A stretch of 52,702 bases of DNA, taken from positions 1 to 52,702 of the forward strand of contig CANQPW010000005.1 in assembly GCA_947625855.1 (NCBI GenBank). The letters are read 5' to 3'. This document shows positions 1 to 52,702 of the stretch, piece after piece. Numbering within the stretch: the stretch's first letter is position 1; every line of letters begins with the position of its first letter. A model generated the notes under the pieces. The model made no database searches. It worked only from the letters and a program-made list of their open reading frames with translations, and was not told where the DNA came from. This DNA is from an uncultured Clostridia bacterium (lineage in GTDB: Bacteria > Bacillota > Clostridia > TANB77 > CAG-465). The translations under genes were made by a program, and so were the position numbers.

Positions 1-67
1 TGACTTGCTAGGTCTTTCTAGGTTTGAACTTGCATCAAACTAGATATTGTACACCGAACTGGCGCAC
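1..67 (-). mobile_element. Possible 5' end of a group II intron, truncated by the left contig edge
   Basis: The minus strand read from 67 downwards is GTGCGCCAGTTCGGTGTACAATATCTAG... This fits the GUGYG intron 5' consensus and resembles, from memory, the Ll.LtrB start GTGCGCCCAGATAGGGTGT. Only 67 nt are visible, with no domain V or RT ORF in the window. Confidence 0.3.
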
Positions 68-165
68 CTCCTATAATTTCTATTATTATACCATTTTCTA
101 ATATTTATTACAATATATTTATAATTTTGATATTTTCCTTTTTTTATAATATTATTTGTAAAATA

Positions 166-194
166 TTGATATAACTTACATAAAATGATATAAT
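166..194 (+). promoter_or_regulatory. Sigma-A type promoter of the HD-domain gene
   Basis: TTGATA (166-171), 17-nt spacer, TATAAT (189-194), with TG at the extended -10 position. Confidence 0.55.
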
Positions 195-213
195 AAAAGT
201 TGTGGAGGATTTT

Positions 214-780
214 ATGATTTTATCAAATAGAAAGTTTAATTATATATATTCTATTAATAATCAAGTAAAAGCCATCGGTTCAGATGTAAACTTACTTGAT
301 GAATATCTTGAATACAACAAGCTAGTATCAGATCTAATAGATAATAAAGTAGTATTAGAAATGATGAATTATATGCAACATGGTACAACAAGTTGTTATC
401 AACATTGTATAAACGTATCATATTATAGTTATAAACTTGCAAAAAAGCTAAATTTAGATGTACGTTCAGTTGCAAGAGCTGCATTACTTCATGACTTATT
501 CTTATACGATTGGCATAAGGTTATGTTTAAAATGCCACTTTTACAAAAACATGGATTTACACATCCGAAAAAAGCATTAGAAAATGCAACTAAATATTTT
601 ACTTTAAATGATAAAGAAAAAGATATAATTTTAAAACATATGTGGCCTTTAACTTTAAAAATTCCAAAATATAAAGAAAGTTATATCGTTATATTAATGG
701 ATAAGTATTGTTGCTTACTTGAAACTTTCTATCCTAAGCTTACAAGATTACCTTTTTTAAATAAAATTTTCTACACATAA
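214..780 (+). CDS. HD-domain phosphohydrolase family protein
   Basis: The ORF contains H...HD metal-binding signature residues (QHGTTSCYQHCINV, ALLHDLFLYDWH). The ATG at 214 follows GGAGGA (204-209). The GTG at 202 in the ORF track sits at the predicted transcription start site (TSS). Confidence 0.8.
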   Translation: MILSNRKFNYIYSINNQVKAIGSDVNLLDEYLEYNKLVSDLIDNKVVLEMMNYMQHGTTSCYQHCINVSYYSYKLAKKLNLDVRSVARAALLHDLFLYDWHKVMFKMPLLQKHGFTHPKKALENATKYFTLNDKEKDIILKHMWPLTLKIPKYKESYIVILMDKYCCLLETFYPKLTRLPFLNKIFYT

Positions 781-797
781 AAATTTTGTCAAAGTTG

Positions 798-826
798 TTG
801 ACAATGAAAATAAAAGATGTTATAAT
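798..826 (+). promoter_or_regulatory. Consensus sigma-A promoter of tRNA-Leu
   Basis: TTGACA (798-803), 17-nt spacer, TATAAT (821-826), about 28 nt upstream of the tRNA. Confidence 0.65.
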
Positions 827-853
827 ATGAATTGCTATAAAGATATAGCATAT

Positions 854-942
854 GCGAGTATGGCGGAATTGGCAGACGCACAGGACTTAAAATCCTGCGG
901 GCTTTAACACCCATACCAGTTCGACTCTGGTTACTCGCACCA
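854..942 (+). tRNA. tRNA-Leu (anticodon UAA), class II with long variable arm, encoded CCA
   Basis: Acceptor GCGAGTA/TACTCGC. Anticodon stem CAGGA/TCCTG with loop CTTAAAA (anticodon TAA). Variable arm CGGGCTTTAACACCCAT. T arm ACCAG-TTCGACT-CTGGT, then discriminator A and CCA. Confidence 0.93.
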
Positions 943-950
943 CAAATAAA

Positions 951-979
951 ATGAGTGAAATTTCTTCACTCATTTTTTT
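951..979. terminator. Rho-independent terminator, shared by tRNA-Leu and the convergent minus-strand operon
   Basis: ATGAGTGAA-ATTTC-TTCACTCAT hairpin followed by TTTTTTT. Confidence 0.7.
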
Positions 980-982
980 GTT

Positions 983-1396
983 TTAAAAATCTGTAAATTT
1001 TATATTATTTTCTCTGAAATATCTTTGATATTCTGCCTTTGTTGCATAACCATTTTCAAAAATAACTGTATAAGAGTTGTCTTCGTAAATCTCAACATGA
1101 AAAGTTTTTTCTGTCCTTGAAAACATATCCCATTTTGAAATTTCTTCAATCACAGCTTTTATCTTTGAAATATCATTTCTATTAAAAGATAACTCAACAT
1201 ACGTTCTTTCTGCATGGATAATAAAGTATACATCATCATACCTTACCATAACACCATTACAAAACTTTGGCTTTGCTATAAGCATAAAACACTGTGCACC
1301 ATTATTTAGCCTTGAAGATAAATAAGATACTACCTCATTATTAGAAAATGTCTGTAAATTAACCATTTTTCCATTCCGCTCAAAGCTGATAGACAT
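983..1396 (-). CDS. Hypothetical protein (137 aa), third gene of the AAA+ operon
   Basis: Long ORF in AT-rich DNA with RBS AAAGGAGGAAAAGACT before the ATG. No family recognised. Confidence 0.7.
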   Translation of the reverse strand: MSISFERNGKMVNLQTFSNNEVVSYLSSRLNNGAQCFMLIAKPKFCNGVMVRYDDVYFIIHAERTYVELSFNRNDISKIKAVIEEISKWDMFSRTEKTFHVEIYEDNSYTVIFENGYATKAEYQRYFRENNIKFTDF

Positions 1397-1428
1397 AGTC
1401 TTTTCCTCCTTTATTTTTACTGTTTAAA

Positions 1429-2322
1429 TCAATCATTTTTTACATTTACAAATCTTTCTAAATTGATATTTTTTAAACATCTTTTTAAATCAGAAATAAT
1501 ATCATCTGAGCCATGAATACCCATTTCTCTTGGAAAGGAAAAAATGATATCAGTATCCTTTAAGCCAAAAAAATCTATTATTTGCTTTCTACTTGCTACT
1601 TCACCATAAGTGTCCGACCAATCAAGCCGTAATGGTGCTACTTCTGTAACTCTAAAACATAGTCTTCTTAAAAATGATGGATGGCATAAAGGAAAATATA
1701 CCTTCTTTAAATTGATATTTTCATTTTCCTCTTTTACATTAAAATATAATAATAATGCTTCATCAAAACCTCTACCAGTTATAAACGCAAGTTTAAATAG
1801 AACTAAGTTTACAGCATATCCCATTTTTTCGAGTAAATCGATAATACTTATGATTATAGCTCCCCTATTATATATTTCACGAGAACTAGTTTCATAAGGA
1901 CAAGAAATATTAACATATATATTGATAATTGAATAATTAGGTACAAAAACTCTCCTTAGCATATTGTTAGGATTCATATGAACATAATCAGGTACTGAAG
2001 GTGCAAAACCAACAATATCTTTTTTTCGTCCAATCACATTTTCTATATCTAAAAATTCCTTATCAATCTCACTTTTTAAATATAAAAATCTATCAAACTT
2101 TTCATTCCAACCATATTCACATAATCTAACAGCTTCATCAAATGAACTAGTTTTACAAAATTCTTGTTTACTTTTTCTACTATCATTACTCGATAATTCA
2201 TCTTTATTAAAAAATATACAATTAATTTCTGCATTTAATATATAATTTATAAACCTGTCTATATTTTCAAAATAATATTCAACTACATGAGTATCTTTTT
2301 TGTTGTACTTCTTTATATTCAT
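1429..2322 (-). CDS. Hypothetical protein (297 aa), putative partner of the AAA+ ATPase; possibly a degenerate vWA-like fold
   Basis: RBS AAGAGGAAAGCTT before the ATG, 11 nt after the upstream stop. A beta-alpha-beta stretch (INIYVNISCPYETSS...IISIIDLLEKMGYAVNLVLF) sits where a MIDAS (metal-ion-dependent adhesion site) strand would be, but lacks DxSxS. Confidence 0.7.
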   Translation of the reverse strand: MNIKKYNKKDTHVVEYYFENIDRFINYILNAEINCIFFNKDELSSNDSRKSKQEFCKTSSFDEAVRLCEYGWNEKFDRFLYLKSEIDKEFLDIENVIGRKKDIVGFAPSVPDYVHMNPNNMLRRVFVPNYSIINIYVNISCPYETSSREIYNRGAIIISIIDLLEKMGYAVNLVLFKLAFITGRGFDEALLLYFNVKEENENINLKKVYFPLCHPSFLRRLCFRVTEVAPLRLDWSDTYGEVASRKQIIDFFGLKDTDIIFSFPREMGIHGSDDIISDLKRCLKNINLERFVNVKND

Positions 2323-2333
2323 AAGCTTTCCTC

Positions 2334-3428
2334 TTATTTTGAACTCATGCTATCTTTTACATCAACTAAAGCTCTATAAAACTCATTATCTTCTTCTGAT
2401 ATATCAATGTCATTTAAAAGTATTTTTAAATCATCAACATTTAATCCTTTTACTATAACGTTTCTAACAATCTTTTCAAGATCTATACCTTTTTTTCTCA
2501 TTTCATAAGCATATTCTATACCTCTCATTGAAAAAATTGCTTTAATACGATTTTTTCTCTGAGATTCCCGTAACTCCCAAAATACTTCTAAAATTTCTTT
2601 ATCAGGATAAAGGACTGCTTCTAAATCTTTATCATAATCAATTTCTTTTATAACATATCTATCAAGTGTTGCACCATCAAGTTTGTTTCTTCCAACATAT
2701 TCAATACTTCTACCATTTCCCCAAGTATTTGCAGTAGCAACAATTCTAAAATCTTTATGAACTTTTTGCTCACCACAAGGGAAACTATATACACCATTTC
2801 TAATAGCATCATTAACAGAAATAAGTGCAGAAGCTAATGAATTATCAATCTCATCTAAAATAAATAATCCGCCTCTTGTAAAAGCTTCATAAAAATCAGT
2901 AGATTGATACCTTCCAGAAGCATCAATAAATCCGATAAGTTTATACTCATCCTGGGGGCTATTACATCTATATACATCAAGATTTAATGCTTCAGCTACT
3001 TGAGTGAGCATAACATTTTTTCCAGTTCCAGCAGGTCCTGTTAAAAGTACAGGAATATTAAGGCTTACACACTCAAGGACATCTTCAAAATCTTTATGGA
3101 AAACGCCCTCAATCTTTTTAACTTCATTATTTCCAGAAATTATCTCAACATGTCTAAAAGGTATAGTAGCTGTATCAATTTTATCTTCGACTTGCTTTAA
3201 TAATTTAGGCATTAACCTTTCAATACTAAGTTTTATTAAATCATCTAATTTACCATTTTCAAAATATTCTTCATTAATTGTTTTATTAATAAAATTTAAA
3301 GTTAATGGTGACATGGAATCACGTAGTTTTTCAATCGTATCTTCCGAACTAACATATTCCTCCACTATTTTTAATAAATCATCCCTTAACTGCTCAACGA
3401 TATAAGCTTCAAGATTATTGCTAGCCAT
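2334..3428 (-). CDS. AAA+ ATPase, AAA_5 (CobS/MoxR-like) class, Walker A with Asn instead of Ser/Thr
   Basis: Walker A LLTGPAGTGKN, Walker B GGLFILDEID, sensor-1 RIVATANT, then GRNKLDGATLDRY (CobS/MoxR-type). RBS AAAAGGAGGAAAATTTT before the ATG. Confidence 0.85.
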   Translation of the reverse strand: MASNNLEAYIVEQLRDDLLKIVEEYVSSEDTIEKLRDSMSPLTLNFINKTINEEYFENGKLDDLIKLSIERLMPKLLKQVEDKIDTATIPFRHVEIISGNNEVKKIEGVFHKDFEDVLECVSLNIPVLLTGPAGTGKNVMLTQVAEALNLDVYRCNSPQDEYKLIGFIDASGRYQSTDFYEAFTRGGLFILDEIDNSLASALISVNDAIRNGVYSFPCGEQKVHKDFRIVATANTWGNGRSIEYVGRNKLDGATLDRYVIKEIDYDKDLEAVLYPDKEILEVFWELRESQRKNRIKAIFSMRGIEYAYEMRKKGIDLEKIVRNVIVKGLNVDDLKILLNDIDISEEDNEFYRALVDVKDSMSSK

Positions 3429-3491
3429 AAAATTTTCCTCCTTTTTATTTACTATACAATTATGTATGGCATAAAAAATAAATGCATAGCA

Positions 3492-3520
3492 ATTTTATCA
3501 CAATAGTACTTTTTTTTCAA
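3492..3520 (-). promoter_or_regulatory. Promoter of the AAA+ operon
   Basis: On the minus strand: TTGAAA, 17-nt spacer, TAAAAT preceded by TG (TGATAAAAT). Confidence 0.5.
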
Positions 3521-3538
3521 TAGTTTTATGTAAAATAC

Positions 3539-3566
3539 TTGACTTTTTTTTCATTTGTGATATAAT
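3539..3566 (+). promoter_or_regulatory. Promoter of the divergent 491-aa ORF
   Basis: TTGACT (3539-3544), 16-nt spacer, TATAAT (3561-3566) preceded by TG. Confidence 0.55.
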
Positions 3567-3649
3567 GCTTATGCATTATGATTTGAGTAACTACATAATT
3601 TTAGTTACGATTATATTTTAATTATATTTTAAAAAAGGAGGCCGGAAAT

Positions 3650-5125
3650 GTGTACAGCAAATTTTCTCGTATTTTAAGATTAAAGCCAATAGGAATACGA
3701 TTTTGGCCATATGGTGATCAAACACTAAAAATATTTAGTGCTCCAAAATTTTGGTCACAACATAAATATTATACTACTACTGGTTATCATTATGAGGTAA
3801 CCCTTATATCAAACGATAGCATTTCAATTAGCTTAGAAAGTACTTGTAGAAAAGGTTGTATTCATTTTAAACCTGCAACTCTTACATTAGATGATTTTTT
3901 AACACAATTAAAAGAAGCTGTAAAAGAAAATTCAAACTATATAACTCTTGCTATTGCGGTCACTTGTTGTTTTTCCTCTTGTGATACGTGTCTTTTGGAA
4001 AACGATAATTGTAAAAAAATGCGTAATAGTGCTTATGAATATCTTTTATCAATTTATTTTAACTATGAAGATATTATAAAAGCTTTAGATTATTATGAAA
4101 ATTTTGAAGAATACGAAATGGCAAAAAATCCATATAACACTTCTTATTCACAGGGTTCTATGATTTCTTCATATACACCAAAAAAAATTCAAAGAAAAAA
4201 GGAGAAAAGAGCTATGAAAAATCAAACCAACTTTTTGGGAATTCAGTGCGGTATGATTGATGATCCCAATGTAGCAGCAACAATGTTAGGCATATGCTTC
4301 AAGAACGAGGCCGGCAACTGGATTAAATTTGATCCCAACACCAAGCAGCGGACAGATATGTCAAATGTCCAGGTAGGGAACCTTGGGCCTCTGTACCTTA
4401 TTCCTTCAAGTAAAGTGGAAGTTGGAACGCCCATTTACTACGAGAACGAGTACTACTATGTAACGGACGCATCAAATCCCAACAAGCTTACCGTTCTTTC
4501 CGTTAAAGACGGCGTCGAGAAAACAGTTTATCCTGCTAAGAACCTCTTAGGCCTTAACTTCTATGCTAAAGTTGTTGCCTTAATTGATGCTGAGCAGCTG
4601 ATGGGTGGCGACAATGATGATCTGCTGGTTGTTATGGCTCTTAGCGGTGGCCTTAACAATGGTGGCGATAACGCCTTCAACCTTAGCTCCGATGGAAACG
4701 GTCTTAGCAACCTTTTCCTTTTATCCGCACTCAGTAATAATAAGGAAAACGGTCTTGGCGGTATGTTATCCGGCATCTTAGGAGATGGAGATAGTTCTTC
4801 TAATAAACTGCTTCCTTTACTCTTACTTTCTGGTGGCATGAACGGTCAGGGTGGAAACGGCTTTGACATGAATACATTGCTTATGTTAAGTATGCTTAAC
4901 AAGAAGTCTAGCGGATCTGGTAGCAACGAGGCAAGTGACAACAACAATAACTTAGTATATGCCTTAGAAGACATGATGGCAGCCAAGAAAGAACCCGAAA
5001 AATCGGCAGATACCCTTTCTAAGGATGATGTGGCAGCAATTGTCAAGGATACACTCAGATCAGAACTTAAGTCCATTGTAAAAGAAGTTATGGCTGAGAC
5101 CTCTGCTGACAGCACCAAAGAGTAA
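3650..5125 (+). CDS. Hypothetical 491-aa protein, compositional chimera: AT-rich Cys-rich N-terminal part plus GC-rich part with L/S/G/N-rich repeats
   Basis: GTG start 7 nt after AAGGAGG. Uninterrupted frame. An internal in-frame ATG at 4214 is preceded by AAGGAGA. GC rises from about 25% to about 50% after about 4240. A GC-rich hairpin terminator follows the stop. Confidence 0.7.
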   Translation: MYSKFSRILRLKPIGIRFWPYGDQTLKIFSAPKFWSQHKYYTTTGYHYEVTLISNDSISISLESTCRKGCIHFKPATLTLDDFLTQLKEAVKENSNYITLAIAVTCCFSSCDTCLLENDNCKKMRNSAYEYLLSIYFNYEDIIKALDYYENFEEYEMAKNPYNTSYSQGSMISSYTPKKIQRKKEKRAMKNQTNFLGIQCGMIDDPNVAATMLGICFKNEAGNWIKFDPNTKQRTDMSNVQVGNLGPLYLIPSSKVEVGTPIYYENEYYYVTDASNPNKLTVLSVKDGVEKTVYPAKNLLGLNFYAKVVALIDAEQLMGGDNDDLLVVMALSGGLNNGGDNAFNLSSDGNGLSNLFLLSALSNNKENGLGGMLSGILGDGDSSSNKLLPLLLLSGGMNGQGGNGFDMNTLLMLSMLNKKSSGSGSNEASDNNNNLVYALEDMMAAKKEPEKSADTLSKDDVAAIVKDTLRSELKSIVKEVMAETSADSTKE

Positions 5126-5156
5126 TACTAACAATAAACAACAATAAACAAATTTT

Positions 5157-5192
5157 GGCTTGGTGCTTTAATTTAGCACCAAGCCTTTCTTT
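5157..5192 (+). terminator. Rho-independent terminator of the 491-aa ORF
   Basis: GGCTTGGTGCT-TTAATTT-AGCACCAAGCC perfect 11-bp stem followed by TTTCTTT. Confidence 0.75.
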
Positions 5193-5203
5193 GGAGGTAT
5201 AAT

Positions 5204-5410
5204 ATGTCAAGTATATCATTTAGGAAACGGATAAAAATAGATGATACTACGACCTTAAACATCAGTAAAAAGGGTTTTTCGATTAGTAAAAAAGTAGGAA
5301 ATACGACTGTAAATTCAAGAGGAACTGTTACTACAAATCTTGGAAACGGTATAATTTTAAGAGATTCATTAAAACCAAAAACAACTAAAAAAAATTCAAA
5401 AAATAAGTAG
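5204..5410 (+). CDS. DUF4236-like small protein (68 aa)
   Basis: GGAGGTATAAT precedes the ATG. The translation FRKRIKI...LNISKKGFSISKKVGNTTVNSRGTVTTNLGNG matches the recalled DUF4236 pattern (RKSxK...LNxSKxGxSxS...G). Confidence 0.7.
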   Translation: MSSISFRKRIKIDDTTTLNISKKGFSISKKVGNTTVNSRGTVTTNLGNGIILRDSLKPKTTKKNSKNK

Positions 5411-5425
5411 AGCAAAACTCTACTT
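5405..5425. terminator. Bidirectional hairpin terminator between convergent genes
   Basis: AAGTAGAG-CAAAA-CTCTACTT with T-rich flanks on both strands. Confidence 0.55.
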
Positions 5426-5431
5426 ATTTAT

Positions 5432-7000
5432 TTACTCATTAAACCCGAGTATTTTTCCTGATTTAAAATTATAATATCCATCTTCTAATTCTATTAAATC
5501 AAGTTCATCATCTCTACCAACATAATCTTTTATGTTATATTCAAATGAAACATTACCATTTTTTGCATTATATATTGTATATTTTTCATCATTTCTAACA
5601 ATTAAATAATTGTCATCATAGTATTCTTTATACGCATTTTCAATATTTGATATTAAGTTTCCTTTTAAATCATATAGTTTAATAATTTTATCATTTGAAT
5701 TTTCAACTATAATATAACTATCAGATATAACATTATCTCCTCTTTGTAAAGGAATTTTTTTATTTTCATTTATAAAAATATAATCATTTGTAGCACTCTC
5801 ATCTTGAATTGTAACTACCAAAGTTTCACCATAATATGTATAATTAGAAACTCCCTCTAATACCAATTTACCTTTCAAATTATATACATCATATTTTCCT
5901 TTTTCTAAACTTTCAGCAACTATATAATCTAATTTATTATTTCCAGGAGCTACAAAAAAATGATTTTCTATTTTATTTATTAAACCTCTCCTGTTATATA
6001 ATTCCAAATTATCAGCATCAGATATTACAAAATATATATTATTATTTGAATCTAGTAATAATTCAATTTCATTTTCAGAAGTAAATATTTTATTATAATT
6101 TGAATCATAAATAGTATACTTATCTTCTCTTTTTCCATCAACTAATGACATTTGAGTTAAAATCATATATTTACCATATTTATTATTTGCTGATACAGAA
6201 GTACAATTTGAAGTATCAATAGTATCTTTAACACTCATATCCTTGTTATATATTACAACTTCATTTTCTTTAATTTGAATATTATAATTAAAAGTTAGGT
6301 TTTCTACATTTTCAAATAATTCTTCTCCACTTGTTAAATCAAAATATCTATTTTTACCATTTTCATTAACATTAATCACAGTATCATAACTATTATCAAA
6401 TTTATCAAAATAATATATATCATTCTCATTTAGCTCATTACTAGCTGTAAATAATATTTTTCCATCTTCATTTATATAACTGTAATCTTCATTTTCTCCA
6501 ACAAATAATATATCAGATGTCTCATCATTGGATAATATTGAAATATATTCATATTCAACAGGTATAACTTCATTTCCACTATAATCTATAACACCATATT
6601 TGTTCTCCTTTTCAACGCTATAATACTTTCCATTTGCTAATTGTGTTATGCTGTTATATACCCCATAATCTATTATAACCTTCTCATTTTTATTAATTAA
6701 TGCATGTTCTAAATAATTTGGATTATCTGTAAGAGCCTTACTAACGCAAGTAGTATCATAATAAAAATCACTCATATCTGAATATCCAGTATATTTTAAA
6801 ACTTTATTATTTCTTGTTATATATGTAAAATCTCCATTTTCACTTTTCACTAATTTTGCATATCCAACTATAACTTCTTCTTCTTTTTCATCATCATTTT
6901 TACTAAATATATTAGTACATATAAATATTGCTACAATTAATACAACTACTATAATGCAAATTAATGCATATTTTATCAAATTATTCTTGTTGTTTTCCAT
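5432..7000 (-). CDS. Membrane-anchored protein with WG-type (KWG-like) beta-repeats
   Basis: N-terminal TM helix (LIKYALICIIVVVLIVAIFI). Repeats of the type NKYGVIDYSGNEVIPVEYEYI. Confidence 0.75.
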   Translation of the reverse strand: MENNKNNLIKYALICIIVVVLIVAIFICTNIFSKNDDEKEEEVIVGYAKLVKSENGDFTYITRNNKVLKYTGYSDMSDFYYDTTCVSKALTDNPNYLEHALINKNEKVIIDYGVYNSITQLANGKYYSVEKENKYGVIDYSGNEVIPVEYEYISILSNDETSDILFVGENEDYSYINEDGKILFTASNELNENDIYYFDKFDNSYDTVINVNENGKNRYFDLTSGEELFENVENLTFNYNIQIKENEVVIYNKDMSVKDTIDTSNCTSVSANNKYGKYMILTQMSLVDGKREDKYTIYDSNYNKIFTSENEIELLLDSNNNIYFVISDADNLELYNRRGLINKIENHFFVAPGNNKLDYIVAESLEKGKYDVYNLKGKLVLEGVSNYTYYGETLVVTIQDESATNDYIFINENKKIPLQRGDNVISDSYIIVENSNDKIIKLYDLKGNLISNIENAYKEYYDDNYLIVRNDEKYTIYNAKNGNVSFEYNIKDYVGRDDELDLIELEDGYYNFKSGKILGFNE

Positions 7001-7058
7001 AGCAAATCCCTCTTTCTCATAATAATATAGTATATTAAATTGCTATTTTTGTCAATAA

Positions 7059-7086
7059 TAGCAGATGAATTTAATTTCATCTGCTA
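7059..7086 (-). terminator. Hairpin downstream of the DUF4352-like gene
   Basis: TAGCAGATGAA-TTTAAT-TTCATCTGCTA, an 11-bp stem. The T tract on the minus strand is weak. Confidence 0.4.
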
Positions 7087-7091
7087 CAAAC

Positions 7092-7844
7092 TTATATATT
7101 TACTTTTATTTTAGCCATATCTGAATATACAATATAACAATTATTATCATTTTTCATTTTTTGGAAACATAATGTTCCAGTTACACTTTCGCCAACTTCT
7201 AATAATTTGCTGTCAAGAGTTGCCTCTTTATATGTATAATCAATCATAGGATCATAATCTTCTCCATATCTATCTACTAATGAGAAGTCATATTTACTTA
7301 TATATGTAGGAGTATCATCAGTATTTTTTATTGTAATTGTTACCATTACAAGCTCATAATCATTATTATATGCTTGTAAATTTTCACTGCCTTTATATCT
7401 TTCTATTTTATCTATTGTTACTGTACTATAATTATCTTTGATTTCCTTTCCTATACTATATTCTTTTAGTCTTGAAATATCATCATCATCGTCATAATCA
7501 TAGTCGTAATCGTAATCATTATCATAGTCATAATCATCATAATAATCATCATAATCATCAAATATTTCATTTCTTATGCCGTTTGTTATAATATTTTTAC
7601 TTACACTTCCTACAAATGCAAAAACAAAAATTAATACTATTGCTAATATCATACTTAATCCAGATGTTACTATACCAACTATTGGCATAGCTTTATTATT
7701 TTTTCCTCTAGATTTCATTGTAGCAAGTGAAACAATACCAAGAATTATTCCTACTATTGCAGGTACATATGCAAACATACCAATAAATGGTATAAAAGAA
7801 ATTACAATTGCAATAATTCCTAAAACTAAAGATGCTACTTCCAT
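7092..7844 (-). CDS. Membrane protein with a D/Y low-complexity linker and a DUF4352-like extracellular domain
   Basis: Two or three N-terminal TM helices, the linker DDYDDYYDDYDYDNDYDYDYDYDDDDD, and a C-terminal beta-rich domain (ELVMVTITIKN...FSLVDRYGEDYDP...GESVTGTLCF). Confidence 0.75.
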   Translation of the reverse strand: MEVASLVLGIIAIVISFIPFIGMFAYVPAIVGIILGIVSLATMKSRGKNNKAMPIVGIVTSGLSMILAIVLIFVFAFVGSVSKNIITNGIRNEIFDDYDDYYDDYDYDNDYDYDYDYDDDDDISRLKEYSIGKEIKDNYSTVTIDKIERYKGSENLQAYNNDYELVMVTITIKNTDDTPTYISKYDFSLVDRYGEDYDPMIDYTYKEATLDSKLLEVGESVTGTLCFQKMKNDNNCYIVYSDMAKIKVNI

Positions 7845-7856
7845 AATCCTTCCTCC

Positions 7857-8771
7857 TTATTTACTTTTTTTATTTTCTTTTTTAAATAATTTATTTTTTA
7901 AATTTTCAAAAGTATACCATAATGAAGATGCTATAAATACAGATGAATATGTACCTATAATAACACCTAAAATCAATGGTAATGAGAATTCTTTTAATAC
8001 TTGTTGGTCATATATAACAGAAAAAACATATACAATAGCTATTGCAACAACAGTAGTAATTGATGTGCATATTGTTCTACCCATTGTTTGACTTATACTA
8101 GTATTAATTGTACCTTTTAAATCAGCACCACTAGATACAAGTTTTTTATTTTCTCTTATTCTATCATATATAACGATAGTATCATTTATAGAATAACCAA
8201 TAATTGTAAGTATTACAGCTACAAAACTTGAATTTATTGGGAATTTTATAAAGCCATATATTGCTACTATAAATAAAGCATCATGTATAAGTGTTAAAAT
8301 TGCAGATATTGCAGCAGTAAAGCCTAATGTTCTAAATCTTACAAAAATGTATAAAAGTACTATAACTATTGCAAGTGATAAAGCAAGTACTGCTGAATTT
8401 AGCAATTCTTTACCATAAGATGGTTGAACATTTCTTACTGATGGTTCATCCATATTTACATATCTTTCTTTTAAAGCACTAATTATTTTATCAGATGTAT
8501 CTTGATCAATAACTTGTGTTGTAATAGATACAGAATTATCTCCACCACTTGTTTTTTGAACTAATACAGAAGACCCTGTTATCTGAGTTACTAAATCAGT
8601 TATTTCATTATTGTCACATTCTTCTTTAAGCTCTGCTCTAATTGTTGTTCCACCTTTAAAATCAATATCAAAGGTAAAGTCAGTAATTAAGCCATAAACA
8701 ATTCCTGAAATAATTACTATAAGTGAAAAAGCCAAAAATACATATCTATATTTTATAATATCCTTAGTCAT
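7857..8771 (-). CDS. secF: Protein translocase subunit SecF
   Basis: Six-TM SecF pattern, overlaps secD by 8 nt. Conserved FDIDFKGGT and IVIYDRIRE motifs. Confidence 0.93.
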   Translation of the reverse strand: MTKDIIKYRYVFLAFSLIVIISGIVYGLITDFTFDIDFKGGTTIRAELKEECDNNEITDLVTQITGSSVLVQKTSGGDNSVSITTQVIDQDTSDKIISALKERYVNMDEPSVRNVQPSYGKELLNSAVLALSLAIVIVLLYIFVRFRTLGFTAAISAILTLIHDALFIVAIYGFIKFPINSSFVAVILTIIGYSINDTIVIYDRIRENKKLVSSGADLKGTINTSISQTMGRTICTSITTVVAIAIVYVFSVIYDQQVLKEFSLPLILGVIIGTYSSVFIASSLWYTFENLKNKLFKKENKKSK

Positions 8772-10068
8772 TTTCTTTTACCTCCTTTTTTACTCCAAAT
8801 AAGAAGGTATGCTTGTCACATAATGGCATAAATTCTTTTAATAAATATTTTGTAAGTACGACTGCTGTAAGTAAACTTAAAAGTACACCTAAAGCAAGAA
8901 CTATACCAAAGCCTTTTACAAAGCCTATTCCCACAATGTAAAGTAATATTGCTACTGTAAAAGTAGTAACATTTCCATCAACTATTGCTGTCATTGCATT
9001 TTTAAAACTTCTTTCAAAAGCTTTTTTATAATTTACATTTTGCTTCAATTCTTCTTTTAATCTTTCATATATTATTACGTTAGCATCAACTGCCATTCCA
9101 ATTGATAATATAAGACCTGCTATACCTGGTAAAGTTAAACTTATATTTGTATTTGAAATAATTAAAATATTTAAAGCTATATATGCAATTAAAGATATAC
9201 TAGCTACTAATCCAGGTACTCTATATACTACAAGCATAATTAGACAAATCAAAATTAATGCTACAATTCCAGCCTTTATACTTATTTCTAAAGCCTGTTG
9301 ACCTATATATGGGTCTATATATTCTTTGTTTATTACTTCTAAACTAAATGGTAAAGCACCAGAATCAATTAACATAGCATATTGTCTTGCTTGTTCTTCT
9401 TTTTCTTTATTGCTCTCTGATCCCATAGTAATTATTGCAGTATTTGAATTAATTTGTTGACTTACTACTGGTGATGTTATAAGAGTATCATCAAGATATA
9501 TAGATATTGTTTTACCAATTAAATTTGCTGTTGCCTCACTAAATTTTTTTGCTCCTTCATCACTAAATGTTAATTCAACATGTGGATTAGCAAATCCTGT
9601 TGAATCTGTTGCAGAGTTACTATATTTTGCTGAAGCAATATCATCACCTGATAAAAGTACATTTGAATCAGGATCTCTAAATTCAATCTTTGCTGTTTTA
9701 TCTAATCCTTCAACTGCTGTTATAGGATCATTTGTAGTATCACTCTTATCCCTTGGTACTTCAACAGTTATTTGATTTGTCGCTAAATCATATCTAACAA
9801 TATAATCAAATATATTTTTAGAATATAATCTGTTTTCAATTACCTCTACTGATTTTTTCAAATCATATTCAGTTATTTCTTTTCCTTCTTCTGCAATTGC
9901 TTGATATGTTATTGTGACACCACCACTAATATCAAGTCCAGTATTAATTTCTTTTGCACTTTTAATAATATTTCTACCTTTTATAGTTAAACCAAATAAT
10001 GCAAAATATGTAATTAATGCTACAATTGCTACATATATTACTATTTTTATAACATTTTTAAATTTCAC
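8764..10068 (-). CDS. secD: Protein translocase subunit SecD
   Basis: GLDISGG, a periplasmic domain, then a C-terminal six-TM bundle (AVDANVIIYERLKEE). GTG start. Confidence 0.93.
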   Translation of the reverse strand: MKFKNVIKIVIYVAIVALITYFALFGLTIKGRNIIKSAKEINTGLDISGGVTITYQAIAEEGKEITEYDLKKSVEVIENRLYSKNIFDYIVRYDLATNQITVEVPRDKSDTTNDPITAVEGLDKTAKIEFRDPDSNVLLSGDDIASAKYSNSATDSTGFANPHVELTFSDEGAKKFSEATANLIGKTISIYLDDTLITSPVVSQQINSNTAIITMGSESNKEKEEQARQYAMLIDSGALPFSLEVINKEYIDPYIGQQALEISIKAGIVALILICLIMLVVYRVPGLVASISLIAYIALNILIISNTNISLTLPGIAGLILSIGMAVDANVIIYERLKEELKQNVNYKKAFERSFKNAMTAIVDGNVTTFTVAILLYIVGIGFVKGFGIVLALGVLLSLLTAVVLTKYLLKEFMPLCDKHTFLFGVKKEVKEND

Positions 10069-10094
10069 TTAAAATCCCTCCTGTAACATCTGTA

Positions 10095-10123
10095 ATTATA
10101 CTATTTTTATCTAATTTAGTCAA
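10095..10123 (-). promoter_or_regulatory. Promoter of secDF
   Basis: On the minus strand: TTGACT, 17-nt spacer, TATAAT. Confidence 0.55.
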
Positions 10124-10124
10124 G

Positions 10125-10153
10125 AAAAAAATAAAAGCTACAAAATGTAGCTT
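10125..10153 (-). terminator. Rho-independent terminator after the PH-domain gene
   Basis: AAGCTACA-AAA-TGTAGCTT followed on the minus strand by TTATTTTTTT. Confidence 0.65.
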
Positions 10154-10154
10154 A

Positions 10155-10886
10155 TTATTCATTAATATCTTTCAAACTTTCGTTAAATTTCTTTTCATCT
10201 TCTTCTGAAAAATTAACTATTTCGCTAATTTTTTCTTTATCAGACAAATCTTCTTCTTCACTTTTTTCTTCATTTTCTACATTTTGTTCTTCTTTATTTT
10301 CTTCTACATTCTTTTTTGCTATATCATCTTTTTTATAATTTTTTGAATAATCTAAAATTTCATGGATTTTTTCATAACATTCTTGTGGATTTTTTATACT
10401 ATATATTACTAAACCATTATTTCTATTTTCAGCATTAGTATAAATTACTATAATACCATAACCTAGAATTCTATCTGTTATTGTTCTTCTAATTTCAACC
10501 TCTCTTATATTTGAGTATTGTATAGTTTTAGTATGTTGATTTAAAAAAGAATCTTCATAAATCATATAATCATCATAAAAAGTATAACTTAAATATTTAT
10601 ACTGTAATACTTGAAAAGTAATATGTATAATTAATTTTATAGATAATACAATAATTAATGCAATAAATATTATATTTAATAATTGTGATACATTAACAAC
10701 ATCTGTTATACTATTAAAATCTATTACATTATTAAAAATTAATAAAACAATATATAATATTATGGTACCTAAAAGCATAAAAGTTGAATTTTTAATTTTT
10801 CTACCTGTTGGCATTATCATTTCATATATAAAATTAAATTTAGGTTTTATTATATATTTGGGTTCATTTTTTTTAACTTCTTCCAT
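10155..10886 (-). CDS. Membrane protein with a bacterial PH (YdbS/YdbT-like, bPH_2) domain and an E/K-rich tail
   Basis: Two TM helices, then YSNIREVEIRRTITDRILGYGIIVIYT typical of bPH_2. Confidence 0.7.
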   Translation of the reverse strand: MEEVKKNEPKYIIKPKFNFIYEMIMPTGRKIKNSTFMLLGTIILYIVLLIFNNVIDFNSITDVVNVSQLLNIIFIALIIVLSIKLIIHITFQVLQYKYLSYTFYDDYMIYEDSFLNQHTKTIQYSNIREVEIRRTITDRILGYGIIVIYTNAENRNNGLVIYSIKNPQECYEKIHEILDYSKNYKKDDIAKKNVEENKEEQNVENEEKSEEEDLSDKEKISEIVNFSEEDEKKFNESLKDINE

Positions 10887-10896
10887 ATTCTTCTCC

Positions 10897-11604
10897 TTAT
10901 TTTACAATAGTTCCTATCTTCTCACCTAAAGTTGCTCTCTTTATTGATTCTTCTTCATTTAAAGCAAATACTATTATAGGTAAGTTATTTTCCATACATA
11001 AAGTTATAGCAGTAGTATCCATTACTCCTAATTTTTCAGATATTGACTGCATATATGTTACTTCATCATATTTTTTTGCATCTTTATACTTTTTTGGATC
11101 TTTATTATACACACCATCAACATTTTTGGCAAGTAAAATTACTTCTGCATCCATTTCTACTGCTCTTAATGCTGCAGCAGAATCAGTAGTAAAATATGGA
11201 TTTCCAGTTCCACAAGCAAATATAACTACTCTTCCTTTTTCTAAATGTCTTATTGCTTTTCTTCTAATATATAGTTCGGCAATTTGTCTCATTTCAATAG
11301 CACTCATAACTCTTGTAGGAATATTTTTAGTTTCTATCATTTCTTGAAGTGCTAATGCATTTAACATTGTAGCAAGCATTCCCATATAATCTGCTGTTGT
11401 TCTTTGCATATATTCTGCTCCATTTTTACCTCTCCAGAAATTTCCTGCACCTATAACAATTCCAATTTCTACTCCATCTTTTGCAAGCTCTACAATTTGA
11501 TTTACAACTTTTTCTAATTTTTCTTTATCTATTCCTTTTCCATCTTTTCCACCTATTGCTTCACCACTTAATTTTACAAGTATTCTTTTATATTTATATT
11601 TCAT
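10897..11604 (-). CDS. pyrH: UMP kinase
   Basis: [11 protein letters not shown]... and the [15 protein letters not shown] motifs. The ATG at 11604 lies 9 nt after AAGAGG; the ORF-track start at 11628 is less likely. Confidence 0.95.
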
Positions 11605-11668
11605 ACGCATTAACCTCTTAGTATTCATTTTATAATATAACCTTTATATTTTCAATAGTTTGCATAAA

Positions 11669-11709
11669 ATAAAAAAATAAAGTATGCTCAAATTACTTAA
11701 ACATACTTT
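11669..11709 (-). terminator. Terminator after tsf
   Basis: AAAGTATG...CATACTTT stem (15-nt loop) followed on the minus strand by a long T run. Confidence 0.45.
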
Positions 11710-11718
11710 ACTTTATAA

Positions 11719-12366
11719 TTAGTTGTTCATTTGTTTCATTACTTCTTCTGCGAAGTTTTCTTCTTTTTTCTCTATTCCTTCGCCTCTTTCAAATCTAACA
11801 AATCTTCTTATTACTATATTTTCACCAATTTTTGCTATTAATTCAACTAAAAGTTCTCCAACAGTTTTATCTGGATCTTTTACAAATGGTTGATCTAACA
11901 AGCAAATTTCTTCGTAAAATTTATTTAATCTTCCTTCAACTATTTTTTCTACGATTGCTTCTGGTTTTCCTTCTTCTAATGCTTGTGCTTTTAATATTTC
12001 TTTTTCTTCTTCAACAACAGATGCTGGAACTTCTTCACGTCTTACATATTTTGGATTTGCTGCAACTATATGCATAGCTACATCTTTAACAAATTTTTTG
12101 AAATCTTCGTTTTTAGATACAAAATCTGTTTCTGAATTTACTTCAACTAAAGCACCATACTTTCCACCATGTATATATGCTTCAACTAATCCTTCAGAAG
12201 CAATTCTGTCAGCTTTTTTAGCTGCTTTTGCAATACCTTTTTTCTTTAAAAGTTCTACTGCTTTTTCCATATCGCCATCAGTTTCTACTAATATTTTTTT
12301 GCAGTCCATTACACCTGCACCTGTCATTTCTCTTAATTCTTTAACTTGTTCAGCTGTTATAGCCAT
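11719..12366 (-). CDS. tsf: Elongation factor Ts (short form)
   Basis: [27 protein letters not shown]-like N-terminus. The ATG at 12366 follows AGGAGG. The ORF-track start at 12402 would overlap rpsB. Confidence 0.95.
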
Positions 12367-12385
12367 TACAAAGCACCTCCTATAA

Positions 12386-13222
12386 TTAATTATTTTCTTC
12401 AACTTGTTCAGTTTTTTCTTTTTTGTTATGAGTAGGTTTCTTGTTATTTTGTCTTGGTTTTCTTTCTATTTTGTCTACTCCTTCTTTTTGTACTAATTCT
12501 TCCATTGTTACAGTTTCTTCATCATCTGCTTCAGTAAGATTTCCTTCTTTAGCTTCTATTACTGCATCAGCTATTTTAGAAGCAATCAAACTTACAGATT
12601 TTACTGCATCATCATTACCAGGAATTACATAATCTACATCATCTGGATTACAGTTAGAATCGATTAAACCAATTGTTGGAATATCAAGTTTTCTAGCTTC
12701 TTTTGTGCAGATATATTCTTTCTTTGAATCTGCTAAAAAGATAAGGGATGGAAGTTTTTCCATATCCTTTATACCACCTAAATTAGTATTTAAGATATCC
12801 ATTTCTTTTCTTAAATTAATTACTTCTTTTTTAGGTAATACATCAAAAGTTCCGTCTTGTTCCATTTTTTCTAAATTAACAAGTCTTGCAATTCTTTTCT
12901 TAATAGTTGCAAAGTTAGTTAAAGTTCCACCTAACCATCTACTATTAATATAATACATTCCACATCTTTCAGCTTCTTGTTTTATAGTTTCTTGAATTTG
13001 TTTCTTAGTTCCTACAAAAAGAACTAATCCACCATTTGCTACAACTCTTTTTGTAAGATTGTAAGCTTCTTGAACTTTTTTTGAAGTTTTTTGCAAGTCT
13101 AAAATATAAATTCCATTTCTTGCAGTAAATATGTATGGAGCCATTCTTGGGTCCCATCTTTTAGTTTGGTGTCCAAAATGTACACCGGCTTCTAGTAATG
13201 ATTTCATTGGTATAATTGCCAT
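12386..13222 (-). CDS. rpsB: 30S ribosomal protein S2 with an E/K-rich C-terminal extension
   Basis: [22 protein letters not shown]... is a canonical S2 N-terminus. Confidence 0.97.
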
Positions 13223-13395
13223 TTAAAATTCCTCCTTCTTTTATTCCTCCACGAATATCAACATTTATTACATCCATATAGGAAGAAGCATAAACTACTT
13301 TCGTGTGTGATATATTGTGATAAAATCACATCTTGCATAAACATTACTCATTATGCAAGCGTATATATTATAGCATAAAAAAAGTGAATTATCAA
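13223..13395 (-). promoter_or_regulatory. rpsB promoter and structured leader of about 135 nt
   Basis: On the minus strand: TTGATA, 17-nt spacer, TATAAT (13367-13395). Perfect 9-bp hairpin CTTGCATAA/TTATGCAAG (13332-13359) and GTGAT-TTT-ATCAC in the leader. Confidence 0.45.
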
Positions 13396-13423
13396 TACTT
13401 TTGGAATATTTTTTAGGATATCA

Positions 13424-13459
13424 AAAATAAAAAGAGTTGACCATATTTTAGCCAACTCT
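13424..13459 (-). terminator. Terminator after the 107-aa ORF
   Basis: AGAGTTG...CAACTCT stem followed on the minus strand by TTTTTATTTTT. Confidence 0.6.
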
Positions 13460-13472
13460 ATATTTATATAAT

Positions 13473-13796
13473 TTATGCAACTACAAAAGGTGCAATACCA
13501 GCTGCAACCTTACTTATCTTTTCTTCTAAGCTATATTTTGAATCAAACATAACATACTCATGTATATTGGACTTTATAGTAAGGTCCATAAGATATGAAT
13601 TTCTACCTGGCACCGCATCTGCTATAATCTTAAGGATATCTGGTTTATCTAAGGTTGATTCTTCATTTTTTTCTGCTATTCTTATAGCTGGCTTCTTTTC
13701 TCCAGCTAATATCCATAAAACACTTGCCTTAAAGTAATCAATTTTTTTCATTCCTGTAAATGGTACAACAATTTCTTTCAGATCACATTTTTGCAT
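13473..13796 (-). CDS. Hypothetical protein (107 aa)
   Basis: GGAGGTATTTTT precedes the ATG. It has its own terminator. No family recognised. Confidence 0.65.
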   Translation of the reverse strand: MQKCDLKEIVVPFTGMKKIDYFKASVLWILAGEKKPAIRIAEKNEESTLDKPDILKIIADAVPGRNSYLMDLTIKSNIHEYVMFDSKYSLEEKISKVAAGIAPFVVA

Positions 13797-13960
13797 AAAA
13801 ATACCTCCGAGATTATTTTTTTCCGAATCCTATAATTAAGAATTCTAGTAGTTTATTATTCTTGTATTGTAACACATTTTTATATACATGTCAATAACTA
13901 GAAAAATTTAATTAAATATATATAAAATAATAGCTGATAAGTTATATCAGCCATTATCTT

Positions 13961-15769
13961 TTAATTTGCAAATATTTCATCAAATTCTTCACCAGATATT
14001 TTTTCCTTTTCAATTAATTTTTCTGCTACCTTGTGAAGTTTATCAATGTTTTCCTTTAATATTCTTTCTGCATATGTATATGCTCTTGTAATTATATCTT
14101 TTACTTCTTCATCAATTTCATATGCTACTTTTTCACTATAATTTCTTGAAGTTGTCATTTCTTTACCAAGGAATACTTCTTCTTGTGTAGAGCCAAAACT
14201 TATTGGTCCAAGTTTATCAGACATACCGTATTTCATAACCATTTCTCTTGCTATTTTAGAAGCTCTTTCAATATCGTTTGAAGCACCTGTACTAATATCA
14301 TTTAATACTAATTGCTCTGCAACTCTACCTCCTAAAAGTGATACAATATGCTCATTCATTTCAGATTTTGAAGTATAACTTTTATCTTCATTTGGTTTAT
14401 ACATAGTATATCCACCTGCCATACCTCTTGGTATGATAGAGATTTGATGTATTCCATCATGATTTGGTAAAAATCTTGAAACAACTGCATGACCTGCTTC
14501 ATGATATGCTGTTAAACGTTTTTCTTTATCACTTATAACCTTACTTCTTTTTTCAGGTCCCATCATAACTTTAACCATTGCATCTTCAACATCAGTTAAA
14601 TTAATAGTATTTTTATTTTTTCTTGCAGCAAGTAAAGCAGCCTCATTAATCATATTTTCCAAATCTGCTCCACTAAATCCTGCTGTATTTTTAGCTATTA
14701 CCTTAAAATCAATTCCTTTTATAAAAGGTTTATTTTTTGCATGAAGTTTTAATATTTCTTCTCTTGCTCTTAAATCAGGTAAATTTACAACTATTTGTCT
14801 ATCAAATCTTCCAGGTCTAAGTAATGCTGGATCTAATATATCTGGTCTGTTTGTAGCAGCCATAACAATTATACTTTCATGTGTTGCAAATCCATCCATT
14901 TCTACAAGTAATTGATTTAAAGTTTGTTCTCTCTCATCATGTCCACCACCAAGACCTGCACCTCTGTGACGTCCAACTGCATCAATTTCATCAATAAATA
15001 CAATACATGGAGAATTAGCTTTTGCCTCAGCAAATAAATCTCTTACACGTGATGCACCAACACCTACAAACATTTCAACAAAATCTGATCCACTTATAGA
15101 GAAAAATGGTACATTTGCCTCTCCAGCAACAGCTTTTGCAAGTAATGTTTTACCTGTACCTGGTCCACCAACTAAAAGAATACCCTTTGGAATTCTAGCA
15201 CCCATATCTAAATATTTTTTAGGATTTTTTAAGAATTCTACTTCTTCTTCTAATTCTTCTTTTTCTTCTTTAAGACCTGCTACATTTTCAAAAGTTACTT
15301 TCTTTTTAGAATTTTTATCTATCATCTGAGCTCTATTTTTACCAAAGCTCATAGCCTTATTATTTCCTTCATTTGTCTTTTTAATCATATATATAAATAT
15401 GAATAAAGTACCTAAAAGTAAAATAATATTTGGTATAAGTGGTGCTATAACTTCCATAGCAGTTTCATTTGCTACATTTAACTCAAATTCACCTGAAATA
15501 ACTTTTGGTTGAATAGTCTCAATAAATGTAGTAGATGAAGGTATTTTTACCTCCCTTAAAACATTATCCTCATCTTTAAGCTTAACTTCTGCTGTAAGCC
15601 TATCATTTTTTAGTTCTATACTTTCTACACTTTTATTTTCTATTTTTTGCATTAACTCAGTATATGACATTTCTTGAGTAATATTACTGCTAAGCAAAGA
15701 AATAGCATATAATGCTAATCCAATAATTAACAAATATGAAAGTACAGTTCTAATAGTTCCATTCTTCAT
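13961..15769 (-). CDS. ftsH: ATP-dependent zinc metalloprotease FtsH
   Basis: Two TM helices, Walker [12 protein letters not shown] (second region of homology), and the zinc motif HEAGHA. Confidence 0.97.
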
Positions 15770-15787
15770 AACGTATCCCCTTTACAT

Positions 15788-16813
15788 TTAATATAAAATA
15801 GCTATATTCTTATTTATTATTTCTATTTTAAATTTATTACCAATTATATATTTTTTTCCTTTTATAGATTTTTCTAATAATTCTAAAATATCGTTAATAT
15901 GTATATTAGTTAATCCATCTAAATCTTTCATTTTATATTTAATAATTTCTCTAATTACTCTTTTTCTTATACTAATATGCTCTGATAATATTTTGCTATA
16001 ATTAAATTTTACTACATCATTTGCTTCTAATACACATTGCTTAACTATATTAGATGTATACTCATTTAAGAAATCTTCATCTTCAATTAAAATTTTCTTC
16101 ATTCTAAGTATACTATTTACTATATTAGGATTATAATCCTTTTTTAATTCTGGTATAAGTATATTTCGAACTTTATTCCTCTTATATATTATATCAAAAT
16201 TTGTTTTATCAATACATGGATTTATATTTTTTAATATATTATACTCCATAATATCTTTTTTTTCAACTGTAATAAGTGGCCTTATAATATTTTTATACCT
16301 AAATTCTATACCTGTAAGTCCTTTCAAGCCACATCCCCTAAACAGATTTAAAAAAATAGTTTCTACATCATCATCTGCATTATGTGCAGTTACTATTTTT
16401 TGAGCATTTTCCTTTAATAATACTTCATCAAAAAATTCATACCTAATTTTTCGACCATAAGTTTCTTCAGACATCCTTTCTTCTTTAGAAAATTTCTTTA
16501 CATCTTTTTTAAGGTAATAAAAAGGTATGTTCAACTTTTTACAATTTTCTTCAACATATATTTTTTCATTTTCTGATTCTTCTCTTATCATATGATTTAC
16601 ATGAGCTACCACAAGTGTGTAAGATATATTATATTTTTGTTTCATTCTATCTTTTAAATCATATAATACATTTAATAAACACATAGAATCAGGGCCACCT
16701 GAAACGGCTACTACTAGTTTATCTTTATCTTCTATTAAAGAATTTTGAATAATATTTTTTTCTACTTCATCTTCTATTAATTCAATTATATTTTCATTTT
16801 CTTTTTTTATCAT
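15788..16813 (-). CDS. tilS: tRNA(Ile)-lysidine synthase
   Basis: PP-loop motif VAVSGGPDS. Conserved position upstream of ftsH. 4-nt overlap with dnaB. Confidence 0.9.
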   Translation of the reverse strand: MIKKENENIIELIEDEVEKNIIQNSLIEDKDKLVVAVSGGPDSMCLLNVLYDLKDRMKQKYNISYTLVVAHVNHMIREESENEKIYVEENCKKLNIPFYYLKKDVKKFSKEERMSEETYGRKIRYEFFDEVLLKENAQKIVTAHNADDDVETIFLNLFRGCGLKGLTGIEFRYKNIIRPLITVEKKDIMEYNILKNINPCIDKTNFDIIYKRNKVRNILIPELKKDYNPNIVNSILRMKKILIEDEDFLNEYTSNIVKQCVLEANDVVKFNYSKILSEHISIRKRVIREIIKYKMKDLDGLTNIHINDILELLEKSIKGKKYIIGNKFKIEIINKNIAILY

Positions 16814-18153
16814 GTTTCTGGACCTCTATATAAATTAGCAAACTTAGTGTATTGACCAAGCCAAGCAAGTTCAACAGTACCAGTTTCACCATTTCTGTTT
16901 TTTGCTATTATAACCTCTGCAATATTTTTCTTATCTGTTTCAGGGTTATAATAATCTTCTCTATGTAAAAACATAACAATATCTGCATCTTGTTCTATTG
17001 CTCCAGATTCACGAAGATCACTTAACATAGGTCTATGATCTGTTCTTGATTCAGTAGCACGACTAAGTTGAGATAATGCTATTACTGGAATTTTTAATTC
17101 TTTTGCAAGTATTTTTAATGATCTACTTATATCTGATATTTCTTGTTGTCTTGAAGTATTATTTCTTGATTTTGACTCCATAAGCTGTAAATAATCAATT
17201 ATAACTAGTCCTATATTCTTCTCAAGTTTTGCCTTTCTACATTTTGCTCTAAGCTCAGCAGCAGAAAGTCCTGGAGTATCATCTATATATAATGGTACAT
17301 CCGTTAATTTTCCACTAACTTCTCCAAGCTTTAACCAATCTTCAGAATCAAAACTTGCATTTCTTAATTTTGAGCTATCTATTTCACTTTCACTACTAAG
17401 TATTCTTGTTACCATTTGTTCTTTTGACATTTCTAAACTAAATATCATAACTGGTGTCTTCATATGCATTGCAACAAAATTAGCAATATTTAATACAAAT
17501 GCAGATTTTCCCATAGCAGGACGTGCTGCTATAATTATCAAATCTGACGGATTAAGACCAGATATCTTATTATCTAAATCTATAAACCCAGACTCAATTC
17601 CTGACACTTTATTTTTATTTTGGTACATATTTTCTATCATGTCAAATGCTGTTACAAGAATTTCTTTCATGCTAGAATAACCTTTTGAATTTCTATTTTG
17701 TATTACATCAAAAATTTGCTTTTCTGCATGTTCCATTATAGCATCTACTTCTTCAGTTTGTGAATACCCTAGTTTTATAATATCATTTGCTGCTTTAATT
17801 AGTTTTCTTAATACTGATTTTTCTTCTACGATATTTACATAGTTTTCAATATTAGAAGTAGTTGGAACATTATCAATAAGTGTTGCAATATACTGATTAT
17901 CACCAACTTTTTCAAGTGTACCTCTAAGTCTTAATTGTTCCATCAAAGTTATCATATCTATATGTTTTCCAAGAGAATAAACTTCAAGCATCGCTGCATA
18001 TATCTCTCTATTATCTTCTCTGTAAAAATCTTCTGGTTTTAATTTTTCAACTGCAACATTTACGGCTTCTACATCAACAAGCATTGAACCTAAAACAGCT
18101 TGCTCAGCAATAGTATCATTTGGTTGTACTCTATTTAATGTTTCATCTTCCAT
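16810..18153 (-). CDS. dnaB: Replicative DNA helicase (DnaB family; DnaC in B. subtilis nomenclature)
   Basis: N-terminal AEQAVLGSML, Walker A ARPAMGKSAF, and IIDYLQLM. The ATG at 18153 follows AGGTG. Confidence 0.96.
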   Translation of the reverse strand: MEDETLNRVQPNDTIAEQAVLGSMLVDVEAVNVAVEKLKPEDFYREDNREIYAAMLEVYSLGKHIDMITLMEQLRLRGTLEKVGDNQYIATLIDNVPTTSNIENYVNIVEEKSVLRKLIKAANDIIKLGYSQTEEVDAIMEHAEKQIFDVIQNRNSKGYSSMKEILVTAFDMIENMYQNKNKVSGIESGFIDLDNKISGLNPSDLIIIAARPAMGKSAFVLNIANFVAMHMKTPVMIFSLEMSKEQMVTRILSSESEIDSSKLRNASFDSEDWLKLGEVSGKLTDVPLYIDDTPGLSAAELRAKCRKAKLEKNIGLVIIDYLQLMESKSRNNTSRQQEISDISRSLKILAKELKIPVIALSQLSRATESRTDHRPMLSDLRESGAIEQDADIVMFLHREDYYNPETDKKNIAEVIIAKNRNGETGTVELAWLGQYTKFANLYRGPET

Positions 18154-18162
18154 AATATACAC

Positions 18163-18609
18163 CTACAATCCAACAACTACAATTTTTAAATCTGCTATTA
18201 CTCCTTCGTATAATTTTACTTGTACATTATATGTTCCCAAATTTTTTATTGGTTCTTTTATAGAAATTTTCTTTTTATCAACTACAATTTTAAACTTTTT
18301 GTTTATTTCATCTGATATATCTTTTTCAGTAACACTTCCAAATAATTTGCTACCTTCTCCTACTTTATGTCTAAATTCTATGTATGATCCTTCTAGTTTT
18401 TTCTTATCTACTTCGGCAGCTTCTTTTTCGGTTTTTCTTTTAAAAGCTTGTGCTTCAATTTTAGTTTTAGCTTCATTTAAAGCTTTATTATCTGCAATAC
18501 TTACCAATTTTTTTGGTATTAGGAAGTTTCTTGCATAGCCTTCACTTACTTCTACGATTTGATGCTTCTTTCCTATTCCTTTTATATCTTGATTTAATAC
18601 AACTTTCAT
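18163..18609 (-). CDS. rplI: 50S ribosomal protein L9
   Basis: MKVVLNQDIKGIGKK...GYARNFLIPKK is a canonical L9. Confidence 0.97.
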   Translation of the reverse strand: MKVVLNQDIKGIGKKHQIVEVSEGYARNFLIPKKLVSIADNKALNEAKTKIEAQAFKRKTEKEAAEVDKKKLEGSYIEFRHKVGEGSKLFGSVTEKDISDEINKKFKIVVDKKKISIKEPIKNLGTYNVQVKLYEGVIADLKIVVVGL

Positions 18610-18633
18610 ATGTTATGCTCCTTCCTATTACTA

Positions 18634-20610
18634 TTATTCTTGATTAAAATATTCTTCTATACTATCAAGTAATTTTTCTTTAGCTTCATCTAATGTTACG
18701 CCAGCAATTTGAGCACCAGCAAACGTTAAATGTCCTCCTCCACCTATTTTTTCTAGGATATATTGTACATTAATATCACCAAGTGATCTACCTGAAATCA
18801 TTATTACATCATCAACTTTACATAGTACAAAAGATGCCAAAATACCTGAAATTGATAATAACTCATCTGCTGCTTGAGCAGCAATTATAGGCATATCACT
18901 ATGTTTTTCTTCACATAATGATATTGCAATTTTTCCTTTTATAATTTCAGCATTTTTAACAATTTCTACTTTAGTGATATATGTTTCAAAATCATTTTGA
19001 AATAATTGTTTAACCTCAGTTACATCTATACCATATTTTTTTAGATATGCAGCAACTTCAAAAGTTCTAACACCTGTTTTAAACATAAAATTTTTTGTAT
19101 CAATTACAATACCAGCATACAAGCATTCTGCTTCTGTTGGTGAAAGTGTAATATTATCAAGATACATTAAAAGTTCAGTAACAAGTTCAGAAGCTGATGA
19201 AGCATATATTTCATGATAAGTAAGTAATGCATTATCAATAAACTCTGGTCCACGTCTATGATGATCAATTACTGCTATCTTCTCAAAATTGTCTAAAAAT
19301 TCTGGATAAGCTAAATATGATTTTTTATGTGTATCTACCACTACAATAAAATCATTACTTGTAATATTTAATTTTTTTAAATCATTATTTGTAATAAATA
19401 CTTCTTTATATTCATCAGATTCTTTCAATTTATCTATAATGTTTTTTGTACTACTATTGCTTTTTGTATCAATTACAATACTTGTATGCTTATCTAAACT
19501 TTTAGCAATTTTATATACTCCAACTGCTGCACCAATACAGTCAATATCAGTATTCTTATGTCCTATAATATAAATATTATCTGATTTTTCCATAACTTCT
19601 TTTAATGCTTGTGATATAGTTCTTGCTCTAACTCTACTTGTTTTTTCAAGTCCTAAGTTTGAACCTCCAAAGAATTCAAACTTTTTGTCTTTTTTTACAA
19701 CAACTTGATCACCGCCACGACCTAAAGCAATATCTAATGCTGACGAACTAGATTTATATCTGTCTTCTAAACTTTGTTCAGAATAAGACATACCAATAGA
19801 AATTGTAATAGGCAATTTTGTTAGATTAGTAATGTTTTTTACTCTTTCAAGTATTGTAAATGTACTTTCTTCCATTTTCTCTGCATACATTTTTTCTATA
19901 AATAATATGAATTTATCCTTATCAACTTTTGCAATTACACCTTTATTTTCAGAAGCAAACTCACGCAATTCTTTCTCAATCATTGAAGTAATTTCTGCTT
20001 TTTTTACTTCATCTAAGCCTTGCATTGTTTCTTCATAATTATCAACAAATATCATACCTATTGTAACTTTAGTATCTTCTAGTGTCTTTTTTAAATTATT
20101 CTCATATGTTTTATTAATAAATGATATTAATAAACATTCTGAATCATCAAATTTTATATGATTTCCAATAGCATTATATACTTCATCATCTCTCACATTT
20201 AAAAGTACACTTGTTACTTCAGTATGCTTTTTTTGTATGTTTAACTTTATTGCTGTATCCTCAATAATTTCATCAGTTAATAAATGAATAGCAACATTAT
20301 TTTTCCATATAATTTTGTTTTTATCTGTAACTATAACCATTGGTATATCAATAATAGTGAAACTATCTTTTAGGATTACATCTAGACTTTTTGACATTTC
20401 ATCAATTTTATACTTTTTTCCCTTAATTTCACTAACACATATATATATACATATTAATGCAGCTATTAATATAATAGTTAAATCAAAATAAAGAGTGGCT
20501 GGTTTTAAAACAGATGCTAAAGAAGCAATTATAATTATTAATGAAAATATTGATATTCTTACTGAAAAAGTTTTAAAATCAATCCATTTTTTCTTATTTA
20601 ATCTACCCAT
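18634..20610 (-). CDS. gdpP: GdpP/YybT-type DHH/DHHA1 phosphodiesterase (c-di-AMP phosphodiesterase family)
   Basis: Two N-terminal TM helices, a degenerate GGDEF-like region, DHH motifs (HKNTDIDCIGAA, VIDHHRR) and DHHA1 GGGH. Conserved yybT-rplI-dnaC order. The ATG at 20610 lies downstream of the predicted TSS. Confidence 0.9.
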   Translation of the reverse strand: MGRLNKKKWIDFKTFSVRISIFSLIIIIASLASVLKPATLYFDLTIILIAALICIYICVSEIKGKKYKIDEMSKSLDVILKDSFTIIDIPMVIVTDKNKIIWKNNVAIHLLTDEIIEDTAIKLNIQKKHTEVTSVLLNVRDDEVYNAIGNHIKFDDSECLLISFINKTYENNLKKTLEDTKVTIGMIFVDNYEETMQGLDEVKKAEITSMIEKELREFASENKGVIAKVDKDKFILFIEKMYAEKMEESTFTILERVKNITNLTKLPITISIGMSYSEQSLEDRYKSSSSALDIALGRGGDQVVVKKDKKFEFFGGSNLGLEKTSRVRARTISQALKEVMEKSDNIYIIGHKNTDIDCIGAAVGVYKIAKSLDKHTSIVIDTKSNSSTKNIIDKLKESDEYKEVFITNNDLKKLNITSNDFIVVVDTHKKSYLAYPEFLDNFEKIAVIDHHRRGPEFIDNALLTYHEIYASSASELVTELLMYLDNITLSPTEAECLYAGIVIDTKNFMFKTGVRTFEVAAYLKKYGIDVTEVKQLFQNDFETYITKVEIVKNAEIIKGKIAISLCEEKHSDMPIIAAQAADELLSISGILASFVLCKVDDVIMISGRSLGDINVQYILEKIGGGGHLTFAGAQIAGVTLDEAKEKLLDSIEEYFNQE

Positions 20611-20637
20611 CCAAAACATCCTTCTTTTTACCACTAT

Positions 20638-20666
20638 ATTGTACTATTTTTAAATATATTTGTCAA
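20638..20666 (-). promoter_or_regulatory. Promoter of gdpP-rplI-dnaB
   Basis: On the minus strand: TTGACA, 17-nt spacer, TACAAT. Confidence 0.55.
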
Positions 20667-20706
20667 TATTGGAAAAATTATATTATGTAAAAAGTATGAG
20701 CCCCAT

Positions 20707-21183
20707 TTAAAGGTTTCTCATACTTTTTTCTATCCAGTTTATTAATTCATTTTTTGTAATAATACCCTCTAACCTAAATTTTACATCACCATTTTTATTT
20801 GTAATTAAAATTGTAGGTATAGAATTTATATTATATATATTTGTCATACTCATATTTTTTGTTACGTTTATATATTCAAAATCTAATTTATCACTATATC
20901 CTTGCATAACTTCAGAAACTATCTCATTAAACTCAATTAACTTATCTTCTGAATCCATACTAAATTCATATAATTTATATTCTTTTGTTTGCTCGATTTT
21001 ACCTGATGTTAAATTAACCTTTTTATAATTTTTATTATCGCTATTTATTATTACATTATATAATATAATAACAAAAATGCAGGCAACAATTGTTAATAAT
21101 ATAACATATAAACTTTTCTTATTCAATTTTAATCTCCTCATAGTTATTATATAAAATTTTATTTGATAAATCAAATTTATCAT
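20707..21183 (-). CDS. Membrane-anchored thioredoxin-fold-like protein without a CxxC motif
   Basis: Signal-anchor MRRLKLNKKSLYVILLTIVACIFVIIL. C-terminal ...INSIPTILITNKNGDVKF...ELINWI resembles a thioredoxin fold. No CxxC is present. The start is uncertain (21183 or 21141). Confidence 0.6.
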   Translation of the reverse strand: MINLIYQIKFYIITMRRLKLNKKSLYVILLTIVACIFVIILYNVIINSDNKNYKKVNLTSGKIEQTKEYKLYEFSMDSEDKLIEFNEIVSEVMQGYSDKLDFEYINVTKNMSMTNIYNINSIPTILITNKNGDVKFRLEGIITKNELINWIEKSMRNL

Positions 21184-21349
21184 TTTTTCTTAAATATACT
21201 TTTAAAATTAATCTTATGTTTTCATTGTTTTTTTCTTCTTCCTTTAGTCTTTTTAACAAAAATTTTAATTTACAATTTTGCTCCATAGTAAATAAAATAG
21301 TCAGCAATACAACAAATATTAATATAAATTGAAATATTATTGTATTCAT
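21119..21349 (-). CDS. Small membrane protein (76 aa)
   Basis: The ATG at 21349 follows AGGGGTGG. One TM helix (IIFQFILIFVVLLTILF), then a charged tail. Confidence 0.4.
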   Translation of the reverse strand: MNTIIFQFILIFVVLLTILFTMEQNCKLKFLLKRLKEEEKNNENIRLILKVYLRKNDKFDLSNKILYNNYEEIKIE

Positions 21350-21490
21350 AAGTGCCACCCCTTTCAATAGCAAAATCATTTATATATTTTATAACGCCAC
21401 AAGTATTGTAATATATACAATAGATTTTTCTAATATACTATTTTGATTTTTAATATTGTAAAATAATTTTTAGAAATTTGGAGGTATATT

Positions 21491-21667
21491 ATGATAAAAG
21501 ATATAAATTTTTCAAAAAATAAAGTAAACGCAAGCTACAAAACAATATATATGCGTAATGAAACAATTGAAAAACTTAACAAAATAGCTGTTGATAATAA
21601 TACATCTTTTAATAATGTAGTAATAAATATGATAAATTATTGCTTAGATAATAACTTAGAAAATTAA
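21491..21667 (+). CDS. Small ribbon-helix-helix-like protein (58 aa), absent from the ORF track
   Basis: TTTGGAGGTATATT precedes the ATG. The translation MIKDINFSKNKVNASYKTIYMRNETIEKLNKIAVDNNTSFNNVVINMINYCLDNNLEN has a beta-alpha-alpha pattern like CopG/Arc. Confidence 0.5.
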   Translation: MIKDINFSKNKVNASYKTIYMRNETIEKLNKIAVDNNTSFNNVVINMINYCLDNNLEN

Positions 21668-21720
21668 TATAGTATATTTTTTTATTATTTTGATATACTA
21701 ATATCAAATAACAAGAAAAA

Positions 21721-21748
21721 ATTTCTTTATTAAAAATAATAAAGAAAT
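21721..21748. terminator. Bidirectional terminator between the RHH gene and spo0A
   Basis: ATTTCTTTATT-AAAAAT-AATAAAGAAAT, an 11-bp stem flanked by an A run on one side and a T run on the other. Confidence 0.65.
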
Positions 21749-21763
21749 CAATTTTAGGCTACT

Positions 21764-22567
21764 TTAAATAGTAGCCTTATCTTCTAAACGCAATTTGTCT
21801 GCAATCATTGCAATAAACTCAGAATTAGTTGGTTTACCCTTATTTGAATTTACAGTATATCCAAATATTTTATCATGCATTTCAATTTGTCCTCTATTCC
21901 AAGCAACTTCAATAGCATGTCTTATAGCACGTTCAACTCTTGAAGGAGTTGTAGAGAAAGTTTTAGCAAGAGTAGGATATAGTGTTTTTGTAATTGAATT
22001 AATTACATCTTCATTTTCAACAGCAAGCATAATAGCCTCTCTTATATATTGATACCCTTTTATATGTGCAGGCACACCAACATTATGAATCATATTTGTA
22101 ACTCTAACTTCAAGTGGTACTACTTTAGTTACACTGTTTACTTTTTCATTTGAAGAAAAGCCAACTGTATTTACTTTTTCTTCCTTGCTACAATCAAGTA
22201 AATCTCTTATTCTTTCTACAAGTGCATTCATATCAAATGGTTTTACTACATAGTATGTTGCACCAAGTGTTATTGCTTTATGTGTTATTTTTTCTTGACC
22301 AATTGCAGACATAACTATTGTTAAAGGTGGAACAATATCTTTATCATTTGCAATATCATTTAAAACACCAAGTCCATCTTTTTCAGGCATAATTATATCT
22401 AATAATAATATATCTGGCTCCAATTCCTTAATTTTATTTTTTGCATTTTGACCATCAAATAAAGTTTCAACAACTTCCATATCATCTTGTGAATCTATAA
22501 ACATAGCTAACAATTTTACAAATTCTTTATTATCATCAACTATCATAACTTTTGTTTTATTACTCAT
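21764..22567 (-). CDS. spo0A: Sporulation master regulator Spo0A
   Basis: Receiver domain (VMIVDDN...LLLDIIMP) and the Spo0A-specific C-terminal DNA-binding signature [18 protein letters not shown]. Confidence 0.97.
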
Positions 22568-22605
22568 AAATTTTCCCCCTTAAGTTTACTTAATAGCGTA
22601 TCCAT

Positions 22606-22634
22606 ATTATATATAAAATTTGCTCAAAAATCAA
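22606..22634 (-). promoter_or_regulatory. Sigma-A type promoter upstream of spo0A
   Basis: On the minus strand: TTGATT, 17-nt spacer, TATAAT. Confidence 0.45.
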
Positions 22635-22655
22635 GTATTTTTGCCGTATTCTAGC

Positions 22656-22681
22656 ATCGAGTTTTGTCGAAAACAATCGAA
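22656..22681. promoter_or_regulatory. Cluster of 0A-box-like sites (TGNCGAA)
   Basis: CATCGAG, TGTCGAA (22665-22671) and AATCGAA within 26 bp, just upstream of the spo0A promoter. spo0A autoregulation through 0A boxes is established in Bacillus. Confidence 0.4.
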
Positions 22682-22800
22682 ATCATCAAATTTTTTAAAA
22701 TTTTCCTATTATTACCAGTATTATTTAAAAAATATAACACAAATTAATAGTGTAAAACAAAATCGTTTTACTACATAAAAAATATTGGAGGTGAATTAAA

Positions 22801-23016
22801 GTGGCAAACTCTAACAGTAAAATGTCTAACAAGCAAGCTAAAGCAGCTTTAGACAAATTCAAATATGAAGTAGCTAATGAACTTGGTGTTAACTTAAAAC
22901 AAGGTTATAACGGAGATTTAACTTCTAGAGAAGCTGGTTCTATAGGTGGAGAAATGGTTAAAAAATTAGTAGCACAAGCAGCTAATCAAATGCAATCTCA
23001 ACAATCTAATCAATAA
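22801..23016 (+). CDS. Alpha/beta-type small acid-soluble spore protein
   Basis: KFKYEVANELGVNL...TSREAGSIGGEMVKKLV is the alpha/beta SASP signature. GTG start after GGAGGTGAATTAAA. Confidence 0.93.
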   Translation: MANSNSKMSNKQAKAALDKFKYEVANELGVNLKQGYNGDLTSREAGSIGGEMVKKLVAQAANQMQSQQSNQ

Positions 23017-23026
23017 TCATTTAACG

Positions 23027-23059
23027 AAATAAACCAAAGATAATTAATCTTTGGTTTAT
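23027..23059. terminator. Bidirectional terminator (SASP / MFS)
   Basis: AATAAACCAAAGAT-AATTA-ATCTTTGGTTTATT, a 14-bp stem. Confidence 0.65.
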
Positions 23060-23065
23060 TTATGT

Positions 23066-24256
23066 TTAATATTTTAATTTTTTTAATCTCCATTTTCTTA
23101 TTACAAATGCGCTTATAGCAAGTATAATTGGGAAACCAATTCCTGAAAGTATACCAACTTGTAAATTTTCTCCCATTATTTGAGATACATTTCCTACTAT
23201 TACAGGACCAATTGATGCACCTAAATCACCTGCTAATGCTAAAAATGCAAACATCGTAGTTCCACCTTTTGGTAAAATTGATGAAGATATACTAATAGAG
23301 CCTGGCCACATAATTCCAACAGAAAAGCCACATAACATACATCCTATCAAACCTAAAACTGGAATACTTGCAAGTCCTGCTAGAAGATAACAACAAAAGC
23401 ACATAAGTCCAGAAAATACCATAAATACAGTTAAATCAATTTTTTTATTAAATTTTACATATAATACTCTACTAAGTCCCATTAAAAATGCAAACCCACA
23501 AGGTCCTGCTAAATCTCCAATACTTTTTGAAATATTAAAAGATGATTCTGCAAAAGCAGATGACCATTGTGCAATAACTGCCTCTGATGAGCCTGCACAA
23601 ATCATTAAAACAATCAATAGCCAAAAAATATTAGTTTTAAAAAGTTCTCTGATTGTCATACCTTTTCCATCTTCTACAATAGGTTCAATAGGACAACTTG
23701 AGAAATTATATACATTATATAACGGTATTAATGCCCATATACACGTCAATATACGCCACTTCTCTAATCCAAATATTGCAAAAAATATTGTTGAACCTAG
23801 TATTACACCTACTGCTCCCCAGCAATAAAAAGAATGTAACAAACTCATCATTCCATCTTTATTTTCAAAGGGACACGCTTCAACAATTGGACTGCATAAA
23901 ACTTCAATTAAGCCACTACCAATAGCATAGATAATCGTACAAACAATGATTCCAGTAAAAGGAATTGGTAAAATGTTTGGTAAAAAAGCAAGACCCATAA
24001 GACCAATTGCAGAAGTTATTTCAGATACTATAATACATATTCTATATCCAATTTTATCTACAAATTTTGTGCAAGCAAAATCTACTATAATTTGTGTAAT
24101 ATAAAAACATGTTGGAATAAGTGCTAGTTCACTAAGCGATATATTATATATTTTATAAAAAGTGATAAATAGTAACGGAGCAAAATTAGCTGATATTGCT
24201 TGTGTAATAAATCCTAAATAACATGCTAGTAGTGTCTTCTTATACTTTTTCTGCAT
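23066..24256 (-). CDS. MFS transporter
   Basis: About 12 hydrophobic helices. The ATG at 24256 follows AAGGAGA; the longer ORF-track start would overlap the upstream gene. Confidence 0.85.
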   Translation of the reverse strand: MQKKYKKTLLACYLGFITQAISANFAPLLFITFYKIYNISLSELALIPTCFYITQIIVDFACTKFVDKIGYRICIIVSEITSAIGLMGLAFLPNILPIPFTGIIVCTIIYAIGSGLIEVLCSPIVEACPFENKDGMMSLLHSFYCWGAVGVILGSTIFFAIFGLEKWRILTCIWALIPLYNVYNFSSCPIEPIVEDGKGMTIRELFKTNIFWLLIVLMICAGSSEAVIAQWSSAFAESSFNISKSIGDLAGPCGFAFLMGLSRVLYVKFNKKIDLTVFMVFSGLMCFCCYLLAGLASIPVLGLIGCMLCGFSVGIMWPGSISISSSILPKGGTTMFAFLALAGDLGASIGPVIVGNVSQIMGENLQVGILSGIGFPIILAISAFVIRKWRLKKLKY

Positions 24257-24276
24257 TTCTTTCTCCTTATAATTTA

Positions 24277-24768
24277 TTATTTTCTTTTGCAATTATACCA
24301 TACATCAATTTCTTCTTTTTGTGGTTCTTCCCACATAGCTTCTAATTTTTTCATTAGCCCTTCATCTAAATAAAAATCAGAGCCACCCTTTCCTGCCATT
24401 ATCATTTCATTTCTTTCAATAATATTTTGCTTCCATGTTTTATCATCAACACATACATAATGTAGTTCACATTCTATGCCATTTTCTTTGTAATATCTAA
24501 CTATTTTTTCTCTTTCTTCTTTTGACCAAAGACCTCTTTCAAAAATTACATTAGCTCCTGCTTTAGCAATTTCTCCAACCTTTTTTGTCAAATATTTATT
24601 TAATCTTTTTGAAAATATATCGTAAAATTCTCCCTGTTCATTATTTATTAAATCATATGTTGCCTCATCTGGTGATATTATGACAGCATTTAACTCTTCT
24701 TTTATTTGATTAGAATAATAACTTTTTCCACTACATATCTTTCCACAAACTAAAATTACTTTTCCCAT
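24277..24768 (-). CDS. P-loop kinase-like ATP-binding protein (AAA_33-like)
   Basis: Walker A VCGKICSGKS near the N-terminus. About 160 aa. The ATG at 24768 follows AAAGGAAG. Confidence 0.75.
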   Translation of the reverse strand: MGKVILVCGKICSGKSYYSNQIKEELNAVIISPDEATYDLINNEQGEFYDIFSKRLNKYLTKKVGEIAKAGANVIFERGLWSKEEREKIVRYYKENGIECELHYVCVDDKTWKQNIIERNEMIMAGKGGSDFYLDEGLMKKLEAMWEEPQKEEIDVWYNCKRK

Positions 24769-24857
24769 ATAGCTTCCTTTCTTCAATAGTCACTATTTAT
24801 CTACAATTATAAATAAAAGGATATCCAATTATTAGATATCCCTTATTACAATATTAT

Positions 24858-25028
24858 CTATTCTGTTTCTCTTTTATGTGTAAATTCATATGATACAACG
24901 TCATCAAGACCTCTAGCAAAATATAATATATAGATAACATCTGCAAGTCCTTCATGTCTTTCTTCTATTATTTTTCCATCTTTAGTCTTCCGATGTAATA
25001 TAAGTACTGCACTTTCTCTATCTGTCAT
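24858..25028 (-). CDS. Hypothetical small protein (56 aa), absent from the ORF track
   Basis: AAGGAGAAAAGTC precedes the ATG. MTDRESAVLILHRKTKDGKIIEERHEGLADVIYILYFARGLDDVVSYEFTHKRETE. A hairpin terminator-like GGATATC/GATATCC lies downstream. Confidence 0.45.
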   Translation of the reverse strand: MTDRESAVLILHRKTKDGKIIEERHEGLADVIYILYFARGLDDVVSYEFTHKRETE

Positions 25029-25250
25029 GACTTTTCTCCTTTCTAAAGATGATATATTTATACCTCTTTATTTTTTGATTTGTAATTTAAAGCTATCATT
25101 CCTAAATTTAAAACTAATTTTTATTAAAGTTACTACTATAAAATATTTATTCTATAACCCATCAATAAATGCCATGAGTTATTATACCACTTTTTTTAGT
25201 TAATGTCTATAAAATATGTTTATTTTTAGTACTTTTTAAGGTACTTTCAT

Positions 25251-25336
25251 TTTTTATCAATTTCATATTTACCACTATTATAATTATCTATTCCGAAAAA
25301 TTGATTTTTTTTCGTTTTTTTGGAATAGGTTTTTCT
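25251..25336 (-). repeat. Decayed duplicate of the AAA_14 gene promoter/operator/start region (copy 1)
   Basis: Aligns by eye with 26544..26638 (TTTTTATCAATTTCATATTTA.CAC...CTATTCC.AAAAA...GGAATAG.TTTTTCT). It retains the ATG-AAA-TTG-ATA-AAA codons but continues into a 19-codon dead end. Confidence 0.7.
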
Positions 25337-25352
25337 AATTTTACTTTTTAAT

Positions 25353-26558
25353 CTATTTTAAATCAGTTTCTTCACTTAACCAATTAGCAATATCAACAAT
25401 ATCTATTCCTTCATATTGATAAGTATCATGTCTTGTTCTTGCTATTACTACTTTTGGATACGCATCTTGTATCTTTAATAAAGAGTCTATTTCCCTATTA
25501 AATGTATTTTCACTACTTATATCATCTGATACTTGTATATAAATCTTTTTGCCTTGCTTTTGTGCCACAAAATCTATTTCTTTTTTATATAAAGTACCTA
25601 TATAAACTTCGTAGCCTCTTCTTAATAATTCTATGGCAACGATATTTTCATATATTCTGCCATAATCCATGTTACTTGTGCCAAGCATTGCATATCTAAA
25701 AGATTGATCCGCTAAGTAATATTTATTTTGTGTACTCAAAAGCTTCTTACCTTTTATATCATATCTTTTAATTTTATAGAAAGCAAAAGCATTACACAAA
25801 TACTCTATATAATTATTGATTGTTTTATCTGTTATACTAACATTGTTTGAACTTAAAACATGTGCAATATTATTAGCAGATGTTAAATTTGAAATATTAT
25901 CCATTAAGAAGTCGGTTAAATTTTGAATTATATCTGTATTTCTTATTTTATATTTTTGCTTTATATCTCTAACTATTAAAGTATCAAATATATCTTTTAT
26001 ATACTGATATTTTTCTTCTTGTGTTTTATAAAGATATGAACCAGACATTCCACCTTCATATACATATTTATCAAAAGCTTCTTGTATATCATTGTACTCA
26101 TAATAGTTTTGAAATTCTTTAAATGAAAATGGATATACTTCTATTTTAAAAGTTCTGCCTGTAAATAATGTTGCTAAATCACTACTCATTAAGAATGCAT
26201 TAGATCCAGTTATATAAATATCATATTTTTCTTCTGCATGGAATCCATTTATTGCCTTTTCAAAATCTTCACACATTTGTACTTCATCAATTAATATAAA
26301 ATTTTCAGCTCCTTCTTTGTAGTTTGATTCAACATATTCTACTAAAGCATCATAATTTTTTAAATTTTTAAATTTTGATAAATTATAATTTATATGAATT
26401 ATATTATTTTCCTTAACTGTACGGCTTATATATTTCTTAAATTCCTCTAAAAGTTTAGATTTTCCGCTACGTCTTATTCCTGTAATAACTTTTATATCTG
26501 GTGTTCCTATTACATTTATCAATTTATTTAAGTATTCTTCTCTTTTTATCAATTTCAT
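25353..26558 (-). CDS. AAA_14 / DUF4143 family ATPase (COG1373-like)
   Basis: Walker A ITGIRRSGKS, Walker B FILIDEVQ. C-terminal GRIYENIVAIELLRRGYEVY...EIDFVAQKQGKKIYIQVS. The ATG at 26558 follows AGGTGA; the GTG at 26567 in the ORF track lies inside the RBS. Confidence 0.88.
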   Translation of the reverse strand: MKLIKREEYLNKLINVIGTPDIKVITGIRRSGKSKLLEEFKKYISRTVKENNIIHINYNLSKFKNLKNYDALVEYVESNYKEGAENFILIDEVQMCEDFEKAINGFHAEEKYDIYITGSNAFLMSSDLATLFTGRTFKIEVYPFSFKEFQNYYEYNDIQEAFDKYVYEGGMSGSYLYKTQEEKYQYIKDIFDTLIVRDIKQKYKIRNTDIIQNLTDFLMDNISNLTSANNIAHVLSSNNVSITDKTINNYIEYLCNAFAFYKIKRYDIKGKKLLSTQNKYYLADQSFRYAMLGTSNMDYGRIYENIVAIELLRRGYEVYIGTLYKKEIDFVAQKQGKKIYIQVSDDISSENTFNREIDSLLKIQDAYPKVVIARTRHDTYQYEGIDIVDIANWLSEETDLK

Positions 26559-26638
26559 ATTTATCACCTAATATAATTATATTATCTCTATTCCTAAAAA
26601 TCAAGTTTTTTTCATTTTTTCGGAATAGATTTTTTCTA
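26544..26638 (-). repeat. Promoter/operator/start region of the AAA_14 gene (copy 2 of the duplicated segment)
   Basis: Minus-strand promoter TTGATT, 17-nt spacer, TATAAT (26576-26604). It is overlapped by the inverted repeat CTATTCCTAAAAA (26588-26600) / TTTTTCGGAATAG (26616-26628). Confidence 0.65.
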
Positions 26639-26739
26639 TATTTTTATCATATTAAAATATAATTTTTTAAATATTTTTAATTAATTGTATATAATAATAA
26701 ATTTTGCACAAATTATATATAAATGGAGGTGAATTTTAA

Positions 26740-26958
26740 ATGGCAAATTCTAATAGCAAAATGACAAATAAGCAAGCTAAAGCTGCTTTAAACAAATTCA
26801 AATATGAAGTTGCAAATGAAATTGGTGTTAACCTAAAACAAGGTTATAACGGAGATTTAACTTCAAAACAAGCTGGTTCCATAGGTGGAGAAATGGTTAA
26901 AAAAATGGTTGCACAATCTGCTAATCAAATGCAATCACAACAATCTAATCAATATTAA
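26740..26958 (+). CDS. Alpha/beta-type small acid-soluble spore protein (paralogue)
   Basis: 7 amino-acid differences plus one extra residue relative to 22801..23016. Same GGAGGTGAATT RBS context. Confidence 0.93.
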   Translation: MANSNSKMTNKQAKAALNKFKYEVANEIGVNLKQGYNGDLTSKQAGSIGGEMVKKMVAQSANQMQSQQSNQY

Positions 26959-26975
26959 TTTTAAATAAAATTATT

Positions 26976-27017
26976 AATAGGAATGATTCTATTTAATAGA
27001 TTTCATTCCTATTTTTT
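26976..27017. terminator. Terminator after SASP, convergent with secY
   Basis: AATAGGAATGA...TCATTCCTATT long hairpin followed by TTTTT. Confidence 0.7.
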
Positions 27018-27069
27018 ATTTTTCCCCAAAAAAATAGCATTCTTAAGAATGCCATTTTATAATATAATT

Positions 27070-28380
27070 TTATCCTAAAAATCCTGAATAGTTCCTACTA
27101 ACCATTTGAGTTTCAAGATTTTGTAGAATTTCAAGTGCAACGCTTACAGCAATTAATACAGAGTTACCACTAAATGTTATTGAAATATCTGTAATTCCTT
27201 GTAATGCTATTGGTAATACAGCAACTAAAGCTAAGAATATAGCTCCAACTGTTGTAATATTTTTTAATACACTTGATATATAATCTGATGTAGTTTTACC
27301 TGCTCTAATTCCAGGTATAAAGCCACCATTTTTTTTCAAATTATTTGCTATTTCCACTGGGTTTACAATAAACATTGTATACACAAATGTAAATAATATG
27401 ATAAGTAACATATATATTAGTGCATATCCTACAAGATAATACCAATGACTACCTTGTGATACTGAAAATAGATTATATATAACTGACCATATTCCTTGTG
27501 GATTTCCTTTAGTTGCAAAACTTATAATCATACTTGGAAACATCATGAAAGACATTGCAAATATTAATGGCATAACACCTGCCATTGCAAGTTTAATTGG
27601 AATATGTGTACTTTGTCCACCATACATTTTTCTTCCAACAACACGTTTTGCATAATTAACTGGTATTCTACGTTCTGCTTGTTGAACAAATACTATTCCT
27701 GTTATTAATACAAGCATTACAGCTATTAATGCAACTACTATTAATATACCACTAATTCCTCCACGTGCAACTTCAAATAAAGTTTCTGCACCACTTGAAA
27801 TACCTGCTACTATACCTATAAATACGATCATTGAAATACCATTTCCAACACCATATTCAGTTATCTTATCACCTAACCAACTAAGTAATGCAGTTCCCGC
27901 AATAAGAGAACCTATAAATAATACTACTCCTAGTATTTGACCTGCTCCTGATTGTAAAACAGGTAATAAATATGCTTTGTAATTTAAATATGCTGCAAGA
28001 CCTTCAAGTAAGGCAAAAGCAACAGTTAAATATTTAGTATATTTATTAAGTTTCTTTCTACCTTCTTCTCCTTCTTTAGAAAGTCTTTCTAGACTAGGAA
28101 CAATAACTTGTAAAAGATTTAATACAATTGATGCTGTGATGTATGGTCCAATAGATAATGCAAGTATTGATAATCTACTAAACGCACCACCAGAAACTAA
28201 GTTTACTAAAGCTGATATACCGCCTTCTCCAGTACCTATTGCATCTCTTAAAGCTAATTTATCTATACCAGGTATAGTTATATATGTTCCAAATCTAAAT
28301 AATAATAGTATAAATAAAGTGAATATTATTTTATTTCTTAATTCTTTAACTGAAAAAATATTCTTTATGGTTTGTAGCAT
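27070..28380 (-). CDS. secY: Preprotein translocase subunit SecY
   Basis: Ten-TM SecY pattern. Last gene of the spc cluster here. Confidence 0.97.
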   Translation of the reverse strand: MLQTIKNIFSVKELRNKIIFTLFILLLFRFGTYITIPGIDKLALRDAIGTGEGGISALVNLVSGGAFSRLSILALSIGPYITASIVLNLLQVIVPSLERLSKEGEEGRKKLNKYTKYLTVAFALLEGLAAYLNYKAYLLPVLQSGAGQILGVVLFIGSLIAGTALLSWLGDKITEYGVGNGISMIVFIGIVAGISSGAETLFEVARGGISGILIVVALIAVMLVLITGIVFVQQAERRIPVNYAKRVVGRKMYGGQSTHIPIKLAMAGVMPLIFAMSFMMFPSMIISFATKGNPQGIWSVIYNLFSVSQGSHWYYLVGYALIYMLLIILFTFVYTMFIVNPVEIANNLKKNGGFIPGIRAGKTTSDYISSVLKNITTVGAIFLALVAVLPIALQGITDISITFSGNSVLIAVSVALEILQNLETQMVSRNYSGFLG

Positions 28381-28381
28381 A

Positions 28382-28822
28382 CTACTTCACCTCAATCTTT
28401 CCACCTACAGCTTGTATTTTTTCTTCTGCTGATTTTGAAAATTTAGCTGCTACAACAGTAAGTTTTTTAGTTAATGTTCCATTTCCTAAAACTTTAACTC
28501 CATCTAATTCTTTATTTATAATTCCTTCTGATAATAGCATTTCAGCATTTACTACTGTACCATTATCAAATTTTTCTAAATCTCCTACATTTACAACTGC
28601 ATATTCAGTTGCAAAACGATTCTTAAATCCTCTTTTTGGAATTCTTCTATATAAAGGTGTTTGGCCTCCTTCGAAGCCTCTTCTGATTTTTCCACCACTT
28701 CTTGCTTTTTGACCTTTATGTCCTTTACCAGATGTTTTTCCAAGACCACTTCCAATTCCTCTTCCAACTCTTCTTACAACGCTTGTTGAACCCTCTGCTG
28801 GTTTTAATTCTTGAATTTTCAT
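28382..28822 (-). CDS. rplO: 50S ribosomal protein L15
   Basis: [27 protein letters not shown] is canonical. Confidence 0.97.
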
Positions 28823-28860
28823 GGTTTAAGCTTCCTCCTCTCTTTAATATTTTGTTATTT

Positions 28861-29352
28861 TTAATTTAATATTTCAGCTACAGTTTTTCCTCTAAGTTTT
28901 GCGACTTCTTCTGGAGTTCTCATAGCTTTTAATGCTTCCATTGTAGCATAAACTACATTTCTGCTATTACGAGAGCCTAGTGTTTTAGCTGTTACATTTT
29001 TAACACCTGCAAGCTCTAATACTGGTCTTACAGCTCCACCAGCTATTATACCAGTACCTTCAACTGCTGGTTTTAGAACTACTTTTGATGATCCAAAATG
29101 AGATATATACTCATGTGGTAATGTACCATTTACAAGTGATACAGTTATCAAATTTTTCTTTGCATCATCTGTTGCTTTTTTTATAGCTTCTGGAACTTCT
29201 GCAGATTTTCCAGTTCCTACACCTATATGTCCAGCTTCATCTCCAACAACAACAAGTACACTAAATCTAAAAGTTCTACCACCTTTAACAACTTTAGCTA
29301 CTCTGCTTACATTAACAACTTTTTCTTTTAATTCTGTTTTTGTATCAGTCAT
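28861..29352 (-). CDS. rpsE: 30S ribosomal protein S5
   Basis: [26 protein letters not shown] is canonical. Confidence 0.97.
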
Positions 29353-29372
29353 TTTTTGGTTTCTCCTTTCTT

Positions 29373-29732
29373 CTAGAATTCTAATCCAGCTTCTCTTGCT
29401 GCATCAGCTACTGCTTTTACTTTTCCATGGTATAAATAACCATTTCTATCAAATACTACAGTTTTTATATTTTTTTCTATTGCACGTTTTGCAATAAGTG
29501 TTCCAACTTCTGTTGCAGCTGCCACATTAGATGCTTTAGTTTTTACTTCTTTATCTAAAGTAGATGCTGAAAGTAAAGTAACTTGTTTTTCGTCATCAAT
29601 TAATTGTGCTGAAATATTATTTAAACTTCTAGATACGCAAAGTCTTGGCTTTAAAGCAGTTCCCTTAACTTTAGCTCTAACTCTTTTTTGTCTAGTAGCT
29701 CTTGCTTCATTTCTGCTAACTTTTTTTATCAT
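29373..29732 (-). CDS. rplR: 50S ribosomal protein L18
   Basis: [18 protein letters not shown]...[26 protein letters not shown]. Confidence 0.97.
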
Positions 29733-29763
29733 TTTGAAGTCTCCCTCCTTACACTTTTAATTA

Positions 29764-30300
29764 TTATTTTTTACCGCCAGCTTTACCCTCTTTTCTTCTA
29801 ATGTGTTCGCCAGCATATTTAATACCTTTACCCTTATATGGTTCTGGTAATCTATGTTCTCTAATATCTGCTGCTACTTGACCAACTAATTGTTTGTCAA
29901 TTCCTTTTACAGTAATAGAGTTTGGTGTTGGTACATCTATAGTTATTCCATCAATTTCTTCAATTTCAATATTATGTGAATAACCTAAGAATAATACTAA
30001 CTTTTTACCTTGTTTTTGTGCCCTATATCCTATTCCATTTATTTCCAAAGATTTTTCAAAGCCTTGTGTTACACCAATAATCATATTGTTTATTAATGTT
30101 CTTGTAAGTCCATGTATATTTCCAGCTTTTTCATCATTTAAAGTAACAACTATTTTTCCATCTTCCTGTGCTATATTAACAACAGGTAGAAATTCTTGTG
30201 TTAAAGTTCCTTTTGGACCTTTTACAGTTACTTTATGATTATCAATATTTACTTCAACGCCTTGTGGTATTACAATAGGACTTTTACCTATTCTTGACAT
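29764..30300 (-). CDS. rplF: 50S ribosomal protein L6
   Basis: [17 protein letters not shown]... is canonical. Confidence 0.97.
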
Positions 30301-30329
30301 GGTATACCCTCCTTTATTTTTAATTTATT

Positions 30330-30722
30330 CTACCATATATATGCTAATACTTCTCCACCAACGTTTTCTTTTCTTGCTAGTTTATCTGTCATTATACCTT
30401 TACTTGTAGATATAATAGCAACTCCAAGTCCATTTAAAACTCTTGGTAATTCTTCAACATTTGCATATATTCTAAGTCCTGGTTTACTAATTCTTTTTAG
30501 ACCTTGTAAAACTCTAGTTTTACCTTCATATTTTAGTGTAATTCTTATAGTTTTATGTACATCTTCTAATATATCCATTGATGTAACAAATCCTTCATTA
30601 ACTAAAATATCAGCTATTGCTTTCTTTTCGTTTGAATAAGGAATATCAACTGTTGCATGTTTTTGACTGTTTGCATTTCTTATTCTTGTCAACATGTCTG
30701 CAATTGGATCTGTTGTATTCAT
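30330..30722 (-). CDS. rpsH: 30S ribosomal protein S8
   Basis: [14 protein letters not shown] is canonical. Confidence 0.97.
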
Positions 30723-30739
30723 TACTTTTTACCTCCTTT

Positions 30740-30925
30740 TTACCAGCTTGCTTTTTTAACTCCTGGTATCTCTCCTTGATATGCTAATTTTCTGAAGCAT
30801 AAACGGCATATTCCATATTTTCTCATATAAGCATGTGGTCTTCCACAAATCTTACATCTATTATAATATCTTGTGCTAAACTTTGGTTCTCTTTTTTGCT
30901 TAGCAATCATAGATTTTTTTGCCAT
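30740..30925 (-). CDS. rpsN: 30S ribosomal protein S14, type Z (zinc-binding, 61 aa)
   Basis: [10 protein letters not shown]...CRLCFR (CxxC...CxxC). The ATG at 30925 lies 7 nt after AGGAGGA. Confidence 0.96.
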
Positions 30926-30937
30926 CTTCAAGTCCTC

Positions 30938-31477
30938 CTATCTTTCAGCAAATGGTAAGCCTAACATTGAAAGTAATGCTTTAGCTTCTTCATCAGTCTT
31001 TGCTGTTGTAACAAAAATGATGTCCATTCCTCTTACTTTATCTATTTTATCATACTCGATTTCTGGGAAAATTAATTGTTCTTTTACACCCATACAATAA
31101 TTTCCACGTCCATCAAATGAGTTTGGATTTACACCTTTAAAATCTCTAACTCTTGGTAATGCTACATTAAAGAATTTTGTAGCGAAATCATACATCTTAT
31201 CTGATCTTAAAGTAACTTTACAACCAAGGTTCATACCTTCTCTTACTTTAAATGCAGCAATTGACTTCTTTGCTTTAGTAATTAAAGGCTTTTGACCAGC
31301 AATTAAAGTTAAATCAGCCATTGCAGCGTCTAATGCTTTTGCATTTTCCTTAACATCAGATACACCCATATTTATAACTATTTTTTCTAGCTTAGGTACT
31401 TGCATTATAGATTTATAACCAAATTTTTCTTTTAATGCAGGTACAATTTCTGTTTTATATCTTTCTTTAAGGTTCAT
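30938..31477 (-). CDS. rplE: 50S ribosomal protein L5
   Basis: [39 protein letters not shown]. Confidence 0.97.
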
Positions 31478-31494
31478 TTTATTTTCCCCTCCTT

Positions 31495-31815
31495 CTATTT
31501 AATTTCATTACATTTTTTACAGAATCTTGTTTTTGTTCCATTATCTTCAATTTTTATTCCAAGTTTTACACCTTTTCCACATTTTTCACAGTAATAGTTT
31601 ACTTTTGATGCATCTATTGGATTTTCACTTTTAATAATTCCTGATTCTTGTCCTTGTTTTCTTGCTTTAACGTGTTTTGTTCTAACATTGATACCTTTAA
31701 CTACAACTTTTGCATTTTTTCTATCAATTCTTAGAATTTCACCTTTTTTACCTTTTTCAGAACCAGAATTAACAATTACTACATCGCCTTTTTTTAGTTT
31801 CATTTTTGCAATCAC
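31495..31815 (-). CDS. rplX: 50S ribosomal protein L24 with a C-terminal CxxC...CxxC
   Basis: [23 protein letters not shown] motif. The tail is [36 protein letters not shown] start 7 nt after GGAGGTG. Confidence 0.96.
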
Positions 31816-31833
31816 TTTAATTCACCTCCGAAT

Positions 31834-32202
31834 TTAAAGAACTTCTGGTGCTAAAGATAATATCTTCATGTAATCCTTATCTCTTAGTTCTCTTGCTATT
31901 GGTCCAAAAATACGTGTTCCTCTTGGTGTTTTATCATCTCTTATTAATACACCGGCATTTTCATCAAATCTTATATAAGATCCATCATCACGTTTTAGAC
32001 CTCTTTTACTTCTTACTATAACTGCTTTAACAACATCACCTTTTTTTACAGTTCCACCTGGAGTTGCTTTTTTTACAGAAGCAACTATAACATCTCCAAT
32101 GTTTCCCCATTTTCTATGGTGTCCACCAAGTACTCTAATACACATTATTTCTTTGGCTCCAGTGTTGTCAGCAACTTTTAATAATGTTTGTTGTTGTATC
32201 AT
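31834..32202 (-). CDS. rplN: 50S ribosomal protein L14
   Basis: [27 protein letters not shown]. Confidence 0.98.
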
Positions 32203-32231
32203 GGACTTAGTCCTCCCTTCAAATTTCTAAA

Positions 32232-32486
32232 CTATTTAACTTTTTCCACAATTCTAACTAGTCTATATCTTTTATCTTTGCTTAGTGGTCTAGTTTCCAT
32301 TACTTCTACAATGTCGCCTACGCTACATTCGTTATTTTCATCATGAGCTTTTATTTTTAAAGTTTGATTTTTAATTTTTCCATATAATGAATCTTTTACT
32401 TTATTGTCAATTCTAACAACAATAGTTTTATCCATTTTATTACTAACAACTTTTCCAAGTTTTACTTTTCTTAAATTTCTTTCCAC
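32232..32486 (-). CDS. rpsQ: 30S ribosomal protein S17
   Basis: [16 protein letters not shown]...[12 protein letters not shown]. Confidence 0.97.
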
Positions 32487-32506
32487 GTCTTACTCCTCCT
32501 TTACCA

Positions 32507-32707
32507 CTAATTATTTTCTTTACTTGTTATAACTGTATTTACTCTTGCAATATTCTTCTTAACTAATGTTATTTTTTTAGGGTTATCAAGGCCATTTAGA
32601 GCATGTTGAAATCTTAATTTAAAAAGCTCACTTTTTAATTCTTTTAGTTCTTTTTGTAATTCTTCCACAGACATATTTTTATATTCGTTTAATTTACTAG
32701 ATTTCAT
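32507..32707 (-). CDS. rpmC: 50S ribosomal protein L29
   Basis: [24 protein letters not shown]. Confidence 0.96.
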
Positions 32708-33134
32708 TTGCTACTCCCCCTTCTTGTTCTTCTTTACTTACAATTTTACATTTTATAGGAAGTTTATGCATAGCCTTCTTTAAAGCTTCTTTACTAATTT
32801 CTTCACCAAGTCCAGCTACTTCAAACAGTATTCTTCCTGGTTTTACAACTGCTACGAAATACTCAGGATTTCCTTTTCCAGAACCCATACGAGTTTCAGC
32901 AGGCTTTTTTGTTATAGGTTTATCTGGGAATATTTTTATCCAAGTTTTACCCATTTTTTTAGTATATCTTGATAATGTAACTCTGACTGCTTCAATTTGG
33001 TTTGCTGTAATCCAAGCTGGTTCTAATGCTTGAAGTCCATATTCACCATTTACAATCTTTGTTCCTCTAGTTGCATTACCTTTATTTGTACCTTTTTGTA
33101 CTTTTCTATATTTTGTTCTTTTTGGTGACAACAT
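32697..33134 (-). CDS. rplP: 50S ribosomal protein L16
   Basis: [15 protein letters not shown]... Confidence 0.98.
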
Positions 33135-33135
33135 A

Positions 33136-33792
33136 TTAGTTACCTCCTTTTACATCTTTTTTTGCAGGAAGTATTTCACCTTTATATATCCAAACTTTAA
33201 CACCAATTATTCCATATGTTGTTTTTGCTTCTGCAAAACCATAATCAATATCTGCTCTTAAAGTTTGAAGTGGAATTGTACCTTCATGATACTGTTCAGT
33301 TCTAGCAATTTCTGCTCCTCCTAAACGACCAGCAACAGAGGTTTTTATTCCTAATGCTCCTGCTTTCATAGTTTTTTGCATTGCTTGTTTCATTGCTTTT
33401 CTAAAAGATACTCTTTTTTCAAGTTGAAGTGCTATATTTTCAGCAACTAGTTGTGCTGCCATATCAATATCTTTTATTTCTATTATATTTAAAGCAACAT
33501 CTTTACCAAATTTTTTGTTAAGTTTTGCTCTTAATTCTTCTATAGATGCTCCACCTTTACCTATTATCATTCCAGGTTTTGCTGTATAGATGTCAACAAA
33601 GACTTTATCTCCTTTTCTTGATATATCTAACTTATTTATTCCTGCTGGTTTAAGTAAGTTTTTTAGATATGTACGCATATTATAATCTTCTACTAATTTA
33701 TCAGAATATTGTTGTTTATTAGCATACCAAGTTGAAGACCAATCTTTAATTATTCCAACTCTAAGTCCGTGTGGACTAACTTTTTGTCCCAT
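33136..33792 (-). CDS. rpsC: 30S ribosomal protein S3
   Basis: [18 protein letters not shown]... Confidence 0.98.
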
Positions 33793-33808
33793 TTTAAACT
33801 TACCTCCT

Positions 33809-34150
33809 CTATGCTTCTTTTAACACAACTGTTATGTGACTTGTTCTTTTTCTTATTCTATTTGCTCTTCCTTGAGCTCTTGGCATTATTCTTTTCATAG
33901 TAGTTCCTTGATTAGCATATATTTCTGCAATGTATAATTTGCTTTCATCCATTTGATGATTATTTACTGCATTTGCCATTGCTGATTTAACTAATTTTTC
34001 AACTACTGGTGCAGCTGCTTTATTTGTATATTTTAAAATTGATACAGCTTCTTTTGCACTTTTGCCTCTTATAGTATCAATAACTATTTTTACTTTTCTT
34101 GCACTTATTCTTGCATGACGTAACTCTGCTCTTGCTACTTTCTCTTCCAT
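33809..34150 (-). CDS. rplV: 50S ribosomal protein L22
   Basis: [18 protein letters not shown]...[16 protein letters not shown]. Confidence 0.97.
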
Positions 34151-34168
34151 TTTAAGGCTCCTCCTTCT

Positions 34169-34450
34169 TTATTTTTCGACTTTAGTCTTTCTATCTCCTG
34201 AATGTCCTCTGAAAAGTCTTGTTGGAGCAAATTCTCCTAATTTATGTCCTATCATTTCTTCAGTAATATATACTGGAACATGTTTTCTTCCATCATGAAC
34301 AGCAATTGTATGACCAATCATTTGAGGATATATAGTAGAGGATCTTGACCAAGTCTTTATTGCTTCTTTTTTATCTTCTTCATTTAATTTTTCAACCTTA
34401 GCAAGTAATCTTTCATCACAGTAAGGTCCTTTTTTAAGCGATCTTGACAT
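34169..34450 (-). CDS. rpsS: 30S ribosomal protein S19
   Basis: [10 protein letters not shown]...[11 protein letters not shown]. Confidence 0.98.
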
Positions 34451-34467
34451 TTTCTATCCCTCCATTT

Positions 34468-35295
34468 TTACTTTCTTCTCTTAACAATATATTTGTCAGT
34501 TCTATGTTTTGCTTTTCTTGTTTTATATCCAAGTGCTGGTTTACCCCAAGGAGTAAGTGGTCCTGAATGTCCTACTGGTGCTTTACCTTCACCACCACCA
34601 TGTGGGTGATCTACTGGGTTCATTACACTACCTCTAACAGTAGGTCTTATTCCCATATGTCTAGTTCTACCAGCTTTTCCTAGTTTTACATTTTCATGAT
34701 CTAGATTTCCAACTTGACCAATACATGCTCTACAATCAATAGATATAAGTCTCATTTCTCCTGAAGGCATCCTAATATTTGCATAATTACCTTCTTTTGC
34801 CATTAATTGAGCAGCCATTCCTGCACTTCTTACAAGTTGTGCTCCTCTTCCTTTATGTAATTCTATATTATATATTAATGTACCTACTGGTATTGCACTT
34901 AAAGGTAAGCAATTTCCAATTTTTATATCAGCTTTTTCTGATGATATAACTTTATCTCCATCAGTTAGACCAAGTGGAGCTATTATATATGATCTTTCAC
35001 CATCTTCATATTCGATTAATGCAATATTAGATGTTCTATTAGGATCATATTCAATACCAATTACTGTAGCTTCCATATCTAACTTATTTCTTTTAAAATC
35101 GATTGTTCTATATTTTCTTCTGTTTCCACCACCTTGATGTCTTACTGTTATTTTACCAGATGCATTTCTTCCAGAATGTTTTTTTCTTTTTGTAAGTAAT
35201 GATTTTTCTGGTTCAAATTTTGTAATTTCTTCGTTAGTTAATGTTGTAGTATTTCTTAATGATGGAGTAACAGGTTTAAAAGATTTTATTCCCAT
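34468..35295 (-). CDS. rplB: 50S ribosomal protein L2
   Basis: [22 protein letters not shown]...HPHGGGEG. Confidence 0.98.
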
Positions 35296-35307
35296 TTTTA
35301 TTCCCTC

Positions 35308-35670
35308 CTAGTTATTTCCAAATGCTGAATTTATTTCTTCAATTTCAGTTTTATATTTTCTATTTAATTTTGTTTGTTTTCCACCTTTTGCAAGATATGC
35401 TTCATTTGCTGGATTCTTATCAATAGCAACTATTGCTTTTTTCCATGCTTTTGTTTTTCCTTGGTGTACTCCAACTCTTTTATTTTTACCATCATATCTT
35501 AAAGTGTTAACTTTTAGAACTTTAACATTAAAAAGCTCTTCAACAGCATCCTTTATTTCTACTTTTGACGCATTTAATGCAACTTCAAAAGTATATTTAC
35601 CATTTGCAATATCTGTATAACTTTTTTCTGTCATTATAGGTCTTATTATAACATCTTCTGCATGTTTCAT
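35308..35670 (-). CDS. rplW: 50S ribosomal protein L23 with a C-terminal extension of about 25 aa
   Basis: [10 protein letters not shown]...KAIVAI core, and position between rplD and rplB. Confidence 0.95.
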
Positions 35671-35671
35671 C

Positions 35672-36292
35672 TTATGCGTACACCTCCTCTAATTTCTTTA
35701 TTGCATCTTCAGTAACTACTAATTTGTTATATTTTAATAAATCAAATACATTAATTGTGCTTACTAAAGTTGTTTTTACATTTTCAATATTTCTAGCTGA
35801 TGCTTGAACATTTAAATTCTTTTCGTTTAACATAACTAAAGCTTTATCAACTTTTAAGTTATTTAATACTTTTACCATTTCTCTTGTCTTAATTTCTTTT
35901 AGTTCTAATTTATCAACAACTACTAAATTTCCTTCTTGTAATTTTGAAGTAAGTACTGATTTGAAAGCAAGTTGTCTCATTTTCTTAGGAATTTTATATT
36001 TATATGATCTAGGTTTTGGTCCTAAAGCTATACCACCTTTAATCCATTGTGGAGCTCTAATACTACCTTGTCTAGCTCTACCAGTTCCTTTTTGTTTCCA
36101 TGGTTTTCTTCCACCACCACGAACTTCTGCTCTTGTTTTTGTAGATTGAGTACCTTGTCTTTGATTAGCTAAGTAATTTACTAGAGCTGAATGAACAACT
36201 ACATCATTTACTTCAACACCAAATACAGATTCTGATAGCTCAATATCTTTTACTTTTTTTCCTTCCATATTTAAAACGTCTACTTTAAGCAT
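35672..36292 (-). CDS. rplD: 50S ribosomal protein L4
   Basis: [26 protein letters not shown]. Confidence 0.98.
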
Positions 36293-36318
36293 TCTAATTC
36301 TCCTCCTCTCTCATACAA

Positions 36319-36945
36319 TTACTTAACACTTTTTCTAATTTTTACTATTGAATTTTTAGCTCCAGGTACTGAACCTTTTACTAAAATTACATTTTTGTCA
36401 GTGTCTACTTTTATAACATCTAGATTTAAAATTGTAGATGTTTCACTACCCATATGTCCTGGTAATTTTTTACCTTTATATACTCTACCTGGACTTGTTG
36501 TAGCATTCATTGAACCTGGTCTTCTATGATACATAGAACCATGAGCCATAGGTCCTCTATGTTGTCCATGTCTTTTAATATTTCCTTGGAAACCTTTACC
36601 TTTTGATGTACCTTGTACATCTACTCTGTCTTCTGTTGTAAAAGTATCAACAGTAATTTTACTTCCAATTTCATATTCATCAACATTTTCAACTTTTATT
36701 TCTCTTAAATATTTTTGTACTTCTACTCCTGCTTTTGCAAAAACACCTTTTAATGGTTTATTTGCATTTTTTTCTTTTACTTCACCAAAGCTAACTACTA
36801 TTGCGTTATATCCTTCTTTGTCAGCTGTTTTTTTACCAACTACTGTGCAAGGCTTTGCTTCAATAACAGTTACTGGTATTGCGACACCATTTTCTTCGTA
36901 AATTTGTGTCATTCCGATTTTCTTTCCGTAAATTTCTTTTACCAT
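36319..36945 (-). CDS. rplC: 50S ribosomal protein L3
   Basis: GKKIGMTQIY...GKGFQGNIKRHG. Confidence 0.98.
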   Translation of the reverse strand: MVKEIYGKKIGMTQIYEENGVAIPVTVIEAKPCTVVGKKTADKEGYNAIVVSFGEVKEKNANKPLKGVFAKAGVEVQKYLREIKVENVDEYEIGSKITVDTFTTEDRVDVQGTSKGKGFQGNIKRHGQHRGPMAHGSMYHRRPGSMNATTSPGRVYKGKKLPGHMGSETSTILNLDVIKVDTDKNVILVKGSVPGAKNSIVKIRKSVK

Positions 36946-37046
36946 TTTTATTCCTCCCTATAAAATTTACTTAACTTCACTAAATATCCAATCAGGGTTT
37001 GTCATTGCCTAATACTTTAGGATAACTATTAGATATTTTAAGAAGT

Positions 37047-37364
37047 TTATAGTTTAACTTCGATTTCTACGCCTGCTGGCATATCAATTGACATTAAAGC
37101 ATCTACTGTTGCTTGATTTGGAGCTATAACATCAATTACTCTTTTATGAGTTCTCATTTCAAATTGTTCTCTAGAATCTTTATCTTTATGTGGAGAACGT
37201 AATATTGTGATAATCTCTTTTTCTGTTGGAAGTGGAATTGGACCTGATACTTCAGAACCAGTTTTTCTAGCTACTTCAACAATCTTTGATGCTGCTTGCT
37301 CAAGCACTACATGATCATAAGCCTTTAATCTTATTCTCATTTTTTTGTTTTGTTCTTTTGACAT
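37047..37364 (-). CDS. rpsJ: 30S ribosomal protein S10
   Basis: [37 protein letters not shown]. Confidence 0.98.
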
Positions 37365-37615
37365 ATGTAAAACACTCCTTTTCTATAATTTGTTGGCTAA
37401 ACAAGTTTTACACTACCCCGTGTGTTTCATATTTTACACATATTAAAACCAAATTTCACAATATGTAAAACTTGGCAAATACACGTCAATCTATATACTT
37501 GCCGCCCGATTTAAAATCAGACATGCTCCATAAGAGTTCCCTACTTCACAGAGTAGCCACATCTTACTTCAACGCAAATCATAAATATTATAACTTAATC
37601 TATTCAAAAAAGCAA
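37365..37615 (-). promoter_or_regulatory. S10-operon promoter plus a leader of about 215 nt with four copies of a complementary 8-mer
   Basis: On the minus strand: TTGCTT, 17-nt spacer, TATAAT (37587-37615). Plus-strand TGTAAAAC at 37366-73 and 37464-71. The complementary GTTTTACA / TTTTACAC lie at 37405-12 and 37432-39. Confidence 0.45.
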
Positions 37616-37796
37616 GTGTTTTTCTAAAAAAACTTTAAAAAATAGCGTTTTTTTAAAATTTGTAATAAAAATGTAATATTTTCATTATAAATATTCTAAA
37701 AAAATTTATTATTTTACAAAATTCTTTCTTTACAAAGCTTGATGTTTGTGTATTTTACATATTTATTTTATACAAAAACAAATAGCTTTTTTTATA

Positions 37797-37842
37797 TTGA
37801 ATCTATATTTTTTTTATGATAACATATCACTGAAAATATGTT
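37797..37842 (+). promoter_or_regulatory. Promoter of the ThyX-like/kinase pair with an overlapping palindrome
   Basis: TTGAAT (37797-802), 17-nt spacer, TAACAT (37820-25) preceded by TG. The palindrome AACATAT-N8-ATATGTT (37821-37842) spans the -10 and the TSS. Confidence 0.4.
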
Positions 37843-37856
37843 AGGGAGTGATAGTT

Positions 37857-38513
37857 TTGATAAAAATAGAAAATTTATGTATATCAAATTTTGAAGGCGC
37901 ATTAAGAGGTATGAGAAATCCACTAGAATCTTGGGATAAAAGTGATAGTCATTGGGATGAAGAACACCAAAAATATATAATTGGTGAAAAAGATTTAACT
38001 CTTGCATTAAAACTTACTAAATCTGGTTCTGACCATTCTAAATTTTTAAGACAAATTTTTGTTTCAATGGATATTACCGCTCCAATGTCTTGGTGGTGGG
38101 ATTTTGATACATATAAGATTGCTACTGTAAGAAATAGTACAAGTAGAATGCATAAACTTGGTACAAGGCTTTTAACATTTGATGATTTTTCTATTGATGA
38201 TGAACATGGAAATCCAAACATTACACCTTTTAGAGAATTTGTACTAAACGATCTAAATAGAAGAATTACCGAATATCAAAAATTAAAAGCAGATGGAAAA
38301 ATGGATGAGGCTATGACTTTATGGCGTGAAATTATTTTTGATTCACCACAAAATTATAACTTTAGATCTACTTGGACTGGAAATTATGAAAATATGAGAA
38401 ATATATATAAAGCTAGAAAAAATCATAAGCAAAGAGAATTTAGGGATTTTTGCAAATATATTGAAGAAAATTTCCCATATAGTGAGCTTATCACTACTAC
38501 AAGAGAAGGTTAG
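37857..38513 (+). CDS. Divergent ThyX-fold (flavin-dependent thymidylate synthase-like) protein lacking the RHR motif
   Basis: Aligns by eye to T. maritima ThyX: [47 protein letters not shown] versus LTKSGSDHSKFLRQIFVSMDITAPMSWWWDFDTYKIATVRNSTSRMHKL. A later R..W..N......R block is also present. The TTG at 37857 lies 8 nt after AGGGAG (the GTG at 37848 overlaps the RBS). Confidence 0.7.
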   Translation: MIKIENLCISNFEGALRGMRNPLESWDKSDSHWDEEHQKYIIGEKDLTLALKLTKSGSDHSKFLRQIFVSMDITAPMSWWWDFDTYKIATVRNSTSRMHKLGTRLLTFDDFSIDDEHGNPNITPFREFVLNDLNRRITEYQKLKADGKMDEAMTLWREIIFDSPQNYNFRSTWTGNYENMRNIYKARKNHKQREFRDFCKYIEENFPYSELITTTREG

Positions 38514-38522
38514 GTGATATTA

Positions 38523-39098
38523 ATGGCAAATTCTAAATTAATTGTTGTTGAAGGACCACAAGGAGCTGGTAAAACTACAATTACAGATTTTATTAGACAC
38601 AGTTTAAAATATACTAATTTATATAGACTATGTGGTACTGCTGATAGTACTGAAAGTGGCAAGAAAAAAGCAACTGATATGTATTATGATTTATTAGAAT
38701 ATATAAAAAAGCTAGAAAATCAAAGTATAAATCTTGTTTTTGATAGAACATTTTTTACAGAAGAAATTTATTGTAGACTTAATTTTAAAGAATATAAATT
38801 TACAGATGTATATGAAGATTTATTAAAAAAATTTAATGATTTAGATTTTGATATATATTTTATTACTTTATACTTAGAAAATACTGATTTATACTTAAAG
38901 CGTTTAATGCGTAGTGATAAAGCTATTCCTGAATATGCAAAGTTTACTGCTCAAAGTAGTATAAATCAACAAAATGCATATTTGCAAATGGCTGATGAAA
39001 TTTCAAAAAGTTGTCCTAATATAAAAGTATTTAAAGTATCTAACGATCAAGATGAACAATCTATAAAATCAAAAATAAAAGAAATACTTAATTTTTAA
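38523..39098 (+). CDS. dTMP/dNMP-kinase-like P-loop protein
   Basis: LIVVEGPQGAGKTT P-loop at the N-terminus and a VFDRTFFTEEIY (DRY/F-like) motif. The ATG at 38523 follows AGGTGA, which overlaps the upstream stop, indicating translational coupling. Confidence 0.75.
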   Translation: MANSKLIVVEGPQGAGKTTITDFIRHSLKYTNLYRLCGTADSTESGKKKATDMYYDLLEYIKKLENQSINLVFDRTFFTEEIYCRLNFKEYKFTDVYEDLLKKFNDLDFDIYFITLYLENTDLYLKRLMRSDKAIPEYAKFTAQSSINQQNAYLQMADEISKSCPNIKVFKVSNDQDEQSIKSKIKEILNF

Positions 39099-39170
39099 GA
39101 AAAAAATTAACAAAAATTCTTAAAATATGTCTATAAAAACTAATTAGTTCATTATTTTTAAGTAAATCTC

Positions 39171-39199
39171 TTGATTTTTATTTCGTTTTATGCTAAAAT
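39171..39199 (+). promoter_or_regulatory. rpsT promoter
   Basis: TTGATT, 17-nt spacer, TAAAAT. Confidence 0.5.
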
Positions 39200-39238
39200 A
39201 GGCTAGTAACAAATAATTTAATTTTAAGGAGGTGCACT

Positions 39239-39493
39239 ATGCCAAACATAAAATCAGCAAAAAAGAGAGTAAAAATAATCGAAACTAAAACAGCTCAAAA
39301 TAGAGTAACTAAAAAAGCTTATAAAGAAGCTATAAAAGATTTTGAAGTTGCTGTAAAAGATAATTCTAAAAATAAAACTGAATTATATAATAAGGCTGTA
39401 AGCCTAATAGATAAAGCTTGGTCTAAAGGAGTTCTTGCAAAAAATACAGCTGCAAGAAAAAAAGCAGGACTAGCAAAATTGTTAAATAAGTAA
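39239..39493 (+). CDS. rpsT: 30S ribosomal protein S20
   Basis: MPNIKSAKKRVKIIETKTAQNR is canonical. Confidence 0.97.
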   Translation: MPNIKSAKKRVKIIETKTAQNRVTKKAYKEAIKDFEVAVKDNSKNKTELYNKAVSLIDKAWSKGVLAKNTAARKKAGLAKLLNK

Positions 39494-39496
39494 AAT

Positions 39497-39536
39497 AAAA
39501 AGCATTTTAGATTTTTCTAAATGCTTTTTATTTTTT
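39497..39536. terminator. Bidirectional terminator (rpsT / antiporter)
   Basis: AAAAGCATTTTAG...CTAAATGCTTTT hairpin followed by TTATTTTTT. Confidence 0.7.
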
Positions 39537-39542
39537 ATATTT

Positions 39543-40499
39543 TTATAAAAATAAATTTATTATATACAACATATATATTAAAATCAAAAGTAATGCCTTT
39601 TTCCTTGATATCATGTTATCTTTATCAAATTTTACAATTATACTTATAACTATTGTTACTATTATAAGTAAAATAATATTAATATTAAAATCTACTGAAT
39701 AAGATAATGGTCTGATAACAGAACCAAGTCCAACAAGCATACATAAATTCAATATATTGGATCCTACGACATTACCTAATGCTATATCTCCTTCATCTCT
39801 TAAACAAGCTATAATTGATGTTACAATCTCAGGTAAAGCAGTTCCAATTGCAATTATAGTCATACTTATTACCATTTCACTTACTTTTAATCCTTCTGCT
39901 ATTGCAACACAATTATCTACTACTATATCAGAACCAAATTTTAGTCCTAATAATCCTAGTAAAAAATATATAATTATAGTTAGTGTAGACATTTTATTTA
40001 TATGCTCTATTTTTGTTCTTTCTTCCCTTGTTATTTCTCTTTTTTCTTCAAAAATTGTATAAAGCATATATATGATAGTACATCCAAGAAGTATTATTCC
40101 CTCAGTTCTTGATATCATATTTGCTCCACCAAATGTTGAATTTCCAAGGAATAGTAAAAGAATCATTGAAGCTATGCCTATTGGAATATGTACTTTTGTA
40201 ATTCTTTTATTCAACCTTATTGGTCTTACTAAGCTTGCTATTCCAAGGACTAATAACAAATTACATATACAACTTCCTATTGCATTTCCTATAATTAAGT
40301 CAGAATGATTACCAAGTGCAGAGCTTATAGTTATAAATACCTCAGGCAGTGATGTTCCAACTGAAACTATTGTAAGTCCAATTATCATCTCTGAAAGTCT
40401 TAGTCTTCTTGCAATTCCTGATGCACTTTTTACTAAAAAGTCTGCCCCTTTTACTAGTAATATCATTCCTACAACAACTAAAATGAAATTTTTTAACAT
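39543..40499 (-). CDS. CaCA-family sodium/calcium antiporter (YrbG-like)
   Basis: Two alpha-repeats, GNAIGSCICNLLLVLG and GNVVGSNILNLCMLVG. About 10 TM helices. Confidence 0.88.
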   Translation of the reverse strand: MLKNFILVVVGMILLVKGADFLVKSASGIARRLRLSEMIIGLTIVSVGTSLPEVFITISSALGNHSDLIIGNAIGSCICNLLLVLGIASLVRPIRLNKRITKVHIPIGIASMILLLFLGNSTFGGANMISRTEGIILLGCTIIYMLYTIFEEKREITREERTKIEHINKMSTLTIIIYFLLGLLGLKFGSDIVVDNCVAIAEGLKVSEMVISMTIIAIGTALPEIVTSIIACLRDEGDIALGNVVGSNILNLCMLVGLGSVIRPLSYSVDFNINIILLIIVTIVISIIVKFDKDNMISRKKALLLILIYMLYIINLFL

Positions 40500-40523
40500 A
40501 TATAACCTCTCTTATCTTTTGTA

Positions 40524-41450
40524 TTATTTTAAAAATCCATTTATTATTTCTTTTTCTGCTTCTTTTTCTGTTAATCCAAATGTCATAAGTTTTGTCACTT
40601 GTTCTCCTGCTATCTTTCCTATTGCTGCTTCATGAATAAGTCTTGCATCTATATTATTTGCATAAATTTCTGGTATTGATTTAACACTTGCATTATCCAT
40701 TATGATTGCATCACATTCAACATGTCCGAAGCATTTTTCATTACCTATTACTCTTGATATAAATTCTTGACTTGAATTTTCCTTTGCAACAGACCTCGAT
40801 GTAACTTTTGTACTTGAATTTTCACCGTTTAGTTCTACCTTAAATTCAGTTTTAGCAAATTGATCTTTATGTGTCATAATCTTTTCTGATATAATTAAAC
40901 TAGCATTTTTAGATAAAACTCCACTTGTCTTTCTTATAGCACTATCTACACCTTCAATTTGTACTGTTTCCATTTCAAGATATGAATTCTCTCCTAAATT
41001 AACTATGGTTACAGGATTTAACACTCTTTTTCCTGTTCCTTCTCCTTCACCATAATGTTTTTCTACATATTTTACTTTTGCACCTTTTTCTAAATGAAAA
41101 CTATGTATGCCATCATGTTGTGCTGTTTGACAACTATTATTATGAATTCCACATCCTGCTACAATTAATACATCTGCATTTTCTCCAATATAAAAATCAT
41201 TATAGACAACATCTGTCATACCTCCCTGTGTTAATATTACGGGAATATGTACAGTTTCAGATTTTGTATTTGCTTTTACATATATATCAATTCCTGGTTT
41301 ATCTTTTTTTGTAACAATATTTATATTTTCTGTTGTATTTCTCATTATGCCTTTTCCATTTTCACGTATGTTAAAAGCACCATGTGGAACATCATCTATA
41401 TCTGATACTTTTTTTAATATAAAACGTTCTACATCATTAAATTTACTCAT
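40524..41450 (-). CDS. SufB/SufD-family Fe-S cluster assembly protein (short form)
   Basis: C-terminal ...EAAIGKIAGEQVTKLMTFGLTEKEAEKEIINGFL is typical of SufBD. Overlaps sufC by 8 nt. Confidence 0.85.
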   Translation of the reverse strand: MSKFNDVERFILKKVSDIDDVPHGAFNIRENGKGIMRNTTENINIVTKKDKPGIDIYVKANTKSETVHIPVILTQGGMTDVVYNDFYIGENADVLIVAGCGIHNNSCQTAQHDGIHSFHLEKGAKVKYVEKHYGEGEGTGKRVLNPVTIVNLGENSYLEMETVQIEGVDSAIRKTSGVLSKNASLIISEKIMTHKDQFAKTEFKVELNGENSSTKVTSRSVAKENSSQEFISRVIGNEKCFGHVECDAIIMDNASVKSIPEIYANNIDARLIHEAAIGKIAGEQVTKLMTFGLTEKEAEKEIINGFLK

Positions 41451-42162
41451 CTTTTTTCTCCTTTAAGAACCTACATCTTTTAGTATTTTCCATTAAATAT
41501 GGTAAAACTTCTTCTTTTTTTCCTTTTGCTTTTATTTTTCCATTTGATATAAGTATTAATTCATCAGCAATATTTAATATTCTTTCCTGATGAGATATTA
41601 TTACTATTGAGCTCTCTATTTTCTCATGTAATCTTTCAAACACTTCAATTAAGCTATTAAAACTCCATAAGTCAATTCCTGCTTCTGGTTCATCAAAGAT
41701 TACAATTTTACCTTCTCTTGCAACTACGGTAGCTATCTCAATTCTTTTTAACTCTCCTCCTGAAAGTGATGAATTAACTTCTCTTCTCATATATTCATTT
41801 GGACATAGTCCAACATCAGATAAATATTTACATGCCTCAGAAAACTTAACTCTTTTACCTAAAGCCATACATATTAAATCATATACTGTTATTCCTTTAA
41901 ATTTTATTGGTTGTTGAAATGCAAAGCTAATACCTAATTTTGCTCTTTCATCTATTCCCATATTAGTTATATCTTTGCCATCAAACAAAATCTTTCCACT
42001 ATCAGGTTTTTCTATTCCCATTATAATTTTTGCAAGAGTAGATTTACCTCCACCATTTGGACCTGTTATTACAATATATTTTTTATCATCTATAATTAAA
42101 CTTACATTATCTATTATTTTTTTATTATCCCTTGTAAAACATATATTTTTTAATTCTAGCAT
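41443..42162 (-). CDS. sufC: Fe-S cluster assembly ATPase SufC
   Basis: Walker A GPNGGGKST, signature LSGGELKR, Walker B IVIFDEPEAGID. Confidence 0.9.
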   Translation of the reverse strand: MLELKNICFTRDNKKIIDNVSLIIDDKKYIVITGPNGGGKSTLAKIIMGIEKPDSGKILFDGKDITNMGIDERAKLGISFAFQQPIKFKGITVYDLICMALGKRVKFSEACKYLSDVGLCPNEYMRREVNSSLSGGELKRIEIATVVAREGKIVIFDEPEAGIDLWSFNSLIEVFERLHEKIESSIVIISHQERILNIADELILISNGKIKAKGKKEEVLPYLMENTKRCRFLKEKKDE

Positions 42163-42248
42163 ATTTTAATTCCTTTCTAAATTTGCATATTAATTATATC
42201 ATAAGTTTGAAAAAATTTATATATTTTTTTATATTTTTCCTACAATAC

Positions 42249-42274
42249 AAAAAAGATTACACAATTGTGTAATC
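42249..42274 (-). terminator. Perfect 20-bp palindrome plus T run, likely the terminator of the upstream operon
   Basis: GATTACACAATTGTGTAATC (42255-42274) followed on the minus strand by TTTTTT. Confidence 0.55.
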
Positions 42275-42444
42275 AAAAAAATAAAAAAATATAACATGCA
42301 CTAATAATTTTTACCATATTAATGGTATTGTTCATTGACATTATCATAGTCAACTATTTATATTATAATCCATCTTGAATTATAAGTAAAATATAAAAAT
42401 ATTATACTTAGTATAAGTTAATCTTATAATTAAAATCATATACT

Positions 42445-43515
42445 TTACAATGTATTTGTTCTTTTTTTATAATCTACACCTAAATATTCTTTCCTAGAAA
42501 GCCTATGCATTTCTTCTAAAAAATCAAATTTACTTTTAGTGTATTTTCTTCTATCATCTGCATACTTTTCAGCAAGTGTTGTTTTTAAATTTAAGTATGC
42601 ATCAAAAGCCTCTTTATGCTCGATTATATAATCTCTAACCAATACATAATCATACCAAACTTCACTATTTAACGTTGTTAAATAAAGATGCTCTTCTCTT
42701 TTATTACCTATACCTTTAACAAATCCATACCTATCATTTGTAGATTCAATAGGTCCTTTATATATATATCCATTTGCTACAAGTTTTTTTACAGCATATT
42801 CTACTGAGCCAATAGAATCAAGAGCTACTACAATATCTATTATAGGTTTTGCAGGCATATTAGGTATAGAAGTACTGCCAACATGCTCAATTTGCACAAC
42901 TTTTTTTCCAAGTATATTTTGTAAATTTTCTTTTTCTTTTAAAAAAGCTTCTTTCCAAGCATCATTATGAGGTACCAATTTTACCGTATTTATTTCAAGC
43001 CCTATTCCATTTGAATTATAGTTTCCCCATTTTGATTTTACAATTATTTCATCTTTAGTTATTTCAAGTATTGTATATGAAAACAAACAATTATCTTCTC
43101 TTGGTTCAGAAATAGAACCAGGATTTATTACTATAATTCCATCTTGATAAATACATTTTTGTATATGATTATGTCCATAAAGTACAATATCTGCTCCAAC
43201 ACTTTTTGCCTTTTCTACTAACTTATCAACTCCAAGTTTGATGTTATATAAATGTCCATGAGTTGCAAAAATTTTTACACCATATATATCAAATATTGCC
43301 TCTTTAGGTTCCATCCATTCCATATCATGATTTCCCATAATATAATATGTTTTTAAATTTTTATATTTATTTTCTATTAAACCAATGTCACCATAATAAT
43401 CACCTAAATGAATTAAGCAATCAATATTACCCTCATTTTCAAAAATATCATCCATATAATCAATTAAGCCATGAGTATCAGATATTATTACTACTTTCTT
43501 TTTCATACTACTCAC
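42445..43515 (-). CDS. Fusion protein: YfcE/MJ0936-type metallophosphoesterase plus a GrpB domain
   Basis: N-terminal motifs ISDTHG, GDYYGD, GNHD, THGH, GHNH. C-terminal IEHVGSTSIPNMPAKPIIDIVVAL is the GrpB signature. Confidence 0.85.
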   Translation of the reverse strand: MSSMKKKVVIISDTHGLIDYMDDIFENEGNIDCLIHLGDYYGDIGLIENKYKNLKTYYIMGNHDMEWMEPKEAIFDIYGVKIFATHGHLYNIKLGVDKLVEKAKSVGADIVLYGHNHIQKCIYQDGIIVINPGSISEPREDNCLFSYTILEITKDEIIVKSKWGNYNSNGIGLEINTVKLVPHNDAWKEAFLKEKENLQNILGKKVVQIEHVGSTSIPNMPAKPIIDIVVALDSIGSVEYAVKKLVANGYIYKGPIESTNDRYGFVKGIGNKREEHLYLTTLNSEVWYDYVLVRDYIIEHKEAFDAYLNLKTTLAEKYADDRRKYTKSKFDFLEEMHRLSRKEYLGVDYKKRTNTL

Positions 43516-44230
43516 CTAAATCTATTTCTATATCATCATTTTTATTAAAATTAGTGGAATTATTATCTTCTGTATTTCCTATAATAACATCATCACCTTT
43601 ATATTTGATTTCATTATTCATTTCAATCATTTTAATAAAAGCTTCACTATCATCTACTTCTTTTATTTTTCTAAAACTTCTTTTAATTTCATCTCTTGAA
43701 ACTATATTAGTCAAAGTAGTTGCTTTATCATTTCTTAAATCTCTTATATCTTCTAATTCATCAATTACTTCTTCTGTAACTTTTATATATGATTTTTCTT
43801 TTTCTTTTAATTTATCTAATAATATACTTATCTCTTTTTCATCTGAAGTACCTTCAACAAGAATAGATATATTATCTGAGTTTTCAATGTGTTCACCTTC
43901 AAAATCAATCACAAATAAAATATTTACTTTATCTTCTTTTACTGTTACTATGATATTATCGTTTTTTGTTATAGCTGTATCATTATTATTAAAATAATAC
44001 ATATTTTCAGTTATGCTATATAACTCCTTTAATACACTTTTTGTTATAGTCTGATTACTAACACCAATAAACATTCTGATATCTTTATTAGAACTTAAAG
44101 CTTTTTTTAATATGTCAATTCCAAAATTATCTATCCTATCAATACAAAAAGTAATATTTGTTTCTTTTTCATGTAATATTTTAGATATAGTCTTCTTTAA
44201 TTCATTTTTATAAATAAATGTTATATTCAT
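43508..44230 (-). CDS. Hypothetical acidic protein (240 aa), translationally coupled to the fusion gene
   Basis: 8-nt overlap with the downstream gene. No family recognised. Confidence 0.7.
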   Translation of the reverse strand: MNITFIYKNELKKTISKILHEKETNITFCIDRIDNFGIDILKKALSSNKDIRMFIGVSNQTITKSVLKELYSITENMYYFNNNDTAITKNDNIIVTVKEDKVNILFVIDFEGEHIENSDNISILVEGTSDEKEISILLDKLKEKEKSYIKVTEEVIDELEDIRDLRNDKATTLTNIVSRDEIKRSFRKIKEVDDSEAFIKMIEMNNEIKYKGDDVIIGNTEDNNSTNFNKNDDIEIDLGE

Positions 44231-44294
44231 TACTCTCTCCTCACATACTTAGTATTTTAACATATTACCACGCTTTATTCAATAAAAAGCCAAA

Positions 44295-44903
44295 TCACAT
44301 CATTAAATAATCATTAAAATTTTCTAATTCAAATTCTCTTTTATCTTTATTTATAACTAAAGAATATATACCTGCATTTGATACTTTAATAGGCTTTATT
44401 TTATTTGAAAATTCCATATTATTTATATATCTATATATAATATTTATTACTCCACTATGAGTAACAATCATTATATTATTATACATTTCATTTTCTTTAA
44501 TTATATCTTCAAAATCTTTTATTATTCTATTATAAAACTCTATTGGACTTTCTCCACCTGGATATCTTTCATCTATATCTAATGTATTGTAATATAGCCC
44601 TGGATATTTTTTCTCTGCTTCAGTATTTAACATTCCTGCTAATTTTCCATTATTCATTTCTCTTAATCTTTTTGTATATTCTACTTTTAGTTTTAATTTT
44701 TCATTTATTATTTCAGTAGTTTGTCTTGCTCTTAATAAATCACTTGATATTATTTTTTCAATTTTATATTCTTTTTGTTTATCCTCTAAATAATCTGCTA
44801 ACTTTTTTACTTGACATATTCCCTCATCTATTATAGGTTGATTACTCCATCCACCCCTATAATTTCCATCATCCTTTCCATGTCTAATAAAATAAATTTT
44901 CAT
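44295..44903 (-). CDS. Histidine phosphatase (phosphoglycerate mutase-like) family protein, copy 1
   Basis: RHG motif (IYFIRHGKDD) and a second catalytic His (IVTHSGVI). The ATG at 44903 lies 7 nt after GGAGGA. Confidence 0.88.
   Translation of the reverse strand: MKIYFIRHGKDDGNYRGGWSNQPIIDEGICQVKKLADYLEDKQKEYKIEKIISSDLLRARQTTEIINEKLKLKVEYTKRLREMNNGKLAGMLNTEAEKKYPGLYYNTLDIDERYPGGESPIEFYNRIIKDFEDIIKENEMYNNIMIVTHSGVINIIYRYINNMEFSNKIKPIKVSNAGIYSLVINKDKREFELENFNDYLMM
44303..44903 (-). repeat. 601-bp direct repeat, copy 1 (histidine phosphatase gene)
   Basis: Collinear with 50703..51303 at an exact offset of 6400 bp with no indels. About 10 amino-acid differences out of about 200. Confidence 0.9.
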
Positions 44904-44969
44904 CAATCATTCCTCCATCTTAACTTTATATATACATTATATCATGGCTTCATAATTATATAAAGTGAA

Positions 44970-45000
44970 TTTGAGGTATGAATTTATCTCATACCTCAAA
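44970..45000 (-). terminator. Hairpin immediately after the permease stop (no clear T tail)
   Basis: TTTGAGGTATGA-ATTTATC-TCATACCTCAAA, a 12-bp stem. Confidence 0.35.
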
Positions 45001-45003
45001 AAA

Positions 45004-47589
45004 TTATATATTATCATTTCTAATTGTCTCAATTATATTTTGTTTGTTTATTTTATTTAATGAATATTTCATAATACTTATAACAAGTATAAATACAACT
45101 ATAATTGATATAATAATACTTAACAATGGAAGTTTGTAGTCTGTCTCTAATAGTTTTGAAAATTGCATATGTACAATATATGATATTACTATTCCAAGTG
45201 GTATACTTATAATAAGTGATTTTATACCATAGAACATACTTTCAAGTCTAATCATTCTATTAAACTCTTTTTCTGTCATACCAATAGATTTAAGCATTGC
45301 AAATTCTCTACTTCTTAAATTCATATTTGTAGTAATTGTATTAAATATATTTGTAATTCCAATTAATGATATAATTGTTATAAAGCCAAGTAAAAATACA
45401 GATATTACAATATATACTGCTTGTTGTTGTTTCATTTTACTATCATAATTTTGTATATATACTTCTCCTACTTCCTCTTTTACTTTATCTTCAAATTTAC
45501 TAGCATCTTCAACATACAATCTTATATTTGTTTTTTTATTACTATCAATCATATTATAAAAATAATCTTCACTAACAATTATAGAGACTGAAGATATATC
45601 AAAAATTCCTATATCTGTTACTTTAGATATTTCTATATCTTGTGTATTATCATTTTCAACATCTAATTTTATATTAATTATATCTCCATCATTAAAGTCC
45701 AATATCTTTTGTGTAACATATTTTCCTTGCCCATTTTCGTCTTCTTTATAAACATTGGCATAACAATATAATACTGCTTTTTCTTTATTTTTTTCATAAT
45801 CTACCTTTAATTCTTTTAAATACTCTTTAAATTTTTCTGTATTTATACCATATATATTTAAAACATAATTACCATCTAGCAATGTACCATGAGGATAAAT
45901 TTCATATTTTTCTTTATCTTCCTTACTTAAATACACATTTTCATTGACATAATAAATATAATCATTTATCCCATCAAGATTTAATATTTCATCCACATAT
46001 TCTTTATTGCAAGATATTTCTATATTATAATTCATTGTTGGATAATAGATTTGTTGTAAATTCATTGCATAATCTATAAAAGTAAATAGTGGTATAAATA
46101 TTGAAACACTTATAATTATTGAAAGTATTGTAGTCCTATATTTACTTCTACTTCTTTTTAAGTTTTTACTTGCAATATCACCGCCTATTCCAAATACTTT
46201 TTTTGTCAACTTTGAATTTTTTAATTTTTTTGATTTTATATTAATATCTTTATTACTTCTTATTAATTCAATAGGTGAAATTTTAGATGCTCTCCTTGCA
46301 GAAGATATTGCTGATAAGTATATTGTTATAACAGAAAGAATTATAGATACTAAAATTGCTAGCCATGATGTTTTAAATTGAAATTCTATTCCATTTAAAA
46401 ATTCACTTAAAAATCCATTTGATACTATTAACATTATAAAAACTATCATAAGTCCTACTAATATACCTATTGGTATTCCTATTAATGCTAATATCATACT
46501 TTCAAATAATACATTTCTTTTTATCTGTTTTGGAGTTGCACCAATAGATGAGAGCATTCCATATTGTTTCCTTTTTTCTGTTATTGATATTTTAAAACTA
46601 TTTCTAATACAAAATATACTTGTAATCATAATAATTATTATTAGAATACTTGACGCACCAAATATAGCACTAAAAGTTGAATTATTCATTTCATAATTTT
46701 CATATATAAATAATCCATAGTTTTTATTAAAATCATATTTTTTATTTTCATTAATAATATCATTATAATAACCAAAATTGCTGTCTACTGGTCCATTAGA
46801 ATTACTTTTATCAAAAACTATTGATAAAGCTTTTTCATCAACATTAACTAACTCACTTACCACTTTATATTGTTTCTTTATACCCTCTTTTGTAAGCCTT
46901 GCATATACATTAACATTACCATCAGTATTATCTAAATATGTAATAATTACGTTATAAAATGAATATACAGGAAACTCTATTTCTTCACTAGTTATATCTA
47001 CTATTCCTACGATTTCATATTCTTTAGTAAATTGCTTTTCTAATTTTTCGTTATTTCCTAAATATGACATATATTTATCATCAATTTGAGTTCCTTTTTC
47101 TACATTTATTCTTCTTGATATATCAAGATTTAACTTTTGACCTATACTATAATCTAACTTTGAATTTTCTATAACCTTTTTAGATATTACTATTTCACTA
47201 CTATTTTTAGGTAATCTTCCATCTACTAATTTTATTCCTGCGTTTTTTAAAGCATTTTCATCAAGACCTAATAATTTTAAATATGGTTTATTATTGTTTT
47301 TGCTTCCAATATATTTAGTATAACCTATACTTTTTATATAATATATATTTTCAATAAGTCTATTATTTTCAAAATATTTTAAATCTTGTGATGGTACATC
47401 AATAAAACTATAATGATAATTACCAGTTATAATTTTTTCTCTATAAATCATAGTTTGTCTAAAACTTTCCAGTGCAGTTGCAACGCTTACTATTAAAGCT
47501 GTTGCTAAAATTATTGCTATTATAGTAACAATTGTTCTTTTTTTATTTAATTTTAGATTCTTAATGGTAAATCTACCTAATATATCCAT
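45004..47589 (-). CDS. ABC transporter permease with two FtsX domains (BceB/MacB-like, 861 aa)
   Basis: N-terminal TM helix, a large extracytoplasmic domain, a TM cluster, a second soluble domain and a C-terminal TM cluster. Adjacent to a MacB/BceA-type ATPase and a two-component system. Confidence 0.88.
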   Translation of the reverse strand: MDILGRFTIKNLKLNKKRTIVTIIAIILATALIVSVATALESFRQTMIYREKIITGNYHYSFIDVPSQDLKYFENNRLIENIYYIKSIGYTKYIGSKNNNKPYLKLLGLDENALKNAGIKLVDGRLPKNSSEIVISKKVIENSKLDYSIGQKLNLDISRRINVEKGTQIDDKYMSYLGNNEKLEKQFTKEYEIVGIVDITSEEIEFPVYSFYNVIITYLDNTDGNVNVYARLTKEGIKKQYKVVSELVNVDEKALSIVFDKSNSNGPVDSNFGYYNDIINENKKYDFNKNYGLFIYENYEMNNSTFSAIFGASSILIIIIMITSIFCIRNSFKISITEKRKQYGMLSSIGATPKQIKRNVLFESMILALIGIPIGILVGLMIVFIMLIVSNGFLSEFLNGIEFQFKTSWLAILVSIILSVITIYLSAISSARRASKISPIELIRSNKDINIKSKKLKNSKLTKKVFGIGGDIASKNLKRSRSKYRTTILSIIISVSIFIPLFTFIDYAMNLQQIYYPTMNYNIEISCNKEYVDEILNLDGINDYIYYVNENVYLSKEDKEKYEIYPHGTLLDGNYVLNIYGINTEKFKEYLKELKVDYEKNKEKAVLYCYANVYKEDENGQGKYVTQKILDFNDGDIINIKLDVENDNTQDIEISKVTDIGIFDISSVSIIVSEDYFYNMIDSNKKTNIRLYVEDASKFEDKVKEEVGEVYIQNYDSKMKQQQAVYIVISVFLLGFITIISLIGITNIFNTITTNMNLRSREFAMLKSIGMTEKEFNRMIRLESMFYGIKSLIISIPLGIVISYIVHMQFSKLLETDYKLPLLSIIISIIVVFILVISIMKYSLNKINKQNIIETIRNDNI

Positions 47590-47590
47590 T

Positions 47591-48265
47591 TTACACCTCC
47601 GCTATAATTTTTCCATCTTCAATATGTATTACTCTATCTGCTATTTTTGCTATTTCTAAATTATGAGTAATCATAATTATAGTTTGGTTGTATTTTTTAT
47701 TAGATAGCTTTAATAATTCAACTATTTCTGTACTAGATTTTGTGTCTAAATTTCCTGTTGGTTCATCTGCAAGTATTATAGCTGGATTATTAATTAATGC
47801 CCTTCCAATAGCCACTCTTTGTTGCTGACCACCAGAAAGTTCATTTGGTAAATTATTAATTCTATCATTAAGTCCTAAAGTATTAATTATTTCATCTACT
47901 TTGCTTTTTTCTACTTTTTTTCCATCTAATTCACAAGGTAACATTATATTTTCTATTACATTAAGTATTGGTATTAAGTTATAAAATTGATAAATTAACC
48001 CTACCTGCCTTCTTCTAAATATTGCCAAATTTTCTTCATTAAGTGTGTATATATCCTTTCCTTCAATATATACTTTTCCAGATGTTGGTTTATCTACTCC
48101 TCCAATCAAATGTAATAATGTAGATTTTCCACTACCACTACTTCCAACAATTGCAACAAACTCACCTCTATTTATTGTAAAAGACATGTCATTTACTGCA
48201 TATACTTTGTTTTCTTCTTTACCATAAATTTTTGTTAAATGCTCAACTCTTAATATTTCTTTCAA
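47591..48265 (-). CDS. ABC transporter ATP-binding protein (BceA/MacB-type)
   Basis: Walker A GSSGSGKST, signature LSGGQQQRVAIGRAL, Walker B ILADEPTGNLD. TTG start 6 nt after GGAGGA. Confidence 0.93.
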   Translation of the reverse strand: MKEILRVEHLTKIYGKEENKVYAVNDMSFTINRGEFVAIVGSSGSGKSTLLHLIGGVDKPTSGKVYIEGKDIYTLNEENLAIFRRRQVGLIYQFYNLIPILNVIENIMLPCELDGKKVEKSKVDEIINTLGLNDRINNLPNELSGGQQQRVAIGRALINNPAIILADEPTGNLDTKSSTEIVELLKLSNKKYNQTIIMITHNLEIAKIADRVIHIEDGKIIAEV

Positions 48266-48287
48266 ACTAATTCCTCCTTTAAAACAA

Positions 48288-48321
48288 ATTATATACTAAT
48301 AAAGTGACTTTTCTGTGACTT
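48288..48321 (-). promoter_or_regulatory. Promoter of the ABC genes with a tandem direct repeat, the candidate response-regulator box
   Basis: The minus strand reads AAGTCAC-AGAA-AAGTCAC (11-bp periodicity; plus-strand GTGACTT at 48304-10 and 48315-21). 10 nt further on is TATAAT (48288-93). Confidence 0.5.
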
Positions 48322-48323
48322 AG

Positions 48324-48350
48324 AAAAAAATACTTACAAAATTGTAAGTA
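48324..48350 (-). terminator. Terminator directly after the histidine kinase gene
   Basis: TACTTACA-AAAT-TGTAAGTA followed on the minus strand by TTTTTTT. Confidence 0.65.
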
Positions 48351-49568
48351 TTAATTCTTTATATATTTTATTATAAACTTGGTATACTGATTTTTACTTG
48401 ATTCTACACTTATATAGCCATTTTGTTTTTCTATAATACTTTTTGATAGGCAAAGTCCTATTCCAATGCTATTTTCATCTGAATTTTTAGATTTATAAAA
48501 CCTATCAAATATATGCCCTAATTCATTTTTCTCTATTCCAATACCATCATCTAAAACTGTAATTTCTACATAAACTTTATTTTCTGAAACTGTTATTGTA
48601 ATACTTGTTTTTGCATGTTCTATTGCATTTTTTACTATATTTTTTATCGCCTCTTTATTCCAATTATAATCTGCATTAATATATATATCATCTTTACATA
48701 TAACGTTTATGTCTATGTTTTTTACTTCTGCCATAATACTTAACTCATCTACTATATCACTTATTATCTCTTTTAAATTAATATTTTCATTTTTAAACTC
48801 CACAGCTTGTGCATCTAATTTTGATAATTTTAAAAGTGATATTATAAGCCAATTCATACTCTCAACTTTTCTTGAAATTTCAAATATAAACTTGTCTTTT
48901 ATCTTAGGGTCCATATCCTTATTTTCATTTATATTATCTAGTAGTATTTGTATAGAAGTTAAAGGTGTTTTTAACTGATGTGATATATCAGATACTAATT
49001 TATACACATATTCTTTCTGCTTTATTGAGTCATCTGTTCTTTCTTTTAACATAACTGTAAGTTTATATAATTCATTTTTTAAACTAGTTAATTCGTCTTC
49101 TGTATTTTTATCTATCTCTAACATATAATTATTATTGCTTATATTATCTATATACGTTATAAATTCTGATATTTTTTTCTTTCTATATTTTAAATAGTAA
49201 GATATAAATATTAAAATTAAACCATTTGAAAAAACTATTGAAAAAATCAATATATATACAGTAATACTGTTATGTTTTTGTGTAATATATATACTTGATA
49301 TTTCATCTACAATTCCATATTTTTCTAATATATCCGTGTTTGATGATAGACTATCTTGATTTAATATTTCAAGTATTTCTTCTTCTTTTATATCAGGATA
49401 TTTTTCTTGAATAGTCACAATAACATTTGAAATAATATTATTTAATCTTTTTGTATAAGTGTTATTTAAGTATATAAATATAGAGGTAAAAATAACTATA
49501 CTTAAAATGACTACACTAATACTTAAAAGAAGTAATAATTTATTATTTTTGTTATCTAATATTTTCAT
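48351..49568 (-). CDS. Sensor histidine kinase
   Basis: Two TM helices, H-box DISHQLKTPLTSI, N-box NAIEHA, G-boxes DDGIGI and GIGLCL. Confidence 0.92.
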   Translation of the reverse strand: MKILDNKNNKLLLLLSISVVILSIVIFTSIFIYLNNTYTKRLNNIISNVIVTIQEKYPDIKEEEILEILNQDSLSSNTDILEKYGIVDEISSIYITQKHNSITVYILIFSIVFSNGLILIFISYYLKYRKKKISEFITYIDNISNNNYMLEIDKNTEDELTSLKNELYKLTVMLKERTDDSIKQKEYVYKLVSDISHQLKTPLTSIQILLDNINENKDMDPKIKDKFIFEISRKVESMNWLIISLLKLSKLDAQAVEFKNENINLKEIISDIVDELSIMAEVKNIDINVICKDDIYINADYNWNKEAIKNIVKNAIEHAKTSITITVSENKVYVEITVLDDGIGIEKNELGHIFDRFYKSKNSDENSIGIGLCLSKSIIEKQNGYISVESSKNQYTKFIIKYIKN

Positions 49569-50229
49569 TTTTATCTCCTATTCTATAACCTATACCTCTT
49601 ACTGTTTGTATAATTTTTCCATTATCTCCTATTTTTTCTCTAATACGTTTTATATATACAGTAAGTGTATTATCATTTACAAAATTTCCAGCTATATCCC
49701 ATATATCATTTAATAATTTTTCTCTTGTTATTAAAACATTTTGATTAGAAAATAAATTTAAAAGTATTGTATATTCAAGTTTTGTTAATTTTACCTCTGT
49801 TTCATCCTTATATACTCTACCTGACACTGTATCAATTTTTATATTACTACAGGAAAGTATTTTTTGTTTACTGCTTCGCTTTAACACATTATTTATCCTT
49901 GATATAAGTTCTCTGTTTCTAAATGGTTTTATTATATAATCATCAGCTCCAACATCAAACCCATATACCACATCATTTTCCTCATCTCTTGCAGTTAAAA
50001 ATATAACAAACATATTATAGCTTTTTTTAATATATTTGCATATTTCAAATCCATCACCATCTGGTAAAAATACATCTAATAATGCTAAGTCATATTCATT
50101 TTTATTTAAAAGTTTTATTGCCTCTTTTTTCTCCTGTGCAATATCATATAAAAATCCTTCTTGTTCAAATAAATATTTAAGTCCTAAAATAATTGTACTA
50201 TCATCTTCAACTAATAATATCTTACTCAT
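49552..50229 (-). CDS. OmpR-family response regulator
   Basis: Receiver domain (ILLVEDD...LLDVFLPDGDG) plus a winged-helix C-terminus (LTKLEYTILL...VRGIGYR). Confidence 0.94.
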   Translation of the reverse strand: MSKILLVEDDSTIILGLKYLFEQEGFLYDIAQEKKEAIKLLNKNEYDLALLDVFLPDGDGFEICKYIKKSYNMFVIFLTARDEENDVVYGFDVGADDYIIKPFRNRELISRINNVLKRSSKQKILSCSNIKIDTVSGRVYKDETEVKLTKLEYTILLNLFSNQNVLITREKLLNDIWDIAGNFVNDNTLTVYIKRIREKIGDNGKIIQTVRGIGYRIGDKNENIR

Positions 50230-50243
50230 TTATCCTCCAACTA

Positions 50244-50573
50244 TTATTTTACTAAAGAAATTTTTATTCCAACAACTCCATATTTTCTTTCGTTTTCAGG
50301 AGAATAATATTCATACATTGCCTCAGTTTTTCTTTTTATTTCTTCTTCATCACTATATAACTTTCTAAATAAATTTTCAAAAGTATCTTCTATATATAAA
50401 TCTTCTACATTAACTAATAATTTTTCTTGTAAATCAGGTAATTTTGAAAATTCTATTTGATCTCCAATTTTTATTTGTTGTCTTTTTTCATCATATAATC
50501 TAAATTCTACTTTTTTTGTTCCATTTTTTATACTTTCAAATGGACTTTCATTTAATTTCATTTTATATAACAT
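50244..50573 (-). CDS. ASCH-domain protein
   Basis: FESIKNGTKKVEFRLYDEKRQQIKIGDQIEF is typical of ASCH (PUA-like) proteins. Confidence 0.75.
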   Translation of the reverse strand: MLYKMKLNESPFESIKNGTKKVEFRLYDEKRQQIKIGDQIEFSKLPDLQEKLLVNVEDLYIEDTFENLFRKLYSDEEEIKRKTEAMYEYYSPENERKYGVVGIKISLVK

Positions 50574-50608
50574 ATTTATCTCTCCTTTTTATTACTTATA
50601 TTTTTTAT

Positions 50609-50637
50609 GATTATACCAAAAAAGCAAGTGATTGTAA
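50609..50637 (-). promoter_or_regulatory. Promoter of the ASCH-RR-HK transcription unit
   Basis: On the minus strand: TTTACA, 17-nt spacer, TATAAT. Confidence 0.5.
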
Positions 50638-50697
50638 ACATTTTCACTTACCTAATTTGTTATAATATTATAATTCAATCAACTTATTTTTTAATAC

Positions 50698-51303
50698 TTA
50701 GTTTAAATAATCATTAAAATTTTCTAATTCAAATTCTCTTTTATCTCCATTTATAACTAAAGAATATATACCTGCATTTGATACTTTAATAGACTTTATT
50801 TTATTTGACCATTCCATATTATTTATATATCTATATATAATATTTATTACTCCACTATGAGTAACAATCATTATATTATTATATATTTCATTTTCTTTAA
50901 TTATATCTTCAAAATCTTTTATTATTCTATCATAAAACTCTATTGGACTTTCTCCACCTGGATATCTTTCATCTATATCTAATGTATTGTAATATAGCTC
51001 TGGATATTTTTTCTCAGCTTCAGTATTTAACATTCCTGCTAATTTTCCATTATTCATTTCTCTTAATCTTTTTGTATATTCTACTTTTAGTTTTAATTTT
51101 TCATTTATTATTTCAGTAGTTTGCCTTGCCCTTAATAAATCACTTGATATGATTTTTTCAATTTTATATTCTTCTTGTTTACTTTCTAAATAATCTGCTA
51201 ACTTTTTTACTTGACATACTCCCTCATCTATTATAGGTTGATCACTCCATCCTCCTCTATAATTTCCATCATCTTTTCCATGTCTAATAAAATAAATTTT
51301 CAT
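50698..51303 (-). CDS. Histidine phosphatase family protein, copy 2
   Basis: Near-identical to 44295..44903. The ATG at 51303 lies 8 nt after AGGTGA. Overlaps the 3' end of the NRPS-like gene by 20 nt. Confidence 0.88.
   Translation of the reverse strand: MKIYFIRHGKDDGNYRGGWSDQPIIDEGVCQVKKLADYLESKQEEYKIEKIISSDLLRARQTTEIINEKLKLKVEYTKRLREMNNGKLAGMLNTEAEKKYPELYYNTLDIDERYPGGESPIEFYDRIIKDFEDIIKENEIYNNIMIVTHSGVINIIYRYINNMEWSNKIKSIKVSNAGIYSLVINGDKREFELENFNDYLN
50703..51303 (-). repeat. 601-bp direct repeat, copy 2
   Basis: See copy 1. Identity stops exactly at the start codon and a few nt before the stop codon. Confidence 0.9.
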
Positions 51304-52702
51304 TTTTACAATCACCTACTCTAAACTTTTCTTTTATTTTTTCTAAGTCGATAATTTTTTCGTTTTTTAAAGTTATTAAAATTTCAATTTCATCTATTTT
51401 CTTATAAATTTCTACATTAATATCAAAATCATTATTTTCAATATGATCAAAATAAAAATGATTTTTTGAATCAAAACTTTCAATATTATTATATGAAATT
51501 AAAACTTTATTATCTTTTTTCTCATAGAAAGATTTTTTAGATATTAAAAAATCTTCTAAACTATTTATATTTTCTAAAGATAACCCACAAACACATATAT
51601 TATTACCAAAATTTTCTACTCTTTTATATGAATCGTTTATAACAAACTGTATATTATTTAACTGCTCTAACTGTTCTTTTAAAAGAATCACAATATAATA
51701 TTCTAGAATATCATTTACTTTTACTTTTTTATTATTAGCTATATTAATTAATTTTTGAACATTATATTTACTTATCCTAATTTTTGAATTTCTTTTACTT
51801 TCAATTATGTTAGTCTCCACCATATCAAGTGTACTAGGAATAATTTTATTTATTATTTTAAAAAAAGATATTTCATCTAGCCTTATATGAGGATAATTAA
51901 AAACTAAATATACATCTGAATTGTATTTTAAAGCTGTTAACTTAATAGATGCTTCATTAATATCATTTACTTCATTTATCAATTTATTTATTTCTTTTTT
52001 TAAATCTGTTTCTTTTTTTAATGTTTTATAATAGTATTTTATCATACTTTCAAATTTAGTTGAATATATTTTGATATTTTCACCAAAAACATATTTAGTT
52101 TTTAAATTCTTAATACTATTTATAACATTAAAATAGTTCTTTTTTATTATATTTGAATTAAAATTTTTTATTTTAAATATATAACAATCTTGAAAATTAA
52201 CAGATTTGGGATTTAAATAATAATAATTTAACATCATTTCTTCAGTTGTATTAATCTTTTTTATATCTACATCTGTTACATCTAAATCATATTTATTCAA
52301 TATCTTTTTTGCTCTTGTTCCTATTTTTACATCATAATTAGAAAAAAATTCTAAAATATTTTTTATTGTTTTATATTTTATTATATAATCTAAAGAAAAT
52401 TCTTTAAAAATCTTTTTCATTTCAATGCTTATTTCTATTAGATCAAGTGAATCCATATCGTACATATAATATGGACTATTTATATCAACAGTTCTACCAA
52501 TTATATTACTCCATATGTTAACTATTTTATCTTCTATTGTTTTCGTTGATAAATCATTGTTAACTCCATAAATATATTTATTCATCATTGCTTTTCTATC
52601 AATTTTATTATTAAAAGTCATAATGAAATCAGGAACAATAAAAATTCTTTTAGGTATCATGTAATTTGGTAAACTTTCTCTAAGTATACTTTTTATCTCA
52701 TC
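51284..52702 (-). CDS. NRPS-like protein, 3' part only: end of adenylation domain, carrier domain, condensation-like domain. The gene runs off the right edge.
   Basis: The frame is open to 52702. SLPNYMIPKRIFIVPDFIMTFNNKIDRKAM is the A-domain A10 motif. YDMDSLDLIEISIEMKK is a carrier-protein Ser motif. NYPHIRLDEIS is an HxxxD(E) condensation-type motif. Confidence 0.8.
   Translation of the reverse strand, partial: DEIKSILRESLPNYMIPKRIFIVPDFIMTFNNKIDRKAMMNKYIYGVNNDLSTKTIEDKIVNIWSNIIGRTVDINSPYYMYDMDSLDLIEISIEMKKIFKEFSLDYIIKYKTIKNILEFFSNYDVKIGTRAKKILNKYDLDVTDVDIKKINTTEEMMLNYYYLNPKSVNFQDCYIFKIKNFNSNIIKKNYFNVINSIKNLKTKYVFGENIKIYSTKFESMIKYYYKTLKKETDLKKEINKLINEVNDINEASIKLTALKYNSDVYLVFNYPHIRLDEISFFKIINKIIPSTLDMVETNIIESKRNSKIRISKYNVQKLINIANNKKVKVNDILEYYIVILLKEQLEQLNNIQFVINDSYKRVENFGNNICVCGLSLENINSLEDFLISKKSFYEKKDNKVLISYNNIESFDSKNHFYFDHIENNDFDINVEIYKKIDEIEILITLKNEKIIDLEKIKEKFRVGDCKNENLFY

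Follow-up and report, generated by a model that had tools for sequence, protein, structure and literature searches.

A gene pair of phages and gut Bacillota chromosomes encodes a MoxR/CobS-class AAA+ ATPase and a predicted MIDAS-less vWA-like adaptor

Near the start of the window, by which we mean the whole 52,702-nt stretch of DNA analysed here, lie a tRNA gene, three co-directional ORFs and, divergent from these, the genes for the F491 and DUF4236 proteins (Table 1). The three ORFs reported in an initial annotation of this DNA, their spacing, the quoted motifs and a GKN Walker A were all re-found. Gaps of 11 nt and 32 nt separate the ATPase from the DUF7192 gene and the DUF7192 gene from the 137-aa ORF, respectively, and 40 nt lie between the stop codon at 983 and tRNA-Leu(taa), a landmark that in one relative (L020) stands 4.2 kb downstream of the DUF7192 gene. 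The initial annotation gave each ORF a GGAGG-type ribosome-binding site; such a site is present at two of them, whereas the 297-aa DUF7192 gene carries AAGAGGAAAG. The 221-nt intergenic region between the ATPase and F491 genes contains promoter-like sites for both directions, the plus-strand TTGACT-16-TATAAT and the minus-strand TTGAAA-17-TAAAAT, each with an upstream TG.

Table 1. Coordinates of genes and sites at the locus (positions in the window).
Feature	Position	Strand	Description
tRNA-Leu(taa)	854..942	+	syntenic landmark, convergent with the minus-strand operon
Hairpin	948..976		between the 137-aa gene and tRNA-Leu; terminator pattern matched on both strands
137-aa ORF	983..1396	-	no family
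DUF7192 gene	1429..2322	-	297 aa, PF23822, PHROG 1909
AAA+ ATPase gene	2334..3428	-	364 aa, CobS/CbbQ/MoxR class, Pfam AAA_5, PHROG 249
Walker A GPAGTGKN	3015..3038	-	aa 131-138; Asn replaces the Mg-coordinating Ser/Thr
Divergent promoter-like sites	3492..3566	both	consensus matches only
F491 gene	3650..5125	+	491 aa, divergent from the ATPase gene
GC-rich hairpin, 11 pairs	5157..5185		terminator pattern; separates the F491 and DUF4236 genes
DUF4236 gene	5204..5410	+	68 aa, 3' of F491

The ATPase matches Pfam AAA_5 at 45.4 bits (cut-off 22) over aa 126-257 and PHROG 249 at E 1.4e-51. Its closest solved structures are CbbQ (5c3c, E 1.6e-4) and CobS (9ujv, E 1e-3), in alignments that run from Walker A through the Arg-finger region; together with the profile match, these bear out its earlier placement as a CobS/MoxR-class AAA_5 ATPase. 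With motif roles assigned after the CobS paper, Walker B is LFILDEID (aa 188-195, with D192-E193), VATANT (aa 230-235) supplies the sensor-1 residue N234 and LDGATLDRY (aa 250-258) the putative Arg finger R257. These residues align with D141-E142, N186 and R210 of CobS and are kept in relatives. The canonical GxxxxGK[S/T] is absent, and the DNA string ggaactggaaaaaatgtt in the Walker A region was located at 3012..3029. Of the 150 best representatives of 50%-identity clusters, 124 have GKN, as do nine of ten aligned relatives, Staphylococcus phage S25-3 (Kayvirus) among them. GKN is a hallmark of the clade and no oddity of the window copy, and it could signal very low or zero ATPase activity. 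The clade is a large natural family with Asn directly after the Walker A Lys, a position that some mechanistic models hold to be strictly Ser/Thr.

For the 297-aa protein no family had been recognised, yet it belongs to Pfam DUF7192 (PF23822; 97.8 bits, cut-off 27, E 9e-28, aa 6-285) and to PHROG 1909 (E 3e-29). A literature search on DUF7192 found no publication. In the confident AlphaFold model (pLDDT 84.7, pTM 0.82) the elements from residue 132 onwards follow a vWA-like order, beta1-alpha1-beta2-beta3-alpha2-alpha3-..., in which beta1 spans aa 132-138 and N138-x-S140 occupies the position of DxSxS. Directly ahead of beta1, and after two tandem helices, lies a conserved, low-confidence segment (aa 88-131). 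In the PDB, Foldseek ranks NorD vWA chains from NorQ-NorD complexes first (probability 0.87) and vWF-A1 and Ku vWA domains next, with marginal E-values. A search of BFVD returned 12 DUF7192 proteins first and then phage proteins of vWA or CobT-like type (E from 2e-5 to 1e-2). As regards the vWA fold (a six-stranded sheet of order 321456 with helices on its flanks), the secondary-structure order fits and Foldseek probabilities go up to 0.87-1.0, but TM-scores to vWA domains are low, at 0.2-0.3.

The MIDAS motif DxSxS...T...D is absent from the 297-aa protein. The post-beta1 position, N138, is N in 21 of 26 sequences and D in one, with A, S or T two residues further on and P, S or L at +4. Pfam VWA gave no match to the 297-aa protein at E<=1, and the DUF7192 profile found nothing in the PDB even at E<=10. 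Profile alignment by hhalign against the CobT-like "peptidase" of cyanophage P-HM1 reached a probability of 0.2, and neither this alignment nor that against its pelagiphage HTVC008M counterpart was significant. The best P-HM1 segment in the former falls on the DWSGS MIDAS strand of the phage protein. The suggestion that this protein is at best a degenerate vWA is supported by its predicted fold and missing MIDAS, whereas a sequence-level link to vWA was not found. On the strength of the model, we predict that it serves the ATPase as an adaptor of vWA/CobT_C-like type, devoid of a MIDAS.

Hundreds of PHROG 249 genes bear the label "porphyrin biosynthesis" in phage annotations, which would make the pair a cobaltochelatase CobS/CobT of cobalamin biosynthesis. 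CobS is indeed among the nearest solved structures, and one published reading of viral cobST treats it as a pair of auxiliary metabolic genes (PMC8651126). However, the ATPase scores only 18 bits against the CobS equivalog TIGR01650, for which the cut-off is 558.55 (for the GvpN equivalog TIGR02640 the values are 24.6 and 266.8 bits), and its partner has neither the M48C N-terminal domain nor the MIDAS of CobT. Nor are there cobN or other cob genes among the ORFs within 8 kb of the module described below, and our context check agreed with the earlier remark that cobalamin, gas-vesicle, NOR and RuBisCO genes are missing nearby. Hosts of the carrier phages such as Staphylococcus are not known to be B12 producers. 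We consider a cobaltochelatase highly improbable. A large PHROG 249 clade, which includes ATPases of therapeutic Kayvirus and P100-like phages, is hence indicated as non-cobaltochelatase, and these ATPases appear to partner the MIDAS-less vWA-like adaptor DUF7192.

The ATPase and DUF7192 genes adjoin in 34 of 35 informative loci, in most of them with a gap of 0-15 nt or an overlap. The pair is common to many virulent and temperate phages and to core chromosomes of gut Bacillota. It was found in hundreds of sequenced phages, strictly lytic ones included. Among the loci in which the two genes adjoin are those of Staphylococcus Kayvirus, of P100-like Listeria phages and of phages of the mycobacterial, Enterococcus, Clostridium and crAss-like kinds, besides core-chromosome loci in gut Bacilli and Clostridia MAGs; in gut Bacilli the pair sits amid GlmS, SMC and UvrD-type genes. 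A scan of IMG/VR with a narrow alignment, a subfamily-specific search pattern, returned two loci only. Cyanophages and pelagiphages without DUF7192 carry a CobT-like "peptidase" gene next to cobS instead. Kayvirus transcriptome papers do not mention the pair by name. To call this an undescribed system, as was done initially, is an overstatement: the pair is already catalogued (PHROG 249 with PHROG 1909 and Pfam DUF7192), though functionally uncharacterised. Nor are its homologues confined to intact prophages as a morphogenesis module, a possibility raised at the same time. The stable chromosomal presence of the pair in uncultured gut Bacillota suggests that its role is not purely viral.

We read 3428..1429 as encoding a MoxR/CobS-class AAA+ machine with two components, the ATPase and a dedicated MIDAS-less vWA-like adaptor, and give this reading a probability of about 0.6. 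By analogy with NorQD and CobST, it would most likely serve as a remodelling chaperone or switch. The ATPase retains the Asp-Glu of Walker B, the Asn of sensor 1 and the Arg finger, and it probably assembles into a hexameric ring. In the known machines the AAA+ pore receives part of the adaptor, a finger of NorD or a shaft of CobT; following these examples, the DUF7192 adaptor may bind the concave side of the ring and reach into the central pore with a flexible conserved element, for which secondary-structure order and pLDDT suggest aa 88-131 as the candidate. ATP turnover would then be passed via the adaptor to a bound client protein. As DUF7192 has no MIDAS, client binding cannot be of the metal-bridged type seen in NorD or CbbO. 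DUF7192 thereby gains a structural hypothesis, that of a CobT_C/NorD-like plug of an AAA+ ring. What the data show is membership of families, conservation of motifs, resemblance of fold and linkage of genes; the ring, its pore insertion, the role as chaperone or switch and the client are inferred.

The initial annotation took the trio of minus-strand ORFs as the unit, but in all other loci compared the pair has no 137-aa gene downstream, and the conserved neighbours lie outside that trio. Homologues of the 137-aa protein are located elsewhere, for example beside an IS3-type transposase. The ORF is probably co-transcribed with the pair here; it is lineage-specific cargo in a variable slot by tRNA-Leu and no member of a conserved module. 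Its identity as a decayed second copy of DUF7192 was tested and ruled out. The conserved unit in this lineage comprises four genes (1429..5410), namely the pair, the divergent F491 gene and the DUF4236 gene, and occurs in six Clostridia loci in three different genomic contexts. F491 starts with an alpha/beta domain (about aa 1-160), followed by a central beta-rich domain that may be SH3-like (about aa 190-315) and by a Gly-, Asn- and Leu-rich tail; it also contains short repeated hydrophobic segments. Its predicted structure is poor (pLDDT 48), and its Foldseek matches, eIF5A and SH3-like barrels at E>=0.05, are a hint only. Linkage of F491 to the pair is confined to the Clostridia subset: in phages and Bacilli the pair stands without F491, and distant relatives of F491 occur where the pair is absent. 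The ATPases of Bacilli have an N-terminal extension of roughly 230 aa, which was tested as a fused F491 domain and ruled out. A literature search on DUF4236 found nothing relevant. F491 and DUF4236 are the best candidates for a client or co-factor of the pair.

Alternatively, the locus could be what is left of a decaying prophage or other mobile element beside tRNA-Leu. The pair, F491 and DUF4236 would then stem from a phage, for example as early genes or as chaperones of virion assembly, and would do nothing for the host. Copies of the pair are plentiful among phages, the DUF4236 protein matches several PHROGs and some distant F491 relatives are in phage-like contigs. Furthermore, the module lies near a tRNA and a variable cargo slot, a GH25-LysM lysozyme gene accompanies it in related genomes, and TnpV and resolvase fragments follow it in relative L004. 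However, the four ORFs are all intact, with full-length alignments across species at 31-53% identity, the module keeps the same SecDF-linked position in several species and occurs in two further housekeeping contexts, and in gut Bacilli the pair has the GlmS, SMC and UvrD-type neighbours named above. No phage structural gene was detected at the locus, the ORFs of 1..8000 yielded no integrase, and 700..8000 has no att-like direct repeat of the tRNA-Leu 3' end. Decay of a mobile element is, in our judgement, an unlikely origin of the present module.

The initial annotation had also raised the idea of a conflict system. In an anti-phage or other conflict system of the vWA-MoxR type, ATPase and adaptor would detect infection, with F491 or the 137-aa protein as the effector. 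vWA-MoxR gene sets have been proposed as such systems on comparative grounds (PMC7159879). The accessory genes downstream of the pair do vary between loci, and the hydrophobic repeats of F491 might, speculatively, act on membranes. Against this, a PADLOC scan of four proteins, the DUF4236 protein not among them, gave no convincing match, its two weak partial hits both being to the ATPase with RtcR-type models (E 0.0026 and 0.045), and PF20030 (bpMoxR) does not match the ATPase. Nuclease, protease, TIR or pore-former domains were not detected, the neighbours are housekeeping rather than defence genes, and strictly lytic phages carry the same pair. We find an anti-phage or other conflict role very unlikely.

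A bolder version of the two-component machine, which we put forward tentatively and hold to be unlikely, is that DUF7192 and the GKN ATPases form an unrecognised, MIDAS-independent branch of AAA+/vWA systems common to lytic phages and gut Bacillota. In Clostridia this branch would have been domesticated, together with a DUF4236 protein and with F491 as a phage-derived SH3-like, low-complexity protein, into a chromosomal system of four genes that acts on a non-metal client. If true, that action might be, for example, the assembly or disassembly of an F491 polymer at the envelope, or an infection-responsive switch.

The pair can be set beside several known systems. The MoxR-vWA chaperones of virion assembly in Acidianus two-tailed virus and group 2.2 jumbo phages (PMC7824862) likewise have viral genes for a MoxR-type ATPase and a vWA co-chaperone side by side. 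However, their vWA partners are recognisable, with or without a peptidase, and the Kayvirus pair lies outside the 36-66 kb region in which late promoters cluster. TorsinA and E. coli DnaC share with the window ATPase the Asn after the P-loop Lys in place of the Mg-coordinating Ser/Thr, and are slow, partner-dependent, switch-like ATPases with GKN; both belong to AAA+ clades unrelated to the window ATPase, and torsinA lacks the Walker B Glu, whereas D192-E193 is kept here.

[quoted passage not shown] Yet DUF7192, only half as large as NorD, lacks a counterpart of the NorD N-terminal domain, and it shows N138-x-S/A140 rather than the DxSxS-T-D MIDAS that NorD needs to engage its client. The window also has no NOR client, and its ATPase reads GKN instead of GKS/T.

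As for CobS-CobT, CobS is among the solved ATPases nearest to the window ATPase, phage CobT-like vWA proteins come directly after the DUF7192 family itself as fold matches, and the succession of two helices, flexible segment and beta1 in DUF7192 mirrors the alpha0'-alpha0-shaft-vWA of CobT_C. In cyanophages and pelagiphages, a CobT-like gene adjoins cobS just as DUF7192 adjoins the window ATPase. In contrast, the window ATPase falls far under the CobS equivalog cut-off, the window system is without an M48C domain, a MIDAS and CobN, and the profile-to-sequence comparison of DUF7192 with CobT-like proteins was not significant.

A further parallel is offered by the pairs of Kayvirus, P100-like phages and mycobacteriophages, annotated as an "AAA family ATPase" and a "hypothetical protein", which combine PHROG 249 with PHROG 1909 in the same gene order; the ATPase is 39% and the partner 32% identical to that of the window. 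The gap in Staphylococcus phage S25-3 is also 11 nt, and the Kayvirus ATPase has GKN as the window ATPase does, whereas those of the Listeria phages and mycobacteriophages have GKT. Unlike the phage pairs, the window copy is chromosomal and linked to F491 and DUF4236.

The ATPase gene at the start of the window forms, with the DUF7192 gene behind it, a pair that is a divergent variant of the MoxR/CobS-vWA theme, already catalogued and functionally uncharacterised. The initial annotation had joined these two genes with a 137-aa orphan. Its three co-directional minus-strand ORFs with gaps of 11 and 32 nt were confirmed, as was every motif that it read in the ATPase; of the GGAGG-type RBS ascribed to each ORF, that of the middle gene is AGAGG. 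The observation is real and the interpretation half right: the trio does not hold as a unit, as homologues of the 137-aa gene lie elsewhere and, in the Clostridia lineage, the genes for a 491-aa protein (F491) and a DUF4236 protein are conserved with the pair instead. Promoter-like sites in both directions lie in the 221-nt intergenic region between the ATPase and F491 genes. A 35-nt leader stretch covering GGAGG and the start codon is common, at 80% identity, to the ATPase gene (3419..3453) and the 137-aa gene (1387..1421). Nearly every 2-kb block of the window (1..52702) has a negative GC skew, and the long ORFs lie almost all on the minus strand; the exception is a group of plus-strand ORFs around 37.8-39.1 kb, at which the skew becomes positive. 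At 7092..7844 lies a gene for a 250-aa DUF4190/DUF4352-type membrane protein, whose Asp/Tyr-rich tract is coded by a degenerate 12-nt tandem repeat (7479..7559).

Features of the ATPase-DUF7192 locus and motifs of the ATPase
Feature	Position	Strand	Remark
ATPase ORF	3428..2334	minus	364 aa
DUF7192 ORF	2322..1429	minus	297 aa
Orphan ORF	1396..983	minus	137 aa
F491 ORF	3650..5125	plus	491 aa
tRNA-Leu(taa)	854..942	plus	convergent with minus-strand operon
Hairpin, 13 bp	948..976		operon end/tRNA-Leu interval; terminator pattern matched on both strands
Walker A GPAGTGKN	aa 131-138, nt 3015..3038	minus	ATPase
LFILDEID	aa 188-195		ATPase
VATANT	aa 230-235		ATPase
LDGATLDRY	aa 250-258		ATPase

The ATPase matched Pfam AAA_5 (45.4 bits, cut-off 22) and PHROG 249 ("porphyrin biosynthesis", E 1.4e-51), and its nearest solved sequences were CbbQ (5c3c, E 1.6e-4) and CobS (9ujv, E 1e-3), in alignments that cover Walker A, the helix-2 insert region, Walker B, sensor 1 and the Arg-finger region (CobS motif assignments from the CobSTN preprint). 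It fell far under the NCBIfam equivalog cut-offs for GvpN (24.6 versus 266.8) and CobS (18 versus 558.55). The CobS score, a partner that has neither the M48C domain nor the MIDAS of CobT, and the lack of cobN or cob genes among the ORFs up to 8 kb away make it very improbable that the pair is a cobaltochelatase. The family comprises 7,900 representatives of 50%-identity clusters at E<=1e-3 and 2,023 at E<=1e-30. GKN is found in nine of ten aligned relatives, Staphylococcus phage S25-3 (Kayvirus) among them, and the residue after the Lys in the best 150 representatives is N in 124, S in 18, T in 4 and G in 4. The GKN Walker A is a hallmark of the clade and no lesion of the window copy. GKT occurs in more distant phage ATPases (Listeria AG20, mycobacteriophage GuuelaD, cyanophage and pelagiphage CobS) and GKS in that of a crAss-like phage.

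The 297-aa partner, for which no family had been recognised, falls in Pfam DUF7192 (PF23822), which it matches at 97.8 bits over almost its entire length, and in PHROG 1909. Invariant or near-invariant residues among 34 relatives from the database search include G105, P118, N152, K197, a C-H-P-S-F-L-R-R helix and a Y-G dipeptide. Twenty-six sequences yielded a confident AlphaFold2 model (pLDDT 84.7, pTM 0.82), with a beta-hairpin and helix at the N-terminus, two tandem helices (aa 61-70, 76-87), a low-confidence yet conserved segment (aa 88-131), and then beta1 (132-138), alpha1 (147-166), a long beta2-beta3 hairpin (170-197) and alpha2 plus alpha3 (205-228), which in the model is the element order of a vWA domain. 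Indeed, the top PDB matches in Foldseek were NorD vWA chains of NorQ-NorD complexes (E 1.4e-3, probability 0.87); vWF-A1 and Ku vWA domains came next, and the TM-scores were low (0.2-0.3). Against BFVD, the leading 12 matches were DUF7192 proteins of Lactobacillus, Mycobacterium, Gordonia and uncultured phages, and beyond these came phage vWA and CobT-like proteins (E 2e-5 to 1e-2). vWA homology was not detected by Pfam, PDB profile search or hhalign against CobT-like proteins; the best hhalign segment, not significant, laid aa 128-180 over the DWSGS-helix-strand of a cyanophage P-HM1 CobT-like protein. The MIDAS is absent: 21 of the 26 sequences have Asn in place of its Asp, and the residues are A, S or T at +2 and P, S or L at +4. 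The suggestion of a degenerate vWA is thus the best available reading; it is borne out by modelled fold and gene context, and not by sequence.

Of 35 informative non-redundant loci, all but one (L030) have the ATPase next to DUF7192, which makes 34. The pair is carried by Staphylococcus Kayvirus (with the window's 11-nt gap in S25-3), Enterococcus vB_CECAV_04, Clostridium CS266P3, Listeria AG20, mycobacteriophage GuuelaD, a crAss-like phage, two IMG/VR contigs and two phage-like metagenome contigs. In the crAss-like phage cr114_1 (L048 3659-4582), the ATPase is followed by a gene with the annotation "transcriptional regulator", which fits the DUF7192 profile (E 3.6e-12); read with code 11 it contains four in-frame stops, consistent with stop-codon recoding. 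All GTDB species genomes with the pair are uncultured gut Bacillota. In about 19 Bacilli or "Tenericutes" MAGs its site differs from genome to genome, with GlmS, SMC, a UvrD-type helicase and a histidine phosphatase among the neighbours, and the ATPases there (L023, L026, L036 and others; ORFs of ~580 aa) have a conserved N-terminal extension of ~230 aa, unrelated to F491 and without Pfam match. One gut Bacilli MAG (L033) has two tandem pairs (5259-7885, 9349-12693), the second highly divergent (765-aa ATPase, 349-aa partner). Many phages thus share the pair; that it is also fixed in gut Bacillota chromosomes is less expected. That it is a defence or conflict system is improbable, as lytic phages carry the same pair and we found no effector, no defence island and, for the four proteins scanned, no convincing PADLOC match.

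In the Clostridia lineage the divergently transcribed F491 gene accompanies the pair, its product aligning from residue 1 with 480-509-aa proteins of four loci (L004, L006, L007, L009; 31-46% identity), as does that of the DUF4236 protein (62-107 aa). Three genomic contexts of this four-gene module were found: one, that of the window, is linked to SecDF, and the other two are different housekeeping settings. It seems unlikely to be a prophage remnant, since intact copies of its genes stay in synteny from species to species, and neither a structural gene, nor an integrase among the ORFs of 1..8000, nor an att site in 700..8000 was found. DUF7192 is tandemly duplicated in L006 (5307-7715, 9088-10891) and L007 (7093-8897), and the F491 family is also duplicated in L006, which points to joint diversification of partner and candidate client. 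F491 matched neither Pfam nor PHROG, and its poor model (pLDDT 48) gave weak SH3-like hints at most. The N-terminal 160 aa are missing from its distant relatives, which lie in phage-like rumen contigs that do not have the pair, so this domain is confined to the pair-linked subfamily. In L004 (5649-6875) and L009 (2441-3661), the genes for the WG-repeat protein and DUF4236 are separated by one for a GH25-LysM lysozyme (406-408 aa); the corresponding spot in the window (5410..5432) holds 21 nt only.

The 137-aa protein has, as first reported, no family in Pfam or PHROG, and phage searches gave no homologue; comparison also rejected it as a DUF7192 relative. Its ten relatives (about 60% identity) are located elsewhere; those of L015 (8001-9625) and L016 (220-1844), at about 59% identity, have an IS3-family transposase and part of a Mob_Pre gene as neighbours, and no ATPase nearby. 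Other genomes have a 350-aa protein, an ABC transporter or a second DUF7192 copy 3' of DUF7192, and in a further locus (L020) the same tRNA-Leu is 4.2 kb further away. The gene therefore sits in a variable cargo slot, and probably moves as cargo.

In NorQD, a vWA-domain finger enters the AAA+ hexamer pore, the client is remodelled by ATP-driven motion, and the NorD MIDAS contacts the client, not the ATPase (PDB 9qh6, PMC13036017). In CobST, a flexible shaft lies directly before vWA beta1, after two tandem helices; invisible in the apo complex, it goes into the ring on nucleotide binding (preprint). Given this precedent and the same order in DUF7192, where two helices lead through the conserved low-pLDDT segment to beta1 as in CobT, we infer that the pair is probably a ring-plus-plug machine. 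Its DUF7192 adaptor would engage a client without MIDAS metal; F491 and DUF4236 are candidates, in this Clostridia lineage only. The GKN motor would probably be slow and partner-dependent; Asn after the P-loop Lys is also found in torsinA and E. coli DnaC, both slow AAA+ proteins that depend on a partner. Unlike torsinA, the window ATPase retains the Walker B Glu. In T4-like cyanophages and pelagiphages, cobS is instead flanked by a 741-784-aa "peptidase" (CobT-like M48C plus vWA) in place of DUF7192.

Follow-up and report, generated by a model that had tools for sequence, protein, structure and literature searches.

A conserved step in codon composition at a putative internal start site of a Clostridia gene related to Bacillus phage G gp39

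An abrupt change of GC content within a single gene is normally taken as a sign of horizontal transfer or of mis-assembly. An open reading frame on a contig of an uncultured Clostridia bacterium (GenBank GCA_947625855.1, contig CANQPW010000005.1, positions 1 to 52,702, hereafter the window) contains such a change, which raises the question of whether its two halves were recently joined or whether the difference between them is maintained. Both of the usual explanations fail here, and only the relatives of the gene reveal this. The reading that we favor, and to which we give about an even chance on the basis of comparative sequence analysis, is that of a nested gene with two starts that would produce a rare long protein and an abundant short one, with the GC-rich codons of the short form kept by selection. 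The frame, 3650–5125 on the forward strand, divides at an internal ATG into an N part and a C part, with the following elements.

3650–4213, forward strand: N part of 188 codons, an AT-rich, Cys-bearing alpha/beta domain (about residues 1–160) and a linker ending in KKEKRA
4214–4590, forward strand: conserved core of the C part, two tandem small beta-barrels as predicted, the signature of the family
4237–5117, forward strand: GC-rich stretch between two change-points, about 44% GC, third-position GC about 0.46
4622–4927, forward strand: four copies of a repeat in which a Gly/Asn/Asp spacer comes after a short hydrophobic helix of Leu/Met/Ser
5021–5107, forward strand: charged C-terminal helix, predicted, residues 458–486 (270–298 of the C part)

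The GC content is 27.8% in the N part and 43.4% in the C part (4214–5125), and that of the entire 52.7-kb window is 26.7%. Within the window, GC is highest over the 886 bp from 4231 onward (44.0%; the runner-up elsewhere reaches 34.8%), and maximum-likelihood change-points place the rise at 4237 and the fall at 5117, with the stop codon at 5123–5125. This agrees with an earlier note on the same DNA, which had put the switch near 4240 and its end at the stop; the three hand counts given there (15, 29 and 30 G+C in pieces of 60 nucleotides) are exact on recount, and its figure of about 50% GC holds for the peak windows of 90–120 bp only, the mean of the whole stretch being about 44%. At third codon positions, GC rises from 0.144 in the N part to 0.462 in the C part; the amino-acid content and the codon usage of the window lead one to expect 0.11 and 0.13, respectively, with expected total GC of 0.26 and 0.31; about five points of the step are due to amino-acid content and the remainder is codon choice. 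All 49 other open reading frames of at least 120 amino acids in the window have third-position GC of 0.07–0.22, a range that the C part, at 0.46, clearly exceeds, as a compositional island would. When Met and Trp codons are omitted, the best two-segment split of third-position GC amounts to 0.32, at codon 183, compared to at most 0.11 in the 22 other frames of at least 250 codons under the same procedure. The enrichment extends over the entire C part, with third-position GC of 0.49 in the core, 0.44 in the repeat region and 0.42 in the tail.

Neither half of the protein has a match in Pfam, PHROG, NCBIfam or PADLOC. The N part has seven cysteines among its 188 residues, four of which (C66, C111, C114 and C121) do not vary across 10 homologues, and AlphaFold models residues 1–160 with a pLDDT of about 60–90. 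A first structure model, built from 10 input sequences, was poor over the C part, and a structure search of the PDB with it gave no significant match; a second model reached a pLDDT above 90 for residues 10–125 of the C part, and its PDB search gave no match below 1e-3. The SH3, Tudor and eIF5A-N barrels were considered as relatives of the core and rejected, as their likeness in the PDB comparison is weak (all E >0.08), and a sequence profile search of the PDB returned no match. The core is 68–76% identical within the clade. The four blocks of Leu/Ser followed by Gly/Asn that had been read from the sequence are found at residues 325–341, 355–371, 387–404 and 410–426; their short helices are predicted with low confidence, and equivalent blocks, such as NPFGNMLPFLMMG and NPMMMYFLL, are present throughout the family. 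The charged tail, previously described as helix-like, is predicted to be a helix with a pLDDT of about 94.

The same gene, with both parts, occurs at the same chromosomal position and with the same compositional step in seven independently assembled syntenic Clostridia genomes. Architecture and step are found at the homologous loci L001, L003, L004, L009, L011 and L012, and also at the distant L018 and L017, which are 25–30% identical and retain the step; a genome scan with an alignment of closer sequences recovered only three metagenome-assembled genomes. In every syntenic copy the step falls at the same internal ATG. The flanking SecD is 76–81% identical between these genomes, and the neighboring ATPase, the DUF7192 protein and the 3650–5125 frame are all about 45–55% identical. 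At four-fold degenerate sites, identity is close to that expected of independent sequences in the ATPase gene and in the N and C parts alike, and synonymous sites are thus at or near saturation between the syntenic genomes. Since the step survives saturated synonymous divergence, it appears to be maintained rather than passively inherited. The earlier note had considered that homologues in related AT-rich genomes might carry the same two-part protein with uniform composition; two-part homologues were found, and their composition is as non-uniform as here, which points to a maintained property of the family rather than to the fading trace of a transfer.

These relatives bear directly on the two usual explanations. 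That two unrelated fragments were joined near 4200–4240 during assembly has a single point in its favor, the abruptness of the change in a low-complexity, A-rich stretch, and its probability becomes negligible given that the junction, with the in-frame pattern SSYNK.EKE.K.M, is present in at least nine independent assemblies drawn from NCBI metagenome-assembled genomes, Logan, ENA and JGI. A recent fusion of a gene from a higher-GC donor to a native AT-rich frame, with the step as foreign DNA not yet ameliorated, would account for a composition that looks foreign across all codon classes, for the third-position GC of 0.3–0.7 in phage copies and for the separability of the C module, which has its own Shine-Dalgarno sequence and ATG and whose relatives carry N extensions that are unrelated or nearly absent. 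We nevertheless regard this scenario as very improbable, since the fusion and the step lie at the same locus in seven genomes with saturated synonymous sites and are found again in homologues of 25–30% identity. By a rough estimate with an equilibrium third-position GC of about 0.1, neutral decay would erase the excess long before synonymous divergence reached one substitution per site. The signs of a recent transfer, namely absence or normal composition in relatives and a discordant phylogeny, were not seen: the gene is present in synteny and just as atypical in the seven genomes, and N part, core and tail agree with one another and with the flanks. Transfer between lineages was likewise rejected, because the N part, core and tail share the same genome relationships in their identity matrices. 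Among about 15 billion proteins, no closer relative of the C part was found outside the clade, and P0013, a candidate for a stand-alone close relative, was discarded as it sits at a contig end. Judged by this comparison, mis-assembly and recent transfer are excluded, and the fusion is, on the evidence of the homologues, old and vertically inherited in this clade. Of the earlier suggestion of a formerly independent gene, the separable module with its own Shine-Dalgarno sequence and ATG stands; the recent import from a higher-GC donor does not, given an old, saturated and syntenic locus.

The logic of that suggestion resembles the one applied to the insect gene oskar, in which differences in codon usage between domains reportedly mark a chimeric gene: here too, a difference in third-position GC between domains of one frame would be read as a sign of separate origins. 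Unlike in such chimeras, the difference has outlasted deep divergence and is seen again next to N domains that are unrelated and, being so conserved and recurrent, cannot simply be read as a trace of transfer. Polarised substitutions in one close trio (L004, L011 and L003) number 26 AT-to-GC and 9 GC-to-AT in the C part and 12 and 4, respectively, in the N part, counts that are prone to parsimony bias, which in AT-rich DNA probably accounts for the AT-to-GC excess.

The signals for expression of the gene are as follows.

3539–3566, forward strand: candidate sigma-70-type promoter, TTGACT, 16-nt spacer, TG, TATAAT
3635–3652, forward strand: long-form start, Shine-Dalgarno sequence AAGGAGG at 3636–3642 and GTG at 3650, for a product of 491 amino acids
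4199–4216, forward strand: internal start, AAGGAGA at 4199–4205, 8-nt spacer and ATG at 4214 (codon 189), for a proposed short form of 303 amino acids
5157–5185, forward strand: intrinsic terminator, 11-bp stem with 7 G-C pairs, 7-nt loop, TTTCTTT tail

The promoter candidate, with 11 of 12 consensus positions and an extended -10 element, is the top site between 3300 and 5500 as judged by match to the consensus only, and the scan of the same interval found no clear internal promoter. The terminator, whose stem had been noted as GC-rich, indeed has 7 G-C pairs among 11 and a T-rich tail. The GTG at 3650 aligns with Met1 of the homologues, where the long form starts with TTG in five relatives and with ATG in three; the long form thus begins with GTG or TTG in six of nine chromosomal genomes, and the internal start is ATG in all of them. 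The in-frame ATG with its own AAGGAGA, to which the earlier note had drawn attention, is present in Bacillus phage G gp39 and in all but one of the nine chromosomal homologues (L017, where it is not confirmed), at a spacing of 7–9 nt throughout, and at least 90% of 45 diverse members of the family share the internal methionine. In this genome AAG among Lys codons and GAG among Glu codons have a share of only about 14–16% each, and since these rare codons are retained despite saturated synonymous sites, nucleotide conservation at the internal site appears to go further than the protein sequence demands. The frame contains a second in-frame Shine-Dalgarno sequence and start, as a nested gene would.

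It could be argued that the long protein alone is made and that the K-E-K-E...M motif is a linker or a cleavage site with only an incidental likeness to a Shine-Dalgarno sequence and ATG. The motif is kept at the protein level across the family, the long frame is open in every case, and Lys/Glu-rich linkers are widespread. We consider a long-only gene distinctly unlikely in view of the retention of rare AAG and GAG at this point and the constant distance to the ATG; in addition, gene callers often choose the internal ATG as the start in phage contigs, and some members of the family have almost no in-frame sequence upstream of it.

Although the first reading of this DNA recognized no family, which is correct for the curated libraries, a large family exists. 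With an E limit of 1e-3, a profile search retrieved 1,425 clusters, of which 1,088 were at E up to 1e-10, with the core occupying profile positions of about 160–360 across the 1,425, and 133 confirmed loci lie on viral contigs, mostly of 80–400 kb. Sequence similarity to gp39 of Bacillus phage G is found by tblastn (E 2e-6), and a Foldseek search of BFVD with the predicted core, modeled at pLDDT above 90, retrieved phage G Gp39 at 7.6e-11 together with four further proteins, of uncultured phages, at E up to 2e-7. By shared sequence and predicted fold, the C module is a member of a large family that has no name and is related to gp39. The phage gene is also alike in having an N-terminal extension, the internal AAGGAGA-N8-ATG and a tail with hydrophobic and Gly-Asn-Gln segments. 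Unlike the Clostridia copies, which are chromosomal, it is phage-borne; its core is only about 32% identical, its N extension is unrelated, and no ATPase or DUF7192 gene lies within 9 kb on either side.

By sequence, family members almost always appear to carry a variable in-frame N-terminal extension. The extensions fall into at least 15 BLAST groups; between the N domain of the Clostridia clade and the main phage group, hhalign detected no homology (probability 0.3%). The in-frame sequence ahead of the core is shorter than 60 codons in five of 30 clusters of sequences. In phage contigs, gene callers overlook the AT-rich long form with its GTG or TTG start, so that many family members are probably annotated too short. 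The neighbors of the phage copies, a protein of about 518 amino acids and others of 258, 138 and 239, are unannotated except for an M28-like peptidase, and because nearly all lack annotation the context gave no functional lead.

The compositional step is also seen across the family. Third-position GC was compared with local codon usage after omission of Met and Trp, which were left out because ATG codons inflate the raw value in the Met-rich tails of phage members. About 90 loci of a family of roughly 1,400 clusters were within reach of the analysis. Core and tail lie 0.11 above the local expectation and the N extensions 0.07 below it. The core exceeds the extension in 52 of 52 loci, and grouping at 60% identity leaves this true of all 25 clusters (Wilcoxon p 4.5e-5); phylogenetic clustering of the phage loci brings the number of independent observations closer to 15–25 than to 52. 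The excess grows with the length of the extension (Spearman 0.61), and the five clusters with a short extension or none show little enrichment (Mann-Whitney p 0.011, a weak contrast with n=5).

Because the step at a conserved internal start recurs in relatives, the gene probably makes both a long and a short protein. We infer that the short form is the more abundant and that the high GC of the C part is maintained by selection. The upstream start, which is weak and in this genome a GTG, would give the 491-residue long form, in which a lineage-specific four-cysteine N domain is joined to the C module, and the conserved AAGGAGA-N8-ATG would give the 303-residue short form, that is, the C module alone, with two small beta-barrels, four repeats of a hydrophobic helix and a Gly-Asn segment, and a charged terminal helix. 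Our favored guess at the cause, which is the most speculative step and has well under even odds in our view, is differential stability of the mRNA: the AT-rich N segment would be readily cleaved and degraded, a processed short-form mRNA would be protected by ribosomes at the strong internal Shine-Dalgarno sequence, by its GC-rich body and by the terminator hairpin, and a high ratio of short to long form would follow. That the switch in codon composition at the internal start is a conserved design feature of the family, with the AT-rich and GC-rich segments jointly fixing this ratio, for example by unequal decay of the two mRNA halves, is an extension that we consider doubtful; if true, such a device would act in large phages as well as in the chromosomal copies of gut Clostridia.

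In-frame nested genes are well known, among them lambda C/Nu3, phiX174 A/A*, Bacillus subtilis SafA/C30, ClpB and IF2. The present gene is like these in having a second in-frame Shine-Dalgarno sequence and ATG and a C terminus that its two products would share, with an internal site that is conserved across its family; it differs in being known from sequence alone and in that the internal start coincides with a family-wide change of synonymous composition. We know of no described nested gene with such a conserved coincidence, and a literature search on codon shifts at internal starts found no such case. If the step is selected, a single gene could have its synonymous composition adjusted independently for each of two nested products, which would be relevant to the control of isoform ratios in bacteria and phages and to the maintenance of GC at synonymous sites.

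Other processes might raise the GC content of the C part. In GC-biased gene conversion, the C module would recombine with related copies in strains or phages and biased repair would lift its third-position GC, while the fast-diverging N part, unable to recombine, would drift toward AT. The equal enrichment of all codon classes resembles a DNA-level process, the N extensions lie under the local expectation and the core over it, and the core is the best-conserved segment, all of which would be compatible with conversion. We judge it quite improbable, given that the poorly conserved tail (30–37% amino-acid identity) is as GC-rich as the core, that the boundaries run from the internal start to the stop codon and hence delimit a translation unit, that exchange between lineages has left no sign, and that highly conserved genes of the same genome are not GC-rich.

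Codon choice could alternatively reflect translation itself. The bias of highly expressed genes was rejected as the cause, as third-position GC is only 0.075 in the genes for ribosomal proteins and EF-Ts, and their shifts in codon usage show no correlation with the shifts seen in the C part (rho -0.03). Selection for codons that are rare in this genome, which would slow or limit translation of the C module and thereby aid folding or assembly, hold a harmful product low or make synthesis dependent on the tRNAs of an infecting large phage, is unlikely in our view. The C part is rich in CCC, ACC, GCC, CTG, CTC, CGG and TCC, each of which accounts for 0–3% of its codon family here, the limits of the GC-rich stretch match the reading frame of the short form, and family members reside in large phages, which often bring tRNA genes. 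The step is, however, also present in phage genomes of 35–45% GC, where those codons are not rare; moreover, NNC and NNT codons are usually read by one tRNA in small AT-rich genomes, so that the effect on speed may be small.

Finally, the GC-rich DNA might have a second function, as a structured RNA or as an overlapping gene in the antisense or another frame. RNA genes often form GC-rich islands in AT-rich genomes, and antisense frames of 63, 92 and 90 amino acids share one reading frame. An Rfam search of 3000–6000 at E up to 1 gave only weak chance matches, all outside the GC-rich stretch, synonymous sites are unconserved among homologues, and synonymous shuffling revealed no mRNA structure beyond that expected from composition, the folding energy being no greater than in the codon-shuffled controls (Z of -0.9 to -2.5, N and C parts alike). 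An antisense or alternative-frame gene was rejected because 15 stops, corresponding to 11 TTA and 4 TCA codons, interrupt the frame. A hidden second function of either kind is, overall, extremely improbable, and the nested gene with two starts remains the reading that we prefer.

What the products of such a gene might do is suggested by the genes that surround it in Clostridia.

1429–2322, reverse strand: DUF7192 protein, encoded in one operon with the ATPase and downstream of it (PF23822 9e-28, phrog_1909 3e-29)
2334–3428, reverse strand: MoxR/CobS-class AAA+ ATPase (AAA_5), divergent from the gene (PF07728 1e-11, phrog_249 1.4e-51)
5204–5410, forward strand: DUF4236 small protein of 68 amino acids (Pfam PF14020, E 2.9e-7), a conserved downstream partner

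The DUF4236 gene lies directly downstream of the homologue at L001, L003, L004, L009 and L018. The divergent AAA+ operon, of which the earlier note thought that the gene could be a client or effector, is kept in every syntenic genome and beside the homologue of about 30% identity, L018: the divergent ATPase-DUF7192 pair, a linkage of the kind expected between a MoxR system and its client, was found at L001, L003, L004 and L009 and in the window, and at L018 the ATPase is present, the adjoining gene being cut by the contig end and having no Pfam record. No ATPase was detected within 8–10 kb on either side of the phage copies L013–L015 and phage G gp39. PADLOC gave only a chance-level P-loop match for the ATPase and no match for the gene, the DUF7192 protein or the DUF4236 protein, as opposed to the model match that a known anti-phage defence protein would give, and a literature search on DUF7192, DUF4236 and phage G gp39 found nothing relevant.

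The closest solved structures to the ATPase are CbbQ/NorQ and CobS. As in the CbbQ/CbbO, NorQ/NorD, CobS/CobT and GvpN systems, an ATPase of the MoxR class is paired here with a second conserved protein, and a candidate client adjoins the pair in conserved synteny. The present case differs in that no von Willebrand A domain or solved relative was detected for DUF7192, and in that the client relationship is suggested by gene neighborhood only. We would guess from this neighborhood that the C module is self-associating or membrane-associated and might be assembled or remodelled by the ATPase-DUF7192 pair. The family as a whole, with at least 1,400 clusters, is common in phages of 80–400 kb, unnamed and without a solved structure, and is linked to MoxR in some gut Clostridia; the ATPase-DUF7192 pair itself recurs in Staphylococcus phage K as well as in 235 related records.

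The open reading frame at 3650-5125 of the window (+ strand, 491 aa, GTG start) contains an abrupt step in GC content, which is a matter of codon choice. GC content is 27.8% over 3650-4213 (the N part), 43.4% over 4214-5125 (the C part) and 26.7% over the whole window. Maximum-likelihood change-points fall at 4237 and, shortly before the stop codon (5123-5125), at 5117, and the GC maximum of the window is an 886-bp stretch from 4231 (44.0%, compared with 34.8% in the best stretch elsewhere). The three GC counts made by hand in an earlier note were exact on recount, and the jump it described is confirmed by the change-points and by third-position GC; its figure of about 50%, however, holds for peak windows of 90-120 bp only and not for 4214-5125 overall. 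Third-position GC rises from 0.144 in the N part to 0.462 in the C part, where amino-acid content and the codon usage of the window predict a change from 0.11 to 0.13 (total GC, 0.26 to 0.31), and it lies within 0.07-0.22 in all 49 other window ORFs of at least 120 aa. Divided at its best split point, codon 183, the ORF has two segments that differ by 0.32 in third-position GC, compared with at most 0.11 for the best split of each of the 22 other long ORFs of the window. All codon classes shift from the N part to the C part: the C-ending fraction of two-fold pyrimidine codons from 0.13 to 0.55, the G-ending fraction of two-fold purine codons from 0.14 to 0.56, the G- or C-ending fraction of four-fold codons from 0.13 to 0.39, and the TTA share of Leu codons from 8/15 to 11/40. 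Codon bias associated with high expression was rejected as the cause: third-position GC of the ribosomal-protein and EF-Ts genes is only 0.075, their codon preferences and those of the C part are uncorrelated (rho -0.03), and the G-ending and rare codons that they shun are precisely the ones over-represented in the C part. A hidden RNA (no Rfam match in the GC-rich stretch, no folding signal beyond composition) and an overlapping gene (15 stops in the antisense frame, synonymous sites not conserved) were likewise rejected.

The step coincides with an internal start. The AAGGAGA at 4199-4205 and the ATG at 4214 are present as the earlier note said, and its terminator (5157-5185), four repeats and terminal helix of the C part were checked and stand. 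A weak Rfam tmRNA match on the terminator hairpin (5136-5184, 12.7 bits, gathering score 47) is taken as a chance match. Upstream of the long form lies one candidate element:

3539-3566, near-consensus candidate promoter, by sequence match

AAGGAGA followed by 7-9 nt and ATG is kept in eight of nine chromosomal homologues, a motif search of the ninth (L017, a distant two-part homologue) giving no such site, and also occurs inside Bacillus phage G gp39; in the genome of the window AAG and GAG are both minor codons, with ~14-16% of their respective families. The internal Met, which follows a K/E-rich stretch, has a conservation of at least 90% among 45 diverse family members. The start codon of the long form is GTG in the window, TTG in five genomes and ATG in three, while the internal start, that of the proposed short form (303 aa), is ATG in every genome compared. 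The two-start architecture is conserved among homologues, and we infer that two products are made, a rare long form and an abundant short one.

Searching 5.8 billion protein clusters gave seven full-length two-part homologues (467-492 aa, 47-54% identity), and when one genome per species was scanned, three metagenome-assembled genomes labelled 'uncultured Clostridia bacterium' were found, one of which comes from a catalogue of the mouse gut. The contigs of the full-length homologues share the gene order SecDF, DUF4352 protein, ~520-aa protein, sometimes a GH25 hydrolase, DUF4236 and the gene under study, beyond which lie a divergent AAA_5 ATPase and then DUF7192. As independent assemblies carry the same junction, a chimeric assembly is excluded. 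SecD of the relatives is 76-81% identical to the window copy, and the ATPase, DUF7192 and the gene under study are each ~45-55% identical. Four-fold-site identity in the ATPase gene, the N part and the C part is close to that expected for independent sequences, so synonymous sites are at or near saturation. One pair of syntenic loci, L001 and L012, shows 29/51 identical four-fold sites in the C part (0.57, with 0.27 expected), although its protein identity is the lowest of the set and the other pairs are at expectation; this excess could reflect shared within-family codon preferences or site-specific constraint.

Despite this saturation, the position of the step is the same in every homologue, with C-part third-position GC of 0.27-0.46 against an expected 0.11-0.23 and a rise that begins in the 30-codon block holding the internal ATG. 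It is present also in two distant two-part homologues, L018 (30% identity, same ATPase and DUF4236 neighbours) and L017 (25% identity, context of 38% GC). The earlier note had read the C part as a module acquired from a higher-GC donor; its separability and its own start stand, whereas recent transfer is contradicted by the step being kept across saturated synonymous sites, and a donor of higher GC is unnecessary. Transfer between lineages is ruled out by the mutual agreement of the identity matrices of N part, core and tail. An unlikely alternative is an import so old, and decaying so slowly, that the step has yet to fade. By a rough estimate that assumes an equilibrium third-position GC near 0.1, neutral decay would erase the excess long before synonymous sites had averaged one substitution each, and the composition of the C part must therefore be maintained. 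Sequence comparison thus shows a conserved and maintained step, whose limits are the start and stop of the proposed short form.

The C module belongs to a large and uncharacterised family. Neither part matches a curated family; an exhaustive profile search with a cut-off of E 1e-3 yielded 1,425 clusters, which have profile positions ~160-360 (the linker end and the core) in common. In an AlphaFold model built from 110 sequences the core has pLDDT above 90 and forms two small β-barrels in tandem, followed by low-confidence short helices matching the hydrophobic repeats and a confident terminal helix; the repeated short helices suggest self-association or membrane association. Solved structures gave no match to the C part below E 1e-3, while the top matches in a viral structure library were Gp39 of phage G and proteins of uncultured phages (E 1e-7 to 1e-11), and tblastn reaches phage G gp39 directly. 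An IMG/VR scan confirmed 133 family loci, mostly on contigs of 80-400 kb. BLAST sorts the N extensions into at least 15 groups. That of the Clostridia clade has four invariant cysteines (C66, C111, C114, C121) and a predicted α/β fold of moderate confidence, and it is no homologue of the main phage extension. Zinc ribbons occur on six of 45 sampled members; the L017 homologue (306-1967) ends in four double zinc ribbons, and in L009, a syntenic locus, a second DUF4236 protein (188-904) is fused to zinc ribbons. Three phage genes were called from the internal ATG:

L013 9407-10000, phage gene called from the internal ATG
L014 9641-10000, phage gene called from the internal ATG
L015 9416-10000, phage gene called from the internal ATG

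Upstream of these ~200-aa 'stand-alone' genes there are 130-198 in-frame open codons; those left uncalled number 120-198, are AT-rich and have a W-[KR]-x-L-[KR] motif in common; in L013 and L014 the region opens with a GTG behind a Shine-Dalgarno sequence, missed by gene callers. Truncated annotation is probably frequent in the family.

In the phage loci, third-position GC was compared with an expectation from local codon usage for each gene, omitting Met and Trp codons since Met-rich tails inflate raw values. The core and tail together lie 0.11 above expectation, the excess being present in 89% of 71 distinct loci, while N extensions of at least 60 codons are 0.07 below; the core exceeds the extension in 52/52 loci. 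When loci were collapsed to 30 clusters at 60% core identity, this held in all 25 clusters having extensions (Wilcoxon p 4.5e-5), and the five with a short or no extension showed an excess of 0.03, against 0.12 in the rest (Mann-Whitney p 0.011). The excess also rises with extension length (Spearman 0.61). Being found in every extension-bearing cluster and little developed without an extension, the step is tied to the two-start architecture and not to one genome.

In Firmicutes, AU-rich single-stranded RNA is cut by RNase Y, after which RNase J1 digests from the 5' end as far as a ribosome bound at a strong Shine-Dalgarno sequence, which blocks it; the cryIIIA and aprE leaders are established 'stabilisers' of this kind. 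Differential mRNA stability is the mechanism we favour, as a tentative proposal that is still rather unlikely to be right: the AT-rich N segment, perfect internal Shine-Dalgarno sequence, GC-rich body and terminator hairpin would together give a stable, processed short-form message. Translation-linked selection on rare codons and GC-biased conversion are alternatives to differential stability. Nested in-frame genes are well known, but we know of no conserved switch in synonymous composition at an internal start, and a literature search for a codon or composition switch at such a start found no described case; as far as is known, this is a new feature for nested genes.

The neighbouring MoxR-class ATPase is closest to CbbQ/NorQ and CobS, and its conserved linkage, with DUF7192, to the gene under study suggests an assembly or remodelling relationship. 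In Staphylococcus phage K (L020, record 19446-20887) a CobS-like ATPase annotated 'porphyrin biosynthesis' adjoins a DUF7192 homologue, and the pair recurs in 235 related Staphylococcus phage records; it is therefore a phage module too. Between DUF4236 and the ~520-aa protein of relatives lies a GH25 muramidase that contains LysM repeats; the window (5411-5431 at that place) and L009 lack it:

L001 10171-11397, GH25 muramidase
L003 10163-11383, GH25 muramidase
L004 9057-10277, GH25 muramidase

The window's 522-aa protein (5432-7000, - strand) has WG-containing β repeats and an N-terminal membrane anchor; its counterparts, 42-49% identical, adjoin the locus in every relative. The synteny-conserved DUF4190/DUF4352 membrane protein (7092-7844, - strand) joins its membrane and extracellular parts by an Asp/Tyr run (DDYDDYYDDYDYDNDYDYDYDYDDDDD). 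The gene under study and DUF4236 are among the few + strand genes of the window; since 45 of 50 long ORFs are encoded by the - strand and the GC skew stays negative throughout, both are probably head-on to the replication fork. None of the recurrent phage neighbours of the family is annotated. In 53 of 80 phage loci (L021-L100), one of the five genes that follow the family member downstream encodes a ~518-aa protein with a Cys-rich C terminus (phrog_18912); in 34 of those 53 it is the immediate neighbour. Together with 138- and 258-aa proteins that also recur downstream, it looks like part of a conserved module.

Follow-up and report, generated by a model that had tools for sequence, protein, structure and literature searches.

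A predicted ThyX-fold protein without the RHR motif, encoded with a divergent nucleotide kinase in a conserved operon of gut Clostridia

Thymidylate synthesis is essential, and to our knowledge ThyA and ThyX are the only recognised classes of thymidylate synthase. What, then, is made by a gene pair that resembles a ThyX enzyme and a thymidylate kinase (Tmk) and carries no ThyX signature? We address this question for a locus in a 52,702-nucleotide stretch of DNA from an uncultured Clostridia bacterium (contig CANQPW010000005.1), the whole of which is referred to here as the window. A preliminary description, made from the sequence alone, had offered two readings: a highly diverged thymidylate synthase/kinase pair or a ThyX-derived enzyme with different chemistry feeding a dedicated nucleotide kinase.

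Both open reading frames are real. Gene A (37857 to 38513, plus strand) starts with TTG and encodes 218 amino acids, and gene B (38523 to 39098, plus strand) starts with ATG and encodes 191; the motifs quoted for the pair, DFDTYKIATVRNSTSRMH, VVEGPQGAGKTT, and DRTFF, are all found in the window. Since all relatives have an ATG at the same place as the TTG at 37857, we take the gene A product to be the 218-residue protein beginning MIKIENL; a GTG at 37848 falls within the spacer of the gene A ribosome-binding site (RBS). That site (AGGGAG, 37843 to 37848, plus strand) corresponds to a GGAGG-like block kept in all relatives, 7 to 9 nt 5' of the start codon. The TAG stop codon of gene A (38511 to 38513) does overlap the gene B RBS (AGGTGA, 38512 to 38517, plus strand), which ends five bases ahead of the gene B ATG, and in relatives the gap between the gene A stop and the gene B start is 0 to 11 nt. 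The pair lies, as first described, between two ribosomal loci, with rpsJ and the S10 operon on the minus strand and rpsT on the plus strand.

The reading of A and B as a single operon under a promoter of their own is borne out by related loci, in which the -35, -10, and RBS elements are kept. The -35 hexamer TTGAAT (37798 to 37803, plus strand) aligns as TTGAA(T/A) in the window and in 18 of 18 related loci. Inspection of the sequence places an extended -10 element, TGATAACAT (37817 to 37825, plus strand), 16 nt after the -35, and a TATCAT/TATTAT block is kept at the -10 position in relatives. The promoter call rests on this alignment of 18 related loci; a pattern scan alone does not discriminate in AT-rich DNA (the consensus promoter/terminator scan returned 20 sites versus 14.7 expected, which is uninformative at 27% GC). 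The palindrome AACATAT-N8-ATATGTT reported over this promoter is present in the window (37821 to 37842), where it spans the -10 and the start region, but it is absent from all 18 related loci in the alignment and is probably not a conserved operator. Given this lack of conservation, a regulatory role for the palindrome was dropped. An Rfam scan upstream of A revealed no THF, ZTP, or other riboswitch; the sole match in the spacer was to the S10-Clostridia leader, which lies on the opposite strand. The sequencing runs that hold the window are rabbit and other gut metagenomes, with no RNA-seq runs among them.

The product of gene A had been aligned by eye with ThyX of Thermotoga maritima (Tm), and profile searches revealed a weak but specific relation of this kind. 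Pfam Thy1 (PF02511) matched residues 49 to 207 of A (HMM positions 38 to 183 of 191) with an E value of 9e-4 and 19.5 bits (cutoff, 24.8), and TIGR02170 scored 14.8 bits (cutoff, 87.9), which leaves A under both curated ThyX cutoffs. A Thy1 match at E ≤ 0.01 was obtained for 12 of 50 members of the family to which A belongs, no other family recurred, and one member, P0373, clears the Pfam cutoff (29.3 versus 24.8 bits). When the family was compared with a small ThyX alignment by hhalign, the match was marginal (P = 6.6e-4) and kept the register of the alignment made by eye; the comparison with a single ThyX sequence was insignificant. Sequence searches of PDB chains with A and with the family profile returned nothing meaningful, so among the PDB comparisons the link to ThyX is made via fold comparison only.

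That comparison used an AlphaFold2 model of A (pLDDT, 93.6; pTM, 0.85), for which Foldseek found 154 PDB matches at E ≤ 1e-3. The best 50 listed were all ThyX, and the ThyX matches had probabilities of 1.0, E values down to 2.8e-8, and TM scores up to 0.69/0.72. The ThyX fold is thus a high-confidence prediction for A, and the proposal that the resemblance exceeds chance holds by the Thy1, hhalign, and Foldseek values alike. Like ThyX proteins such as TM0449 and Helicobacter pylori ThyX, the model has the secondary-structure elements in the same order (TM, 0.58 to 0.72); unlike them, it has an extra beta-hairpin (residues 32 to 41), and A is only 14 to 21% identical to them. A also matches phrog_6721 (E = 9.5e-64; residues 4 to 217; HMM positions 7 to 216 of 218), which has no functional annotation in PHROGs, and PADLOC defence models gave no match for A.

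Residue equivalences between A and Tm ThyX were taken from the profile alignment, and conservation was counted in 50 family members; active-site geometry is read from alignments only, with an uncertain register around residues 90 to 99. The RHR motif (Tm R78-H79-R80) is replaced in A by T85-Y86-K87, as the preliminary description had read it, and these residues are kept in 43, 50, and 41 of the 50 members, respectively. Rather than being a local peculiarity, DTYK is the hallmark of a large, phage-centred family, and it is the rule among the at least 3,099 clusters at 50% identity that this family comprises. S96 (49 of 50 members) aligns with Tm S88, N182 (36 of 50) with N169, R187 (50 of 50) with R174, H190 (50 of 50) with H178, and E194 with E182; equivalents of Tm N85 and N163 are also conserved. 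In contrast, Tm E58 corresponds to R65, which is invariant in the family, R74 to W/K81, R90 to M98, R147 to I160, and R165 to E178, and no conserved Arg for R90 was found in either register around residues 90 to 99. The Ser-x-Arg step that had been singled out is not a conserved feature: the consensus at the position of its Arg, R97, is Thr, and 7 of 50 members have Arg. The profile alignment instead makes the near-invariant S96 the counterpart of Tm S88 and M98 that of Tm R90.

The roles of the Tm residues in uracil, flavin, and phosphate contacts come from the T. maritima ThyX literature, in which R174 is the Arg that reads uracil O4. Read through this alignment, A retains the residues that in Tm ThyX point at the uracil and at the flavin ring (S88, N169, R174, H178, and E182). 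Those that bind the ADP moiety of FAD or the phosphate of the nucleotide (E58, R78-H79-R80, R90, R147, and R165) are replaced, as is R74, another of the arginines that contact the dUMP and FAD phosphates. Structures of ThyX R90A and R174A are among the Foldseek matches, and R90 matters for catalysis. The family also has a new invariant set (R20, K62, R65, Y86, and H99), and in all, ten invariant and about twenty near-invariant polar residues match ThyX active-site elements.

Gene B encodes a Tmk- or dNK-like kinase, as had been proposed. Its P-loop (G11-P-Q-G-A-G-K-T-T; GPQGAGKTT) is invariant among aligned homologues, as are D74-R75-T76 and the residues R127, R130, and K133, which lie in a predicted basic lid of low pLDDT. 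The P-loop and the overall NMP-kinase fold are shared with Tmk (PF02223, TIGR00041), as may be the DR-x motif after strand 3 and the basic lid, and phrog_761, "thymidylate kinase," matches B over its full length (E = 2.7e-12; residues 4 to 189). Unlike Tmk, B has Thr as the third residue of the DR-x motif instead of the aromatic residue in DR[YFH] (DRT, not DRY or DRF), and the curated Tmk models match only its N-terminal 25 to 35 residues: PF02223 scored 19.0 bits (cutoff, 27; residues 12 to 36 only) and TIGR00041 scored 26.4 bits (cutoff, 83.25; residues 4 to 37 only). The deoxynucleoside kinase model PF01712 likewise matched the N terminus only (17.4 bits; cutoff, 27), and some close homologues of B carry a precomputed PF02223 match. 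In Foldseek, the model of B matched deoxyadenosine, thymidylate, and adenylate kinases at TM scores of 0.5 to 0.6; the best match, deoxyadenosine kinase 8puu (E = 9.6e-4; TM, 0.55), was no better than the Tmk matches, and PADLOC gave only weak generic P-loop matches. The suggestion that B is dedicated to A was not supported, as a homologue with 69% identity sits elsewhere, beside a NUDIX gene and without A nearby.

The A-B operon is conserved in the Clostridia lineage under strong purifying selection. In 19 of 20 related metagenome-assembled loci, from rabbit, mouse, deer, sheep, and human guts, rpsJ is followed by A-B; a folC gene (TIGR01499, 353.7 bits) comes next wherever these loci extend far enough, with rpsT after folC in most. 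In the twentieth locus (L022), the place of B is held by an unrelated kinase that Pfam recognises as Thymidylate_kin (47.1 bits). The dN/dS of A (0.08 to 0.18) is like that of the ribosomal protein genes rplC and rplD (0.09 to 0.21). The DTYK family itself is mainly a phage family, and this lineage appears to have fixed one copy as a core gene.

Most family members occur in phages of strict anaerobes, and the known hosts are all strict anaerobes, which also distinguishes the family from ThyX. The literature on ThyX-like proteins, DUF1599, missing thymidylate synthases, and hypermodification yielded no description of it. We counted its genomic context over 102 viral loci, of which 71 have at least one dNTP gene within 8 kb of the A family gene: NrdD/NrdG is present in 43 loci, a nucleotide kinase in 39, dUTPase in 26, MazG in 17, and the 5'-deoxynucleotidase NT5C in 9. 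ThyX genes likewise keep company in phages with ribonucleotide reductase (RNR), dUTPase, and nucleotide kinase genes. Canonical ThyA was found in a single locus and ThyX in none of the 102. Moreover, the complete phage genomes phiCTP1, PMBT24, and ProddE all contain A and NrdD, and neither ThyA nor ThyX was found in any of the three. DNA-hypermodification genes are not among the common neighbours. In several members, the family gene is interrupted by an HNH homing endonuclease, an insertion of the kind that thymidylate synthase, RNR, and polymerase genes typically carry.

Two kinase types of these phage loci occupy the same position as B, directly downstream of, or fused to, the A family gene. 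The commonest gene directly downstream encodes a T4-gp1-type dNMP kinase (PF21448; 10 loci), and the T7-gp1.7-type DUF3310, named "nucleotide kinase" in PHROGs, is a neighbour of the A family gene in 15 loci, and P0373 is a fusion of the two. Neither type is homologous to B, and characterised kinases of both types phosphorylate dTMP (and dGMP). The functional link of the ThyX-like family to nucleotide kinases is upheld: it appears again, independently, with three other unrelated kinase types and in the form of a gene fusion, which makes four unrelated kinase families adjacent or fused to A family genes. Outside phages, one member (P0503/P0489) occurs as a lone gene on the chromosome of Clostridium botulinum and of related Clostridium. 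Since two reviews list C. botulinum with both thyA and thyX (PMC6514825; PMC4913046, Table 1), the family gene would not be its sole thymidylate synthase.

Taken together, these data suggest that the A-B pair probably makes a DNA precursor by an uncharacterised route. Our preferred reading, to which we give roughly even weight, is that A is a diverged enzyme of the ThyX class that adds a one-carbon unit to dUMP, probably as a thymidylate synthase, and that it feeds a divergent Tmk. A would move a one-carbon unit derived from folate, putatively from methylene-tetrahydrofolate, to C5 of dUMP; in the host bacterium it would most likely act as a thymidylate synthase yielding dTMP. A flavin would probably take part, perhaps bound differently than in ThyX, and because the family is restricted to anaerobes, another flavin or another reductant may be used. 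B, translated from the same mRNA, would then phosphorylate the product of A toward the triphosphate. The context leans toward dTMP synthesis since folC lies in the operon, a recognised Tmk replaces B in L022, and phage dNTP modules contain the family without ThyA or ThyX.

Several observations run against this explanation. The ThyX signature and most of the arginines that Tm ThyX needs to bind FAD and dUMP, including R90, are replaced, A lies under both curated cutoffs, and in C. botulinum a family member is reported to occur alongside both thyA and thyX. One viral locus (L053) pairs A with a ThyA-like gene, together with NodU-like carbamoyltransferase and dCMP-deaminase-like genes. The neighbouring dUTPase, MazG, and NT5C genes would serve the needs of a base-replacement pathway as well.

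Of the two readings in the preliminary description, the context leans toward the thymidylate synthase/kinase pair. A change in chemistry is kept alive by the rebuilt active site and the reported coexistence with thyA and thyX, and we consider it unlikely. Here, A would produce another C5-substituted pyrimidine nucleotide, for example 5-hydroxymethyl-dUMP through capture of water by the exocyclic methylene intermediate, or would methylate a different pyrimidine nucleotide. The adjacent kinase would then raise this non-canonical nucleotide to the triphosphate level, and for phages the purpose would be replacement of a DNA base. The loss of R90, R147, and RHR, the new invariant residues, the base-excluding neighbours and broad-specificity T4-gp1-type kinases, and the composition of L053 would all fit such a role. 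The ThyX fold can switch its pyrimidine substrate from dUMP: PolB, a ThyX homologue from the polyoxin antibiotic cluster, methylates UMP at C5. PolB keeps the flavin-dependent ThyX machinery, whereas the A family lacks the ThyX motif and occurs in dNTP-synthesis contexts. A conceptual parallel is provided by the dUMP/dCMP hydroxymethylases of phages with modified bases, such as SPO1 and T4 (gp42): there a thymidylate synthase fold has been diverted to the synthesis of hydroxymethyl pyrimidine nucleotides, which are subsequently phosphorylated by a phage kinase, but that fold is ThyA, and we know of no hydroxymethylase activity for any ThyX-fold protein. Nor do we know of genome-wide thymine replacement in a bacterium, and here A is a slow-evolving core gene, accompanied by folC and a Tmk-like kinase, between ribosomal operons. 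The Pfam-recognised Tmk in L022, the invariance of the uracil-O4 Arg (R174), and the common neighbours without hypermodification genes also argue against changed chemistry, as does the genome paper on PMBT24, which mentions nothing unusual in its DNA.

It is about equally improbable that A has the ThyX fold without being a one-carbon transferase, acting instead as a nucleotide-binding regulator, sponge, or scaffold or in unrelated deoxynucleotide chemistry, with B a housekeeping kinase placed downstream by chance. The loss of canonical cofactor- and phosphate-binding residues, the scores below the curated ThyX models, the 69% identical B homologues without A nearby, and the C. botulinum member reported alongside thyA and thyX are consistent with this idea. 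However, the invariant and near-invariant polar residues at ThyX active-site elements are enzyme-like, adjacency or fusion to four unrelated kinase families would be difficult to account for unless a metabolite is shared, folC lies within the operon, and phage dNTP modules carry A without a canonical thymidylate synthase. Finally, it is very improbable that the pair is the remnant of a decaying prophage or mobile defence island without a housekeeping role: the family is mainly (pro)phage-borne, a Desulfosporosinus prophage carries the closest relative outside the lineage (71% identity), and some relatives have upstream insertions that include a Zeta-toxin-like kinase gene, but position and order are the same across 20 related loci from five kinds of gut, the dN/dS of A is like that of ribosomal protein genes, PADLOC found no match for A, and the window has no phage structural or integrase genes near the pair.

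ThyX is pursued as an antibiotic target for the very reason that its RHR-containing site is regarded as universal in the class. The DTYK family comprises thousands of proteins that are named "hypothetical" by current pipelines and that have the predicted ThyX fold with a different yet equally conserved site, at the position where a thymidylate synthase is expected. If the family makes dTMP, it would fill gaps in the annotation of dTMP synthesis in gut Clostridia and many gut phages and would represent new flavin/folate enzymology; if the product differs, the family would indicate a modified-nucleotide pathway that has gone unrecognised. More tentatively than our preferred reading of the pair, DTYK proteins might, next to ThyA and ThyX, constitute a third class of thymidylate synthase by function, with the ThyX fold and a rebuilt cofactor and nucleotide-phosphate site, confined to strict anaerobes and their phages and serving this lineage as its sole thymidylate synthase; such enzymes would perhaps work with a low-potential reductant or with a flavin that is not FAD. 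A third class would explain the genomes and phage dNTP modules that seemingly have no thymidylate synthase.

ORF A (37857-38513) and ORF B (38523-39098), both on the plus strand, sit between the divergently oriented S10 operon, whose rpsJ gene lies at 37047-37364 on the minus strand, and rpsT (39239-39493, plus strand). The window, which derives from an uncultured Clostridia bacterium of the gut, has a GC content of 26.7%, carries ribosomal operons together with Spo0A-like and small acid-soluble spore protein genes, and is contained in sequencing runs from rabbit and other gut metagenomes. ORF A starts with a TTG at 37857, eight bases 3' of AGGGAG, and relatives have an ATG at this same codon, which bears out the 218-aa product proposed in the preliminary description. 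Its TAG stop codon (38511-38513, plus strand) falls inside AGGTGA, five bases 5' of the ATG of ORF B, which encodes a 191-aa protein. When the 130 nt 5' of A were aligned for the window and 18 related loci, a -35 element [TTGAA(T/A)], a -10 block, and the ribosome-binding site were conserved; the palindrome previously noted at 37821-37842 was found in the window only and was absent from the 18 related loci. An Rfam search detected no riboswitch or other element 5' of A. Part of the rpsJ-A spacer is occupied on the minus strand by an S10-Clostridia ribosomal-protein leader (RF03136; 37499-37580) upstream of rpsJ, a match near threshold (33.5 bits versus a gathering score of 35.1, E = 1.6e-4). 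Elsewhere, the window carries two paralogous small acid-soluble spore protein genes (MANSNSKM...; 22801-23016 and 26740-26958, plus strand), a tRNA gene (854-939; Rfam, 56.8 bits), and a small P-loop kinase-like ORF besides B (24277-24786, minus strand; GKICSGKS).

Taken alone, the sequence link of A to ThyX was marginal. A matched Pfam Thy1 over HMM positions 38-183 (E = 9e-4, 19.5 bits versus a cut-off of 24.8) and TIGR02170 at 14.8 bits against a cut-off of 87.9, and no PDB entry was matched by sequence or family profile. Thy1 was matched at E ≤ 0.01 by 12 of 50 diverse family members, among which no other Pfam family was recurrent, and one family member passed the Thy1 cut-off. In a profile-profile comparison, residues 45-203 of the family aligned with ThyX residues 40-191 in a small ThyX alignment (P = 6.6e-4). 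An AlphaFold2 model of A built from 50 homologues was confident (pLDDT 93.6, pTM 0.85), and a Foldseek search of the PDB with this model gave ThyX as all 50 best matches listed, with 154 matches at E ≤ 1e-3, a probability of 1.0, and TM scores of up to 0.72. In a viral structure library, the nearest matches were "uncharacterized" proteins, and annotated ThyX proteins ranked next. Based on the Thy1 matches, the profile-profile comparison, the model, and the Foldseek matches, the ThyX fold of A is confirmed at the level of predicted structure; the relationship to ThyX first suggested by eye thus held, the Thy1 and profile-profile link being specific.

We mapped the family onto the T. maritima (Tm) ThyX sequence, which is 100% identical to PDB 1kq4. 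In an alignment of 50 family members at 39-88% identity, ten residues were invariant (R20, S25, D30, D46, L49, K62, R65, Y86, R187, and H190), and the family consensus at the former ThyX motif read APxYWWKExDTYKVGTxxNSxSTMHKL. The DTYK family, as we refer to it here, retains Tm residues N85, S88, N163, N169, R174, H178, and E182, whereas E58 is replaced by the invariant R65, R74 by K/W, and R78-H79-R80 by T-Y-K; in A, R90 and Y91 correspond to M98 and H99, and R147 and R165 correspond to I160 and E178. From the ThyX literature, we take the retained residues to be those that point toward the uracil and the isoalloxazine ring, and the replaced ones to be those that bind the nucleotide phosphate and the ADP half of FAD. 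The Ser-x-Arg that had been described as conserved is not, as the Arg of the window's STSRMH is Thr in most family members. Despite its ThyX fold, A falls below the curated cut-offs and lacks both the RHR motif and the phosphate-binding arginines, and thus fails the sequence tests that define ThyX; it should not be classified under that name.

A matched phrog_6721, whose function is unknown in PHROGs, with E = 9.5e-64. An indexed protein search with A returned at least ~8,000 proteins, of which the best 120 carried no useful name, and an exhaustive search of 50%-identity representatives gave 3,099 clusters at E ≤ 1e-3, of which 1,676 reached E ≤ 1e-10. The family lacks a model in Pfam, NCBIfam, and PADLOC, and we found no description of it in the literature. 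A single query matched >560 IMG/VR stretches, and 27 GenBank phage records carry the family; the named hosts in these records (Clostridium, Enterocloster, Clostridioides, Fusobacterium, and Desulfovibrio) are strict anaerobes throughout. Considered with the replacement of the FAD-handle residues, this confinement to anaerobes suggests that the family may use a low-potential reductant, or a flavin that is different or differently bound. In one member, P0373, A is fused to DUF3310. In four others, from the search of representatives (P0265, P0270, P0300, and P0329), a NUMOD4/HNH homing endonuclease (NUMOD4 and HNH_3, plus HTH) lies mid-gene after about residue 130-145 of the A-family reading frame, which may represent either an insertion of the intron or intein type or an intron ORF that was called in error.

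Clustering of the ORFs within 8 kb of A in 102 viral loci, whose A proteins collapse to 78 at 90% identity and to 49 at 70%, identified NrdD as the commonest neighbor (40 loci; NrdD or NrdG, 43), followed by dUTPase (26), DNA polymerases (20 and 17), MazG (17), DUF3310, named "nucleotide kinase" in PHROGs (15), NAD ligase (14), guanylate kinase (13), a T4-gp1-type dNMP kinase (11), and NT5C nucleotidase (9). The gene most commonly found directly 3' of A encoded this dNMP kinase (10 loci). No class I (aerobic) RNR was present among the 28 annotated neighbor clusters, and canonical ThyX was found in none of the 102 loci. The complete genomes of phiCTP1, PMBT24, and ProddE each encode A and NrdD, and neither annotation nor HMM search found ThyA or ThyX in them; PMBT24 further encodes NrdG, dUTPase, and a dNMP kinase, and ProddE encodes NrdG, a MazG-like NTP pyrophosphohydrolase, and a small P-loop kinase. 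The sole locus of the 102 with both A and a ThyA-like gene (L053; IMGVR_UViG_3300045988_142712, 4016-10793) has, in order, a primase, a B-like kinase (DRTFISEIIY), the ThyA-like gene split over two frames, dUTPase, the A homologue, a NodU-like carbamoyltransferase (572 aa), and a dCMP-deaminase-like protein, a run that may be a base-modification cluster.

A genome-collection scan with A yielded 17 close relatives (82-88% identity), all in MAGs of uncultured Clostridia from the guts of rabbits, mice, deer, sheep, and humans. The order rpsJ, A, B, folC, rpsT was found in nearly all related loci and in four metagenome contigs. The folC product (426-433 aa; 11278-12558 in related locus L004, with an equivalent gene in 17 other related loci) passes TIGR01499 (FolC) with 353.7 bits versus 162.65; the gene is absent from this position in the window (39099-39238) and likewise in the mouse gut MAG MGBC120553 (L022). 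Conservation of A equals that of ribosomal proteins L3, L4, L23, and L2 (82-88% identity). The dN/dS of A was 0.08-0.18, compared with 0.09-0.15 in rplC and 0.12-0.21 in rplD; B, at 0.12-0.30, is slightly less constrained. One sub-lineage (L004, 4335-9598; equivalents in L005-L007 and L023) has an insertion between rpsJ and A that encodes a 771-aa PPDK_N/PEP-utilizer protein, an unknown protein of 403 aa, a histidine phosphatase, and a kinase of the Zeta-toxin family. The closest relative outside the lineage (71% identity) lies in a prophage of a Desulfosporosinus MAG (L025), whose replication module (516-9263) comprises Rha, a VapE-type primase, an SNF2 helicase, DUF1599 ("nucleotide modification associated domain 1"), A, a regulator, and a ParB-fused N6/N4 DNA methylase.

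B has an invariant P-loop, DRTFF, and a basic lid, and it matched phrog_761 "thymidylate kinase" over its full length (E = 2.7e-12) and TIGR00041 and PF02223 at its N terminus only. The similarity of its model (pLDDT 83) to a deoxyadenosine kinase, to several thymidylate kinases, and to adenylate kinases was uniformly weak (TM 0.5-0.6). B belongs to the Tmk/dNK superfamily of nucleotide kinases, and any substrate assigned to it is putative. In L022 (5992-7359), the locus closest to the window by its ribosomal proteins (89-98% identical), A is only 81% identical to the window's A, and a 231-aa kinase (Pfam Thymidylate_kin, 47.1 bits versus 27) that has the P-loop alone in common with B takes B's place 3' of A. 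This is a non-orthologous displacement, which argues that B fulfills the role of a Tmk, and one of the two lineages seems to have swapped its A-kinase cassette. Directly 5' of a 69%-identical B homologue in another 26% GC lineage (L156/L157, 3455-5576) are genes for a NUDIX hydrolase and for a 331-aa protein whose HELTH sequence resembles an HExxH motif; A-family genes are absent within 5 kb. An obligate partnership of B with A is therefore excluded, and B looks more like a housekeeping kinase.

A stand-alone chromosomal family gene, P0503/P0489, occurs in C. botulinum and related Clostridium. The P0503 gene (10001-10618 in L148-L150; assemblies GCA_011014515.1 and GCA_011017115.1) is flanked by lrgAB on one side and an ABC transporter/bacA cluster on the other, outside any prophage. 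NCBI names P0503 "MULTISPECIES: hypothetical protein [Clostridium]" and the near-identical P0489 "hypothetical protein [Clostridium botulinum]"; their UniRef name is "Thymidylate synthase."

Taken together, the simplest account, to which we give about an even chance, views the DTYK family as a divergent branch within the flavin-dependent thymidylate synthases. A would then produce dTMP from dUMP and a folate one-carbon unit, and B would phosphorylate the product of A. This account draws on the ThyX fold with its retained uracil- and flavin-facing residues, on folC in the operon of related loci, on the location of A in phage dNTP modules otherwise without a thymidylate synthase, and on selection equal in strength to that on ribosomal proteins. 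It also draws on the repeated adjacency or fusion of the family to four unrelated kinase families, whose characterized members use dTMP as a substrate. Evidence against a plain thymidylate synthase comes from the thoroughly rebuilt active site, from the family gene in C. botulinum, for which reviews list both thyA and thyX (PMC6514825; PMC4913046), from the ThyA-like, NodU-like, and dCMP-deaminase-like genes that accompany A in L053, and from the dUTPase, MazG, and NT5C neighbors, which equally fit a base-replacement pathway. Weighing the supporting against the opposing evidence, we consider it unlikely that A makes a different C5 product, and a non-transferase role for A appears similarly improbable. 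Since P0503 is encoded by a stand-alone chromosomal gene in a cultured Clostridium, it provides a genetically tractable test case for the family.
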